Shown here in pieces: positions 1 to 64,000 of a stretch of 64,000 bases of DNA. The stretch comes from Macrostomum lignano (lineage: Eukaryota), in assembly GCA_002269645.1 (NCBI GenBank), contig NIVC01001157.1:62001-126000 (forward strand). Reading direction: 5' to 3'. A program made the translations under genes and the position numbers. Below the pieces are notes generated by a model. That model had not been told where the DNA came from, made no database searches, and worked only from the letters and a program-made list of their open reading frames with translations. Within the stretch, counting starts at the first letter, position 1, and each line of letters begins with the position of its first letter.

Positions 1-3000
1 GACACTGACGCAGATACTGATAGTGACGCAGACACTGACGCAGATACTGATAGTGACGCAGACACTGACGCAGATACTGATAGTGACGCAGACACTGACG
101 CAGATACTGATAGTGACGCAGACACTGACGCAGATACTGATAGTGACGCAGACACTGACGCAGATACTGATAGTGACGCAGACACTGACGCAGATACTGA
201 TAGTGACGCAGACACTGACGCAGATACTGATAGTGACGCAGACACTGACGCAGATACTGATAGTGACGCAGACACTGACGCAGATACTGATAGTGACGCA
301 GACACTGACGCAGATACTGATAGTGACGCAGACACTGACGCAGATACTGATAGTGACGCAGACACTGACGCAGATACTGATAGTGACGCAGACACTGACG
401 CAGATACTGATAGTGACGCAGACACTGACGCAGATACTGATAGTGACGCAGACACTGACGCAGATACTGATAGTGACGCAGACACTGACGCAGATACTGA
501 TAGTGACGCAGACACTGACGCAGATACTGATAGTGACGCAGACACTGACGCAGATACTGATAGTGACGCAGACACTGACGCAGATACTGATAGTGACGCA
601 GACACTGACGCAGATACTGATAGTGACGCAGACACTGACGCAGATACTGATAGTGACGCAGACACTGACGCAGATACTGATAGTGACGCAGACACTGACG
701 CAGATACTGATAGTGACGCAGACACTGACGCAGATACTGATAGTGACGCAGACACTGACGCAGATACTGATAGTGACGCAGACACTGACGCAGATACTGA
801 TAGTGACGCAGACACTGACGCAGATACTGATAGTGACGCAGACACTGACGCAGATACTGATAGTGACGCAGACACTGACGCAGATACTGATAGTGACGCA
901 GACACTGACGCAGATACTGATAGTGACGCAGACACTGACGCAGATACTGATAGTGACGCAGACACTGACGCAGATACTGATAGTGACGCAGACACTGACG
1001 CAGATACTGATAGTGACGCAGACACTGACGCAGATACTGATAGTGACGCAGACACTGACGCAGATACTGATAGTGACGCAGACACTGACGCAGATACTGA
1101 TAGTGACGCAGACACTGACGCAGATACTGATAGTGACGCAGACACTGACGCAGATACTGATAGTGACGCAGACACTGACGCAGATACTGATAGTGACGCA
1201 GACACTGACGCAGATACTGATAGTGACGCAGACACTGACGCAGATACTGATAGTGACGCAGACACTGACGCAGATACTGATAGTGACGCAGACACTGACG
1301 CAGATACTGATAGTGACGCAGACACTGACGCAGATACTGATAGTGACGCAGACACTGACGCAGATACTGATAGTGACGCAGACACTGACGCAGATACTGA
1401 TAGTGACGCAGACACTGACGCAGATACTGATAGTGACGCAGACACTGACGCAGATACTGATAGTGACGCAGACACTGACGCAGATACTGATAGTGACGCA
1501 GACACTGACGCAGATACTGATAGTGACGCAGACACTGACGCAGATACTGATAGTGACGCAGACACTGACGCAGATACTGATAGTGACGCAGACACTGACG
1601 CAGATACTGATAGTGACGCAGACACTGACGCAGATACTGATAGTGACGCAGACACTGACGCAGATACTGATAGTGACGCAGACACTGACGCAGATACTGA
1701 TAGTGACGCAGACACTGACGCAGATACTGATAGTGACGCAGACACTGACGCAGATACTGATAGTGACGCAGACTGACAGACACTGACGCAGATACTGATA
1801 GTGACGCAGACACTGACGCAGATACTGATAGTGACGCAGACACTGACGCAGATACTGATAGTGACGCAGACACTGACGCAGATACTGATAGTGACGCAGA
1901 CACTGACGCAGATACTGATAGTGACGCAGACACTGACGCAGATACTGATAGTGACGCAGACACTGACGCAGATACTGATAGTGACGCAGACACTGACGCA
2001 GATACTGATAGTGACGCAGACACTGACGCAGATACTGATAGTGACGCAGACACTGACGCAGATACTGATAGTGACGCAGACACTGACGCAGATACTGATA
2101 GTGACGCAGACACTGACGCAGATACTGATAGTGACGCAGACACTGACGCAGATACTGATAGTGACGCAGACACTGACGCAGATACTGATAGTGACGCAGA
2201 CACTGACGCAGATACTGATAGTGACGCAGACACTGACGCAGATACTGATAGTGACGCAGACACTGACGCAGATACTGATAGTGACGCAGACACTGACGCA
2301 GATACTGATAGTGACGCAGACACTGACGCAGATACTGATAGTGACGCAGACACTGACGCAGATACTGATAGTGACGCAGACACTGACGCAGATACTGATA
2401 GTGACGCAGACACTGACGCAGATACTGATAGTGACGCAGACACTGACGCAGATACTGATAGTGACGCAGACACTGACGCAGATACTGATAGTGACGCAGA
2501 CACTGACGCAGATACTGATAGTGACGCAGACACTGACGCAGATACTGATAGTGACGCAGACACTGACGCAGATACTGATAGTGACGCAGACACTGACGCA
2601 GATACTGATAGTGACGCAGACACTGACGCAGATACTGATAGTGACGCAGACACTGACGCAGATACTGATAGTGACGCAGACACTGACGCAGATACTGATA
2701 GTGACGCAGACACTGACGCAGATACTGATAGTGACGCAGACACTGACGCAGATACTGATAGTGACGCAGACACTGACGCAGATACTGATAGTGACGCAGA
2801 CACTGACGCAGATACTGATAGTGACGCAGACACTGACGCAGATACTGATAGTGACGCAGACACTGACGCAGATACTGATAGTGACGCAGACACTGACGCA
2901 GATACTGATAGTGACGCAGACACTGACGCAGATACTGATAGTGACGCAGACACTGACGCAGATACTGATAGTGACGCAGACACTGACGCAGATACTGATA

Positions 3001-6000
3001 GTGACGCAGACACTGACGCAGATACTGATAGTGACGCAGACACTGACGCAGATACTGATAGTGACGCAGACACTGACGCAGATACTGATAGTGACGCAGA
3101 CACTGACGCAGATACTGATAGTGACGCAGACACTGACGCAGATACTGATAGTGACGCAGACACTGACGCAGATACTGATAGTGACGCAGACACTGACGCA
3201 GATACTGATAGTGACGCAGACACTGACGCAGATACTGATAGTGACGCAGACACTGACGCAGATACTGATAGTGACGCAGACACTGACGCAGATACTGATA
3301 GTGACGCAGACACTGACGCAGATACTGATAGTGACGCAGACACTGACGCAGATACTGATAGTGACGCAGACACTGACGCAGATACTGATAGTGACGCAGA
3401 CACTGACGCAGATACTGATAGTGACGCAGACACTGACGCAGATACTGATAGTGACGCAGACACTGACGCAGATACTGATAGTGACGCAGACACTGACGCA
3501 GATACTGATAGTGACGCAGACACTGACGCAGATACTGATAGTGACGCAGACACTGACGCAGATACTGATAGTGACGCAGACACTGACGCAGATACTGATA
3601 GTGACGCAGACACTGACGCAGATACTGATAGTGACGCAGACTGACAGACACTGACGCAGATACTGATAGTGACGCAGACACTGACGCAGATACTGATAGT
3701 GACGCAGACACTGACGCAGATACTGATAGTGACGCAGACACTGACGCAGATACTGATAGTGACGCAGACACTGACGCAGATACTGATAGTGACGCAGACA
3801 CTGACGCAGATACTGATAGTGACGCAGACACTGACGCAGATACTGATAGTGACGCAGACACTGACGCAGATACTGATAGTGACGCAGACACTGACGCAGA
3901 TACTGATAGTGACGCAGACACTGACGCAGATACTGATAGTGACGCAGACACTGACGCAGATACTGATAGTGACGCAGACACTGACGCAGATACTGATAGT
4001 GACGCAGACACTGACGCAGATACTGATAGTGACGCAGACACTGACGCAGATACTGATAGTGACGCAGACACTGACGCAGATACTGATAGTGACGCAGACA
4101 CTGACGCAGATACTGATAGTGACGCAGACACTGACCAGATACTGATAGTGACGCAGACACTGACGCAGATACTGATAGTGACGCAGACACTGACGCAGAT
4201 ACTGATAGTGACGCAGACACTGACGCAGATACTGATAGTGACGCAGACACTGACGCAGATACTGATAGTGACGCAGACACTGACGCAGATACTGATAGTG
4301 ACGCAGACACTGACGCAGATACTGATAGTGACGCAGACACTGACGCAGATACTGATAGTGACGCAGACACTGACGCAGATACTGATAGTGACGCAGACAC
4401 TGACGCAGATACTGATAGTGACGCAGACACTGACGCAGATACTGATAGTGACGCAGACACTGACGCAGATACTGATAGTGACGCAGACACTGACGCAGAT
4501 ACTGATAGTGACGCAGACACTGACGCAGATACTGATAGTGACGCAGACACTGACGCAGATACTGATAGTGACGCAGACACTGACGCAGATACTGATAGTG
4601 ACGCAGACACTGACGCAGATACTGATAGTGACGCAGACACTGACGCAGATACTGATAGTGACGCAGACACTGACGCAGATACTGATAGTGACGCAGACAC
4701 TGACGCAGATACTGATAGTGACGCAGACACTGACGCAGATACTGATAGTGACGCAGACACTGACGCAGATACTGATAGTGACGCAGACACTGACGCAGAT
4801 ACTGATAGTGACGCAGACACTGACGCAGATACTGATAGTGACGCAGACACTGACGCAGATACTGATAGTGACGCAGACACTGACGCAGATACTGATAGTG
4901 ACGCAGACACTGACGCAGATACTGATAGTGACGCAGACACTGACGCAGATACTGATAGTGACGCAGACACTGACGCAGATACTGATAGTGACGCAGACAC
5001 TGACGCAGATACTGATAGTGACGCAGACACTGACGCAGATACTGATAGTGACGCAGACACTGACGCAGATACTGATAGTGACGCAGACACTGACGCAGAT
5101 ACTGATAGTGACGCAGACACTGACGCAGATACTGATAGTGACGCAGACACTGACGCAGATACTGATAGTGACGCAGACACTGACGCAGATACTGATAGTG
5201 ACGCAGACACTGACGCAGATACTGATAGTGACGCAGACACTGACGCAGATACTGATAGTGACGCAGACACTGACGCAGATACTGATAGTGACGCAGACAC
5301 TGACGCAGATACTGATAGTGACGCAGACACTGACGCAGATACTGATAGTGACGCAGACACTGACGCAGATACTGATAGTGACGCAGACACTGACGCAGAT
5401 ACTGATAGTGACGCAGACACTGACGCAGATACTGATAGTGACGCAGACACTGACGCAGATACTGATAGTGACGCAGACACTGACGCAGATACTGATAGTG
5501 ACGCAGACACTGACGCAGATACTGATAGTGACGCAGACACTGACGCAGATACTGATAGTGACGCAGACACTGACGCAGATACTGATAGTGACGCAGACAC
5601 TGACGCAGATACTGATAGTGACGCAGACACTGACGCAGATACTGATAGTGACGCAGACACTGACGCAGATACTGATAGTGACGCAGACACTGACGCAGAT
5701 ACTGATAGTGACGCAGACACTGACGCAGATACTGATAGTGACGCAGACACTGACGCAGATACTGATAGTGACGCAGACACTGACGCAGATACTGATAGTG
5801 ACGCAGACACTGACGCAGATACTGATAGTGACGCAGACACTGACGCAGATACTGATAGTGACGCAGACACTGACGCAGATACTGATAGTGACGCAGACAC
5901 TGACGCAGATACTGATAGTGACGCAGACACTGACGCAGATACTGATAGTGACGCAGACACTGACGCAGATACTGATAGTGACGCAGACACTGACGCAGAT

Positions 6001-9000
6001 ACTGATAGTGACGCAGACACTGACGCAGATACTGATAGTGACGCAGACACTGACGCAGATACTGATAGTGACGCAGACACTGACGCAGATACTGATAGTG
6101 ACGCAGACACTGACGCAGATACTGATAGTGACGCAGACACTGACGCAGATACTGATAGTGACGCAGACACTGACGCAGATACTGATAGTGACGCAGACAC
6201 TGACGCAGATACTGATAGTGACGCAGACACTGACGCAGATACTGATAGTGACGCAGACACTGACGCAGATACTGATAGTGACGCAGACACTGACGCAGAT
6301 ACTGATAGTGACGCAGACACTGACGCAGATACTGATAGTGACGCAGACACTGACGCAGATACTGATAGTGACGCAGACACTGACGCAGATACTGATAGTG
6401 ACGCAGACACTGACGCAGATACTGATAGTGACGCAGACACTGACGCAGATACTGATAGTGACGCAGACACTGACGCAGATACTGATAGTGACGCAGACAC
6501 TGACGCAGATACTGATAGTGACGCAGACACTGACGCAGATACTGATAGTGACGCAGACACTGACGCAGATACTGATAGTGACGCAGACACTGACGCAGAT
6601 ACTGATAGTGACGCAGACACTGACGCAGATACTGATAGTGACGCAGACACTGACGCAGATACTGATAGTGACGCAGACACTGACGCAGATACTGATAGTG
6701 ACGCAGACACTGACGCAGATACTGATAGTGACGCAGACACTGACGCAGATACTGATAGTGACGCAGACACTGACGCAGATACTGATAGTGACGCAGACAC
6801 TGACGCAGATACTGATAGTGACGCAGACACTGACGCAGATACTGATAGTGACGCAGACACTGACGCAGATACTGATAGTGACGCAGACACTGACGCAGAT
6901 ACTGATAGTGACGCAGACACTGACGCAGATACTGATAGTGACGCAGACACTGACGCAGATACTGATAGTGACGCAGACACTGACGCAGATACTGATAGTG
7001 ACGCAGACACTGACGCAGATACTGATAGTGACGCAGACACTGACGCAGATACTGATAGTGACGCAGACACTGACGCAGATACTGATAGTGACGCAGACAC
7101 TGACGCAGATACTGATAGTGACGCAGACACTGACGCAGATACTGATAGTGACGCAGACACTGACGCAGATACTGATAGTGACGCAGACACTGACGCAGAT
7201 ACTGATAGTGACGCAGACACTGACGCAGATACTGATAGTGACGCAGACACTGACGCAGATACTGATAGTGACGCAGACACTGACGCAGATACTGATAGTG
7301 ACGCAGACACTGACGCAGATACTGATAGTGACGCAGACACTGACGCAGATACTGATAGTGACGCAGACACTGACGCAGATACTGATAGTGACGCAGACAC
7401 TGACGCAGATACTGATAGTGACGCAGACACTGACGCAGATACTGATAGTGACGCAGACACTGACGCAGATACTGATAGTGACGCAGACACTGACGCAGAT
7501 ACTGATAGTGACGCAGACACTGACGCAGATACTGATAGTGACGCAGACACTGACGCAGATACTGATAGTGACGCAGACACTGACGCAGATACTGATAGTG
7601 ACGCAGACACTGACGCAGATACTGATAGTGACGCAGACACTGACGCAGATACTGATAGTGACGCAGACACTGACGCAGATACTGATAGTGACGCAGACAC
7701 TGACGCAGATACTGATAGTGACGCAGACACTGACGCAGATACTGATAGTGACGCAGACACTGACGCAGATACTGATAGTGACGCAGACACTGACGCAGAT
7801 ACTGATAGTGACGCAGACACTGACGCAGATACTGATAGTGACGCAGACACTGACGCAGATACTGATAGTGACGCAGACACTGACGCAGATACTGATAGTG
7901 ACGCAGACACTGACGCAGATACTGATAGTGACGCAGACACTGACGCAGATACTGATAGTGACGCAGACACTGACGCAGATACTGATAGTGACGCAGACAC
8001 TGACGCAGATACTGATAGTGACGCAGACACTGACGCAGATACTGATAGTGACGCAGACACTGACGCAGATACTGATAGTGACGCAGACACTGACGCAGAT
8101 ACTGATAGTGACGCAGACACTGACGCAGATACTGATAGTGACGCAGACACTGACGCAGATACTGATAGTGACGCAGACACTGACGCAGATACTGATAGTG
8201 ACGCAGACACTGACGCAGATACTGATAGTGACGCAGACACTGACGCAGATACTGATAGTGACGCAGACACTGACGCAGATACTGATAGTGACGCAGACAC
8301 TGACGCAGATACTGATAGTGACGCAGACACTGACGCAGATACTGATAGTGACGCAGACACTGACGCAGATACTGATAGTGACGCAGACACTGACGCAGAT
8401 ACTGATAGTGACGCAGACACTGACGCAGATACTGATAGTGACGCAGACACTGACGCAGATACTGATAGTGACGCAGACACTGACGCAGATACTGATAGTG
8501 ACGCAGACACTGACGCAGATACTGATAGTGACGCAGACACTGACGCAGATACTGATAGTGACGCAGACACTGACGCAGATACTGATAGTGACGCAGACAC
8601 TGACGCAGATACTGATAGTGACGCAGACACTGACGCAGATACTGATAGTGACGCAGACACTGACGCAGATACTGATAGTGACGCAGACACTGACGCAGAT
8701 ACTGATAGTGACGCAGACACTGACGCAGATACTGATAGTGACGCAGACACTGACGCAGATACTGATAGTGACGCAGACACTGACGCAGATACTGATAGTG
8801 ACGCAGACACTGACGCAGATACTGATAGTGACGCAGACACTGACGCAGATACTGATAGTGACGCAGACACTGACGCAGATACTGATAGTGACGCAGACAC
8901 TGACGCAGATACTGATAGTGACGCAGACACTGACGCAGATACTGATAGTGACGCAGACACTGACGCAGATACTGATAGTGACGCAGACACTGACGCAGAT

Positions 9001-12000
9001 ACTGATAGTGACGCAGACACTGACGCAGATACTGATAGTGACGCAGACACTGACGCAGATACTGATAGTGACGCAGACACTGACGCAGATACTGATAGTG
9101 ACGCAGACACTGACGCAGATACTGATAGTGACGCAGACACTGACGCAGATACTGATAGTGACGCAGACACTGACGCAGATACTGATAGTGACGCAGACAC
9201 TGACGCAGATACTGATAGTGACGCAGACACTGACGCAGATACTGATAGTGACGCAGACACTGACGCAGATACTGATAGTGACGCAGACACTGACGCAGAT
9301 ACTGATAGTGACGCAGACACTGACGCAGATACTGATAGTGACGCAGACACTGACGCAGATACTGATAGTGACGCAGACACTGACGCAGATACTGATAGTG
9401 ACGCAGACACTGACGCAGATACTGATAGTGACGCAGACACTGACGCAGATACTGATAGTGACGCAGACACTGACGCAGATACTGATAGTGACGCAGACAC
9501 TGACGCAGATACTGATAGTGACGCAGACACTGACGCAGATACTGATAGTGACGCAGACACTGACGCAGATACTGATAGTGACGCAGACACTGACGCAGAT
9601 ACTGATAGTGACGCAGACACTGACGCAGATACTGATAGTGACGCAGACACTGACGCAGATACTGATAGTGACGCAGACACTGACGCAGATACTGATAGTG
9701 ACGCAGACACTGACGCAGATACTGATAGTGACGCAGACACTGACGCAGATACTGATAGTGACGCAGACACTGACGCAGATACTGATAGTGACGCAGACAC
9801 TGACGCAGATACTGATAGTGACGCAGACACTGACGCAGATACTGATAGTGACGCAGACACTGACGCAGATACTGATAGTGACGCAGACACTGACGCAGAT
9901 ACTGATAGTGACGCAGACACTGACGCAGATACTGATAGTGACGCAGACACTGACGCAGATACTGATAGTGACGCAGACACTGACGCAGATACTGATAGTG
10001 ACGCAGACACTGACGCAGATACTGATAGTGACGCAGACACTGACGCAGATACTGATAGTGACGCAGACACTGACGCAGATACTGATAGTGACGCAGACAC
10101 TGACGCAGATACTGATAGTGACGCAGACACTGACGCAGATACTGATAGTGACGCAGACACTGACGCAGATACTGATAGTGACGCAGACACTGACGCAGAT
10201 ACTGATAGTGACGCAGACACTGACGCAGATACTGATAGTGACGCAGACACTGACGCAGATACTGATAGTGACGCAGACACTGACGCAGATACTGATAGTG
10301 ACGCAGACACTGACGCAGATACTGATAGTGACGCAGACACTGACGCAGATACTGATAGTGACGCAGACACTGACGCAGATACTGATAGTGACGCAGACAC
10401 TGACGCAGATACTGATAGTGACGCAGACACTGACGCAGATACTGATAGTGACGCAGACACTGACGCAGATACTGATAGTGACGCAGACACTGACGCAGAT
10501 ACTGATAGTGACGCAGACACTGACGCAGATACTGATAGTGACGCAGACACTGACGCAGATACTGATAGTGACGCAGACACTGACGCAGATACTGATAGTG
10601 ACGCAGACACTGACGCAGATACTGATAGTGACGCAGACACTGACGCAGATACTGATAGTGACGCAGACACTGACGCAGATACTGATAGTGACGCAGACAC
10701 TGACGCAGATACTGATAGTGACGCAGACACTGACGCAGATACTGATAGTGACGCAGACACTGACGCAGATACTGATAGTGACGCAGACACTGACGCAGAT
10801 ACTGATAGTGACGCAGACACTGACGCAGATACTGATAGTGACGCAGACACTGACGCAGATACTGATAGTGACGCAGACACTGACGCAGATACTGATAGTG
10901 ACGCAGACACTGACGCAGATACTGATAGTGACGCAGACACTGACGCAGATACTGATAGTGACGCAGACACTGACGCAGATACTGATAGTGACGCAGACAC
11001 TGACGCAGATACTGATAGTGACGCAGACACTGACGCAGATACTGATAGTGACGCAGACACTGACGCAGATACTGATAGTGACGCAGACACTGACGCAGAT
11101 ACTGATAGTGACGCAGACACTGACGCAGATACTGATAGTGACGCAGACACTGACGCAGATACTGATAGTGACGCAGACACTGACGCAGATACTGATAGTG
11201 ACGCAGACACTGACGCAGATACTGATAGTGACGCAGACACTGACGCAGATACTGATAGTGACGCAGACACTGACGCAGATACTGATAGTGACGCAGACAC
11301 TGACGCAGATACTGATAGTGACGCAGACACTGACGCAGATACTGATAGTGACGCAGACACTGACGCAGATACTGATAGTGACGCAGACACTGACGCAGAT
11401 ACTGATAGTGACGCAGACACTGACGCAGATACTGATAGTGACGCAGACACTGACGCAGATACTGATAGTGACGCAGACACTGACGCAGATACTGATAGTG
11501 ACGCAGACACTGACGCAGATACTGATAGTGACGCAGACACTGACGCAGATACTGATAGTGACGCAGACACTGACGCAGATACTGATAGTGACGCAGACAC
11601 TGACGCAGATACTGATAGTGACGCAGACACTGACGCAGATACTGATAGTGACGCAGACACTGACGCAGATACTGATAGTGACGCAGACACTGACGCAGAT
11701 ACTGATAGTGACGCAGACACTGACGCAGATACTGATAGTGACGCAGACACTGACGCAGATACTGATAGTGACGCAGACACTGACGCAGATACTGATAGTG
11801 ACGCAGACACTGACGCAGATACTGATAGTGACGCAGACACTGACGCAGATACTGATAGTGACGCAGACACTGACGCAGATACTGATAGTGACGCAGACAC
11901 TGACGCAGATACTGATAGTGACGCAGACACTGACGCAGATACTGATAGTGACGCAGACACTGACGCAGATACTGATAGTGACGCAGACACTGACGCAGAT

Positions 12001-14334
12001 ACTGATAGTGACGCAGACACTGACGCAGATACTGATAGTGACGCAGACACTGACGCAGATACTGATAGTGACGCAGACACTGACGCAGATACTGATAGTG
12101 ACGCAGACACTGACGCAGATACTGATAGTGACGCAGACACTGACGCAGATACTGATAGTGACGCAGACACTGACGCAGATACTGATAGTGACGCAGACAC
12201 TGACGCAGATACTGATAGTGACGCAGACACTGACGCAGATACTGATAGTGACGCAGACACTGACGCAGATACTGATAGTGACGCAGACACTGACGCAGAT
12301 ACTGATAGTGACGCAGACACTGACGCAGATACTGATAGTGACGCAGACACTGACGCAGATACTGATAGTGACGCAGACACTGACGCAGATACTGATAGTG
12401 ACGCAGACACTGACGCAGATACTGATAGTGACGCAGACACTGACGCAGATACTGATAGTGACGCAGACACTGACGCAGATACTGATAGTGACGCAGACAC
12501 TGACGCAGATACTGATAGTGACGCAGACACTGACGCAGATACTGATAGTGACGCAGACACTGACGCAGATACTGATAGTGACGCAGACACTGACGCAGAT
12601 ACTGATAGTGACGCAGACACTGACGCAGATACTGATAGTGACGCAGACACTGACGCAGATACTGATAGTGACGCAGACACTGACGCAGATACTGATAGTG
12701 ACGCAGACACTGACGCAGATACTGATAGTGACGCAGACACTGACGCAGATACTGATAGTGACGCAGACACTGACGCAGATACTGATAGTGACGCAGACAC
12801 TGACGCAGATACTGATAGTGACGCAGACACTGACGCAGATACTGATAGTGACGCAGACACTGACGCAGATACTGATAGTGACGCAGACACTGACGCAGAT
12901 ACTGATAGTGACGCAGACACTGACGCAGATACTGATAGTGACGCAGACACTGACGCAGATACTGATAGTGACGCAGACACTGACGCAGATACTGATAGTG
13001 ACGCAGACACTGACGCAGATACTGATAGTGACGCAGACACTGACGCAGATACTGATAGTGACGCAGACACTGACGCAGATACTGATAGTGACGCAGACAC
13101 TGACGCAGATACTGATAGTGACGCAGACACTGACGCAGATACTGATAGTGACGCAGACACTGACGCAGATACTGATAGTGACGCAGACACTGACGCAGAT
13201 ACTGATAGTGACGCAGACACTGACGCAGATACTGATAGTGACGCAGACACTGACGCAGATACTGATAGTGACGCAGACACTGACGCAGATACTGATAGTG
13301 ACGCAGACACTGACGCAGATACTGATAGTGACGCAGACACTGACGCAGATACTGATAGTGACGCAGACACTGACGCAGATACTGATAGTGACGCAGACAC
13401 TGACGCAGATACTGATAGTGACGCAGACACTGACGCAGATACTGATAGTGACGCAGACACTGACGCAGATACTGATAGTGACGCAGACACTGACGCAGAT
13501 ACTGATAGTGACGCAGACACTGACGCAGATACTGATAGTGACGCAGACACTGACGCAGATACTGATAGTGACGCAGACACTGACGCAGATACTGATAGTG
13601 ACGCAGACACTGACGCAGATACTGATAGTGACGCAGACACTGACGCAGATACTGATAGTGACGCAGACACTGACGCAGATACTGATAGTGACGCAGACAC
13701 TGACGCAGATACTGATAGTGACGCAGACACTGACGCAGATACTGATAGTGACGCAGACACTGACGCAGATACTGATAGTGACGCAGACACTGACGCAGAT
13801 ACTGATAGTGACGCAGACACTGACGCAGATACTGATAGTGACGCAGACACTGACGCAGATACTGATAGTGACGCAGACACTGACGCAGATACTGATAGTG
13901 ACGCAGACACTGACGCAGATACTGATAGTGACGCAGACACTGACGCAGATACTGATAGTGACGCAGACACTGACGCAGATACTGATAGTGACGCAGACAC
14001 TGACGCAGATACTGATAGTGACGCAGACACTGACGCAGATACTGATAGTGACGCAGACACTGACGCAGATACTGATAGTGACGCAGACACTGACGCAGAT
14101 ACTGATAGTGACGCAGACACTGACGCAGATACTGATAGTGACGCAGACACTGACGCAGATACTGATAGTGACGCAGACACTGACGCAGATACTGATAGTG
14201 ACGCAGACACTGACGCAGATACTGATAGTGACGCAGACACTGACGCAGATACTGATAGTGACGCAGACACTGACGCAGATACTGATAGTGACGCAGACAC
14301 TGACGCAGATACTGATAGTGACGCAGACACTGAC
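1..14334. repeat. 30-bp tandem satellite (GACACTGACGCAGATACTGATAGTGACGCA)n, ~477 copies visible, runs off the left edge
   Basis: Read directly. Only three interruptions seen: an 8-bp insertion GACTGACA at 1771 and again at 3639, and a 1-bp deletion near 4135. The unit is five related 6-mers. The [10 protein letters not shown] ORFs in the track are one reading frame of this repeat. Confidence 0.98.
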
Positions 14335-14537
14335 AACACATCTACAGACACTGACTGGCACAAATACAGATACAGCTACAGATACAGATAGTATTAGCCG
14401 CACTCTGGTCATACCTCTAACAGACCATTGAAACAATAGAGTCAAACAAAACAGCAAAGCAAGTCTCAAAGCAGGCGCATTTACAGTTCTTAGGAAGGCA
14501 TTTTTACGTTTTGTTTCCTAATCGCATGAAATTCCAG

Positions 14538-17500
14538 GAGGCTTATCAATATTTCCTGCCTCGGGCAGTTCGTCATTCTGGCTGGACGGCTACGAATATC
14601 AGAATTGGACGAACGCTGACGGCGAGGCGATGTACGATTATTATTTGTCTAGCAACAGTCTGCTCGCCAGTTCAAAATTAATGAACCGGTTCATCTACGA
14701 TACCAATATCGAATTCAATGTTGAACAGTGCACAGTATTTACTGTGACAGCCTATGCAAACGGATCGAGAGATGGGAATTTTAAACTGTTTTCGTGTAGC
14801 GCACTGGCTTCGATTGTGTGTCGCAGTGGTGAGCTGTGCGCTGCTATCTAATCTAGTAGATGTTTAATCTCAAATTTCTAATCTACCAGATGTCTAATCT
14901 ACCTGATTTCTAATCTACCTGATGTCTAATCTACCCGATATCCAATCTACCCGATTTCTAATCTACCATATCTCTTATCTACCAGATGTCTAATCTACCT
15001 GATATCCAATCTACCTGATGTCTAATCGACCTGATTTCTAATCTGCCATATTACTAATCTACCCAATATCCAATCTACCTGACGTCTAATCTACCTGATG
15101 TCTAATCTAGCAGATGTCTAATTTTCCCGATTTTTTCCACCATATCTCTAATCTACCTTATGTCTAATCTACCTGATGTCTAATCTACCCGATATCCAAT
15201 CTACCCGATTTCTAATCTACCATATCTCTTATCTACCAGATGTCTAATCTACCTGATATCCAATCTACCTGATGTCTAATCGACCTGATTTCTAATCTGC
15301 CATATTACTAATCTACCCAATATCCAATCTACCTGACGTCTAATCTACCTGATGTCTAATCTAGCAGATGTCTAATTTTCCCGATTTTTTCCACCATATC
15401 TCTAATCTACCTTATGTCTAATCTACCTGATGTCTAATCTAGCTGATGTCTAATCTACCCGATATCTAATCTAGCCGATGCCTAATCTACCCGATTTCTA
15501 ATCTACCATATCAATAATCTACCCAATATCCAATCTAACTGATATCTAATCTACCTGATGTCTAATCTACCTGACGTCTAATCTACCTGATGTCTAATCT
15601 ACCTGATGTCTAATCTACCCGATATCCAATCTACCTGCTGTCTAATCTACCTGATGTCTAATCTAGCAGATGTCTAATTTCCCGATTTGTTTTCTACCAT
15701 ATCTCTAATCTACCTGATGTCTGATCTACCTGATGTCTAATCTATCTGGTGTCTAATCTACCCGATATCTAATCTAGCCGATGCCTAATCTAGCCGATTT
15801 CTAATCCACCATATCACTAATCTACTCAATATCCAATCTAACTGATATCTAATCTACCTGATGTCTAATCTACCTGATATCTAATCTAGCCGATGTCTAG
15901 TCTACTCGATTTCTAATCTACCATATCTCTTTTCTACCCAATATTCAATCTAACTGATGTCTAATCTACCTGACGTCTAATCTACCTGATGTCTAATCTA
16001 GCAGATGTCTAATTTTCCCGATTTTTTCCACCATATCTCTAATCTACCTTATGTCTAATCTACCTGATGTCTAATCTAGCTGATGTCTAATCTACCCGAT
16101 ATCTAATCTAGCCGATGCCTAATCTACCCGATTTCTAATCTACCATATCAATAATCTACCCAATATCCAATCTAACTGATATCTAATCTACCTGATATCT
16201 AATCTAGCCGATGTCTAGTCTACTCGATTTTTAATCTACCATATCTCTTATCTACCCAATATTCAATCTAACTGATGTCTAATCTACCTGATGTCTAATC
16301 TATTTGATATCCAATCTACCTGATGTCTAATCGATCTGATTTCTAATCTGCCATATTACTAATCTACCCAATATCCAATCTACCTGACGTCTAATCTACC
16401 TGATGTCTAATCTAGCAGATGTCTAATTTTCCCGATTTTTTCCACCATATCTCTAATCTACCTTATGTCTAATCTACCTGATGTCTAATCTAGCTGATGT
16501 CTAATCTACCCGATATCTAATCTAGCCGATGCCTAATCTACCCGATTTCTAATCTACCATATCAATAATCTACCCAATATCCAATCTAACTGATATCTAA
16601 TCTACCTGATGTCTAATCTACCCGATATCCAATCTACCTGCTGTCTAATCTACCTGATGTCTAATCTAGCAGATGTCTAATTTTCCCGATTTGTTTTCTA
16701 CCATATCTCTAATCTACCTGATGTCTGATCTACCTGATGTCTAATCTATCTGGTGTCTAATCTTAATCGATGTTTAATCTGCCCGATGTCTAATCTACCT
16801 GATCTAACAAATAGTCACTCACCCAGCTCTTCCTTATTCTTCTCCATCAAGGTTCATCGTGCTCGCAGTCTCCGCCAGCCTATCCCGACGGCTACCTGAG
16901 TGGCGTAGGATGGTTCAACGTGTCTTCAACATCGTTAATCGTTGACATGCTGACGGTGAACTGCAGCGAGATGGATCCGGCCAGCGTTCGCATAGATTCC
17001 AGTGTCTATTACGGTTGCAACCTGCCAGAGACGGGCTCACTCAGTTCCGTCGCTCCCGTAGTCTACAGCACCTGTCAGGCCTATCCAGGCTCCATGAACT
17101 GGTCCCAGCTGAGCAACACGTCTTCCTGTCGAAGCAGCCATTGCGACTTGCGTCAGCTCATTTTAATGGGCGATGTGGACACGCAGAAGTATCTGAGATT
17201 TATTCCGGATATGGTCTCCGGCAGCTGGCTGGTTCCTAACAATACCCAGGTACAGGCGCTGTGCCTACCGGGTGCAAACCTGGTGCCAGCAAACGACAGC
17301 TTTGCCAGTCAGTACGGAGTGTCCCCCGGCGTGTACTGTTCCAGCGATAGGTGGAAGTTCAATGTGTCCTATTTCTGGTGAGTGTTTTGGCTTATCTACA
17401 TGCCGTTCGGGACAGAGCAGGTCATCGGTAAACCAAGGACCACTTGTAGACATTCATTTGGGACTTGTGTGCAGGTAAACTGGCCCATGGGGTTGTTGTT

Positions 17501-20500
17501 GTGCGATTTGCAACCATGAGGGCCAACCCCCCAAGGCACAGCGGGTGTACAGGCGCGCTATTATAGTCTCATCTCAGGAGGCACTTTTTTGTCTGATTTC
17601 AGCATCAGACACACAGTTCAGTGTGTATAAATAAGAGATAAAGGTGTGAAGAGTTCAACTTTTGTTTAATTTATAAAAATGAATTTCGGAGAATAAAAGC
17701 CCTTGCTTGACTTCCTGGAAGAATCCTGACTCTGCGTTTGCGACTAAACTCAACAACGGCTCCATTCCGCACCCTAACTCACAGAAGTTGAGCAGTATCA
17801 TGATCTAGCTCGTATATGTGACCACGCGTCACATTCTCAATTCGTACAACGTTTTAGCCGTTTATCTGATTATCCGATTTATCCAAAGGTCCAACCGTTC
17901 CATCTGAAATCTTACAGTACAGTGCGTGCAATTGGCGCACAGGCGGTTGACTGACTGACGCACTAACACAACACAAGCCCAACTCTTACAGTACAGTGCA
18001 TGCAATTGGCGCACAGGCGGTTGAGTGACTGACGCACTAACACAACACAAGCCCAACTCTTACAGTACAGTGCATGCAATTGGCGCAAAGGCGGTTGAGT
18101 GACTGACGCACTAACACAACACAAGCCCAACTCTTACAGTACAGTGCATGCAATTGGCGCACAGGCGGTTGAGTGACTGACGCACTAACACAACACAAGC
18201 CCAACCACACTCGTGACTTCTTCAGCAACGCTACCACGCTGGCCGTGGACTCTATCGAACAGCCAGCAGAGGCGACACCTCTCTATCGCTGTCGCCGAGT
18301 CAAATGTCCCGTGTCAAGTTTTTTCAACATATCGCTCATCAATACAACAGAATTGGATCCAGCAGCGTTCATGGAAGTTGGCGAAAGTGTGAAAGTAGCC
18401 TGCAAAAACGCTTCGAATCCGTTTTTGTACTATTTGAGACCCATTATCAACATCAAGTGCCTTCTGTTCGCTAACTATTCATACGAATTTGGCATCTCAT
18501 TTGCTGATAGTGGCAGCAACAATCCTGAAACCAGGACGGGTGGAAATTTCAGCGTTTTCCTGGCTGACCTTCAGGAAAGGTGAGAATTTGAAAACTTTTG
18601 GCGGAGGCGGTTTACGGTGGTTAGGTTAGTGCATCCCACAATTACAAATACATTAAAGTTGTCACTCCTGTATAACGGGATGTTGTCAATATTGTCTAAA
18701 AAATCTTATTTGTTAATATTGTCTAACGGATCTTGTCACCATTGTCTAATGCATCCTGTATCTAACTGTCTAATGCATCTTGTATCTAATTGTCTAATGG
18801 ATCTTGTATCTAATTGTGTAACGGATCTTGTATCTAATTGTCTAACGGATCTTGTATCTAATTGTGTAACGGATCTTGTATCTAATTGTCTAACGGATCT
18901 TGTATCTAATTGTCTAACGGATCTTGTATCTGATTGTCTAACGGATCTTGTATCTAATTGTCTAACGGATCTTGTATCTGATTGTCTAATGGATCTTGTA
19001 TCTGATTGTGTAACGGATCTTGTATCTAATTGTCTAACGGATCTTGTATCTAATTGTCTAACGGATCTTGTATCTAATTGTCTAACGGATCTTGTATCTA
19101 ATTGTGTAACGGATCTTGTATCTAATTGTCTAACGGATCTTGTATCTAATTGTCTAACGGATCTTGGATCTGATTGTCTAATGGATCTTGTCACCATTGT
19201 CTAACGGATCTTGTATCTAATTGTGTAACGGATCTTGTATCTAATTGTGTAACGGATCTTGTATCTAATTGTGTAACGGATCTTGTATCTAATTGTCTAA
19301 CGGATCTTGTATCTAATTGTCTAATGCATCTTGTATCTAATTGTCTAACGGATCTTGTCACCATTGTCTAACGGATCTTGTCACTCTTGTCTAATGTATC
19401 ATGTAGCACTCGTAGTCGAACATCAAAGTTCAAACACAATAAATTATTAAAGGAGTTTTAACAACACCACTCTGCAGATGCGTCAACCAGGTCCTAAAGA
19501 CTTGCGCAGTGACGCCAGACATGCTAAGCTACAGAAACGTGATCGTCACTAACAACAGCGAAGTTGGATGGCCGCACCCGCGTCACCATGACAACCATTT
19601 GCCACCAAATTCCACCCTGACAATCGCGTGCAATTCCACTCGAGTGCAGGACAGGTCTTCGGCCAGCGTCAATCGGAGTTATTACTTACTGTGCCGTCCT
19701 GACGGTGAAGTTCAAGTGTTCTACGAGGAGACTCTCGGCTACGAATCGAATCTGGAAATTACCTGCCAGTACGAGACCTGCCCGGCGTTCGCAACTCCGC
19801 CGCGGACTGAAGTGGCTGGAGTTCTGGAAGCTGCCAACGCATCCACAGGAGCCAATTGGACCAGGGACGCTTCGGCGACTGCTGCAGTTACTATGGCAAC
19901 AGCGGAGCTACCGCCAGGGTATCAACTATTGATCCAGTGCTCTCTAGTCCCGGAAGCTTATCAGACTGTGGTCTGCAACGATACTGGCAGAGTTTGGATC
20001 CCTCTGGCGGCTAGCGATAATCGGAGCCTGTGGCAGAGCTCAGAGCTGCTCAACTGCACAGGAATGGGTAAGATGCAGCACAATGGATTGACTGGGCATT
20101 CAGTTGTTCATTTGGCCTCACTTTCATCATCTCTCATTTCCTCACGGTCCTCCAACCCCATCCCTATCTGTCTCCCGCCATCCCAGTCTCCCCATCCCAG
20201 TCTCCCTATCCAAGTCCCCCATCCCAGTATCCCCATCCCAGTCTCCCCATCCCAGTCTCCCCATCCCAGTCTCCCATGCCAGTCTCCCCATCCTAATCTC
20301 CCCATTCCAGTCTCCATATCCTAATCCCCCCATCCCAGTCTCCCCATCCCAGTCTCCCCATCCCAGTCTCCCCATCCCAGTCTCCCCATCCCAGTCTCCC
20401 CATCCCAGTCTCCCCATCCCAGTCTCCCCATCCCAGTCTCCCATGCCAGTCTCCCCATCCCAGTCTCGCAATCCCAGTCTCCCCATCCCAGTCTCCCCAT

Positions 20501-20695
20501 CCCAGTCTCCCCATCCCAGTCTCCCCATCCCAGTCTCGCAATCCCAGTCTCCCCATCCCATACTCCCCATCGCAGTAAAATTCAAAATTTTTGCAACATT
20601 ATTTAGCAATCGAAATTAGCCTTCAAGAACGCATTTATCAGTCAAGGGGATGAGGCACTCGAATTCAGCGTCAATGGCATGCTACAAAGCACGAG
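14538..20695 (+). CDS. Internal exons of a Cys-rich, heavily N-glycosylated extracellular protein with a C-type-lectin-like module followed by sushi/CCP-like modules (partial gene)
   Basis: Phase-compatible GT-AG exons: 14538-14828 (FWLDGYEYQNWTNADG...C...FSCSALASIVC, CTL-like), 16852-17377, 18226-18579, 19478-20067 and tentatively 20620-20695. Many NxS/T sequons and paired Cys. The 5' and 3' ends of the gene were not identified. Confidence 0.65.
14845..16805. repeat. Degenerate 16-bp intronic minisatellite (TCTAATCTACCTGATG) with higher-order block duplications
   Basis: Read directly; fills the intron between exons 14538-14828 and 16852-17377. Confidence 0.92.
17910..18204. repeat. 74-bp tandem repeat x4 at the 3' end of an intron
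   Basis: TCTTACAG starts at 17910, 17984, 18058 and 18132; each unit contains GCACTAAC. Confidence 0.92.
18700..19400. repeat. 24-bp intronic minisatellite (TCTAATTGTCTAACGGATCTTGTA)
   Basis: Read directly; explains the CLTDLVSN and RSVRQLDT ORFs. Confidence 0.92.
20150..20572. repeat. 14-bp C-rich minisatellite (CCCCATCCCAGTCT)
   Basis: Read directly; intronic, after the donor at 20068. Confidence 0.9.
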
Positions 20696-21517
20696 GTAAG
20701 CCTTATTGATCGATTTAAAAAACACTGAAATACCCAAATATGAGTATTATAGCAATAGAGTATTATAAGCGAGCAAGGCTAGCAGTTCAAACCATGGTAA
20801 GTGTCAAAAGGTGAGTGTGATCGACAACCAAGCGCCCAGTTTCCAACACCATTATTTGTGCGTTTGTTAAACAAAATCGTTGTTAAATTTATGAAATACA
20901 CGCGCGCAGAAATCAACTTAAACATCAAATGCAGCTAATTAATTAAAAAAACTATAGCAAAAATTTTCTTCAAGAGTTATTTTGTTAAAATGCCTGTTTT
21001 TTCACACGGTTTACAAGCGCGCATCGGACTCCTTAACAATGAATTCTTGCAGTCTTCATTCTCAAGTACAACAGAAGAAAGAGCCTTCCTCTTGCAATGC
21101 TGACTTTTTCATTCTTAACTAACACAGCAATTTTTTCAGCAAGCAATTGCGTAGGTGCAGCAGAATCTTCAATAATGCATGTCGCTTTTCAAGTGCGGGA
21201 AAGGCGTCTCCCGTCTCCTTTTTCTTGCCCCGTTCCAGCTCTTTTAGGCAGGCAGTTTTGCTTCCAGCTTTTAGCTATAAGGCTTGTTGTGTTGTTTCTG
21301 CAGCAGGAGCTCTAGCTGCGGCAGTGCTGAAACCATATAGTCGTTGGCAAACAATTTCTAATAAATGTCCTTAGCCATTCTTCACAGAGTTTAGTGTATA
21401 CATGTAGTTATAAAATTTAGTTGAGGCCCAAGGAACCCCAGATCGAACGAGAGCAGAGCCAATTAGATTAACAAAATTCTCAGGTAAACTGCAGAGGCTG
21501 ACTGCAATGGTTTAGTC

Positions 21518-23341
21518 CAGGGGCGTCGCCATGGATTTTATGGTGGGGGGACAAAGCCAAAAATTCAACATCTACATGTACACTACTGAATTCCTACATG
21601 TCCATTATTTTGAGAAGCGGTTTTGTCAGTCCCTCATTTTGACTCTCTAGGCACTCATTTTAGCGCCGCAGGCACTCATTTTAGCGCCGCAGGCACTCAT
21701 TTTAGCGCTGCAGGCACTCATTTTAGCGCCGCAGGCACTCATTTTAGCGCCGCAGGCACTCATTTTAGCGCCGCAGGCACTCATTTTAGCGCTCGAGGCT
21801 TTGATTTTGGCGCCGCAGACACTCATTTTAGCGCCGCAGACACTCATTTTAGCGCCGCAAGCACTCATTTTAGCGCCGCAGGCACTCATTTTGGCGCCGC
21901 AGACACTCATTTTGGCGCCGCAGGCACTCATTTTAGCGCTCCAGGCTTTGATTTTGGCGCCGCAGACACTCATTTTAGCGCCGCAGACACTCATTTTAGC
22001 GCCGCAGACACTCATTTTAGCGCCGCAAGCACTCATTTTAGCGCCGCAGGCACTCATTTTGGCGCCGCAGACACTCATTTTGGCGCCGCAGGCACTCATT
22101 TTAGCGCCGCAGGCACTCATTTTAGCGCCGCAAGCACTCATTTTAGCGCCACAGGCACTCATTTTGGCGCCGCAGACACTCATTTTGGCGCCGCAGGCAC
22201 TCATTTTAGCGCCGCAGGCACTCATTTTAGCGCCGCAGGCACTCATTTTAGCGCCGCAGGCACTCATTTTAGCGTCGCAGGCACTCATTTTAGCTCCGCA
22301 GGCACTCATTTTAGCGCCGCAGGCACTCATTTTGGCGCCGCAGACACTCATTTTGGCGCCGCAGGCACTCATTTTAGCGCCGCAGGCACTCATTTTAGCG
22401 CCGCAGGCACTCATTTTAGCGCCGCAGGCACTCATTTTAGCGCCGCAGGCACTCATTTTAGCGCCGCAGGCACTCGTTTTAGCGTCGCAGGCACTCATTT
22501 TAGCTCCGCAGGCACTCATTTTAGCCCGCAGGCACTCATTTTGGCGCCGCAGGCACTCATTTTGGCGCCGCAGGCACTCATTTTAGCGCCGCAGGCACTC
22601 ATTTTAGCGCCGCAGGCACTCATATTAGCACATCTGGCACACATTTTAGCGCCACAGGCAATCATTTTAGCGCCACAGGCACTCATTTTAGCGCCGTAGG
22701 CACTCATTTTAGCGCCGCAGGCACTCATTTTAGCGCCGCAGGCACTCATATTAGCACATCTGGCACACATTTTAGCGCCACAGGCAATCATTTTGGCGCC
22801 ACAGGCACTCATTTTAGCGCCGTAGGCACTCATTTTAGCGCCGCAGGCACTCATTTTAGCGCCGCAGGCACTCATTTTAGCGCCGCAGGCACTCATTTTA
22901 GCGCCACCGGCACTCATTTTAGCGCCGCAGACACTCATTTTAGCGCCGCAGACACTCATTTTAGCGCCGCAGACACTCATTTTAGCGCCGCAGACACTCA
23001 TTTTAGCGCCGCAGACACTCATTTTAGCGCCGCAGACACTCATTTTGGCGCCGCAGGCACTCATTTTAGCGCCACCGGCACTCATTTTAGCGCCACCGGC
23101 ACTCATTTTAGCGCCACCGGCACTCTTTTTAGCGCCGTAGGCACTCATTTTAGCGCCGTAGGCACTCATTTTAGCGCCGCAGGCACTCATTTTAGCGCCG
23201 CAGGCACTATATTGTGGCGCCGTGAAGAAAAATTTTTGATTGCCACAACGGGTCACAAGGTGGGATGGGGGGACAAAGCATTGGCATATCCCCCCAGAGC
23301 TTGTACTGGAGGGGAACATGTCCCCCTGCCCCCTGCCCCTG
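21518..23341. mobile_element. Probable hAT-type non-autonomous element containing an expanded 21-bp minisatellite
   Basis: Ends CAGGGGC...GCCCCTG (7-bp inverted). Flanks GTTTAGTC and ATTCAGTC match at 6/8, like a decayed 8-bp TSD. GGGGGGACAAAGC occurs near both ends. Confidence 0.5.
21650..23207. repeat. 21-bp minisatellite (GCACTCATTTTAGCGCCGCAG), ~74 copies
   Basis: Read directly; source of the AAGTHFS, ACGAKMS and APQALIL ORFs. Confidence 0.95.
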
Positions 23342-23804
23342 ATTCAGTCTAGGAAGAATAACACGTATAAAGCATAAATTCTGTAAGCTTATGGTCCCAT
23401 TTTAAAGCTGATCATAAAATCTCCGTAGCTTAGGTTAAAACTTATTGAATTTTAACGCAACCCAACTTAAAAAATTCAATATCGTTGAAATTTTTCCGGG
23501 TACTACCGCGGTGTATGAAGTAAACCCGAAATGAAACAACCTGAAGTCAAGTATACAGTTGTCTGAAAATGGGGACGAAGTCATGGTTTTGAGGTAAAGA
23601 GAGTTTTGTTAATCCAGACTCATGCTTTTGGGCCTCCTTGCATGGTTGGGCAAATTGCCTGAGAAGAGAAACTTGAGTATGTGGATTTAAGTGGTGTATG
23701 CAAGTACATGTATGGGGATGGCGGTTCTTGAAGCTGTAAAAGTAAAAGTACAAGCGAAAATTCTATACATGGGCAGTATAGTACAAATTATAATGATTGG
23801 CGTC

Positions 23805-24105
23805 ATTCCATGAACTCCGTGCAAACCTTTTTTACCTCAATTGGGCCAGATAGGGAATTAAGCTCATGTCTGCGGGCCCGATTAGAGTGGAAAGAAGAGA
23901 GAATAGAAGATGAGAGATAAGAGAAGAGAGGAGTAGAGGCGAGAGATGGGAAGAAAAAAGGAGAGGGGAGAGGAGAGAGGGAGAGAGCTTAGTTAGCGGA
24001 CGAGACACAAGCATTGAGAAGGCCGCGGATCGATGGCTGTTGTGAAGTTTCAAAGGACCCATGAAGGGCCAGATAGAGAGGCTTCGAGGGCCGCATGTGA
24101 ACAGT
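23805..24105 (+). mobile_element. Degraded MITE copy with internal GA-rich microsatellite, related to the copy at 52226-52761
   Basis: AAACCTTTTTTACCTCAATTGGGCCAGAT and TTTCAAAGGACCC match the reverse complement of segments in 52226-52761. Boundaries are approximate. Confidence 0.45.
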
Positions 24106-25172
24106 GTTTATTCTCTTAATGGAATCTGCTCAAACAAAGTGAGCCACTGTAACCAAAACATAGCAGCATACACGTATGTCTGGATATGAATTTCAGACGG
24201 AATTTATTCTTTATACTTCTATCAGCTGCTGTAAGTTCCCAAACATTATTTGTGAATGATATATAACTGTTCCTACATGTAGAAATACGAATAATAAGTA
24301 GGCTCAGCTTCTAACTCACGTTTATCTGCTTCGATTTAGATTAATTGAACTTTTACATTATATATTTTACTAATCTAGCTGCAATAATTAGTCATCTTTA
24401 CTTTATTCCTAATATCTCAATTCTTATTTCGACACCGTCACTCACGACGCTGTCACTCCGACACTAGCTGTCACTTTATTGCTTTGCTTAGAACTACATG
24501 TACTTTGTTGACCAAGACCGACTTTACATGACACTTGACACATATACTACATGTATCTACAATAAGTAATGTATAATCAATGTACATGTATTTGCCAAGG
24601 ACTACGTAGATCGAAGGACGCGATCGACTCTTGCGATCTATGATAGAATTATTTTCTGCTCAAAAGTACATGTACGTACTAAACGATCAGCCTTGAAGGT
24701 ACCACATTCGATGAAAAATGGAAATGACCCAGTAGATCCTTGCGTCGTCATGCGGCTCTCTCCAATTCGATTCACCTATATTAAATGCATTAACAAATGT
24801 TCTGAATTACAGTCAGGTATGTGTGTACATCATGGTACATGATGCATGTTCGAATTGTTTGACAAGAGAGAAAGAAATGAAAGACGGAACGAAAAACGAA
24901 AGAGAGAAAGAGCTCAGAGAGATTGGGAGAGAGAGAAGAATTCCAATCCCAATCGTCCCGACACGGAAATGATCCAAGACAGACTCTCAAAGTGTTATTA
25001 GTATTTTTTGTCAAGGCGTAAAAAAGTAGCGACGACATGTGCGTGAAAAAATAGAAGGCAAAGAGGGATAGGAGAAGAAAAAATAGAGTGCGCTGCAAAG
25101 ACGAAATCATCGAAAGGCGCGTCTGTCATTGAAATGATGGGCTAGCGCGCCGGTGTTTCGTGTACTGCTGTG

Positions 25173-25525
25173 TAGGCTTTTCATATTACCGTTTCCAAGA
25201 CCACAGAATCCGTTCAAAGCTTTTTAAATGTCTGTTCCGTTTTCAGAATCGGTTTCAGAACCGTGATCCACTAACGTGTAACACTTTAACAGTAAAATAT
25301 ATTGGTAAGCGTATATTTTTTATTATTGATTTATTTAATTGTACTCTCTGCTTCGTCTCGTTGGATATGACAAAAAACCAAGTAAAGGAAAGACAAAATT
25401 AAATTATTTTTAATTAATTGAAGATAAAATTAAAGTAGAATTAAAGAATCTTTTCATTTTCCTGCCGATTCTGGTACTGGAATCGGAATTATTCTGGTTC
25501 TGGAACCAATTTTGTGAAAAGCCTA
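25173..25525. mobile_element. Possible MITE (TAGGCTTTTCA...TGAAAAGCCTA) upstream of OPLAH
   Basis: 11-bp perfect inverted ends at 25173-25183 and 25515-25525, with internal imperfect inverted CAGAATCGG/CCGATTCTG motifs. Confidence 0.45.
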
Positions 25526-25839
25526 GATGTCGCCAAAGTTATCTAGCACGTAACATTTTTCGTTTGACGTCGTAATTCTGTGAATTTACAAGTTCCCGGA
25601 AATATTCAAACGTTCTGAAACGCGAAGTGGCGCTGCCGTACATGGTCCACTGACGATGGATGGACCTCCCTGCCGCACGCAATCACCCAAAATAAAAATA
25701 ATCGATTTGTATGTTCTCTTGTCACTATCAAGCATTATTTTAATAGGAAAAATTTAATTTCACAAATAACAATTGTATTGTGTTGATATCTATCTATTAT
25801 TAAAGGAATAGGCCTACTAACACCACACGTAATCTTAGC

Positions 25840-27946
25840 ATGTTTAGCTTTGCTATTGATCGTGGAGGCACTTTCACTGATGTCTGGTGCAAAATCCCAT
25901 CAGGAAAAGTTATAGTACGAAAGTTGCTTAGTGAGGATCCAGAGAATTACGACGATGCTCCCAGAGAAGCCATTAGAAGGATTTTGTCAGAATTTGTAAG
26001 TTTTATTCTATTTGATTTGATGCTATTTGCGTTTTACACTATCGTGTATCACTTTAGTATGACTCACAAATAAAGGATATCAACATTGGCGTACACAAGG
26101 TGAATTTTCTATGGGGGACACACCAAGGTAAAAGTGCTATGACAGAGTTATGTGGTAGCATGTATCGCAACAAAGGGCAACAAAAAGTTTTGGTCATGCT
26201 CTTTGGGGGGGATACATCCTCCCTATCCCCCCTCCCTATACCCCTGGATATCAATGCTTATATGATAAATCCATTTTAGCAGCATTATTAGCCTTGTCTA
26301 GAGCAGATTTGAACATTAAACAATCAACAATAGAAAAATATATCTAAGCTTCTATCATTATCATAATGAGTTTTTTGTTTTTATAATTATATATAACAAT
26401 TTTTATTATTATATATATTAATTTTCAATATAACAATTTAAAACTTAAATAAAGGGTTTATTTAGATAACAACCTCAGTCTATAACAAAGAGTGGGCTTG
26501 CTTTCATATGCCATATTATATGGTTGCCAAGTCTATTGTATTAGTTGTTTAACTATTTAATTTATAGCTATCAAAATAGGAATTAGGGTTAATAACAAGA
26601 GGTATAAATAAATTATAGAAACAAATTTAAAATTTATTTTAATTTTTTTCTAATTGATTTTATTCATATTTTAGGAAATAACTATTTCCAATTTCAGTTT
26701 TTAAAAAATCTTATAATTTTTTATTGTGCTAGTAAAGTTGAAATATAATTTTCTTTGCTAATAAATGAAGTTGAATTTTAATGCAAATCTGAACTTTTTA
26801 CCTGCTAGTCTAAAACACAATTAGCAAGAAACTATCCTAGTATTTTTTATTACATTTAAAGGATAAAATTCTTGTATTTAGTATGTTTAGGCCTAGGTTT
26901 AGCAATTTTTATTAGATGCAAAATAGTTTCTAACATATTTGTAATTTGAATTTGTATAATAATATATGATTTTAAATTATTTTATATAATTAAGCATTGC
27001 TGTTTTATAAAATGCAATATCTCAATTGCACTTTGATATTGCATAAACAAAAATTTTAATATTATAGACTATATGAGACTCAATTAGAACTAGACTAGAC
27101 TAGCAATTTCAAATCTGATTGGATTTGACTTAAAATTCTAATGGGAAAACCTCTGCAAAAAACCTGTTATAGGAAAACCTTGTTGTAGAAAAATCTAAAT
27201 GGGGAAATCTTGGTAGGCCCCTAGGAAAGGCTCAATAGGAAAGCTTTGCTATTGGAAAAGCTTGCACTGGCAAACCTTAGTGTTAGTAAGAAAACTTCCT
27301 ATGGGAAATTCTCATAGACCCAAATAGTAATAACTTTTTCTCACAATATAACAATATGGCAGCTAGATCTAGAAAAGCTTTAGTTCTTATAAGAAAAAGT
27401 TCTTATAACTTAAAACTCATAGCTGTAGCTTTGGCAGCACCCTACAGGTGACCTGGCTTAAGCAATAAGATACAAGCTAATATTTGCTAATATATATATA
27501 GGTACAGTATTTTATTTATCTCTAATAGTTATATATTTAACAATCTAGATTTGTCTAATAATCTAGATAACTAGAAAATCTTAAGTTTAGCATCATGTCA
27601 TATGCCCTCTTAAAGTACCAAACATAACTTTCTAATTTTAGTCCGGCACTGATGTGCCCAAAGGATCTCCAATTCCAACAGAGCAGATTCAATGGATTCG
27701 CATGGGCACCACAGTGGCTACAAATGCTTTGCTAGAGCGCAAAGGCGAACGATTCGCCCTGTTAGTTACTAAAGGATTTCGCGACCTGTTGTACATTGGA
27801 AACCAATCTAGGCCTGACATCTTTGATCTGGTAGGATTACTGATTGTTTAGTCTGAAGCTGGCACTGTCTGTCTGTTTTGTCTGTCTGTCTCTCTGTCTG
27901 TCTGTCAGGGTGTCTGTCTGTCTTAGTGTCTTAGTGTCTGTGTGTG

Positions 27947-28019
<73 letters not shown>

Positions 28020-30361
28020 TTTTGTCTGTCTTAGTGTCTGTTTGCCTGTCTGTCTGTCTGCCTGCCTGTCTGTCTGTCTGTCTGTGTCTGTCTGTCAACA
28101 ATATCCGTTTATCAGTCTGTCTACCCTCAGCCTTCCTCTCTCCTCTCCCAGTCAATCTCCATGCCAGAGATGCTGTACGAACGCGTCATCGAAGTTGACG
28201 AACGAGTCCTGCTGGCCCAGCCTTCCTCCTGCCGCTTGGACCCCCAGCCCGGCCCCCTGGCCACCGGTGTCACTGGTGAGTCTGTCCACGTCAGCCAGCC
28301 GCTGAACATGGAGTCGCTGCGCACCGAACTGACCAGCCTACTTGCTGACGGCATTCGCTGCGTAGCCGTGCTGTTTCTGCACTCCTACCTGTACCCGGAG
28401 CACGAGCTGGCCGCCGGCAGGCTGGCTGAAGAACTCGGGTTTAGCCAGGTAGAAGATTGCAGATAGACTAGTACCCGTTGAAAGCGTTACCGTGACAAGA
28501 ATCGCCAGAGTCATTCACTGTCATTGCAAACAAGTCACTATTGACTCTGGCGAATCTGGGGAGACTTGTGACTTCTTAACGACTCAAACGGCCCTGAAAA
28601 AGTCGTCCAAGAGTCGTTGTGGTAGCACTTAACTGTCTACTAACTCAAGTAGACTAAATAGAGTTTTTATAAATGCGAAACGACTCTGAGACGCCTCAGA
28701 TTTGTTTCAGAGTTGCAGACAAAAAAACGTCTCAAATAAATTGAATCTTAAGTGAATATTTGACGACTTTTTGGCGATTTTTTAACATCGTGAAATCTCG
28801 TCATTTTAGAGTCGTCAAGAGTCACTTCTTTCCTATTTTACCTGCAACGACTCTAAAGCATTCAGGTCATTCAGGTGTGTCAGGTGATGTCACTAGGGTC
28901 ACTGACAGCTTGGGTTGGATTTGACATCATTCAGGTGTGTCAGGTGATGTCAGTAGGGTCACTGACAGCTTGGGTTGGATCTGACATCATTCAAGTGTGC
29001 CAGGTGATGTCAGTAGGGTCACTGACAGCTTGGATTGGATCTGACATCATTCAGTTGGGTCAGGTGATGTCAGTAGGGTCACTGGCAGCTTGGGTTGGAT
29101 CTGACATCATTCAGGTGTGTCAGGTGATGTCAGTAGGGTCACTGACCGCTTGGGTTGGATCTGACATCATTCAGGTGTGTCAGGTGATGTCAGTAGGGTC
29201 ACTGGCAGCTTGGGTTGGATCTGACATCATTCAGGTGTGTCAGGTGATGTCAGTAGGGTCACTGACAGCTTGGGTTGGATCTGACATCATTCAGGTGTGC
29301 CAGGTGATGTCAGTAAAGTCGCTGGGTTGTATCTGACATCGTTCTGGTAATGTCAGATCATTAGAAATCGCTGACAATGTTTTAGGTTTGCCTCCGTAAC
29401 ACAGCGCACTCACCCACTGCAATGCACGTATCCAGGTGTCCCTGTCGCACCGAGTGATGCAGATGGTTCGGGCTGTTCCGCGTGGTCACACAGCCTGTGC
29501 GGACGCCTACCTGACGCCGTGCATCGATAAGTACATCGAAGGATTTGCGTCCGGATTCGCTGGAGGTTTAAAGGTCAGACAAGGGTACTTTTGTTGTACT
29601 TTACAAAAAATAAAAATGTTTTATTAATTGATTTTCATCCATGTACTTTTATTTTTAGAATTTAAAGGTACTGTTTATGCAGAGTGACGGCGGGCTTGCG
29701 CCAGTAAATCAGTGAGTACACTTGACATCAGTGAGTACACATCACATCAGTGAGTACACATGACATCAGTGAGTACACATCACATCAGTGAGTGCACATG
29801 ACATCAGTGAGTACACATGACATCAGTGAGTACACATGACATCAGTGAGTACACATGACATCAGTGAGTACACATGACATCAGTGAGTACAAATAATATC
29901 AGTGAGTACAAATAATATCAGTGATACACATGACATCAGTGAGTACACATGACATCAGTGAGTACACATGACATCAGTGAGTACACATGACATCAGTGAG
30001 TACACTTGACATCAGTGAGTACACATGAGATATGATATAGTACACCTATGTGCACATGAGAACTTGCCGTTGTCAATCGATAACCTCAGATTCAACGGTT
30101 CCCGAGCAATTCTGTCTGGTCCAGCTGGCGGCGTGGTCGGCTACGCCCTGACAACGCATCGACAGGCGGGCGGTGCGCCAGTCATTGGCTTCGACATGGG
30201 CGGCACCAGCACCGATGTGAGCAGGTTCGATGGCCAGCTGGAGCACGTGTTCGAGACTACAACTGCTGGAGTGGCTATTCAGGTCTGTCTGCCTGCCTGC
30301 CTGTCTGCCTGCCTGCCTGTCTGTCTGCCTGCCTGTCTGTCTGTCTGTCTGTCTGCCTGCC

Positions 30362-30400
<39 letters not shown>

Positions 30401-30401
30401 G

Positions 30402-30450
<49 letters not shown>

Positions 30451-30453
30451 GCC

Positions 30454-30500
<47 letters not shown>

Positions 30501-30601
30501 GTGTCTGTCTGTGTGTCTGTCTGTCTGTGTGTCTGTCTGTCTGTCTGTCTGTGTGTCTGTCTGTCTGTCTGTCTGTCTGTGTGTCTGTCTGCCTGCCTGC
30601 C

Positions 30602-30650
<49 letters not shown>

Positions 30651-33600
30651 GCCTGTCTGTCTGTCTGCCCGTCTGTCTGCCTGTCTGTCTGTCTGTCTGT
30701 CTGTCTATATTAATATTAATCTATATGTATGTATCTCACATCTCAGGCCCCCCAGCTGGACATCAACACGGTGGCCGCAGGCGGCGGTTCCCGCCTGTTC
30801 TTCCGCTCCGGCCTGTTCGTCGTCGGGCCCGAGTCGGCTGGCGCGCACCCCGGCCCGGTCTGCTACAGGAAAGGCGGCCCCCTGACCGTCACGGATGCCA
30901 ACCTGGTGCTGGGCCGGCTGCTCCCGGATCAGTTTCCGAAGATCTTTGGACCCACCGCTGATCAGGCGCTGGACGCAGAGGGGGCAAGGTGAGATTTTGG
31001 GATATTGATTGATGAGATCCAGGCATGAGATTGACTGATTGATGAGATTCACTGAGATTGATAAGATCCTGTGAAATTGATTGATAGAATTCTAGTGAGA
31101 TTGATTAATTGATAATATCCAGTGAGATTGATTAATTGATAATATCCAGTGAGATTGATAATATCCAGTGAGATTGATAATATCCCGTGAGATTGATAAG
31201 ATCTAGTGAGATTGATAAGATCCAGTGAGATTGATAAGATCTAGTGAGATTGATAGGATCCAGTGAGATTGATAAGATCCAGTGAGATTGATAAGATCTA
31301 GTGAGATTGATAATATCCAGTGAGATTGATAAGTCCAGTGAGATTGATAAGTCCAGTGAGATTAATAGGATCCAGTGAGATTGATAAGATCCAGTGAGAT
31401 TGATTAATTGATAAGATTCAGTGAAATTGTTTGATGGAATTCTAGTGAGATTGATTAATTGATAAGATCCAGTGAGATTGATTAATTGATAATATCCAGT
31501 GAGATTGATAATATCCAGTGAGATTGATAATATCCCGTGAGATTGATAAGATCTAGTGAGATTGATAAGATCCAGTGAGATTGATAAGATCTAGTGAGAT
31601 TGATAGGATCCAGTGAGATTGATAAGATCCAGTGAGATTGATAAGATCTAGTGAGATTGATAATATCCAGTGAGATTGATAAGTCCAGTGAGATTAATAG
31701 GATCCAGTGAGATTGATAAGATCCAGTGAGATTGATTAATTGATAAGATTCAGTGAAATTGTTTGATGGAATTCTAGTGAGATTGATTAATTGATAAGAT
31801 CCAGTGAGATTGATTAATTGATAATATACAGTGAGATTGATAAGATCCAGTTAGATTGATAAGATCCAGTTAGATTGATAAGATCCAGTTAGATTGATAA
31901 GATCCAGTGAGATTGATTAATTGATAAGATTCATTGAGACTGATTGATAAGATTGATTGAGACTGATTGATAAGATTGATTGAGACTGATTGATAAGATT
32001 CATTGAGACTGATTGATAAGATTCATTGAGACTGATTGATAAGATTCATTGAGACTGATTGATAAGATTCATTGAGACTGATTGATAAGATTCATTGAGA
32101 CTGATTGATAAGATCCAGTGAGACTGATTGATAAGATTCATTGAGACTGATTGATAAGATTCATTGAGACTGATTGATAAGATTCATTGAGACTGATTGA
32201 TAAGATTGATTGAGACTGATTGATAAGATTCATTGAGACTGATTGATAAGATTGATTGAGACTGATTGATAAGATTCATTGAGACTGATTGATAAGATTC
32301 ATTGAGACTGATTGATAAGATTCATTGAGACTGATTGATAAGATTCATTGAGACTGATTGATAAGATTCATTGAGACTGATTGATAAGATTCATTGAGAC
32401 TGATTGATAAGATCCAGTGAGACTGATTGATAAGATTCATTGAGACTGATTGATAAGAGTAGTAGGAAAGTGGTACCCTCTACCGCCATCGCACGGGATT
32501 GGCCGGGGCACCCGGCCAATGAGGGGAGAGGGCGCCCCGAAGACGCCCACCCCGACGCCAAACCCACCCCGACCCCAAACCCACCCCGACCCCAAACCCA
32601 CCACCGCCACGCACCCAATCCCGACCCCAAACCCACGCACCCACCCCCGACCCCAAACCAGGCCCCCTCCTGTCCTACACCCCTCCTGTCCTGCACCCCG
32701 TGCATCCCATACCAAGACCCCCTCCTGTCCTGCACCCCGTGCATCCCATACCAAGACCCCCTCCTGTCCTGCACCCCGTGCATCCCATACCAAGACCCCC
32801 TCCTGTCCTGCACCCCGTGCATCCCATACCAAGACCCCCTCCTGTCCTGCACCCCATGCATCCCATACTAAGACCCCCTCCTGTCCTACACCCCTCCTGT
32901 CCTGCACCCCGTGCATCCCATACCAAGACCCCCTCCTGTCCTGCACCCCATGCATCCCATACCAAGGCCCCCTCCTATCCTACGCCTTGCCCCATCCCAT
33001 GTAGCAAGGTCCTTCTATCCTGTACCCTAACCAAAACCAATTCCCCCCTCCTAATTCCTAAACCCAAGTCTTATTACCTGTCTCACTTACCGCCTTTAAA
33101 GCTAGCCAAGGCAAAACCCTCATTCCATGCTTTGGTTGTACTGTATCTTGCTGTGGCGGGTACAGCGTGAGGTCGTTAGACCTAGAACGCTACTTCTTGG
33201 CGGCCAGAGGGCCGCAAGAAGGTCCCGCCACCTCCTGTTACGTTGATGGCTGAGACTTTGTTAAGGCCCGAGTTCCTGCGAAAGGGCTGCTGTGTGGGGG
33301 TTGGATTTGGGGTTCGGATTAGTTATTTCTATGGAACAGGAGCTGGTTTCTAAATGGCTGAGTGGTCCCCGGAAGGGCTCCTGATTTGCCGAGAGTTCCT
33401 GTGAGAGGGCTGTTGTGTGGGGTTGGATTCGGGGTTCGGATTGGTTATTGCTATGGAGCGGGAGCTGGTGTTACTTACCAACTCTCGTCGTATATAATCT
33501 CGCACACAGCCGGAAGGAAAGCTCACAGTGAACAAAATGAACTTCAAGACATTATCGAACAGATTTCGAATCGGCGTCAGGTCGCACTCGAAGTGCATCA

Positions 33601-36600
33601 GCATCAGAAAGTGGTACAAATTTGATGAAGAGTATCGACCAGGTCTGCCTGGCATGGAGCTCACCGTCCACCAGTTTTGCCACTTGGGCAGCCTGAAGGA
33701 ACGACTGGAAGAGTTTGCAAGAAAGTGTATCGATGCGCAATGCCTTCTGGGTGGCAACAGGCAAGTGGTTGTGCAAAATGGCGTAATCACACTCTGGCGC
33801 CTTCCAACTGTACTCGGACCGCCGGTGCACCTAAGGCACGCCTTACCGCTTCCTACAAAACTTTGGCGCGAAGTCTGGGCTCAAAAGCATTGGGTCCTAG
33901 ACAAAATTGTCAAGCGAGAACCTCCGGTCAAGCCACCGATCGGCGATCCATGGGATACCACCCTACGGAGCCTGAAGAGTGTGCAGCATGGGCAGCAAGG
34001 CTTACACTCGACCAACTTATACAAGTACCTGACAGGCAGCCGGCAGAGTGGGACGACCACTGGGAGGCTTTCCAGGCAGTTCAGGCTGAATTTAGAAAGA
34101 GATTTGCATCCGAAACTCTGGAAGAGCCACCAACAGCTGAGAAGAACCAACAGCCTTCATTCCACCAGCCACCAATGAAGCGACGCGCAATGCATGAAGC
34201 GACAACTGGTCATTTCGTCAATTAACGTTTTTAATATAGTTTTGAACCATAGTACTGATCATGCACTGTTGTATATACTGCTTTGTCAATACTGGCTATA
34301 ATATTGCCCCATCATGCTTTGATTCCGGGCGATAATACTGTTTTGTAAATACAGGCGACGGGCCTTAATACTGCCCTTCCATTCTTAATAAACTTTTTTG
34401 TGCTAATACGAGCTTTTAACATGTAATTTTATGCTTTTCAATCCATGGACCTGCCAATAAAATAAACAAAAAAAAACATTTCATTTTCGTAAGCATTGTT
34501 GCACAAACATAGTCGCATTCGCGTTTATTTTTTCTTATATTTTGTACACAAAAAATATAGAAGTAAAGTTATAGGAAAAATATTATTATTATTATAATTA
34601 TTATTACTCGGTGCATAGGCAGATCTCACTACTACTGTTATGCCGTAGAGGAGCTCAGTCAGAGTCCAGCAAAGTAGGTTCGGATGCTTGATCTGGTAGC
34701 AAAATGCGGGAGAGGGCATCAGCTGCAGTCTGAGCCTCAACCACGCTGCGAGCACCAGCTATTATACAGCGATATGAATGAAACAAAATCAACTTTACAG
34801 AGGCAGTAAACTCGAGCACAAGTCCGTTAAACATTTCCGGCTCGTAGGTGGCCCGATGCGGCCATTTAGACTTGACTTCCCCCAACCGGAGTGGATGCCG
34901 ACCCGCGGGAAAGGTCGTCACAGAGGTAATAGTCTTGATGCGAATCTGGGGCAGACTGGTCAATCGCAAGAAGTCCGCACACAACTTCACAATCTTCTCT
35001 GTCTCTGCGAGAGCTTCCTCCATGCTTTTGGCTCCACAGACAGACACTTGTCCGGTCGGATACACCAGCGCGGTTACTCGATGCTGCCCGCTCTTCATCA
35101 CCACAGCCAGTGTTCGAGGATGAACCAGGCGATGGCGGATTGTGTGATACTGAGGCAGATGAAGAGTCAGGAAATTCGCTAGTTGTGGCAGAGCCACCCG
35201 GGTCGCCAGGTCGGCTCCTGTCACGATGTTTGTTACGCGAATTGCTCCGGCCATCTTTAGACAATCGAGAGAAATGCCAGTGCCTGCTGCAGATCGCTAC
35301 TTTTATAGACCCGTAGCCGCGAGGCCGCAGCCAATCAGCGTACAGCGCCACCTTGGCCAGGGCGTAGGGTAGCACGTACTTCGAGGCACTCGGAAAGGCC
35401 AGGTGTGCGAGGTCGTAGACAGGCTGTAGCAGCAGACGCGACAGGAACTGGCACTTGACATCCCCCTTGCTAAATATCGGGCCTTGCAAGTGAGAGATAT
35501 CGCTCCAGAGACAAGAGTAGGGTCGGAACCCACTCCTGTCCCAGTCTAGACCGTGCCGCTTATTGGTGAGCCAGTAGCAGGTTCGTCGCTGTCCTCGATC
35601 AAAGAGCTCAAAGCTGTGCGGCGGTCGGTAGCAATAGTAATGAGCCGTCGTTTGACCGCATGCAAACTCAACCCATGCAATTTCCTTAATCACAAAGTCC
35701 TCTGTTTTGTAGAGGTGCGGAAATCCTTCAAAATCAATGACAATCATCTTGGCCACTTGATCCACTTGCCGTATCCTTTCTGAGACTGAGTCTTCTTATA
35801 GTCTTGCAGTCGAGGTTTTTTAGGACTAGACTTTTCTTCCCGAGGCTTTTCCAGCAATTTTGTAGTGTTCAGACCAACTGCAGACAGAGGCACGTGGTTT
35901 TCTTGAAGACACGTAACAAACTCATTAATCCCATTCGGTGGCTGAAGGTACTTAGAGTACGTATCTTTAACTATGAAATGCAGCAGGTCCACGATATTTG
36001 AGTTGTACAACGGTTTACCATTGACAGAAACTTCATACGTATCATCTATGCTAATCGACTTGCACTTTACGGTTATGAAGCTAATCAATGCCTGCAGACG
36101 ATGATGCCATTTCTGATTCACCGTCAGATATAAAACCTCCTTCCACTGCGGTTCTTTGTGAATTACTGGAGGCTGTTCTTGGGTCGCACTTGCCTGCAGC
36201 TGCTGCACGCAACGCTCGTCCCTAATCTTGCGCAACCGTTTTTCCGCCTCTAGCTCGGGTTCACAGACTGTCTCCATGCCCCTCTGATTCACAAGTGCCT
36301 CATACTGCAACCGGGGTACCAGTATCATTTCCTTGTACATGTCTTTTTATACAGGTGAGAATCAGAGGAAGACAACGAAGGATATGCGGGTGTGAGAGAT
36401 TGCGCCGAGCCTCTTTCACACTTTTGCTTTGTGCAACAAGCCGGAGAGTATTTCGATATCGCCTGAGTCTCCGCTTCAAGCTATCTTCACAGCCAACTTT
36501 TCCTGCTAGTAAGTTGATAATACACTCGACCAAAAAGCAAATGGTGCTTTTATTTGCATAGGTAAGTATGCAGCGACGCAAGGATATAGTGCCCTCACAA

Positions 36601-39600
36601 AAGACAGTTATTAGTGCAATGTGTTTATCCATGTTTAACTCAGTGCAGAGACTGAGCCATTCTTATAGATAAACTCGCTGCGGGGCCTCATCGGGGAGAA
36701 AATTGGCTCTCAGGCGCAGTTCATGGGGTGAAGCGGGGTGAAAATCAAGCAGCAGATAGCGCTGATCTCCATCTCGCACCAATCGATCCATCAGTTCTAC
36801 TAGCAGAGTGCGCCGTTTGGGAAAGCATTGCTGACTTAAAGCTTGGACCGCAGAGGCGTCTCTGGGGTTGTTGAACAACACAATGTAGGTGCAATTTATG
36901 CTAATTGTGCGCCACTCTCTGCCTTTGAAAAATAGATTTTGCGTGATGAGAATGACAAAGCAGGGCTTGTGGTGAGCCTCACGGGTGAACAGATGTCGTA
37001 GCTCTCGACTTGCAGCTGCTTCATCCAGTAAATCGTCAATCACAATCAGGTCATGGGGCTGCAGATCCAAATTCGATAATCCTTCACATACTTGCACTCC
37101 TAGCCGCCGCAGAGTCGTGTGGAGTTCCGGCTGCGGGCATCCGTGATACCAAATCATCCGCTTGGGAGGTTGGTCGAACAGAAGCAGTCGTTGGGACAGC
37201 AACCGCAAACAGAATGTTGATTTTCCCGCTCGAGAAGGGCCCGAAACCATCATGCAGCCTCCCATCCGCAGTCTGGAATCAAACACATTGCAACTGATTT
37301 TTGAGTCTGAGTATGATTGCATCGTTTTGAGCCACAGCTGCCGGGTGCAAAACCTTGATGAACAAGGCATTATATGACATTCTCTTATGTAGTCGATGGA
37401 TCAAGTAAAAAATGCAATACCAGCCGCATAGAGTTGACGAACTGGGCTGAACAGGGACCGTATTCCATTGTAGCACCATCCGCGTCGGTTTAGTTTTCTT
37501 TAACCAGCTCTTCATATTTTTACTCAATATTGGGGTGGAGGGACTTGACTTCAAATACTTCCTCACTCCATCCCCTTGTGTATCCCTTGGTGAATGGGTT
37601 GGCCAGATTGCGAAGAGAGATTCGCACCATCATTCCTGCCTTGAACTTTGGTCTGGAGACCTTTTCACGAGTCTCAGGAAGCTTCCCATCGTAAAGCCGC
37701 TGCCAAATTTCCATCTCGTTTGACTTGTCGACATCAACTGGTCGGCTTTGAATACTCCGATGAATATTCTGGTTGTATGCTTTTGCTAAGGGTTGAAGCA
37801 CATCGGTCCAGGTTAATGTTGACTTGTGACGGAAGTACCGCCACATTCGGGATTTCAGTGTGCGGTTCCATCTCTCAATGGCTGCGCATTTCTGGTCACT
37901 ACTTGATGTGAATGCATGAATTTTGTGGTTTACGCAGAGGGCTCGGAACTGGGTGTTGCAAAACTCTTTTCCACGGTCGGTCCGAACTGCTCGTGGGCAT
38001 CGAGGGTGAGCTCGATTTAGGATCGCTTCGAATCCGGCTGCAACCTCCTCGGCTGTCTTGCGGCGCACTGGCTGAACCCAGGCAAACTTGCTGAGCACAT
38101 CAATGCAGCATAGAATATATCGTACGCCGCCATTGTACTTAGCGAACGGCAGCATTTCAACAAGGTCCAGTTCCCACTGGTCATCCATGCCCCGCACCAC
38201 AATCGGTGCTCGACAAAAGTTTTTGCGTTTATCTCTATGCAGTGTGTAGACATCTTGGTCTTGGAGCCACGTTTTTACCTTTAATTGTAAAAAAAAAAAC
38301 TGGAAATTGCTAGTTAGTGGATAAAACTAAAAACCTAAGCTGGAATTTTCTAGAAAATCATTGGTTTAGAAGTATATCGTATATGCATACCTGCCCTACA
38401 CTAAACTTGGGTCCGTGGTGTTTGTGCAACTCTCGTTTTAATGCCTGATAGCCGCCATAGCTGCCCGGTCTACTGCAGTCAAAATAAATACCTGGCAGAA
38501 GGTTTGAAATTGCCTTTTTCGTTTTCATTTTACCGAATTTCTAGTACCTATCATTTTCTTATGCCAAACACCCGGCTTGAAAAAAAAAACTGCCCACCCC
38601 ACCAGTTTCTGCGGATTTAGCGTTTCTAGCCTCTGTTGTGCACGAAAAAGCATGCATGTTTGCACAAAATACATACATTTCGATGGGAATTTTTACCCGA
38701 ATGTGTGCACAAAAAACCTCAACACTTTGCATACTTTTTAACACTGTGCACGAAAACTTGCATACTTGTGCACAAAATACATGTATTTCAATAGGGATTT
38801 GTACCCGAACCCTCGCATGAAAGTAGACGCATTTTGTCGAAAAATTCACGCCGTATTGCATACTTTTAATCACTGGACGAAAACTTGCATACTTTTGCAT
38901 AAAACACATGTATTTCAATAGAGATTTTTAACCTTTTTTAAGTGCATGAAATTTTACATTGTTTTACACGATTTAATTTTACACAAAAACTAGTATTTCG
39001 ATTTGAATTTAGTTTGTTTTATATATTATTTTATCGACAGTTTTAAACCCTTTTTACTTTATGAAAATAAATAAAAAAAAATTTTCTTTTTACCAGCCTC
39101 AACTCAAACTAACATATATACATTTCATGTTTATTAAAAAAGTGCCATAATTCCTCGTTAGTAATTAAAAATCAGCAAATGAAACGTACAAAAATGCAAC
39201 GCACACATTGGCAGTATTATCGGCCAAAACATTCTGATTATATTAAAAAATGGTATCAATGGTATTTTTATTATCTAGACAGCAGAATAAAACAAAACAT
39301 CATCGTTATTATCAATAAACAAGGTAGGTACAAGTTTCGTATTCAGAAAAATCTAGTCAAACGGGCAGGGTCGCTTTCGCTTCTCAGCCTCTAGACGCCA
39401 GTGGCCGTAGGGTAGGCTCTGATTTGCCGCGAGCCATGCCCTCTTGTCCTCCCAAAACGAGAGTGCGCGTTTCAAGGTGGCAGTGGTGAACAACTCATGA
39501 TGCTCACTGGCAATACGACGCGTCAGCCAGGACTTTTCTTCCATTTTCATCAAAGTTTCGCAGTAGTCGGCGTGGCAGATTTCATTTTGCACTACAGATC

Positions 39601-42600
39601 GCTGCACACCCTTAGCACGACGCTTGTCCTTGGAGGAGTTTACTGCAGCAAAGGAATAGAGCTTGGGACGCAACAGGATCCACTCATAAAAGTTCGCTGT
39701 ACCATCGCTCTCATCCTTTACACAGCCTAACCTTGCTTTGCGTTCGCAAGTATACAAGCAATGGTCCTTGGGATAATTAGAGGTGTCCAGCAGCTCCATT
39801 TCGCACAGTTTAGGCAGAAACCATCGCTCGCCATCAGCATTCTTTAAGTGGAGGAAGAAAGAGTCAGTGTCACCGCCGAGCAGACTGAGGCTCGCACACG
39901 GTAACTGATTGACCAGCGGAAGCAGCTTATCATACCACAAGCTGTACATAATGAGTTTGCTGTTATCAAGGACACACTGTCCGATGTACACCGGTTTGTT
40001 GAGCTCGACTGTTGTCTTGCGCATGTGGACGAGAACAAGATTCTCATTAAATATCTCTTGATCTTCAAAGTTAGGTTTAGCTGCGAGCTTCTCCAACTTC
40101 TCTGCTGAGTTGACCAGGCGGTAGTCGACGCGTTTGCGCACGTTCTCCATGGTCTTTCCAAACAGAGAGTTGTTCAGCAGCTTATTATAATCCTTTTCAA
40201 ACTCATTTTTGGCTTGTGCACGCCGCTCACTATTACGTCGAATGTAAGGCTCGAGTACTGCTGCTTGCTGAAAGCGAACAATGCAGTGGACAGTACGCAG
40301 CCTAAGACCTAGACGGAGATAAAACTGTAGGATTCTGGCGTGTACAACATAGCTGGTTTTATCAAAGCATGTCAACATCAACTTGTCGCCTCCTGAATTA
40401 TATCCTCCGCAAGAGAGCCTCTGTCTAGAAAGTAGTTCCCAGAGCTGCTGCTGATGCGGCGGCATCCATTCCCATTGAGGCTGCGCCTTCTCTGGAGCAA
40501 GGGGCAAGTCTGATGTCTTGTCGTGCAACTCTGGGGGGTAATGGAGATCAACCTTTAGCAGGTATCCAACATCGCCCTCTGGGTCAAACTCATCCCTGAT
40601 CCATCTCTCAACCTCATTGTTTGGTGGTACAGTGTCAAGCACTTGGAACCCACACCATGGCAGTTTGGTGGACAAGGCGTGTCCGTAGAGGTTGTTGGCG
40701 TCGATGGGGATAAGATAGGTTTGAGGTTGATGCGAATCATACAGCTCACCGAGTCCGGGATGGTTGGCTTTGGCTCTGTGTGTGTTGACAAATGTCATAC
40801 CACCACGAGTACCCTCTTCAAATAAGCTGTACAACTCTGGACATTGCAGCAATTCAAGCTCCAATTTACAGTACTTAAGCGCTGCTTCGAAAGACATTCC
40901 CGGCGTCGTTATAAAATGCACTGGGTCTAGCCCATCCGAAGTGAGGCTCATTCGACGAAACGCCTCGAACACATCGGCGAGCTGGCGAATGTCCATTTCT
41001 AGGTATGCAAGCATGTAGTCGCGCAGTGTCTCACATCCAAACTCTCTCCAGGCACGCTGGGCAGTTGCATAGTCCTGATCATTGCAAGGCTCATTGTTCA
41101 AGTCGTTAGCAAAAGCTTCTTGGGATGGGAGCTGTTGCTCATCTAAATTCGAATCACTAGTTACATAGGAATAGGGGAACACCCCCTTTCGCAGTAGGAC
41201 TTCGGTGGAGGCGAGTGGATATCGCTGCTGCATCTCCATCGTGTAGTGACAGTCTACCGGGGTTAGATTGCGCACTAATTGAGCAAGACTCGACGCCATG
41301 AATTGGAAAGAGTCGAGAAAACGCAGACGCATGAATTTTGGCACCAAGCGATCTTTAGATGAGTCATAGACCGACTCAATAGGTATACGGGCCTCTAGAG
41401 TCATGTAACGCTCCTTTGTTTGTGCAATGACACTTAGTTCCCAATGTTTCATACGACCGATCACCGTGCTGCACAACAAGTGTGAATCATAACCTCGGAA
41501 ATTGTGAAAAAAGATTGGAAGAAAGTCGCGCTTGAGAACAGCTGACTCATTACACGACGGGCATGCAGCACCCAAAAACTTGCCATTGAGATGATCATGA
41601 TGAAAGTGGCGATCGTCATCAAGAACTTTCTCGCACAAGCAGCAATGAGTGGCAGTCTGGAACTGCTCTTCCTCCTGGACAGAGCGATTGGCAGGGTAAT
41701 GACTATGTCGCGCATTCCACTTGTATGCTGCAATGGCGACAGCCTCCAGTGCCTGTAGGAAGTGCATCATGCACTCATCCGACTTTTAAAACAGCTGCAT
41801 AGGACGTTTGGAGAGTGGAGGCCCAGCTACGTCACTTCTTTGGACAATAAGGAATCCGGCAGCGGCTGGAAGGTGGTGTGCAGTCTTAAAGGTAACACAG
41901 CCATCTAGCTCATCGTCTATGGGGGACATCATTGCTTCAAAATCTGCATAGATGACATGAGGTGGGGAGAGTGTTTTGTGCCATGCCTTGAATCGTAGTG
42001 TTTTATCCTTTGGCATCACCTCCTCCATGCTATCCTTACGGCCAATGCACCGCCGTCTATGAACGGATAGAGACTCAACCGTCCGGAACTTGCCTAGACA
42101 GCGATCGCACCAACGATATCTATGCGCGTCATGACTGTTCATTAGACGATCTAGGTTAGCAATAGCACACCAATGGTTGCCGGCATCAGTGGTAACCAAT
42201 AGAAGCAGGATCAATCGATGAGGTCGCCATTCCTGAATGAGATCTGCTGGGGCTGGGCGTAAGCACTGGGCATGGCCGTTAGTCCAGTTGAAGGCCGAGA
42301 TAGCCAATCCTGGATTGTTCTTTTCCACTCGACCCAGGTCATTCACGTTGGCAGGGAAAGGAACGTTGTCCCAACGGAGTTCGTCTTCCCACTCCCGGAA
42401 AGTGGAGCGTCGCAAAGGCTTCTCACTGCTGACACGGTCTGCGTGCAATGCAGACAGAACGGCATATTTCAGACAGTCGTTCCCACTGGAGTAGGCATTG
42501 ATCACTGCCTTTTTAGCCTTTAGCTTTGGTGGAAGTTCAAATGGGTTGGAACTTATACCTGAGCCATGAGGCAACTGATATCTTACAATGGAAAGATCTA

Positions 42601-45600
42601 CGCAGCGAGTGGAGTCAATTGTCCACCCACTGCCATTGCGAAGGTATTTGCTCAGTCGTTCCAAAATAAGTGGGATTTCCCGAACAAAGAAATCTTCTTC
42701 CTCATCTGAAAGGACTTCGGCCGTTTCACTGGCAAACCAGGCTGTGCTCTGCGCCACAAAGCTGCCACCAGCCCAACGCTGCATAGACACGCCGAGTCGG
42801 ATTTGGACCTTGATGGCAAAGCCTGGTTTCGAACGCAGATCTGCCAGGAGTTCTGTGCCTGAAGCAATGGATGACTCCAGGGCGTCGATGGGATCGCCGG
42901 CAACGATCCGCCGATAGAGTCGCGTCTGGCCGAAAAATGCTTCTTTAATTAATTGGAATTGACATGGTTCATCAGAAAATAAAGTTGGAATAATTGGGCA
43001 CACTGAGTAGTGAGCTAATATGTCACCGGGCACTGTCTGACTACAGTATTCACAAAATGTCATGTTTAAAATTTAGAACGCAAAATTTAAAAGTCTTTAA
43101 ATAAAACTCTAGGACCGAAAAACTGTGAGCTTTCCTTCCGGCTGTGTGCGAGATTATATACGACGAGAGTTGGTAAGTAACACCAGCTCCCGCTCCATAG
43201 CAATAACCAATCCGAACCCCGAATCCAACCCCACACAACAGCCCTCTCACAGGAACTCTCGGCAAATCAGGAGCCCTTCCGGGGACCACTCAGCCATTTA
43301 GAAACCAGCTCCTGTTCCATAGAAATAACTAATCCGAACCCCAAATCCAACCCCCACACAGCAGCCCTTTCGCAGGAACTCGGGCCTTAACAAAGTCTCA
43401 GCCATCAACGTAACAGGAGGTGGCGGGACCTTCTTGCGGCCCTCTGGCCGCCAAGAAGTAGCGTTCTAGGTCTAACGACCTCACGCTGTACCCGCCACAG
43501 CAAGATACAGTACAACCAAAGCATGGAATGAGGGTTTTGCCTTGGCTAGCTTTAAAGGCGGTAAGTGAGACAGGTAATAAGACTTGGGTTTAGGAATTAG
43601 GAGGGGGGAATTGGTTTTGGTTAGGGTACAGGATAGAAGGACCTTGCTACATGGGATGGGGCAAGGCGTAGGATAGGAGGGGGCCTTGGTATGGGATGCA
43701 TGGGGTGCAGGACAGGAGGGGGTCTTGGTATGGGATGCACGGGGTGCAGGACAGGAGGGGTGTAGGACAGGAGGGGGTCTTAGTATGGGATGCATGGGGT
43801 GCAGGACAGGAGGGGGTCTTGGTATGGGATGCACGGGGTGCAGGACAGGAGGGGGTCTTGGTATGGGATGCACGGGGTGCAGGACAGGAGGGGGTCTTGG
43901 TATGGGATGCACGGGGTGCAGGACAGGAGGGGTGTAGGACAGGAGGGGGCCTGGTTTGGGGTCGGGGGTGGGTGCGTGGGTTTGGGGTCGGGATTGGGTG
44001 CGTGGCGGTGGTGGGTTTGGGGTCGGGGTGGGTTTGGGGGTCGGGGTGGGTTTGGCGTCGGGGTGGGCGTCTTCGGGGCGCCCTCTCCCCTCATTGGCCG
44101 GGTGCCCCGGCCAATCCCGTGCGATGGCGGTAGAGGGTACCACTTTCCTACTACTGATAAGATTCATTGAGACTGATTGATAAGATCCAGTGAGACTGAT
44201 TGATAAGATTCATTGAGACTGATTGATAAGATTCATTGAGACTGATTGATAAGATCCAGTGAGACTGATTGATAAGATTCATTGAGACTGATTGATAAGA
44301 TTCATTGAGACTGATTGATAAGATTCATTGAGACTGATTGATAAGATTCATTGAGACTGATTGATAAGATTCATTGAGACTGATTGATAAGATTCATTGA
44401 GACTGATTGATAAGATTCATTGAGACTGATTGATAAGAACCAGGGAGATTGATTCATAAGATGCGGTGAGATTGATTGATTGATTGATAGGATCCAGTGA
44501 GATTGATAGGATCCAGTGAGATTGATAGGATCCAGTGAGATTGATAGGATCCAGTGAGATTGATAGGATCCAGTGAGATTGATAGGATCCAGTGAGATTG
44601 ATAGGATCCAGTGAGATTGATAGGATCCAGTGAGATTCAATGATTCAATCTAGATTCTGCCAATCGCAGTCGCAGTTGATTGATGATCCCTAAATTGCAA
44701 AATCTCTTATCTCAGACAGGCAATGTCAGCGCTGACAGATGAGATCAACGCTTTCTTATCAGCAGAGACCGGCCAGGCTGCCATGTCAGTTGAGGAGGCC
44801 GCCCTAGGCTTCGTGCGAGTCGCCAACGAGTCAATGTGCCGCCCTATTAGGGCTCTGACCCAGGCTAAGGGGCACAATACGGCTAAGTAAGTCTGGGACA
44901 TTGGGGTCTGGTTTAGCTTTGCTTGCTGCTGATTACCAATCTGTATCTATTTGTCACTCTTTATTACCTATCTGTCACTCCATAGTTAACTGTTTGTCAC
45001 TCCATAGCTACCTCTGTCACTCTATAGCTACCTATCTGTCACTCCATAGCTACCTCTGTCACTCCATAGCTACCTATCTGTCACTCCATAGCTACCTATG
45101 GATACATATCTACATAACTCCATATAACTCCATAGCTACATATCCGCCACGCCCTAACCGCCATAGCTATCTATCTGGCACTCCATAGCTGCAGGGTGGT
45201 CCGTAGACACAGCGGGGAGGCGAGGGTCGCCCATTCCGCTACACTCCATAGCTACCTGTCTGTCACTCCATAGCTACCTGTCTGTCACTCCATACCTACC
45301 TGTCTGTCACTCCATAGCTACCTGTCTGTCACTCCATAGCTACCTGTCTGTCACTCCATAGCTACCTATCTGTCACTCCATAGCTACCTATGGATACATA
45401 TCTACATAACTCCATATAACTCCATAGCTACATATCCGCCACGCCCTAACCGCCATAGCTATCTATCTGGCACTCCATAGCTGCAGGGTGGTCCGTAGAC
45501 ACAGCGGGGAGGCGAGGGTCGCCCATTCCGCTACACTCCATAGCTACCTGTCTGTCACTCCATAGCTACCTGTCTGTCACTCCATACCTACCTGTCTGTC

Positions 45601-48600
45601 ACTCCATAGCTACCTGTCTGTCACTCCATAGCTACCTGTCTGTCACTCCATAGCTACCTGTCTGTCACTCCATAGCTACCTGTCTGTCACTCCATAGCTA
45701 CCTGTCTGTCACTCCATAGCTACCTGTCTGTCACTCTATAGCTACCTGTCTGTCACTCCATAGCTACCTGTCTGTCACTCCATAGCTACCTGTCTGTCAC
45801 TCTATAGCTACCTGTCTGTCACTCCATAGCTACCTATCTGTCACTCCATAGCTACCTGTCTGTCACTCCATAGCTACCTGTCTGTCACTCCATAGCTACC
45901 TGTCTGTCACTCCATAGCTACCTGTCTGTCACTCCATAGCTACCTGTCTGTCACTCCATAGCTACCTGTCTGTCACTCCATAGCTACCTGTCTGTCACTC
46001 CATAGCTACCTATCTGTCACTCCATAGCTACCTGTCTGTCACTCCATAGCTACCTGTCTGTCACTCCATAGCTACCTGTCTGTCACTCCATAGCTACCTG
46101 TCTGTCACTCCATAGCTACCTGTCTGTCACTCCATAGCTACCTGTCTGTCACTCCATAGCTACCTGTCTGTCACTCCATAGCTACCTGTCTGTCACTCCA
46201 TAGCTACCTGTCTGTCACTCCATAGCTACCTGTCTGTCACTCTATAGCTACCTGTCTGTCACTCCATAGCTACCTGTATGTCACTCCATAGCTACCTGTC
46301 TGTCACTCCATAGCTACCTGTCTGTCACTCTATAGCTACCTGTCTGTCACTCCATAGCTACCTGTCTGTCACTCCATAGCTACCTGTCTGTCACTCTATA
46401 GCTACCTGTCTGTCACTCCATAGCTACCTGTCTGTCACTCCATAGCTACCTGTATGTCACTCCATAGCTACCTGTCTGTCACTCCATAGCTACCTGTCTG
46501 TCACTCCATAGCTACCTATCTGTCACTCTATAGCTACCTGTCTATCACTCCATAGCTACCTGTCTGTCACTCCATAGCTACCTGTCTGTCACTCCATAGC
46601 TACCTGTCTGTCACTCCATAGCTACCTGTCTGTCACTCCATAGCTACCTATCTGTCACTCTATAGCTACCTGTCTGTCACTCCATAGCTACCTGTCTGTC
46701 ACTCTATAGCTACCTGTCTATCACTCCATAGCTACCTGTCTGTCACTCCATAGCTACCTGTCTGTCACTCCATAGCTACCTATCTGTCACTCTTTAGCTA
46801 CCTGTCTATCACTCTATAGCTACCTGTCTATCACTCCATAGCTACCTGTCTGTCACTCTATAGCTACCTGTCTATCACTCCATAGCTACCTGTCTGTCAC
46901 TCCATAGCTACCTGTCTGTCACTCCATAGCTACCTGTCTGTCACTCTATAGCTACCTGTCTATCACTCCATAGCTACCTGTCTATCACTCTATAGCTACC
47001 TGTCTGTCACTCCATAGCTACCTGTCTGTCACTCCATAGCTACCTGTCTGTCACTCCATAGCTACCTGTCTGTCACTCTATAGCTACCTGTCTATCACTC
47101 CATAGCTACCTGTCTGTCACTCTAATCCCACCGCCTCACCCGCAGGCACGCCCTGGCCTGTTTCGGCGGAGCCGGCGGTCAGCACGCTTGTGCAATCGCC
47201 CGCAGTCTGGGCATGACTCGGGTTTTTGTGCACAAGTACTCCGGCATCCTCAGCGCCTTCGGCCTCGCGCTGGCCGATGTGGTGCACGAAGCTCAGGAGC
47301 CTTGCGCCCTGGAGTACCGGCAGGGTAGGCGAGCGGTTTGCATCTGCTTCTGTGTCCGTGTTCTGTGTCCGGTGCCTCTATGGTCTCTGTCCTGTGTCTA
47401 TGGTCTGTGTCCCGTGTCTCTATGGTCTGTGTCTTGTGTCTCTATGGTTTGTGTCCTGTGTCTCTATGGTTTGTGTCAGGTGTCTTTGGTTTGTGTCAGG
47501 TGTTTCTATGGTCTGTGTCATGTGTCTATGGTCTGTGTCCCGTGTGTCCAGTCTGTGTCCAGTCTGTGTCCAGTCTGTGTCCCGTGTGTCCAGTCTGTGT
47601 CCAGTCTGTCCAGTCTGTGTCCTGTGTGTCCAATCTGTGTCCCGTGTGTCCAGTCTGTGTCCAGTCTGTCCAGTCTGTGTCCTGTGTGTCCAGTCTGTCC
47701 AGTCTGTGTCCAGTCTGTCCAGTCTGTGTCCTGTGTGTCCAATCTGTGTCCAGTCTGTCCAGTCTGTGTCCTGTGTGTCCAATCTGTGTCCTGTGTGTCC
47801 AGTCTGTGTCCTGTGTGTCCAATCTGTGTCCAGTCTGTCCAGTCTGTGTCCTGTGTGTCCAATCTGTGTCCTGTGTGTCCAGTCTGTGTCCTGTGTGTCC
47901 AATCTGTGTCCTGTGTGTCCAGTCTGTGTCCAGTCTGTCCAGTCTGTGTCCTGTGTGTCCAATCTGTGTCCAGTTTGTCCAGTCTGTGTCCTGTGTGTCC
48001 AATCTGTGTCCTGTGTGTCCAGTCTGTGTCCAGTCTGTCCAGTCTGTCCAGTCTGTGTCCTGTGTGTCCAATCTGTGTCCTGTGTGTCCAGTCTGTGTCC
48101 TGTGTGTCCAATCTGTGTCCTGTGTGTCCAGTCTGTGTCCAGTCTGTCCAGTCTGTGTCCTGTGTGTCCAATCTGTGTCCAGTTTGTCCAGTCTGTTTCC
48201 TGTGTTTCCAATCTGTGTCCTGTGTGTCCAGTCTGTCCTGTGTGTCCAGTCTGTGTCCTGTGTGTCCAGTCTGTGTCCTGTGTGTCCAATCTGTGTCCTG
48301 TGTGTCCAGTCTGTGTCCAGTGTTTCCAATCTGTGTCCAGTCTGTGTCCTGTGTGTCCAGTCTGTGTCCTGTGTGTCCCGTCTGTGTCCCCGTCTTTACT
48401 CCAAATTGTCTATTCCAAATGGTTGTGTTCATTCCGCAGACAACCTGGCCAGTATTGAGAAGCGATTCCAGCATCTGGAGGGAGAGTGCTTGGCCAAGTT
48501 AACTCAACAAGGCTTCGATAAGTAAGTTGAGCATAAATGTTCCGTGTTTTTACTCTAGAAAGTTGAAAAAATGTTTAATAAGGAACTCAACGGTTAACGT

Positions 48601-51600
48601 GTCTAAATCCCGCGCTGGAGAATATTCTACTATTCTACCCATTCTGCTGCATCCTGAGCACACGTGCAAGCGTGTCAATACTGTAAGGGACCAGAATCGT
48701 TAACGAGACATTGCAAACGAGTCGTTGGTTGTGTTAACGCTTAACTTTCTACTAACTTAAGTTGTTACATGTATAGATGCGCTTCAGACACAACTCGGTG
48801 CTTCTACAGCGACTCAGGTGCGACTCTACGGCCCCAGAGTCGGACAATAAAACGCCTTGAAAATTGACTTTTTGTGACGACTTTTTGGCGACCTTTGGCG
48901 TGAATTTTCGTCGTTTAAGAGTCGTCGTCACAGCTATTCATGAATGAAGATCCTAATAATAGCCAAACAAAGATACGCCGGCTTTGGTTTATTACCTCTA
49001 CTTAAACCATAGACAAATCTTGTATATAACAGCAATTTTTATAGTGCTCGTATCAAAAAAGCAACCGTTTAGCCAAAGCAAAGCTTGAATTTATTTTTAT
49101 TAACACCCGCTGTTGAGGTAATACTACATCTAGAAAACAAGAAATCTTTGTCATGTTAAAAAAGAACCATCACCATGGCAACGACGACAAGTTGGCGCAC
49201 GCGTCTTCAACTGGTTCAAATCGTCGTCAGCGTTATTTTAACAAAACTGGCACCAATTCAAATTCAAATTCGTGCGGTAGCGGGATAGTAGCTACTGTTG
49301 AGCAGCCTACTCATGTTCCAGCGTCAATTCGATGTCCCCCAATGCTCAGTCCATTTGGTTGTCAAGCGGAAGTTTGTGGCGGCAATGATAATAACTTTGA
49401 AGCATTGTTCAGCCAACGAGAGGAATTGTTTAACTGGCTGGACAAGCAGGCCAACAATAACTCTGGTGAAAGCAGTTCAAGGAAAGTCGCTTCGAAGGAG
49501 ACTTCCCGTAGAGAAGTTGAAAACTGGTACTACATGCACTTCCGGTTTCGAATGCAAGGCTATCAGTCCTTGATTTATGCTATCAGACAGTCTGCTAGGG
49601 AGGACAGCGTCTTTAGCGAAGATCATCTGGACAAGTGGACTTTCAAAATGCGATTCAGAATTAGGAAGTCTTCGCCATTGAAGGTAATCCAGGCAGTTCT
49701 GTGTAGGGAGAGTGACAGTTGATTTAGGGAATGTGACAGTAGATTTAGAGAGTGTGACAGTATATTTAGAGAGTGTGACAGGGTATTTAGGGAGTGTGAC
49801 AGTATATTTAGGGTGTGACAGTGTATTTAGGGAGTGCGACAGTGTATGTAGGGAGAGTGACAGTGTATTTAGAGAATGTGACAGGGTATTTAAGGAGTGT
49901 GACAGTGTATTTAGGGAGTGTGACAGTCGATTTAAGGAGTGTGACAGTGTATTTAGGGAGTGTGACAGTGTATTTACGGAGTGTGACAGTATATTTAGGG
50001 AGTGTGACAGTATACTTAGGGAGTGTGACAGATGATCAAGGGAGTGTGACAGTTACTAAAAGGAAATGTGAACAGTCACTTCCCATACCTGAAATTGAAG
50101 ACCGCATTGGTGGCCTGCGCATCCCGCCTTGGCCTGGAGTCCGACCCGGATGTAATCTTCTGCATCGATGGTTTCTATGGTGACGCATTGTCTGGTCGGG
50201 TGCACAATCGAAACGAGGTGCCAAACCGCGTTGTCGTTGCAACTAGCACGTGCCGGGCCCTTGGTCTGGGCAACGGGAGCTGTCTGTTTGTCAGTCGGGC
50301 AAGTCGTAACGAGCGCGACAATGCCAACATGCAGGTGCAGCTGGACCTGCTCAGAGGCTTTGTTGTCGACGATGGAGACGAGCTCGGATACGAACATGAT
50401 GATGAAGGAATTTTTGGCAGAGTTTCTGCCACCACTAGAGAGTCCAAAGGTAGTCGCAGCAGCTCGTCGGAGAGTCTGTACTTCCAGACGGAGGGAATGG
50501 CCAATTTTCCAGTTAATGTGTTTCAAACCGAAAAGAGCGGGAGTAAAAGATCGCTCCTGAAAGAATGACTCGATTCTACAGTGTACGAATCGTAGGATTG
50601 CCAAGTGATCCTGCTCATGTGAATACCAAAGACATTGAAACCGAGCTTTTAGGGTCACGTGACCCTATTCATTAGAAAACAGGCACCTTGAAACGGAGCT
50701 TTTAGGGTCACGCAACCCTATTCATTAGAAAACAGGCACCTTGAAACGGAGCTTTTAGGGTCACGTGACCCTATTCATTAGAAAACCGACATCTTGAAAC
50801 GGAGCTTTTAAGGTCACGTAACCCTATTCATTAGAAAACAGGCACCTTGAAACGGAGCTTTTAGGGTCACGTGACCCTATTCATTAGAAAACCGACATCT
50901 TGAAACGGAGCTTTTAAGGTCACGTAACCCTATTCATTAGAAAACAGGCACCTTGAAACGGAGCTTTTAAGGTCACGCAACCCTATTCATTAGAAAACAG
51001 AAATCTTGAAACGGAGCTTTTACGGTCACGCAACCCTATTCATTAGAAAACCGACATCTTGAAACGGAGCTTTTAAGGTCACGTAACCCTATTCATTAGA
51101 AAACCGACATCTTGAAACGGAGCTTTTAAGGTCACGTGACCCTACTTATTAGAAAACAAACCCCTTGAGACGGCGCTTTTAGGGTCACTTAACCCTATTA
51201 ATTCTTGAAACGACGCTTTTTAGAGTCACGTGACCCTAAAATATTCTTAGAAAGCAGGCAACTTGAAACAACGCTTTCAGGGTCACGTGACCTTACTTAT
51301 TATAAAAAAAGACATCTCAGTACAGCGCTTTTAAGGTCGCGTGACCGTACTATTAGAAAACAGACATCTTGAAACAATCTTGTCTGGGTCACGTGACCCT
51401 AATGCTCATTATAGAGCTAAGATATCTTGCGACGACTCTTTATGCGTCACGTGACCCTACTCATTTGTATACACGAGCATCTATCTTAGAGAGCGCTTTT
51501 AAGGTCACGTAATCGTATAGTTGTTTGAAAACAGACTCGAAAATCTATATCTAGCGTCTTCAGGGTCACGTAAAATTTACAGATATTACTTTAAAAATCG

Positions 51601-54600
51601 CATTACGCCTACTTGTGGAAACTACGAGTAAAAAGAAGCATACAAAAGCAACGCGCAAGTTTGAGTCACGTGACCCCCCTAACTTAGATGAAATTTTCAT
51701 ATCAGGATCATCAATATACAGCAGAGGATGCCCAGTAGAGTAACTGCATGTGCACTGCATTAAAGTAGTGCAAAGTGTTAAAGAAGCTAGGCCATCAAAG
51801 TGATAATTTTTGTACTTTATAAATCGAAATTTTGTTTAGTTAGCGATAGGTGTAAGAGCACTATACGAAGTACTTTTTGTAGAAAGTTTTATTTTTGAAT
51901 TCTAACTGTACAGAGACTTAAGTATTAGTAAAATCATTATTAAATATACTGTGCAGTGGATTAAGTATTTTATGGTATTTTGACACCTTTGAAATCGTAC
52001 TTAACTGACTTTGTCTGTAGTGGCTTTTTTCTATTGTTCCTCCGAGAAGTTGACAGGAATTTATACCTGCAGATTGCACCGATTGAACCATCTTGATTGG
52101 ATTGGTTCTATATTGTTAAGCTGCCAAATCGCTTGTTAATTGCGCTATAAAATTATAGTTTAATCGGCTTTTGCGCTGATGTCAAAAAAGTAACTCTGCC
52201 GCTTATTGAATAAAATAGTGTAGAGCTGGGGTAGGCGAACCCTCCATCCGGCCCTCGGGTCCTTTGAAACTTCGCAATTTAGCAATCTAGCCATGTCTCA
52301 TGTCTGCTTTTGCTTCCGTATTATCTATTTTCTCTCTTGTCAATCTTATCTCCTCTTATCTCTTCCCTTCTCTAATCTCGTCTCTCTCTCCTCTCCACTC
52401 TCCTCTCTGCTCTCTCCTCTCCCCTTTCCGCTCTCCTCTCCCATCCTCTCTCCTCTCCTCCCTCTTCTCTCTTCTTAGCCCCTCTCCCCCCTCCTTATCC
52501 CCTCTCCTCTCCTCTTCTTTATCCCCTCTCCTCTCCTCTTCTTTTTCCTCTCTCCTTTCCCGCCTCCCCTCTCCTCTCCCCTCTCCCCTCTCCTCTCTCC
52601 CTCCTCTCTCGTCTTCTTTCCCCATTCTCTTCTCTCTCTTCTTATCTTGTATTTTCCCCTCATCTCATCTCTCGCCTCTCTTCTCTCTTCTCTTATATTT
52701 AATCCCTTCTCCTTTCCACTCTCATCTGGCCATTTGAGGTAAAAAAGTTTTCCAACGCCTGGTATAGAAAGTCAAACCTGTGAGCCCGCCACAGAGCCTT
52801 GTGTACACTGTCTGACGATATAAGATAGTCAGGGCGTACAGTAGCCAGGGAGGGGTCAGCACATAATGAACAGCACTGCTTTTTGTCTCGTTGCTGCTTG
52901 TGATTTTCGACATTACCCACTCTCCACCCCTCCAAGGTCGTGCGTCCGTTACGAGCGCTACCTTCATCTCCGTTACGACGGCACCGACTGCGCCGTGATG
53001 TGCCGCGGCTCCACCGAACCGAACGAAGACTACCTGTCAGTCTTTGTGCACCGCTATCGCACCGAGTTTGGCTTCACACTTGACGATCGGCGAGTTCTAA
53101 TTGACGATATTCGCGTTCGAGGCGTTGCTTCGTCTGGTGCCGATGCGGAAGCCGCTGCAGACTCGCTCGCTGGCGGCGAGGTCGCCGTTGAAGTGCAGCA
53201 GCCGGAACCGGTGGCGCATAGTCGGGTGTACTTTGAAGGCGTCGGCTGGCAGACGGTTAGTTCCTGTGAAACCAACACCCGGCAACCCAAAACGGTAGCT
53301 ACACCGGCAACACCAACCGGTAGCTGCACCCGGCGACCCCAACCGGTAGCTACACCCGGCAAACCCAACCGATAGCTACATCCGGCAACCCTAACCAGTA
53401 GCTACACCCTGCAACCCTAACCGGTAGCTACATCCGGCAACCCTAACCGGTAGCTACACCCTGCAACCCTAACCGGTAGCTACACCCTGCAACCCTAACC
53501 GGTAGCTACACGCGGCAACCCTAACCGGTAGCTACACCCTGCAACCCTAACCGGTAGCTACACCCGGCGACCCCAACCGGTAGCTACACGCGGCAACCCT
53601 AACCGGTAGCTACACCCGGCGACCCCAACCGGTAGCTACACCCGGCGACCCTAACCGATAGCTACACCCGGCGACCCCAACCGGTAGCTACACGCGGCAA
53701 CCCTAACCGGTAGCTACACGCGGCAACCCTAACCGGTAGCTACACCCGGCGACCCCAACCGGTAGCTACACGCGGCAACCCTAACCGATAGCTACACCCG
53801 GCAACCCCAACCGATAGCTACACGCGGCAACCCTAACCGGTAGCTACACCCGGCAAACCCAACCGATAGCTACACGCGGCAACCCCAACCGATAGCTACA
53901 CCCGGCAACCCTAACCGGTAGCTACACCCGGCAACCCCAACCGATAGCTACACCCGGCAACCCTAACCGGTAGCTACACCCGGCGACCCTAACCGATAGC
54001 TACACGCGGCAACCCTAACCGGTAGCTACACGCGGCAACCCTAACCGGTAGCTACACCCGGCGACCCCAACCGGTAGCTACACGCGGCAACCCTAACCGA
54101 TAGCTACACCCGGCAACCCCAACCGATAGCTACACGCGGCAACCCTAACCGGTAGCTACACCCGGCGACCCCAACCGGTAGCTACACGCGGCAACCCTAA
54201 CCGATAGCTACACCCGGCAACCCCAACCGATAGCTACACGCGGCAACCCTAACCGGTAGCTACACGCGGCAACCCTAACCGGTAGCTACACCCGGCAACC
54301 CCAACCGATAGCTACACCCGGCAACCCCAACCGGTAGCTACACGCGGCAACCCTAACCGGTAGCTACACCCGGCGACCCCAACCGGTAGCTACACCCGGC
54401 GACCCTAACCGATAGCTACACGCGGCAACCCTAACCGGTAGCTACACGCGGCAACCCTAACCGGTAGCTACACCCGGCGACCCCAACCGGTAGCTACACG
54501 CGGCAACCCTAACCGATAGCTACACCCGGCAACCCAACCGATAGCTACACGCGGCAACCCTAACCGGTAGCTACACGCGGCAACCCTAACCGGTAGCTAC

Positions 54601-57600
54601 ACCCGGCGACCCCAACCGGTAGCTACACGCGGCAACCCTAACCGATAGCTACACCCGGCAACCCCAACCGATAGCTACACGCGGCAACCCTAACCGGTAG
54701 CTACACGCGGCAACCCTAACCGGTAGCTACACCCGGCAACCCCAACCGATAGCTACACGCGGCAACCCTAACCGGTAGCTACACCCGGCGACCCCAACCG
54801 GTAGCTACACGCGGCAACCCTAACCGGTAGCTACACGCGGCAACCCTAACCGGTAGCTACACCCGGCGACCCTAACCGATAGCTACACCCGGCAACCCCA
54901 ACCGATAGCTACACGCGGCAACCCTAACCGGTAGCTACACGCGGCAACCCTAACCGGTAGCTACACCCGGCGACCCCAACCGGTAGCTACACGCGGCAAC
55001 CCTAACCGATAGCTACACCCGGCAACCCCAACCGATAGCTACACGCGGCAACCCTAACCGATAGCTACACCCGGCAACCCCAACCGATAGCTACACGCGG
55101 CAACCCTAACCGGTAGCTACACCCGGCAACCCCAACCGATAGCTACACCCGACAACCCTAACCGGTAGCTACACCCGGCAACCCCAACCGATAGCTACAC
55201 CCGGCAACCCTAACCGGTAGCTACACCCGGCAACCCCAACCGATAGCTACACCCGGCAACCCTAACCGGTAGCTACACCCGGCAACCCTAACCGGTAGCT
55301 ACACCCGGCAACCCGAACCGGTAGCTACACCCGGCAACCCTAATCCGCAGGTGGGCATCTACCGCCTTGACCGCCTGTCACCCGGGCAGTGCATCACCGG
55401 CCCAGCCGTGGTGCTTGAGCAGAACTCAACCGTACTGGTGGAGCCGGATTGGACAGCCAGCCTCACCAAAACAGCCGACCTTCTAATCAGTCGCAAATCA
55501 GCAGAAGCCGCCGCCTCCGTCAACGAAACAGCCGTCGCCGAATCGGAGGTGAAGGTGGACAGCATTCAGCTGAGCATTTTCTCGCACCGGTTTATGTCCA
55601 TAGCTGAGCAGATGGGCCGGGTGCTGCAGAGAACCAGCATCTCTACTAACATCAAGGAGCGTCTGGACTTCAGCTGCGCTCTGTTTGGACCCGACGGGGG
55701 CCTGGTAGCCAACGCGCCTCACATCCCGGTGCACCTGGGTGAGCTGTTCTCCTAATCTCTGTGATGGCCTATTCCCAAGGCAAAGAATGTGATGTGATCC
55801 CATCGTTTTAAATCCCAAATTCCCAGTTTGTTAATCCCCAACTAACCACAGATCCCATTGCTCTAAATCCCAAATCCCCAACAATCCCCAACAGATCCCA
55901 TTGCCCTAAATCCCAAATCCCTAACTAACCACAGATCCCATTGCTCTAAATCCCAAATCCCCAACTAACCACAGATCCCATTGCTCTAAATCCCAAATCC
56001 CCAACTAACCACAGATCCCATTGCTCTAAATCTCAAATCCTTAACTAACCAAAAATCCCATTGCCGCAGGCGCCATGCAGGAGACGGTGCGCTATCAGAT
56101 GGCCAACTGCGAGTTGTTGCCAGGCGATGTCATCCTGGCCAATCACCCGCGGGCCGGCGGCAGCCACCTGCCGGACCTGACCGTCATCACGCCCGTGTTC
56201 CTGCCGGGCTCCGGCCAGTCTCCCATATTCTTCGTTGCCAACCGAGGCCATCACGCTGACATCGGTGGCCGAACTCCGGGCTCGATGCCTCCTGACTCGC
56301 ACAGCATCTTGGAGGAGGGCGCCGTGTTCCGCTCGTTCCATCTGGTCCGCGGCGGCCAGTTCCGCGAGGCCGAAGTCACCAAAGAGTTGATGGCGCCAGC
56401 CCAGCTTCCTGGCTGCTCTGGGACGCGAAATTTGCACGACAATTTGAGCGATTTGAGGGCTCAGGTGGCAGCCAATCAGAAGGGCGTTGCTTTGGTTACG
56501 GCGCTGATTGAGGAGTATAGTCTGGGGGTTGTGCAGGCTTATATGAAATTTATACAGGTGAGAATGCACTTTAAGTTTTTATTGCTATTTTCTTAGATTT
56601 GAAGTTTTAGGGATCTATATTTGAGATTATAGGATCTATAAATTTGAGTATATGGGATCTATAAATTTAAGGATATGGGATCTATAAATTTGAGGATATG
56701 GGATCTATAAATTTGAGGATATGGGATCAATAAATTTAAGGATATGGGATCTATAAATTTAAGGATATGGGATCTATAAATTTGAGGATATGGGATCTAT
56801 AAATTGAAGGATATGGGATCTATAAATTTGAGGATATGGGATCAATAAATTGGAGGATATGGGATCTATAAATTTGAGGATATGGGATCAATAAATTGGA
56901 GGATATGGGATCTATAAATTGAAGGATATGGGATCTATAAATTGAAGGATATGGGATCTATAAATTGAAGGATATGGGATCTATAAATTGGAGGATATGG
57001 GATCTATAAATTTGAGGATATGGGATCAATAAATTTGAGGATATGGGATCAATAAATTGGGAGATATGGGATCTATAAATTGAAGGATATGGGATCTTTA
57101 AATTTGAGGATATGGGATCTATAAATTTGAGGATATGGGATCTATAAATTGGAGGATATGGGATCTATAAATTGGAGGATATGGGATCTATAAATTGGAG
57201 GATATGGGATCTATAAATTGGAGGATATGGGATCTATAAATTGGAGGATATGGGATCTATAAATTTGAGGATATGGGATCTATAAGTTGGAGGTTATAGG
57301 ATCTTTAGATTTGAGAATATATGATCTATAGATTTGAGGATATGGGATCTATAAAATTAAGGATATGGGATCTATAAATAAAAGGTCTAGGGATTTTTTT
57401 GATTTGAAGTCTCGGGGATTTCAGATTTAAGGATTTATTTAGGCTTTTCAATCCAACCCAATCCCCAGGCGAACGCGGAGACGGCCGTTCGCGACCTGCT
57501 CCGTCGGGTTGGCGCCTCAGCTTTGGCGCGCACCGGCGCCTCGCGCCTCTCCTTCGCCGACAGCCTCGACGACGGTTCCGACATTCGGCTGAGCGTCGAC

Positions 57601-58478
57601 ATCGACGCCAAAGCCGGCAGCGCAGTGTTTGACTTTGCCGGCACATCGCTGGAGAGTCACGGCAATTTGAATGCGCCGCGGGCTGTCACAATGTCCGCCT
57701 TGATCTACTGCCTGCGCTGCATGGTGCCCTACAGCATTCCCCTGAACCAGGGCTGCCTGGCGCCCATCCAGCTCAGACTGCCCGAGGGCAGCCTGCTCAG
57801 CCCCTCCGACATTGCCGCCGTGGTTGGCGGCAACGTGCTCACCTCTCAGCGCATTGTTGACGTCATTCTTGGCGCCTTTAGCGCCTGTGCCGCTTCGCAG
57901 GGCTGCATGAACAATGTGACGTTTGGCGATGACAGCGTCGGATACTATGAGACTGTGGCCGGCGGCTCCGGGGCTGTGAGTGACTGCCTGACTGCCTGAC
58001 TGACTGACTGACTGACTGACTGCCTGACTGACTGACTGACTGACTGACTGACTGACTGCCTGACTGACTGACTGACTGACTGACTGACTGACTGACTGAC
58101 TGACTGACTGACTGACTGACTGACTGCCTGACTGACTGACTGCCTGACTGACTGACTGACTGACTGACTGACTGACTGACTGACTGACTGACTGACTGAC
58201 TGACTGACTGACTGACTGACTGACTGACTGACTGACTGACTGACTGACTGACTGACTGACTGACTGACTGACTGACTGACTGACTGACTGACTGACTGAC
58301 TGACTGACTGACTGACTGACTGACTGACTGACTGACTGACTGACTGACTGACTGACTGACTGACTGACTGACTGACTGACTGACTGACTGACTGACTGAC
58401 TGACTGACTGACTGACTGACTGACTGACTGACTGACTGACTGACTGACTGACTGACTGACTGACTGACTGACTGACTG

Positions 58479-58514
<36 letters not shown>

Positions 58515-59777
58515 TTTACTTCAGATTTATAAGTACTTTATTTACAACAGGGTCCAAGTTGGCACGGAAGAAGTGGGGTGCACACCCACATGACCAACAC
58601 CAGGATCACGGATGTGGAGATTCTTGAACGCCGGTACGTTTTCCTCACAGTTAGTCATTGGTCTCATGCCCAACCACTTGTTTTGTCAGTCTGACAGACA
58701 GCCCACCCACACCTGGGTTGCAGGTACCCCGTCATCGTGGATCATTTTTCCCTGTGCCCGGGCACCGGCGGTCAGGGCCAGTTCAACGGAGGCGACGGCA
58801 TCCTGCGGGTGCTTCGGTTCCGCAAGGACCTGACCTTGTCAGTGCTCACTGAGCGACGCGTTCACGCACCATACGGACTCAAAGGTGATCCCAAAATCCT
58901 CACTAATCACTAATCCTCACTATTCCGAAATCCTCACAAATCCCAAAAACCTCACTAATCCTAAAAACCTCACTAATCCTAAAAACCTCACAAATCCCAA
59001 AAACCTCACTAATCCCAAAATCCTAACTAATCCCAAAATCCTCACTAATCCTAAAATCCTCACTAATCCAAAAATCCTAACTAATCCCAAAATCCTCACT
59101 AATCCCAAAAACCTCACTAATCGTAAAATCCTTACTAATCCTATTATGTTCACTAATCCCACAATTCTCGCGAATCTCAAAATCTTCACTAATCACAGTG
59201 TCTTAACTAATCCCACTATTCTCGCGAATCTCAAAATCTTCACTAATCACAGTGTCTTAACTAATCCCACTATTCTCACCAATCCCGAATTCTCACTAAT
59301 CCCAAAATCCTTACTAATCCCAAATTCCTCACTAATCCTAAATCCTCACTAATCCCAAAATCCTCAGGAATCCCAAAATCCTCACCAATCCCAAAATCCT
59401 CACTAATCCCAAAATCCTCACTAATCCCAAAATCCTCACTAATCCCAAATTCCTCACTAATCCCATAGCTGCCAAGTATCACAAACTCTCAAGTATCCCA
59501 ATAATCCTGCAAACTACTCCGCTCAGGTGGCCAACCTGGCAGCCGGGGCAGCAACTCGCTCGAGGTGGCTGCCACGGGTCGCCGGATGAACCTCGGCGCC
59601 AAGACTTCGGTGTCGGTTGGCCCGGGGGATCGGTTCGTGCTTCGCACGCCTGGCGGTGGCGGCTTCGGCCCGCTGGCTTCGAAGGGGACTTCGGATTCAG
59701 GCGCTGGTGCACATCAGCCGCCGCTGGTTCTGCGTGGCACCTTAGTTGACTACGAACAGATGCAGTTTTCCGCCTGA
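25840..59777 (+). CDS. OPLAH: 5-oxoprolinase (ATP-hydrolysing), 17 exons, ~1298 aa
   Basis: Motifs [97 protein letters not shown]-like [41 protein letters not shown]. Phase-consistent GT-AG exons: 25840-25995, 27642-27830, 28152-28448, 29436-29573, 29659-29711, 30090-30282, 30747-30988, 44716-44886, 47146-47324, 48440-48521, 52937-53255, 55351-55738, 56070-56557, 57469-57975, 58551-58633, 58724-58884, 59527-59777. Total 3897 nt. Confidence 0.96.
26084..26246. mobile_element. 163-bp MITE-like insertion with a perfect 8-bp target-site duplication (GATATCAA)
   Basis: GATATCAA at 26076-26083 and 26247-26254. Ends CATTGGCGTA...TATACCCCTG are imperfect hAT-like TIRs. Confidence 0.6.
27865..28095. 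repeat. (TCTG)n microsatellite, OPLAH intron 2
   Basis: Read directly. Confidence 0.95.
28858..29340. repeat. 60-bp tandem repeat x~8, OPLAH intron 3
   Basis: Read directly (CATTCAGGTGTGTCAGGTGATGTCAGTAGGGTCACTG...). Confidence 0.93.
29705..30025. repeat. 19-bp minisatellite (ACATCAGTGAGTACACATG) starting at the exon 5 donor
   Basis: Read directly; the first unit overlaps the real junction ATCA|GTGAGT at 29711/29712. Confidence 0.93.
30283..30705. repeat. (TCTG/TGTG/CCTG)n microsatellite, OPLAH intron 6
   Basis: Read directly; begins at the donor GT. Confidence 0.95.
31030..32457. repeat. Host 19/23-bp minisatellite (GATTGATAAGATCCAGTGA / ACTGATTGATAAGATTCATTGAG), left of the Polinton
   Basis: Read directly; the same array resumes at 44156. 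Confidence 0.92.
32458..33529 (+). repeat. Left TIR (1072 bp)
   Basis: Reverse complement of 43122-44155. The differences I saw are one extra 39-bp VNTR unit and a 1-bp homopolymer indel. Confidence 0.95.
33491..33497 (+). promoter_or_regulatory. TATA box (TATATAA) at the inner end of the left TIR, facing the PC4-like ORF
   Basis: An Inr-like CTCACAGT lies ~32-35 nt downstream; ATG at 33537 in CAAAATG context. Confidence 0.6.
33537..34178 (+). CDS. PC4/Sub1-like ssDNA-binding (transcriptional coactivator p15) domain protein, possibly with a second degenerate PC4 domain
   Basis: [30 protein letters not shown] aligns by eye with the PC4 core [29 protein letters not shown]. The C-terminal third may be read-through. 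Confidence 0.7.
   Translation: MNFKTLSNRFRIGVRSHSKCISIRKWYKFDEEYRPGLPGMELTVHQFCHLGSLKERLEEFARKCIDAQCLLGGNRQVVVQNGVITLWRLPTVLGPPVHLRHALPLPTKLWREVWAQKHWVLDKIVKREPPVKPPIGDPWDTTLRSLKSVQHGQQGLHSTNLYKYLTGSRQSGTTTGRLSRQFRLNLERDLHPKLWKSHQQLRRTNSLHSTSHQ
34387..34529. terminator. Convergent polyadenylation signals between the PC4-like (+) and TBP-like (-) genes
   Basis: AATAAA on + at 34387, 34456 and 34461; AATAAA on - at 34529-34524; AT-rich spacer. Confidence 0.55.
34655..35254 (-). CDS. Divergent TATA-box-binding protein (TBP) homolog, 199 aa, core domain only
   Basis: Two TBP repeats recognisable: IRVTNIV (cf. LQNIV), [20 protein letters not shown] (cf. TALIFSSGKMVCTGAKSEE), YEPEMFNGL (cf. YEPELFPGL), [16 protein letters not shown] (cf. 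LLIFVSGKVVLTGAK). Intronless, with Kozak context AAGATGG. Confidence 0.88.
   Translation of the reverse strand: MAGAIRVTNIVTGADLATRVALPQLANFLTLHLPQYHTIRHRLVHPRTLAVVMKSGQHRVTALVYPTGQVSVCGAKSMEEALAETEKIVKLCADFLRLTSLPQIRIKTITSVTTFPAGRHPLRLGEVKSKWPHRATYEPEMFNGLVLEFTASVKLILFHSYRCIIAGARSVVEAQTAADALSRILLPDQASEPTLLDSD
34866..35747 (-). CDS. DEDD/DnaQ-like exonuclease-family protein (conserved part ~35747-35310); the ORF runs on over the TBP-like gene in another frame
   Basis: MIVIDFEGF...FVIKEIA...HGLDW...SKG..K pattern, which I recall from small nuclease-like ORFs of invertebrate Polintons. ATG at 35747 overlaps the upstream stop (ATGA). Confidence 0.6.
   Translation of the reverse strand: MIVIDFEGFPHLYKTEDFVIKEIAWVEFACGQTTAHYYCYRPPHSFELFDRGQRRTCYWLTNKRHGLDWDRSGFRPYSCLWSDISHLQGPIFSKGDVKCQFLSRLLLQPVYDLAHLAFPSASKYVLPYALAKVALYADWLRPRGYGSIKVAICSRHWHFSRLSKDGRSNSRNKHRDRSRPGDPGGSATTSEFPDSSSASVSHNPPSPGSSSNTGCGDEERAASSNRAGVSDRTSVCLWSQKHGGSSRRDREDCEVVCGLLAIDQSAPDSHQDYYLCDDLSRGSASTPVGGSQV
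35300..35307 (-). promoter_or_regulatory. Canonical TATA box (TATAAAAG) for the TBP-like gene
   Basis: 53 nt upstream of the ATG; an Inr-like CA(+1)TTTC has its A at 35275, 32 nt from the first T. Confidence 0.65.
35744..36340 (-). CDS. Conserved Polinton protein of unknown function (198 aa)
   Basis: MILVP...[18 protein letters not shown]...PPNG..EF...L....VP pattern, recalled from ORFs downstream of the ATPase in invertebrate Polintons. Confidence 0.6.
   Translation of the reverse strand: MYKEMILVPRLQYEALVNQRGMETVCEPELEAEKRLRKIRDERCVQQLQASATQEQPPVIHKEPQWKEVLYLTVNQKWHHRLQALISFITVKCKSISIDDTYEVSVNGKPLYNSNIVDLLHFIVKDTYSKYLQPPNGINEFVTCLQENHVPLSAVGLNTTKLLEKPREEKSSPKKPRLQDYKKTQSQKGYGKWIKWPR
36300..36632 (-). 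CDS. Small basic Polinton core-like protein (110 aa)
   Basis: IL..AN...[14 protein letters not shown]...RRLRRY...LRLVA pattern; lies immediately downstream of the ATPase as in other Polintons. Confidence 0.6.
   Translation of the reverse strand: MDKHIALITVFCEGTISLRRCILTYANKSTICFLVECIINLLAGKVGCEDSLKRRLRRYRNTLRLVAQSKSVKEARRNLSHPHILRCLPLILTCIKRHVQGNDTGTPVAV
36663..37322 (-). CDS. Genome-packaging ATPase (A32/FtsK-HerA-like)
   Basis: Walker [10 protein letters not shown], Walker B LIVIDD, then LFTREAHHK...LITQNLF and [18 protein letters not shown]. Likely start is MQSYSD at 37322. Confidence 0.92.
   Translation of the reverse strand: MQSYSDSKISCNVFDSRLRMGGCMMVSGPSRAGKSTFCLRLLSQRLLLFDQPPKRMIWYHGCPQPELHTTLRRLGVQVCEGLSNLDLQPHDLIVIDDLLDEAAASRELRHLFTREAHHKPCFVILITQNLFFKGREWRTISINCTYIVLFNNPRDASAVQALSQQCFPKRRTLLVELMDRLVRDGDQRYLLLDFHPASPHELRLRANFLPDEAPQRVYL
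37279..37540 (-). pseudogene. C-terminal remnant of an adenain-like cysteine protease
   Basis: [24 protein letters not shown] carries the Q...CG.YC catalytic-Cys motif. The N-terminal half with His/Asp is absent and the sequence abuts the integrase directly. Confidence 0.75.
37520..38528 (-). CDS. Polinton RVE (DDE) integrase, two exons (38528-38391 and 38278-37520), C-terminally truncated
   Basis: The spliced protein reads [46 protein letters not shown]|[14 protein letters not shown]...WELDLVEM...VRTDRGKEF...[11 protein letters not shown]. The D-D-E triad is intact. It stops shortly after [12 protein letters not shown], with no chromodomain. Confidence 0.9.
38279..38390 (-). other. 112-nt phase-0 spliceosomal intron in the integrase gene
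   Basis: Donor CAG|GTATGC, branch point CACTAAC, T-tract, acceptor TAAAG|GTA. Removing it restores the conserved integrase N-terminus in frame. Confidence 0.85.
39353..43063 (-). pseudogene. Protein-primed family B DNA polymerase (pPolB) with Zn-finger and endonuclease-VII-like inserts; one in-frame TAA at 41788-41786
   Basis: The two tracked ORFs share a frame (…[13 protein letters not shown]…). Motifs: [55 protein letters not shown]. Confidence 0.9.
43122..44155 (-). repeat. Right TIR (1034 bp)
   Basis: Reverse complement of 32458-33529. Confidence 0.95.
43154..43160 (-). promoter_or_regulatory. TATA box (TATATAA) in the right TIR, facing pPolB
   Basis: Mirror copy of 33491-33497; pPolB ATG at 43063. 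Confidence 0.6.
44156..44640. repeat. Continuation of the host 23/19/16-bp minisatellite, right of the Polinton
   Basis: Read directly. Confidence 0.92.
44960..47122. repeat. 22-bp minisatellite (CCATAGCTACCTGTCTGTCACT) with a duplicated ~290-bp block near its 5' end, OPLAH intron 8
   Basis: Read directly. Confidence 0.94.
47350..48395. repeat. Complex TGTGTCC/AGTC minisatellite, OPLAH intron 9
   Basis: Read directly. Confidence 0.92.
49700..50052. repeat. 21-bp minisatellite (GTGTATTTAGGGAGTGTGACA)
   Basis: Read directly. Confidence 0.9.
50630..51680. repeat. 53-bp tandem repeat, ~19 units, each centred on the palindrome TAGGGTCACGTGACCCTA or a variant
   Basis: Read directly; homogeneous at the 5' end and decaying toward the 3' end. 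Confidence 0.9.
52226..52761 (-). mobile_element. hAT-like MITE with internal CT-rich microsatellite
   Basis: Imperfect TIRs CTGGGGTAGGCGAAC and CAGGCGTTGGAAAAC. Flanks GTGTAGAG and GTATAGAA match at 6/8. Related to the copy at ~23805-24105. Confidence 0.55.
53290..55342. repeat. 26-bp minisatellite (ACCGGTAGCTACACCCGGCAACCCTA), ~79 copies, OPLAH intron 11
   Basis: Read directly. Confidence 0.95.
55790..56060. repeat. 41-bp tandem repeat, OPLAH intron 12
   Basis: Read directly. Confidence 0.85.
56620..57380. repeat. 23-bp minisatellite (GGATATGGGATCTATAAATTTGA), OPLAH intron 13
   Basis: Read directly. Confidence 0.92.
57976..58512. repeat. (GACT)n then (TTAC)n microsatellite, OPLAH intron 14
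   Basis: Read directly; starts at the donor GTGAGTGACTG. Confidence 0.95.
58890..59470. repeat. 18-bp minisatellite (CCTCACTAATCCCAAAAT), OPLAH intron 16
   Basis: Read directly. Confidence 0.9.
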
Positions 59778-61761
59778 TCGATTGATGCACTTTTATGTGC
59801 TGATTATAACATTCAATAGTGTGTTGGGTGCCAATAGTTTTTTCTGTTAGAATTGCCAATATTTATGTTTTTTCGTTAGTTTAGAAACCGATTAGAATTA
59901 TTTAGCGGCAATTAGAACCCGTGAAACTGAATAGGAGAGTCAATGATCTTTAATTTGTTTAAAAACATTTAGATACTAAATTTAGCGTCATGATTCATAC
60001 TACTTATGTATGCTTAGTAGTCAAGTAGTGCGTAATTCGCAATATTTAGCCAAGTAGAGTGTAGCAGATTATTTTTTCACTTAATTTTTTGATTTTTGCA
60101 ATATAATGCAGTCTTATTGATTGATTTTTAGGCAATTAAACCTCCGTTATTATTTATCTTGTATGTCATGCCTCTTGCTCAAAATAGACTTTATTTCTGT
60201 AGTACAGAAATTATCATTTCGCTTAGCTACACAAATAAATAAATTGATTAATTTTAGTAATCTGCTGGCTGATAGTTCTTCTCGCTGAGTTGTTTAATTT
60301 AATACACAATAGTCTGGTGAGTCGCGCCACCAAACCCAGTACCAATGTCACAATGTGTGTCGTGTGGCATCGTCCACTATCCCAGTGTGTCGTGCCACCC
60401 CTGTGCCAGACATCTACATGTATGTGCTCAGTGCCACTTACACTTGATATTAATTGTAATCGACTAACTCTTTCATCGCTTTATACTGAATCTATTAGTA
60501 TTTTATTCCTAAAGACAGTAACTGCGAAACATTTAAATAGTTTGTAGCATTTGCAACGGACAAAGCCGAAGATAAAGTTCATATTGCAGCCATTTCAGCA
60601 ATTATAGCTTAAATTATTTGCGTCAAGACCTAGTTTTAACATTAATTTCTATAATTGTTTTAGTAATGCTTGAACACAGCTATTTGCTGCTTTGGAATTG
60701 TTTATTTGCGGTGCGAATCATCCACGCTCTGTCTATAAATTTAAATGTTCAATTTTCTATGAAAGCAAGTTCAAGCAGTTCGAAAGCTGCTAAAAATTAC
60801 TAAAGCTAATACTCTGTTAACTTAATTTACAGCCACGCTGATGTATTTTTTCAAATGTATTTTTTTGCAGTTTCTTTTCTTTTCGGTTTTTAATATGATG
60901 ATAGGATTTCTAAATAGATTGATTTATTGATATTTTTACGATTGACTGAATCAATAAACGATTCAGGTCTTGAGGTCTATAAAATGAAAAGAGCTAAGTG
61001 AATCAGAGACAATGAATATTTGAAATTACTCAAACGTTTCTTAAACAATAAAAGTATCCATATAGTAATCTTATAGGTTTAGAATCAGATGTAGCTCTAG
61101 CTCTAGCCAGTTTTATTATATGCTACACATCTATATAAACAATGATTCTACTATGACTATAGTACTCTACTTTAACAAATTTATGGTTGCATGAAAGCCA
61201 ATGCAGGAAGTTGTCTTGAAAGCTTAAAAATAATTAAAAGGTGACATTTAACAACAAAATTTCAGTATTTTACTATTTTGTGGCAATGTGGCAATCAAAA
61301 ATACATATATGAAATTATAAAAAGTTGCTATTTTTAGATATTATTCATTAATTTTGGTCTCTAAGAAATTTTGCTCCATTATACCAAGTATAGTGTCATA
61401 GCCTTCATTCTATACCTCACCAACTAGAGTGGATTAAAAACTAGAGAAAATTAGACTGTTTTATATAAGATATAACTGGGACAATCTAATAGAAAAGAAG
61501 CAGTATAGTTTTAACTTTTAAATCAATATGTTTTGTCAATCTAAATTTATCTAAGTTGTCACTAAAAAGTATAATATTAATAATTTTTCAGTAATTTAGA
61601 TAAAAAAATAAGACTTAGACATAGTAAGTTCAACATAAATTTTTTTTCTCTATAATTTTAATGCTCCTAATTTCTAATGGTTCAAATTGTTAATGATAAA
61701 GTTTCAAATGAATTTGTTTTTTGTGTTGTTTGCATGCTTACCAATTTATCTTGTCTTCACT

Positions 61762-62139
61762 ATGCTCAGCTTATTTGCACTCGTGCTACTGTTAGTAGTG
61801 CCCAGCAGTGCCCTAGCTAGTAGGTCCGTGTCTGGCTATTTGATCTACTGCCCCTGTATGGGCCGTTTTGGCAATCAGGCTGAGCAGTTTCTTGGCGTCC
61901 TGGCATTTGCCCGCCAACTCCGCCGAACCCTGGTTGTGCCGCCATGGATATCGTATGGCAGGCCGGGTGCTGGCATCGACCTCACACCGTTTGGCAGGCA
62001 TTTCAACCTGACCAAGTTGGATGCCGCCCATCCAGTGATTGATATGCGCCAGTTTGTTGACAAGCTCTCGCCCGCTCTGTGGCCGGCTGGCAGCAGGGCA
62101 GTATTTTGCCACTCTGCTAGAGAGGATGGCACTTGTCAG
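61762..62139 (+). CDS. POFUT1: GDP-fucose protein O-fucosyltransferase 1, first coding exon (gene continues beyond the window)
   Basis: Signal peptide MLSLFALVLLLVVPSSALA, then GYLIYCPCMGRFGNQAEQFLGVLAFARQLRRTLVVPPW (GT65 signature); donor CAG|GTGCGG at 62140. Confidence 0.92.
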
Positions 62140-62220
62140 GTGCGGGCATTTTTCAAAGGCCTGTTATAAAAATTTTATTGTGACGAATTTGAAGCATCTC
62201 TGATCTTTTCCGTAGACTTT

Positions 62221-62264
62221 TTTTAGTTAGTTAGTTAGTTAGTTAGTTAGTCAGTTAGTTAGTC

Positions 62265-62307
<43 letters not shown>

Positions 62308-62308
62308 A

Positions 62309-62341
<33 letters not shown>

Positions 62342-62343
62342 AC

Positions 62344-62379
<36 letters not shown>

Positions 62380-62380
62380 C

Positions 62381-62433
<53 letters not shown>

Positions 62434-62438
62434 ACTAT

Positions 62439-62471
<33 letters not shown>

Positions 62472-62472
62472 C

Positions 62473-62547
<75 letters not shown>

Positions 62548-62592
62548 CAGTTAGTTAGTTAGTTAGTCAGTTAGTTAGTTAGTTAGTTAGTC

Positions 62593-62647
<55 letters not shown>

Positions 62648-62648
62648 C

Positions 62649-62695
<47 letters not shown>

Positions 62696-63281
62696 CAGTC
62701 AGTTAGTTAGTCAGTAGTTAGTTAGTAGTCAGTCAGTCAGTCAGTCAGTCAGTCAGTCAGACAGTCAGTCAGTCAGTCAGTCAGTCAGTCAGTCAGTCAG
62801 TCAGTCAGTCAGTCAGTCAGTCAGTCAGTCAGACAGTCAGTCAGTCAGTCAGTCAGACAGACAGCCAGTCAGTCAGTCAGACAGTCAGTCAGTCAGTCAG
62901 TCAGACAGTCAGTCAGTCAGTCAGTCAGTCAGACAGTCAGTCAGTCAGTCAGTCAGTCAGTCAGTCAGTCAGTCAGACAGTCAGTCAGACAGTCAGTCAG
63001 TCAGTCAGTCAGTCAGTCAGTCAGTCAGTCAGACAGTCAGTCAGACAGTCAGTCAGTCAGTCAGTCAGTCAGTCAGACAGTCAGTCAGACAGACAGTCAG
63101 TCAGTCAGTCAGTCAGTCAGACAGTCAGTCAGTCAGTCAGTCAGACAGTCAGTCAGTCAGTCAGTCAGTCAGACAGTCAGTCAGTCAGTCAGTCAGTCAG
63201 TCAGTCAGTCAGTCAGTCAGACAGTCAGTCAGTCAGTCAGACAGTCAGACAGTCAGTCAGTCAGTCAGTCAGACAGACAGA

Positions 63282-63312
<31 letters not shown>

Positions 63313-64000
63313 ACAGACAGTCAGTCAGTCAGTCAGTCAGTCAGACAGACAGACAGACAGACAGTCAGTCAGTCAGTCAGTCAGTCAGACAGTCAGTCAG
63401 TCAGTCAGTCAGACAGTCAGTCAGTCAGTCAGTCAGTCAGTCAGACAGTCAGTCAGTCAGTCAGTCAGTCAGACAGTCAGTCAGTCAGTCAGTCAGTCAG
63501 TCAGTCAGTCAGTCAGACAGTAAGTCAGTCAGTCAGTCAGTCAGTCAGTCAGTCAGACAGTCAGTCAGTCAGACAGTCAGTCAGTCAGTCAGACAGTCAG
63601 TCAGTCAGTCAGTCAGTCAGTCAGTCAGTCAGTCAGTCAGTCAGTCAGTCAGTCAGTCAGACAGTCAGTCAGTCAGTCAGTCAGACAGTCAGTCAGTCAG
63701 TCAGTCAGTCAGTCAGACAGTCAGTCAGTCAGTCAGTCAGTCAGTCAGTCAGACAGTCAGTCAGTCAGTCAGTCAGTCAGTCAGTCAGTCAGTCAGTCAG
63801 TCAGTCAGTCAGTCAGTCAGTCAGACAGTCAGTCAGTCAGTCAGTCAGTCAGTCAGTCAGTCAGTCAGTCAGTCAGTCAGTCAGTCAGACAGTCAGACAG
63901 TCAGTCAGTCAGTCAGACAGTCAGTCAGTCAGTCAGTCAGTCAGTCAGTCAGTCAGTCAGTCAGTCAGTCAGTCAGTCAGTCAGTCAGTCAGTCAGTCAG
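62221..64000. repeat. (TTAG)n switching to (TCAG/ACAG)n microsatellite in a POFUT1 intron
   Basis: Read directly; runs off the right edge. Confidence 0.97.

What the first reader, a model, noticed from the sequence alone, without database searches (positions are those of the whole stretch)
32458..44155. Young, TIR- and TSD-complete Polinton inside an intron of an intact metabolic gene
Seen: AGTAGT termini, near-identical 1-kb TIRs, a 6-bp TSD and an almost fully coding interior. Established: these features plus pPolB, integrase, ATPase and protease define Polintons/Mavericks. At 11.7 kb it is short for the group and its cargo (TBP-like, PC4-like, spliced integrase) is unusual, so it may define a new family.
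Basis: partly seen in the sequence, partly recalled or inferred. Interest (0 to 1): 0.75.

Follow-up and report, generated by a model that had tools for sequence, protein, structure and literature searches.

The report
Defective, capsid-deleted flatworm Polinton copy
This is a recently inserted but broken copy of a virus-like jumping element (a Polinton) in an intron of a flatworm metabolic gene; it is short only because it lost its capsid genes, and its extra genes are already seen in related elements, so it is mostly ordinary.

Summary
The ends are as described: 11,698 bp, AGTAGT termini, ~1-kb TIRs with no substitutions, and a true 6-bp TSD, in intron 7 of an open 5-oxoprolinase gene. A third gene copy lacks the element. 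But the copy is not gene-complete. Siblings in the same genome are ~14.3 kb. This copy lacks 2,745 bp holding the integrase end, the minor and major capsid genes and the protease 5' half, and its pPolB has a private stop. The deletion occurs at this one insertion site only. The TBP-like gene (fold Z 18) and PC4-like gene are real and shared by sister families here. Both are already labelled in other adintoviruses, and Macrostomum adintoviruses are listed, in the PMC11071296 supplements. The 112-bp integrase intron is well supported by sequence, but no spliced contig was seen. Verdict: a defective copy of a new member of a known kind. More interesting leads: the intron gain, the altered TBP, and about 19 contigs carrying a polymerase-less chimeric form.

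The parts
32452..32457 (+). left target-site duplication (GATAAG), inside a 23-bp satellite
32458..33529 (+). left TIR, AGTAGT end, internal 17- and 39-bp repeats; TATATAA at 33491, 46 nt before the PC4-like ATG
33537..34225 (+). PC4-like gene (PC4 domain residues 6-50); the frame shifts near codon 139 relative to many siblings, so the tail lies in a second frame
   Evidence: (PF02229 E 5.6e-5, below the curated cut-off); sister-family homolog passes the cut-off
34655..35254 (-). TBP-like gene, 199 aa, full saddle fold
   Evidence: PF00352 E 1e-19; Z 18.3, 172 aligned
35250..35747 (-). conserved ORF of about 165 codons with a DEDD-like N-terminal motif (label recalled; no Pfam or PDB hit)
35744..36340 (-). 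conserved 198-aa ORF (position of Polinton PZ, label recalled), 29-33% to sister families
36300..36632 (-). 110-aa basic ORF; ORFs of 105-112 aa sit at the same place in sister families
36663..37235 (-). packaging ATPase (Walker A and B; frame open from 37370)
37279..37527 (-). 3' half of the adenain-type protease (Gln and Cys motifs kept; His-bearing half deleted)
   Evidence: (PF00770 E 0.044)
37527..37530 (.). junction of the 2,745-bp deletion (integrase end with chromodomain, minor-capsid-like, basic core, major capsid, protease 5' half)
   Evidence: (loose ends at 37527/37530 in 4 of 4 runs)
37530..38278 (-). integrase exon 2, DDE core present, C-terminus lost
   Evidence: (rve E 9e-13)
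38279..38390 (-). putative 112-bp phase-0 GT-AG intron in the integrase
   Evidence: not seen spliced
38391..38528 (-). integrase exon 1 (46 codons)
39353..43063 (-). protein-primed DNA polymerase B with HNH-like insert; one in-frame stop at codon 426 (41786-41788)
43122..44155 (-). right TIR; TATATAA at 43160 on the minus strand, 97 nt before the pPolB ATG
44156..44161 (+). right target-site duplication (GATAAG)
30989..44715 (+). intron 7 of the host 5-oxoprolinase gene (13,727 bp here; 1,368 bp without the element in the third gene copy)
25840..59777 (+). host 5-oxoprolinase (OPLAH) gene, 17 exons, 1,298 codons, open frame

Best explanation
A non-autonomous, decaying copy of a ~14.3-kb capsid-encoding Polinton (adintovirus-type) family of a Macrostomum flatworm. 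The parent works like other Polintons. A linear genome is copied from the AGTAGT ends by protein-primed pPolB, packaged by the ATPase into a double-jelly-roll capsid matured by the protease, and integrated by the rve integrase with a 6-bp TSD (established for the group, inferred here). Each TIR carries a TATA box that fires inward at pPolB on one end and the PC4-like gene on the other (layout shown, function inferred). The central block from integrase to TBP-like gene is one co-oriented run. One genome integrated into a satellite in intron 7 of the 5-oxoprolinase gene (shown). It lost the capsid module just before or soon after integration and before the locus was duplicated (shown; order relative to integration unknown). 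It then gained, or was mis-assembled with, a stop in pPolB. It cannot make particles alone. It is probably removed with the intron: all element genes but one are antisense to the host gene and the host frame is open (inferred).
For: Siblings carry an extra 2,736-2,745 bp at the junction with integrase end, 267-aa, ~90-aa basic and ~420-aa ORFs and the protease 5' half. The large ORF matches DJR-capsid clusters at 0.98. The joined junction occurs in 2 of 40 scored matches (50 candidates); both are this insertion site, and 21 other contigs show only one side. The pPolB stop is absent from the 4 other loci whose alignments span that codon (L001, L002, L004, L019). The window and C254 differ by 13 substitutions over 11.7 kb. 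The third gene copy has no element. PMC8097293 (passages): 96% of vertebrate Maverick loci are degraded.
Against: Identical TIRs and open ATPase, TBP and core integrase frames mean the copy could still be copied in trans. The own-genome search scores only part of its candidates, so another junction copy could be missed. The stop is the only substitution in a 5.8-kb half and may be an assembly error. The folded capsid model was poor (pLDDT 35); its top hits include an adintovirus capsid but at low TM. The minor capsid is assigned by position only (23% to the sister ORF). Host splicing across the 13.7-kb intron was not tested.
Confidence: 0.88

Rival explanations
1. An 11.7-kb capsid-less satellite lineage that keeps polymerase and integrase core and is packaged or mobilised by helper Polintons.
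For: TIRs are perfect. The C254 copy of this site has an open polymerase frame. A different deletion form has spread widely in this genome, so mobilisation in trans happens here.
Against: Only one insertion site carries the junction. The deletion cuts two genes mid-frame. No contig joined the junction in 4 of 4 runs laid, though contigs drop rare forms.
Confidence: 0.06
2. One reading: a complete, naturally short new family defined by unusual cargo.
For: Nearest pPolB outside this genome is 69% identical, most 40-49%. The 9 element-type TBPs form one long-branch group in a quick tree (SH-aLRT 97). The integrase intron is missing from a sister family.
Against: Capsid genes are deleted. TBP and PC4 labels occur in other adintoviruses and in the sister families here, so they do not define this family.
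Confidence: 0.03
3. The deletion or the stop is an assembly or polishing artefact.
For: The stop is the single difference from C254 in 5.8 kb. Several window bases in the high-copy left half differ from all contigs laid.
Against: Two contigs with different further changes (C254 carries an extra ~5-kb transposon) share the same junction to the base.
Confidence: 0.03

Closest known systems
Polintons/Mavericks = adintoviruses of animals (PMC8502044: abstract, results parts 1-2 of 3, supplement search; PMC4028283: abstract; PMC6431247: passages)
   Same: TIRs, pPolB, rve integrase, packaging ATPase, adenain; the family has a DJR major capsid.
   Different: This copy lacks both capsid genes and half the protease. 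Full-length siblings are ~14.3 kb against 15-25 kb given as typical.
Macrostomum and other 'uAdinto' maps in PMC11071296 (passages; supplements, which are held cut)
   Same: Four Macrostomum adintovirus maps are listed by name. 'PC4' occurs 35 times in the held part of the protein file, and TBP labels occur in five adintovirus maps, of which one (uAdinto13078) looks spurious by eye.
   Different: The gene lists of the four Macrostomum maps are not in the held text, so I could not tell whether one is this family. They were auto-annotated; the main text has no hit for TBP, PC4 or TATA.
Vertebrate Mavericks (PMC8097293, passages)
   Same: (AGT)2 end motif, 6-bp TSD, most copies defective.
   Different: Intact vertebrate elements have intronless ORFs and average ~17 kb; this family has a GT-AG intron in the integrase.
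Nematode Polintons with exchanged polymerases (PMC10748475: passages, section 8, supplement rows)
   Same: Polymerase exchange between Polintons; HNH insert in some pPolBs; 748 Polinton polymerases in 8 of 73 flatworm genomes.
   Different: There the swapped polymerase is whole. Here the commonest sibling form carries only a deleted remnant of a sister polymerase.
Sister Polinton families in G000 (C1021, C1297, C130)
   Same: Same central gene run incl. TBP-like (33-39%), PC4-like next to one TIR, AGTAGT ends.
   Different: pPolB ~48-50%, capsid ~43%; central block inverted relative to the pPolB and PC4 ends; the C1021 integrase has no intron.

Membership tests
Polinton/Maverick (adintovirus) | long TIRs with (AG)n or (AGT)2 end motif | tested here: met
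   motif per PMC8097293
Polinton/Maverick (adintovirus) | 6-bp target-site duplication | tested here: met
Polinton/Maverick (adintovirus) | protein-primed family B polymerase gene | tested here: met
   PF03175 E 1.6e-12; 455 homologs; one stop in this copy
Polinton/Maverick (adintovirus) | retrovirus-like rve integrase | tested here: met
   PF00665 E 9e-13; C-terminus with chromodomain only in siblings
Polinton/Maverick (adintovirus) | packaging ATPase | tested here: met
   Walker motifs, weak AAA hits; 42-44% to sister families
Polinton/Maverick (adintovirus), parent family in G000 | double-jelly-roll major capsid and adenain protease | tested here: met
   sibling ORFs: Atlas 0.98 to clusters with PF21738 on 15-30% of members; full protease ORF
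Polinton/Maverick (adintovirus), parent family in G000 | single-jelly-roll minor capsid | tested here: inconclusive
   267-aa ORF at the expected place, 23% to the sister ORF; no Pfam hit; not folded
Intact (autonomous) Polinton, this copy | full set of open core genes incl. capsids and protease | tested here: not met
Intact Maverick as defined in vertebrates | intronless ORFs | tested here: inconclusive
   intron by sequence; no spliced contig in 4 runs
Alpha/Beta adintovirus or pPolB1/pPolB2 class | placement in a pPolB tree with reference elements | not tested
   no named references held; HNH-like insert only E 0.011
Named Repbase family | match to a Repbase consensus | not testable with these tools
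   no Repbase access
Canonical TBP | saddle fold | tested here: met
   Z 18.3, rmsd 2.8, 172 aligned
Canonical TBP | four DNA-kinking phenylalanines (PMC3142196, passage) | tested here: not met
   C-terminal pair kept (F142, F158 invariant in 6 of 6); N-terminal pair is Y65 and T48; mapping to human numbering is my inference

The most novel reading that the evidence does not exclude
The parent lineage runs its own transcription switch and a helper-satellite economy. Host TBP starts early genes (pPolB, PC4-like) from TATA boxes built into both TIRs. The element's TBP, with the TFIIB-side half kept and the other DNA-kinking half altered, then redirects transcription to the capsid block, while a newly gained intron makes integrase depend on splicing. 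Polymerase-less but capsid- and integrase-bearing chimeras have spread further than their helpers by borrowing pPolB in trans. The window copy is the complementary capsid-less defective.
Probability: 0.15. Interest if true: 0.7.

Novelty: new member of a known kind. Interest (0 to 1): 0.3.

Why it matters
The locus itself matters little: it is one more defective Polinton. It shows that perfect TIRs and a TSD do not mean a complete element. The family context is more useful. A laboratory flatworm carries several young Polinton families, some with many near-identical copies. That makes it a place to look for the particles of animal Polintons and to ask what a virus-encoded TBP does. The spread of a polymerase-less form would be direct evidence of trans-complementation among Polintons, and the integrase intron would be an exception to the intronless pattern reported for vertebrate Mavericks.

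Tried and rejected
Split polymerase as a family trait (terminal protein separate, as in adenoviruses) or programmed read-through: rejected; the stop lies inside the exonuclease region and is private to this copy. Capsid-less form as an amplified subfamily: first suggested by C254, rejected when C254 proved to be the same site. RNA evidence: no RNA holder listed; three runs guessed to be RNA and one DNA run gave no spliced joint, and contigs cross the intron unspliced; this says nothing firm about expression. TBP profile in viral contigs: 13 pattern matches, 0 confirmed. Capsid profile in viral contigs: 33, 0 confirmed. TBP profile in metagenome contigs: 5 of 219 confirmed, all distant (21-35%) and none next to a Polinton gene by tblastn, so the context of the close environmental TBP relatives (P0121-P0123, P0129, P0130) is unknown. 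Capsid against PDB sequences: nothing; its model was low-confidence. DEDD-like ORF: no Pfam or PDB support. A CTAAC branch point is present in the window and 2 of 16 sibling loci only, so I do not lean on it. The TBP tree is the quick version, 75 rows, with 56 of 81 eukaryote-like rows dropped at random and crude motif labels; it does not give an origin. PC4 Atlas hits are below 0.9, leads only. Paper searches: Polinton+Macrostomum 1 unrelated paper; Macrostomum lignano+Maverick+transposable elements 0; Polinton+PC4+TBP 0; Polinton+PC4 1; integrase-intron search 11 papers, seen as a listing, one of them then read in passages for other terms; non-autonomous search 5. The PMC8502044 supplement had no hit for Macrostomum, TBP, PC4 or TATA. 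Kapitonov and Jurka 2006 was not held. Three look-ups in earlier scan findings gave nothing.
Full report
Observation. The element runs from 32458 to 44155 (11,698 bp), begins AGTAGT and ends ACTACT. The TIRs (1,072 and 1,034 bp) align over 1,033 columns with no substitution, one 1-bp gap and one 39-bp repeat-unit gap. GATAAG lies on both sides. The site is a 23-bp satellite that contains this hexamer, but it is duplicated relative to the repeat register, so the TSD is real. Twelve sibling insertions have matching 6-bp TSDs at both ends, each different, one being this same site on another contig. The host gene models as a 17-exon, 1,298-codon open 5-oxoprolinase, with the element in intron 7. 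A UniRef entry labelled Macrostomum lignano is 99% identical to part of the pPolB.

The copy is defective. A search of G000 with the element (24 of 200 candidates scored) showed siblings that match on both sides of window 37527/37530 with a gap between. The gap is 2,736-2,745 bp in five sibling loci. It holds the integrase C-terminus with a chromodomain, a 267-aa ORF, a ~90-aa basic ORF, a ~420-aa ORF and the 5' half of the protease. The large ORF scores 0.98 against Atlas clusters that carry the double-jelly-roll family PF21738 on 15-30% of members. Its AlphaFold model was poor, with a bracovirus protein and an adintovirus capsid as top structural hits. Two full-length siblings span 14,353 and 14,316 bp. 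All four sequencing runs laid show loose ends at exactly this junction, leading into the missing block. The pPolB gene has one in-frame stop at codon 426 of 1,236 that is absent from the four other loci whose alignments span it. The PC4-like ORF changes frame near codon 139 relative to many siblings.

One event, not a subfamily. The joined junction is found in 2 of 40 scored matches, the window and C254, while 21 other contigs show one side only. C254 has the same TSD, satellite and host exons, so it is a second copy of the same locus. It has since taken up a ~5-kb insertion with a transposase-like ORF (P-element-like by eye, not searched). The two copies differ by 13 substitutions, 12 in the left half and 1 in the right, the latter at the stop codon. 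The stop is therefore very recent or an assembly error. A third, more diverged copy of the host gene (C863, 93%) has a 1,368-bp intron and no element; its satellite differs, so it is a related empty locus rather than an exact pre-insertion allele.

Cargo. The TBP-like protein has the full saddle (pLDDT 86; Z 18.3 to human TBP). Of the four phenylalanines that kink DNA (PMC3142196), the C-terminal pair is invariant in 6 of 6 aligned element-type proteins; the N-terminal pair is Tyr and Thr here; the two glutamates of the second stirrup, which I recall as the TFIIB contact, are invariant. The gene is under purifying selection between sister families (dN/dS 0.18-0.32) and less clearly so within this family (0.39 and 0.67). 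At least 150 matches exist in G000 (150 of 200 candidates scored); in the three sister loci fetched it lies in the same gene run. The PC4-like gene is weak alone (below the Pfam cut-off) but its sister homolog passes, and it has at least 150 matches. Each TIR has a TATATAA near its inner edge, 46 nt before the PC4-like start and 97 nt before the pPolB start; a third lies at 39025. I infer that the TIRs act as twin early promoters and that the PC4-like protein binds single-stranded DNA during strand-displacement copying; neither is shown.

Integrase intron. A 112-bp phase-0 GT-AG segment (38279-38390) separates two parts that are contiguous in the sister-family integrase and line up with it without a gap around the junction (by eye). 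In 16 of 16 sibling loci where both anchors were found the ends are GT and AG, while the length is 95, 96, 106, 111 or 112 bp, mostly not a multiple of three; some of these loci are the same site twice. That is the pattern of an intron. No spliced joint was seen in four runs, three of them only guessed to be RNA. PMC8097293 reports no introns in intact vertebrate Mavericks. One search for introns in Polinton integrases listed 11 papers whose titles do not point to a case; I did not read them for this, and Repbase was not available.

The more unusual thing lies outside the window. The commonest sibling form joins this family's left arm, capsid block and integrase to a different right end, which has a diverged TIR (about 79% over the outer 370 bp) and only two fragments of a sister polymerase (about 50% and 60% identical). 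This end has 21 matches at 86-100% on 19 contigs (40 of 70 candidates scored), against 10 contigs with this family's polymerase (56 of 1,469 candidates scored). Six of these sites were checked to have their own TSD at both ends. Less-deleted relatives of the donor polymerase exist. These counts are lower bounds, and some contigs repeat one site. The form must borrow polymerase in trans to spread, which is inferred. Polymerase exchange between Polintons is known (PMC10748475).

Comparison with what is known. All defining Polinton features are met by the family; the intact-element test is failed by this copy. Flatworm Polintons are known in bulk (748 in 8 of 73 genomes; listed by accession only, not resolved). 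The supplements of PMC11071296 list four Macrostomum adintovirus maps and label PC4 (35 occurrences in the held part) and TBP (five maps, one doubtful) in other adintoviruses. The gene lists for the Macrostomum maps lie outside the held text, so this family may already be among them. PMC8502044 also names TBP in a figure legend on related viruses. The cargo is thus under-discussed rather than new.

Verdict. A real, young, defective copy of a Polinton family that is at most unnamed: new member of a known kind, interest 0.3. The leads worth following are the altered TBP, the integrase intron and the amplified polymerase-less chimera.

Noticed in passing
G000: C738, C255, C1184, C2485, C5126, C176 and others (L026-L037, L053, L054, L071-L075): Amplified chimeric form of the same family: left arm, capsid block and integrase, but a sister-family right end with an internally deleted polymerase and mismatched TIRs; 21 matches on 19 contigs.
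   Followed up: partly
G000: C1021, C1297, C130 (L048-L052): Sister Polinton families with many near-identical copies, the same TBP-like and PC4-like cargo, and the central gene block inverted relative to the pPolB and PC4 ends.
   Followed up: partly
L025:1804-4274 (G000:C254): About 5-kb insertion with a transposase-like ORF (P-element-like by eye) nested in the second copy of this same insertion; the flanking matches overlap by 8 bp, suggesting an 8-bp TSD.
   Followed up: partly
window 25840-59777; G000:C254 and C863: The 5-oxoprolinase gene has three copies in the assembly, two nearly identical and one at 93%; many of its introns are filled by a different tandem repeat each.
   Followed up: partly
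window 1-14334: A 30-bp satellite of about 477 copies at 99% identity.
   Followed up: no
window 14500-20100: Cysteine- and Asn-X-Ser/Thr-rich exons of an upstream gene, probably a secreted or membrane glycoprotein (by eye).
   Followed up: no
window 49250-50570: An ORF-like stretch inside a later intron of the host gene, interrupted by a 21-bp tandem repeat; perhaps another mobile-element remnant (by eye).
   Followed up: no
window about 61800-62150: Start of a downstream gene with a signal peptide and a 'YCPCMGRFGNQ'-type motif that I recall from protein O-fucosyltransferase 1 (not searched).
   Followed up: no
G000:C592 149500-159200 and C862 (L030): Rearranged family copies with inverted internal duplications.
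   Followed up: no
P0001, P0121-P0123, P0129, P0130, P0276, P0277: Close relatives of the pPolB (69%), TBP-like (60-63%) and capsid (69-79%) proteins in unnamed environmental assemblies, so the lineage extends beyond this genome; their linkage was not testable.
   Followed up: partly

Follow-up and report, generated by a model that had tools for sequence, protein, structure and literature searches.

The Polinton/Maverick copy that lies within a 64,000-nt stretch of the Macrostomum lignano genome (GCA_002269645.1, NIVC01001157.1:62001-126000; the whole stretch is here called the window) raises the question of whether such an element can encode a TATA-binding protein (TBP) of its own and, if so, which promoters that protein would read. 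The original prediction held that an intronless open reading frame (ORF) in this element is a divergent TBP that either recruits TFIIB to element promoters with altered DNA specificity or sequesters host factors as a decoy. For the Polinton TBP, the evidence that the gene is real is good, and that for the mechanism is moderate.

Structure of the element

The Polinton setting of the ORF was borne out, as the element at 32458-44155 has the AGTAGT ends, the (AGT)2-ended terminal inverted repeats (TIRs), and the 6-bp target site duplication (TSD; GATAAG) by which Polintons/Mavericks are recognized. It lies between exons of a host gene of the 5-oxoprolinase type (Pfam Hydantoinase_B at 56075-56593; the upstream exons are presumably those of the same gene), and the inner 811 nt of its TIRs are perfectly complementary, which indicates a young insertion. 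The copy belongs to the first of three groups of M. lignano elements, A, B, and C, and has the following features:

32452-32457 (+): left TSD GATAAG, 6 bp
32458-44155: Polinton/Maverick copy, 11,698 bp, internally deleted, delimited by TIRs, AGTAGT ends, and TSD
32458-33529 (+): left TIR, beginning AGTAGT; 100% complementarity with the right arm over the inner 811 nt
33491-33498 (+): ordinary TATA box TATATAAT in the left TIR, 46 nt 5' of the PC4-like ATG; putative early promoter
33537-34225 (+): PC4-like gene, in two frames in this copy (Pfam PC4 E 5.6e-5, below cut-off)
34524-34529 (-): AATAAA poly(A) signal 3' of TBP
34532-34539 (-): variant box TATAAGAA on the 3' side of TBP; no gene follows it
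34655-35254 (-): element TBP, 199 aa, ATG to stop, no intron required
34866-35747 (-): DEDD/Maelstrom-like ORF, domain at ~35300-35747; its tail overlaps TBP in another frame
35300-35307 (-): canonical TATAAAAG of the TBP gene, starting 53 nt 5' of the ATG, within the DEDD-like coding frame
35331-35335 (+): CCAAT, reverse orientation, at -81 from the TBP ATG
35744-36340 (-): conserved Polinton ORF, 198 aa, without a box of its own
35793-35800 (-): variant box TATAAGAA, 53 nt 5' of the DEDD-like ATG
36300-36632 (-): conserved Polinton ORF, 110 aa
36660-36667 (-): variant box TATAAGAA, 35 nt 5' of the 110-aa ORF
36663-37370 (-): packaging ATPase (AAA families below cut-off; 45% identity to group B ATPase; weak Pox_A32 match)
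37279-37527 (-): C-terminal remnant of an adenain-like protease whose group B orthologue matches Peptidase_C5
37382-37389 (-): near-match box CATAAGAG 5' of the ATPase
37527-37530: deletion junction, ~2.7 kb gone relative to another group A copy
37530-38528 (-): rve integrase (Pfam rve), C-terminally truncated
38279-38390 (-): integrase intron of 112 nt, predicted for group A; the group B integrase is intronless
38556-38563 (-): variant box CATAAGAA, 35 nt 5' of the integrase ATG
39353-43063 (-): protein-primed DNA polymerase B (pPolB; Pfam DNA_pol_B_2), without a sense-strand variant box
43122-44155 (-): right TIR; TIRs ~1.05 kb each
43153-43160 (-): ordinary TATA box TATATAAT in the right TIR, 97 nt 5' of the pPolB ATG
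44156-44161 (+): right TSD GATAAG, 6 bp

The PC4-like gene stands on the plus strand, and its group B orthologue exceeds the Pfam PC4 cut-off; the minus strand carries, in order, pPolB, the integrase, the protease remnant, the ATPase, the 110-aa and 198-aa ORFs, the DEDD-like ORF, and TBP. The window copy has both pPolB and the rve integrase, each interrupted, with an in-frame stop at 41786-41788 in pPolB. The 2.7 kb lost at 37527/37530 held the end of the integrase, the minor capsid, a basic protein, the major capsid, and the start of the protease, so that the ATPase, protease, and capsid set is found in the family (another group A copy has the capsid block, and group B elements have a major capsid of the double-jelly-roll type) and is incomplete in the window copy, where the ATPase is present. 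With its pPolB stop, split PC4-like gene, and missing capsid block, the window copy is defective. Contigs of uncertain kind from four runs had no splice joint and carry no information on transcription. We take the minor capsid to be such from its position, and the DEDD label of the ORF at 34866-35747 is likewise our presumption; in Atlas this ORF matched unnamed arthropod-rich clusters (0.96) and Maelstrom (0.86), the latter a lead only. Another group A copy holds a THAP9/P-like transposase in a 5-kb insertion (L045:1068-6083). Elsewhere in the window, positions 1-14500 are a satellite array of ~14 kb with a 30-bp period, many minisatellites fill the host introns, and a protein O-fucosyltransferase exon (Pfam O-FucT) lies at 61693-62169 (+).

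A two-lobed TBP

The ORF at 34655-35254 is confirmed to be a real two-lobed TBP. The claim of an intronless 199-aa frame with both TBP repeats held throughout: the frame runs from ATG to stop, Pfam PF00352 matches it in two stretches (E 1.3e-19; 70.2 bits against a cut-off of 22.9), and 35 of its 36 PDB sequence matches are TBPs. A saddle fold is predicted as well, with a mean pLDDT of 88.2 and a pTM of 0.78 in the AlphaFold2 model, and the 39 best-ranked Foldseek rows listed against the PDB are all TBP chains (best E 1.5e-12, TM ~0.7). Among viral models (BFVD, Foldseek) the TBPs of NCLDV rank first, and the matching Atlas clusters are generic TBP ones only. The gene was also said to have its own promoter and poly(A) signal; the TATAAAAG at -53 and the AATAAA are present, and the initiator is a by-eye match only.

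Distribution, selection, and phylogeny

A genome search with the element TBP returned at least 151 matches (150 of 200 candidates scored), and among the 150 rows listed we assigned by eye ~46 to group A and ~104 to group B, the latter at 35 to 44% identity. These counts overstate copy number, because the assembly repeats single-copy loci: the host TBP itself gives three identical matches (C70, C713, C1301). The pPolB of group B is ~50% identical to that of the window, and group B elements hold the full gene set. The suggested search for TBP-like ORFs near pPolB was productive, with a TBP match within 11 kb at 89 of 101 pPolB loci, among the matches listed. In both A and B, TBP has a fixed place after the DEDD-like ORF, as seen at 29 of 30 group A loci. 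Three group A copies (L018, L019, L021) have in-frame DEDD-like/TBP fusions with three different junctions, and some group B matches have similar open frames of 297 to 391 aa; these fusions may be indels or assembly errors.

Group C is a third kind of Polinton, with PLA2 and dUTPase genes. We had considered it as a TBP-less control and dropped it from that role, since it carries a TBP itself, found within 13 kb at 41 of the 47 PLA2 loci checked. The group C TBP at L059:2001-2558 (G000:C724) has 17% identity to the window TBP and a Pfam E of 2.3e-7, and its frame is apparently entered via a splice acceptor; a search with the group C TBP gave 83 matches, 22 of them full-length and identical. In one group C subfamily (L064, L067, L068) the TBP frame runs on into a P-loop domain, which we take to resemble a deoxynucleoside kinase. 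The group C TBP is too divergent for searches with that of group A, so such TBPs may be overlooked in other Polintons.

Beyond this genome, relatives of the group A type (51 to 63% identity) and of the group B type occur in ENA/Logan assemblies (P0001-3, P0005, P0006, P0154-6), where they are known as sequences without neighbourhood. A search of viral contigs gave no match for TBP or capsid, and a phage search with the element TBP likewise gave no match; a metagenome search gave five loci, of which the three that were read are ordinary-looking TBPs in a non-Polinton context.

The element TBP is under purifying selection. The proposed comparison of copies gave a dN/dS of 0.26 (0.19-0.33) for 14 group B genes and 0.48 (0.26-0.96) for 17 group A copies, the latter after exclusion of 13 of 30 loci as truncated, frameshifted, or fused. 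In group B TBP (L031-L044) dN is 0.049 and dS 0.31 in the N-lobe, against 0.32 and 1.15 in the C-lobe; the N-lobe is thus by far the more uniform, and intragenic recombination between subfamilies is suggested.

A tree of 53 rows (18 element TBPs, the host TBP, the host TRF2-like gene, one NCLDV-like sequence, and 32 unnamed TBPs subsampled from 126; two group C fragments were excluded) unites A and B with support of 96/90 and A, B, and C with 97/86, apart from both host genes, although long branches could produce the grouping of the three falsely. In the suggested phylogeny the element TBPs thus branch away from host TBP and TRF2, and it points to no donor. Metazoan TRF2/TLF is a TBP paralogue that has lost intercalating residues and has non-TATA specificity, and the analogy drawn with it is functional at most: the element TBP is only 19% identical to the host TRF2-like gene, has other substitutions, and does not group with it, which rules out a TRF2 origin.

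A host retrocopy carried passively would fit a gene that is intronless in A and B, a host TBP core that is also a single open frame, and a group A dN/dS interval that reaches 0.96. Against this stand the 24% identity to host TBP, the fixed place after the DEDD-like ORF, the low group B dN/dS, the relatives at 51 to 63% in other assemblies, and the position in the tree; we regard such a retrocopy as extremely improbable, and for the family as a whole it is ruled out by identity, selection, and tree. Far from the one-off capture that was named as the outcome fatal to the prediction, the gene is multicopy and common to related elements, and these comparisons point to a long-standing Polinton gene present in three deeply different groups.

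DNA-binding face and TFIIB stirrup

The predicted residue map is correct at N69 (N9), F116 (Y65), T124 (C73), N159 (T108), F190 (F142), F207 (F158), and T215 (A166), in yeast TBP numbering anchored on host TBP motifs. The loss of F99 also stands, whereas its supposed Leu partner does not: the aligned residue is P46 (profile register, partly by eye) or T48 (phmmer), adjoined by H45 (Trp in group B). The canonical set of four intercalating Phe and two central Asn is therefore incomplete, with F190, F207, and N69 kept, F116Y and N159T substituted, and F99 lost.

The pattern is shared by all 18 element TBPs compared: F116Y, V122S/T, N159T/S, and V161T are present and R196 is lost in 18/18, and F190 and F207 are kept in 18/18. 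Groups A and B additionally have Q158K, V203K, and V208H and lack P191, and all 13 of their rows share K107-T108-x-T110 without change; in group C, P191 is retained and L114Q and L205N are found. Minor-groove valines thus turn polar, and the fixing of new base-facing residues suggests a DNA specificity that is changed rather than lost. The TFIIB-binding stirrup was predicted to be intact, and the acidic E186 and E188 (E138 and E140 in the window protein) are indeed present in 18/18. A complex prediction of the element TBP with a partial host TFIIB core scored 0.02 and carries no weight either way.

The same residues could be read as those of a decoy, a TBP impaired in DNA binding that shuts off the host by sequestering TFIIB or other TBP partners, as F99, N159, R196, T124, and T215 are lost while the stirrup is kept. 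We consider this quite unlikely, since across groups the same new residues have become fixed at base-facing positions instead of drifting freely, and three of the four aromatic positions are retained; a decoy would also leave unexplained the sequence motif described below, and it fits a promoter box less well.

A variant TATA box

A new finding of this analysis is that most of the integrase, capsid, and packaging genes of these elements stand behind an 8-bp variant of the TATA box, YWTAAGMA. It takes the form YATAAGAA in group A, mostly CTTAAGAA in group B, and TATAAGCA in group C, and the genes behind it include the double-jelly-roll capsid. In unbiased 7-mer rankings ATAAGAA came first in group A (5 against 0.39 expected) and TTAAGAA came first in two group B elements (8 against 0.59 and 8 against 0.57 expected). 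Sense/antisense counts of WTAAGAA were 3/0, 4/0, 9/0, 9/1, and 8/0, against 0/0 in pPolB, and 3 of 3, 4 of 4, 8 of 10, 8 of 9, and 4 of 5 matches lay 10 to 155 nt 5' of a start codon, with position tests for this zone giving p values from 1e-2 to 3e-5 per block. Full 8-mers made up 17 of 26 DTAAG sites in upstream zones and 3 of 45 elsewhere or antisense; the 37.7-kb host flank held six on both strands together. The pattern and distance zones were chosen after the sites had been seen, and L057, which is related to L046, is the only element tested with the pattern fixed beforehand. Synonymous-codon resampling was significant in two of five blocks (p 0.002 and 0.04), borderline in one (0.053), and not significant in two.

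Distances from box to ATG in group A are 35 nt for the integrase and the 110-aa ORF, 53 for the DEDD-like ORF, 12 for the minor capsid, 140 for the basic protein, and 105 for the major capsid; in group B they are 59, 44, 149, 110, 45, 46, 47, and 80 nt (L046) and 42, 46, 149, 58, 52, 58, and 74 nt (L057); and in group C they are 21, 51, and 53 nt, with a further site at 7. Many of these (35 to 59 nt) agree with the ordinary TATA boxes (46 and 53), and orthologous genes hold the box at a similar distance despite proteins only 24 to 58% identical. For group C, inspection by eye placed the box before three of five genes, and it is not the top k-mer there; neither the group C ATPase nor the dUTPase has one, nor do the protease and the 198/230-aa gene in A or B. 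The group A minor-capsid box, at 12 nt, is too close to the ATG for TATA geometry. Two group A boxes are followed after 2 to 3 nt by the same CTCAGTCTC (35782-35790 and 36648-36656, minus strand), at these two sites only.

Ordinary TATA boxes stand in the TIRs (PC4-like gene and pPolB) and before the group A TBP. At the place of group A's TATAAAAG, group B has CTTAAGAA, so that its TBP gene stands behind the variant box, not a canonical TATA; in group B a simple early-to-late cascade would therefore require leak or read-through.

The box might instead be read by host factors (host TBP weakly, a TRF2-type factor, or another) or be a 3'-end signal for the gene before it, the element TBP being a general booster or acting in replication or chromatin. 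Many boxes lie at the extreme end of the preceding gene, TATAAGAA is one base off the consensus TATA box, and the TATAAGAA at 34532-34539, outside the tested window block (which ended at 34600), directly precedes the TBP poly(A) signal; having no gene behind it, this box counts against a pure promoter reading. Yet in group A no gene on the same strand directly precedes the integrase boxes, those of the group B integrase come after a separate AATAAA, CTTAAGAA is three bases off TATA, and the same base-facing residues are changed in all three groups, which leads us to rate this alternative as fairly unlikely.

Every box also contains [A/T]TAAG, the baculovirus late motif, and could thus be a baculovirus/nudivirus-type late promoter (DTAAG) read by the RNA polymerase of a helper virus, with another role for TBP. 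Baculovirus late start sites fall within a few bases of the TAAG motif according to the available text of PMC13483298, and such a reader would suit boxes just 12 or 21 nt from the ATG. Most distances are 35 nt or more, however; plain DTAAG is common outside upstream zones (13 sense, non-full sites) whereas the 8-bp form concentrates 5' of genes; and the flanking letters vary by element group, as expected of group-specific readers and not of one helper. Genome searches for LEF-8 and LEF-9, run without a positive control, were blank. A helper polymerase is, in our judgment, unlikely.

Residue and base differences run in parallel to some extent. P191 is said to favour T at box position 1, and ORF24 of KSHV (Kaposi's sarcoma-associated herpesvirus) likewise has a polar DNA face (PMC12529657, available portion). 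P191 is absent in groups A and B, many of whose boxes start with C, and present in group C, whose three pre-gene boxes start with T, a covariation that rests on three groups only. Other base contacts, such as that of V203K with box position 2, are our assumption.

A proposed self-encoded late-gene switch

We favour, with moderate confidence, a self-encoded late-gene switch in which the element TBP reads YWTAAGMA, probably with host TFIIB. Host TBP would fire the early genes from ordinary TATA boxes, namely the TIR-driven pPolB and PC4-like gene and, in group A, TBP as well. The element TBP, its DNA-binding face changed to read the 8-bp box, would then use its intact acidic stirrup to bring in host TFIIB and RNA polymerase II, and would so switch on the genes for integrase, capsid, core, and packaging as a late set. 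Of this, the analysis shows the fold, the linkage, the selection, the pattern of residues, and the enrichment and position of the motif; box binding, TFIIB recruitment, and early/late timing we infer. The predicted TBP of altered specificity that recruits TFIIB thus gains indirect support from the group-specific box, purifying selection, and the stirrup. A genome search for the TFIIB family (PF00382) gave 15 matches on seven contigs, none at a listed element locus, and this, together with the fully conserved stirrup, suggests the use of host TFIIB. The wider proposition, that a broad animal Polinton lineage has long carried its own TBP clade and that this clade, with its group-specific box, works through host TFIIB and Pol II as an early-to-late switch made of one protein, we put at slightly below an even chance.

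The placement of most capsid-module genes behind a matching altered TATA box suggests that these elements switch on their own late genes. Animal Maverick virions were unobserved as of PMC8097293 (available text), and a self-coded TBP with a matching box would offer a concrete route to capsid-gene control in Polintons without a helper virus. If the switch is real, it would constitute a virus-coded system of promoter specificity in minimal form and would provide TBPs and boxes as a series of naturally matched pairs (P191 for position 1, V203K for position 2), the element TBPs being naturally re-specified TBPs for studies of TATA recognition.

Comparison with known systems

The published sources compared here are represented by their accessible portions. 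Like the Polintons, Mavericks, and adintoviruses described (Barreat and Katzourakis 2021, PMC8097293; Starrett et al. 2021, PMC8502044), the M. lignano elements have (AGT)2 TIR ends, a 6-bp TSD, pPolB, an rve integrase, and the ATPase, protease, and double-jelly-roll capsid genes, and group C has a PLA2-like gene as in Alpha-class virion modules. The statement that TBP lies outside the described Polinton gene set holds for vertebrate Polintons, whose eight core genes lack it (PMC8097293), and fails for the Fig. 5 legend of Starrett et al. 2021, where the label "TBP" marks a MELD virus or related element and is not discussed in the accessible text (PMC8502044); this was the one relevant item among the papers searched. 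A term search for TBP or TATA in the accessible text of PMC11161782, PMC10748475, PMC11131425, PMC8097293, and 2026 preprints found neither, and in that of PMC10675990 TBP is confined to mirusvirus-like elements; the open-access papers on Polintons/Mavericks that were searched describe no promoter box.

Baculoviruses share with the elements the 5-bp core of their late promoter, [A/T/G]TAAG, which lies within every element box, but the baculovirus motif holds the start site and is read by a viral four-subunit polymerase (PMC13483298), whereas the elements encode no RNA polymerase and conserve an 8-bp site in TATA register. Large double-stranded DNA viruses likewise have virus-coded, two-lobed TBPs (Ravarani et al. 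2020, PMC7221094); most of these viruses encode a TFIIB themselves and vary in the stirrup, in contrast to the element, with no TFIIB match and a fully conserved stirrup. KSHV ORF24, one of the TBP mimics of beta- and gammaherpesviruses (PMC12529657), is a large, multidomain protein that belongs to a complex of six proteins, makes direct contact with Pol II, and has none of the acidic residues for TFIIB, whereas the element TBP consists of no more than a 199-aa core, with the acidic stirrup kept and P191 (in A and B) and F99, both needed by ORF24, lost. The two systems are alike in a virus-coded TBP fold with a polar DNA face and in a non-canonical box, which is TATTWAA before the late genes of KSHV and, in the element, YWTAAGMA before genes that would be late and read through the element TBP.

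Follow-up and report, generated by a model that had tools for sequence, protein, structure and literature searches.

Introduction

In the descriptions that come closest to the locus considered here, the core open reading frames (ORFs) of Polintons (Mavericks) are intronless, a general point taken for granted in the preliminary description of this DNA and confirmed by the accessible sections of two studies (PMC8097293; bioRxiv 10.1101/2022.07.12.499685). For vertebrates, the authors report that they observed no intron in any intact Maverick, consistent with Kapitonov and Jurka 2006, and give the end motifs of the elements as (AGT)2//(ACT)2 or (AG)3//(CT)3 (PMC8097293). For nematodes, the corresponding sections describe intronless core genes, with introns confined to captured cargo (bioRxiv 10.1101/2022.07.12.499685), and no introns are reported in the part of a study on endogenous virophages that was available (PMC8547959). 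The article listings and passages covered by our literature search contain no account of an animal Polinton whose integrase gene has a spliceosomal intron; the accessible portions of five further sources (PMC12220804, PMC10748475, PMC11296320, 10.64898/2026.07.28.741278 and PMC10294476) contain nothing on this point. The same search returned no paper on a Polinton with both a TATA-binding protein (TBP) and PC4, and in the sections at hand TBP occurs as a figure-legend label for MELD viruses in non-animal datasets (PMC8502044; 10.1101/697771).

Here we analyze a stretch of 64,000 nucleotides from the flatworm Macrostomum lignano (contig NIVC01001157.1, positions 62,001 to 126,000; henceforth the window), which contains a Polinton whose integrase gene is split by a short AT-rich segment. 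On the basis of sequence comparison, we believe, with a probability of roughly 0.8, that this segment is a GT-AG intron, which was gained once on the stem of its family, is spliced by the host from an RNA polymerase II transcript and is carried as tolerated cargo.

Results

The Polinton and its surroundings

The element spans 32458-44155 (11.7 kb) and is recognizable as a Polinton/Maverick by inverted repeats of ~1,050 nt, (AGT)2 ends and a 6-bp target-site duplication (Table 1). It is located within a host oxoprolinase gene (28161-57999, plus strand), between exons; the introns of this gene are full of tandem repeats, and an O-fucosyltransferase exon follows at 61693-62169 (plus strand). The first part of the window, 1-14200, is a perfect tandem array with a 30-nt period, ~14 kb in all.

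Table 1. Features of the Polinton and of its integrase gene, in window coordinates
Feature	Position	Strand	Remarks
Target-site duplication GATAAG	32452..32457	+	second copy 44156-44161
Terminal inverted repeat, other side	32458..33529		811 nt 100% complementary; 96% over 1,073 columns
PC4 (p15 coactivator)-like domain gene, N-terminal	33537..34178	+	PF02229 E 5.6e-5, below cut-off
TATA-binding-protein-like gene	34655..35254	-	both repeats; PF00352 E 1.3e-19, 2 stretches
P-loop ATPase	36663..37370	-	weak Pfam AAA matches below cut-off; 45% identical to sister-family ORF
Cysteine protease 3' remnant	37282..37527	-	joined to integrase by deletion
Integrase exon 2 with rve core	37520..38278	-	PF00665 E 8.7e-13; 252 codons + stop
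Putative phase-0 GT-AG spliceosomal intron	38279..38390	-	112 nt, CAG/GT site
Alternative acceptor TTCCAG	38300..38305	-	21 nt upstream of AAG
CACTAAC, branch-point-like, not conserved	38313..38319	-	3/27 copies
Donor GTATGC	38385..38390	-	first 6 nt of segment
Integrase exon 1	38391..38528	-	46 codons, ATG at 38528
Protein-primed DNA polymerase B	39353..43063	-	PF03175 E 1.6e-12
Terminal inverted repeat, polymerase side, (AGT)2 end	43122..44155

The window copy is defective: a deletion at 37527/37530 has taken away the integrase C-terminus together with the putative capsid genes and the 5' part of the protease gene. Other copies carry, without Pfam matches, ORFs of fitting size and place, which we take to be the capsid genes, and in one of them the protease shows a weak match to PF02902 (E 0.0085). 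The P-loop ATPase is, by its position as well, presumably of the packaging type. Two further breaks in this copy were considered as introns and rejected: the end of the integrase frame at 37520, which is due to the deletion, and the split of the polymerase, which is an in-frame stop at 41786-41788. The genome contains at least 151 matches to the TBP-like gene, and the PC4-like domain, below the cut-off here, exceeds it in a sister family (PF02229, E 5.4e-8). Both of these general polymerase II factors are thus encoded by the element as well as by the sister family (L084:2372-2758 and L083:4782-5552). Overlapping the TBP-like gene in another frame is an ORF of 293 codons (34866-35747, minus strand) with no Pfam match; its N-terminal motif is reminiscent of DEDD-type exonucleases. 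Imperfect repeats of ~125-190 nt at 38637-38963, upstream of the integrase start, possibly mark a promoter region. Elsewhere in the genome, on G000:C2301 (L083-L085), two gene sets of the sister family are inverted relative to each other, without a polymerase gene between them as far as the stretches were fetched, and paired sister-family integrase matches likewise occur on C3189 and C592.

Anatomy of the split integrase gene

The preliminary description had presented the integrase gene as interrupted by an AT-rich segment of 112 nt. In its material aspects this holds: the segment is real, lies at 38390-38279 on the minus strand between a 46-codon frame and a 252-codon frame, and its length is not a multiple of 3 (remainder 1). 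The signals listed for it, namely a GTATGC start, CACTAAC, a T-tract (T11) and an AG end (as AAG), are all present in the window copy, and the ATG-based list of ORFs indeed misses exon 1, with the integrase beginning there at 38188. What could not be upheld is that splicing would yield a full-length integrase from this copy, its C-terminus having been lost to the deletion, which lies within exon 2 and shortens it. The segment has a GC content of 26.8%, as against 45.7% and 49.5% in the flanking frames, and stops interrupt all three reading frames through it. The base at 38314 differs in contigs from all four sequencing runs compared.

Within the element interior (9,591 nt, minus strand) the donor motif AGGT[AG][AT]G, with a per-site chance of a match of 2.5e-4, occurs a single time, at 38390, precisely where the homology with uninterrupted integrases breaks off. 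The pentamer AGGTA is, however, present at both junctions of the segment, so that GT and AG would be partly automatic under a duplication; even so, the extra donor letters would be expected by chance with a probability of ~0.08. A donor-like CAG/GTATTT at 38491, within exon 1 and 101 nt upstream of the donor, is accounted for by a conserved coding motif. At the other end, the alternative acceptor TTCCAG, ending at 38300, is in frame and would define an intron of 91 nt.

Comparison with uninterrupted integrases

A protein search with exon 2 of another copy of the family recovered 57 homologues, the closest integrases outside the family being P0001 and P0002 (76% and 70% identical, respectively). 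Aligned with these two, exons 1 and 2 occupy adjacent columns with neither gap nor overlap. The intron position was checked in related integrases, as the preliminary description had proposed: 55 of the 57 homologues are continuous, in that the same ORF contributes at least 25 residues on the N-terminal side of the site, a count biased upward by the preference of gene callers for continuous ORFs. The N-terminal domain itself is lacking in some distant Polinton-type integrases (two of the 57 matches; L077, L088 and L089). Over 32 residues of exon 1 the family shares 14-15 with P0001 and P0002, which share 12 with each other. Both of them have Gln-Val (Q/V) at the site, and a CAG/GT there is what such ancestral codons would lead one to expect.

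By homology, an N-terminal bundle of three helices receives its first two helices and the beginning of the third from exon 1. The structure of P0060, an uninterrupted member of the P0002 cluster, was modeled (pLDDT 88.6; match to foamy-virus integrase, E 1e-15), and in this model the site falls inside helix 45-53, the third of the bundle, which implies that neither piece alone would form the N-terminal domain.

A tree of 23 integrases places three copies of the family with P0001 and P0002 (100/99), adjacent to an uninterrupted sister family from the same genome, and the sister families of this genome have a continuous integrase without the segment. A single gain on the stem of the family is probably the simplest reading of these relationships, if P0001 and P0002 do not derive from spliced RNA; otherwise the gain would be older. 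The protein collection searched contained no annotated spliced protein of the intron-bearing family. With P0002 as the query, searches for the DNA of relatives returned one distant locus among metagenome contigs and nothing among viral contigs; with an alignment they returned three distant viral loci. Among 106 places in the genome scored with P0002 (the best candidates only, hence a lower bound) no segment-free copy of the family was found: its matches begin at or beyond about residue 65 (one at 55, across a stop), and those of the sister families at 18-32. When ORFs of the sister family were compared with three copies of the family, no intron-sized gap appeared in the putative major capsid, ATPase, TBP-like and neighboring genes; the ORF in the minor-capsid position found no match in this comparison.

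Copies of the segment in the genome

A DNA search of the genome gave 38 matches, from which 30 loci were fetched; both flanks are present in 27, many of them near-identical and thus not independent. Their segments measure 106 nt (15 copies), 95 nt (5), 112 nt (3), 126 nt (2), 111 nt (1) and 96 nt (1), and in 23 of the 27 the length is not a multiple of 3. All 27 start with GT and end with AAAG, and 26 have G at +5; the donors are GTATGT (17), GTATGC (7), GTATGG (2) and GTATTT (1). Between these fixed ends the interior is not conserved. In 23 of the 27 copies exon 1 can be opened by an in-frame ATG, which stands 45-50 codons ahead of the donor and is separated from it by no stop. Two relic copies with segments of 187 and 178 nt have the same ends and a rearranged interior, with four YTRAY motifs each close to the acceptor. 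In one copy (L070:1068-6083, on G000:C254) a transposon of 5,016 bp that encodes a P-element-like transposase domain (PF21787) is inserted inside the intron; its inverted repeats are short and the duplication measures 8 bp.

The 3' signals are less uniform. The CACTAAC offered earlier as the branch point stands for the window copy and falls as a family feature: it is found in three of the 27 copies, 18 have CACTAGC, without the would-be branch A, and six have neither; a YTRAY motif within 60 nt of the acceptor is present in three of the 27 and absent from the other 24. The pyrimidine tract before the AAG is modest (pyrimidine fraction 0.59-0.73), and four host acceptors inspected by eye are all CAG, as against AAG in the segment. 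The upstream CAG is in frame in 21 copies and out of frame in six, and lies 15 nt (17 copies), 21 nt (2), 24 nt (2), 14 nt (5) or 20 nt (1) from the segment end. We nevertheless favor AAG at 38279 over CAG at 38300 as the probable acceptor, because it gives the zero-gap fit to the uninterrupted integrases and would work in all copies, including the five 95-nt copies in which the CAG is out of frame.

As to the origin of the segment, the preliminary description had held that relatives lacking it, together with signs of a transposable-element insertion, would count against an intron. The relatives do lack it and AGGTA stands at both junctions; on the other hand, it has no terminal inverted repeat and no copy outside the gene. 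The duplicated AGGTA would be explained by an introner or MITE whose insertion produced a target-site duplication and which came to be spliced, or by an in-frame coding insertion turned intron, and introners have been described inside dinoflagellate Polinton-like elements (PMC11957031, in the sections available). The segment may also be an old, eroded introner. Yet every one of the 30 genomic matches falls at an integrase locus of the family (in a search that skips simple repeats and common words), the segment does not resemble the remainder of the element (35 of 100 shuffles do equally well) and has no Rfam match, its only repeat is an internal, imperfect one of 26 nt, CAG/GT is expected from the ancestral Gln-Val, and a proto-splice site explains the AGGTA repeat equally well. 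A coding origin could appeal to the 126-nt variant (L057, L058 and L065), which reads through in frame from one exon to the other without a stop, a property shared by 4% of shuffles; this variant is one dead pair that reads like translated AT-rich DNA. L065 additionally has an LTR-retrotransposon-like insertion in exon 2. We therefore consider these insertional origins quite improbable. With no terminal inverted repeat and no copy outside the integrase gene, the mode of gain, so far as such comparisons can speak to it, reads as intron gain at a proto-splice site rather than as a mobile insertion.

Selection on the integrase

Changes shared by two or more copies number 27 synonymous against 20 non-synonymous or stop in the catalytic core (pN/pS 0.21), with a p for purifying selection of 2e-7 to 1e-5, whereas single-copy changes (3 versus 18; 1.71) look neutral. 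The purifying selection in shared changes indicates that the family required its integrase during the time in which it carried the segment. In exon 1 alone the shared changes (7 synonymous versus 14 non-synonymous) give no significant signal (p 0.13); with the first 30 codons of exon 2 added, p is 0.08 for shared changes, 0.24 when transition bias is allowed for, and 0.01 to 0.08 for all changes.

The lack of significance in exon 1 leaves some room for an insertion that is not spliced at all, so that the N-terminus is cut off and the elements rely on a core-only integrase starting from the Met at 38188 or are mobilized in trans by the sister families. The in-frame ATG at 38188 does precede the catalytic core, uninterrupted sister-family integrases are abundant in the genome, and the N-terminal domain is, as noted, dispensed with by some distant Polinton-type integrases. 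We nonetheless judge this unlikely: the ends of the segment are fixed while its interior ranges from 95 to 187 nt, the frame of exon 1 is intact in 23 of the 27 copies with a conservation equal to that in relatives, the selection on the core is unexpected from pure trans-mobilization, and the sole strong donor motif on the strand stands at exactly this point.

Discussion

How the integrase would be made

The proposal that the segment is a spliceosomal intron is thus sustained on comparative grounds, through the zero-gap fit, the fixed ends, selection on the core and the absence of the segment from sister families; the part of it that would rest on a spliced junction is not matched by the contigs compared here. 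Of 24 sequencing runs, 19 contain the stretch and none is recorded as RNA; over 33540-43110 we compared contigs of four of them (X1, X2 and X5, guessed to be RNA, and X15). Contigs of X1, X5 and X15 cross the segment unspliced, and neither joint, 38391/38278 or 38391/38299, appears in the contigs of the four, which drop rare variants. The depth of X1, X2 and X5 tracks that of X15 (Spearman 0.60-0.76), also over intergenic DNA, and looks like DNA copy number.

The model that we prefer, of a spliced and tolerated intron, begins with the gain of the intron at a pre-existing CAG/GT, between integrase codons 46 and 47. The host spliceosome would then remove the segment from a nuclear RNA polymerase II transcript, thereby connecting the helical N-terminal domain with the catalytic core; RNA left unspliced would meet a stop ~10 codons into the intron and provide for only a 56-residue peptide. 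The intron would be tolerated cargo, its weak acceptor at most lowering the output of integrase. Splicing itself, the choice of acceptor and transcription by polymerase II are what we infer from these comparisons. Nuclear expression by polymerase II, as the preliminary description had it, follows if the intron is real. The TBP-like and PC4-like genes of the element fit nuclear transcription; being present in the uninterrupted sister family too, they are uninformative on the intron.

A hypothetical regulated gate

The further suggestion of a splicing switch akin to that of the P element finds no support: the retained form would be a 56-residue product without most of helix 3, the interior is unconserved and the branch point is a minority variant. 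Under such regulation, splicing would be confined to germ or stem cells, or blocked through piRNAs, so that integration would be confined likewise. This would accord with the intron being the only one found among the core genes compared, with retention abolishing the integrase while leaving the other genes untouched, with the weak acceptor and branch signals, and with the donor-like CAG/GTATTT at 38491. That last site is due to a conserved coding motif, however, and the short retained peptide is unlike the 66-kDa P repressor with its DNA-binding domain. The segment folds no better than its shuffles (z 0.07), and the sister families reach larger copy numbers without such an intron. We hold a gate of this kind to be very unlikely. 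Similarly doubtful is the more elaborate notion that the integrase intron is a host-spliceosome gate separate from the replication and virion genes, complemented by the element's own TBP-like and PC4-like proteins steering polymerase II; if true, it would amount to a regulated nuclear expression program in a Polinton. The comparisons described here point to a real, probably spliced intron in the integrase, with no evidence for a switch.

Implications

ORF-based or Genewise screens score intron-sized gaps as decay, and an intron-bearing lineage with a selected core would be mis-scored as dead. If the intron is real, it would be direct evidence for nuclear transcription of an animal Polinton and for processing of its RNA by the spliceosome of the host. 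The family also offers a clean and recent case of intron gain: its genome contains sister families without the interruption, and the segment lengths form a series from 95 to 187 nt. The reach of the observation is limited by introns being ordinary in DNA transposons and nuclear DNA viruses, and by the want of support for a regulatory role.

Parallels in known systems

Comparison with described elements places this Polinton close to the vertebrate and nematode Mavericks, with which it shares long terminal inverted repeats with (AGT)2//(ACT)2, a 6-bp target-site duplication, the protein-primed polymerase B and the rve integrase, and presumably also the packaging ATPase, the protease and, in other copies, putative capsid genes. 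It differs from them in its split integrase, as opposed to the intronless core ORFs given in the accessible accounts of those elements, and in its TBP-like and PC4-like genes. The maverick-polinton-like elements of dinoflagellates, as presented in the available sections (PMC11957031), are similar in containing intron-type sequences inside Polinton-like elements; their introners, however, are dispersed, mobile and mostly acquired after integration, whereas here a single, non-dispersed segment is found family-wide and is copied with the element. In the Ginger1 DNA transposons, an rve-type integrase likewise contains GT-AG introns, numbering 1 to 4 in some families, although these are cut-and-paste elements, of 2.6-5.9 kb in the entries covered, without polymerase or virion genes (PMC2836005, in part). 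Finally, the third intron of the Drosophila P element, in the portion of the account at hand (PMC7776569), parallels the present one as a frame-breaking intron in the gene of a mobilizing enzyme. There, retention is tissue-specific, depends on an exonic silencer and yields the 66-kDa repressor, none of which is in evidence for the intron described here, which interrupts its gene at codon 46.
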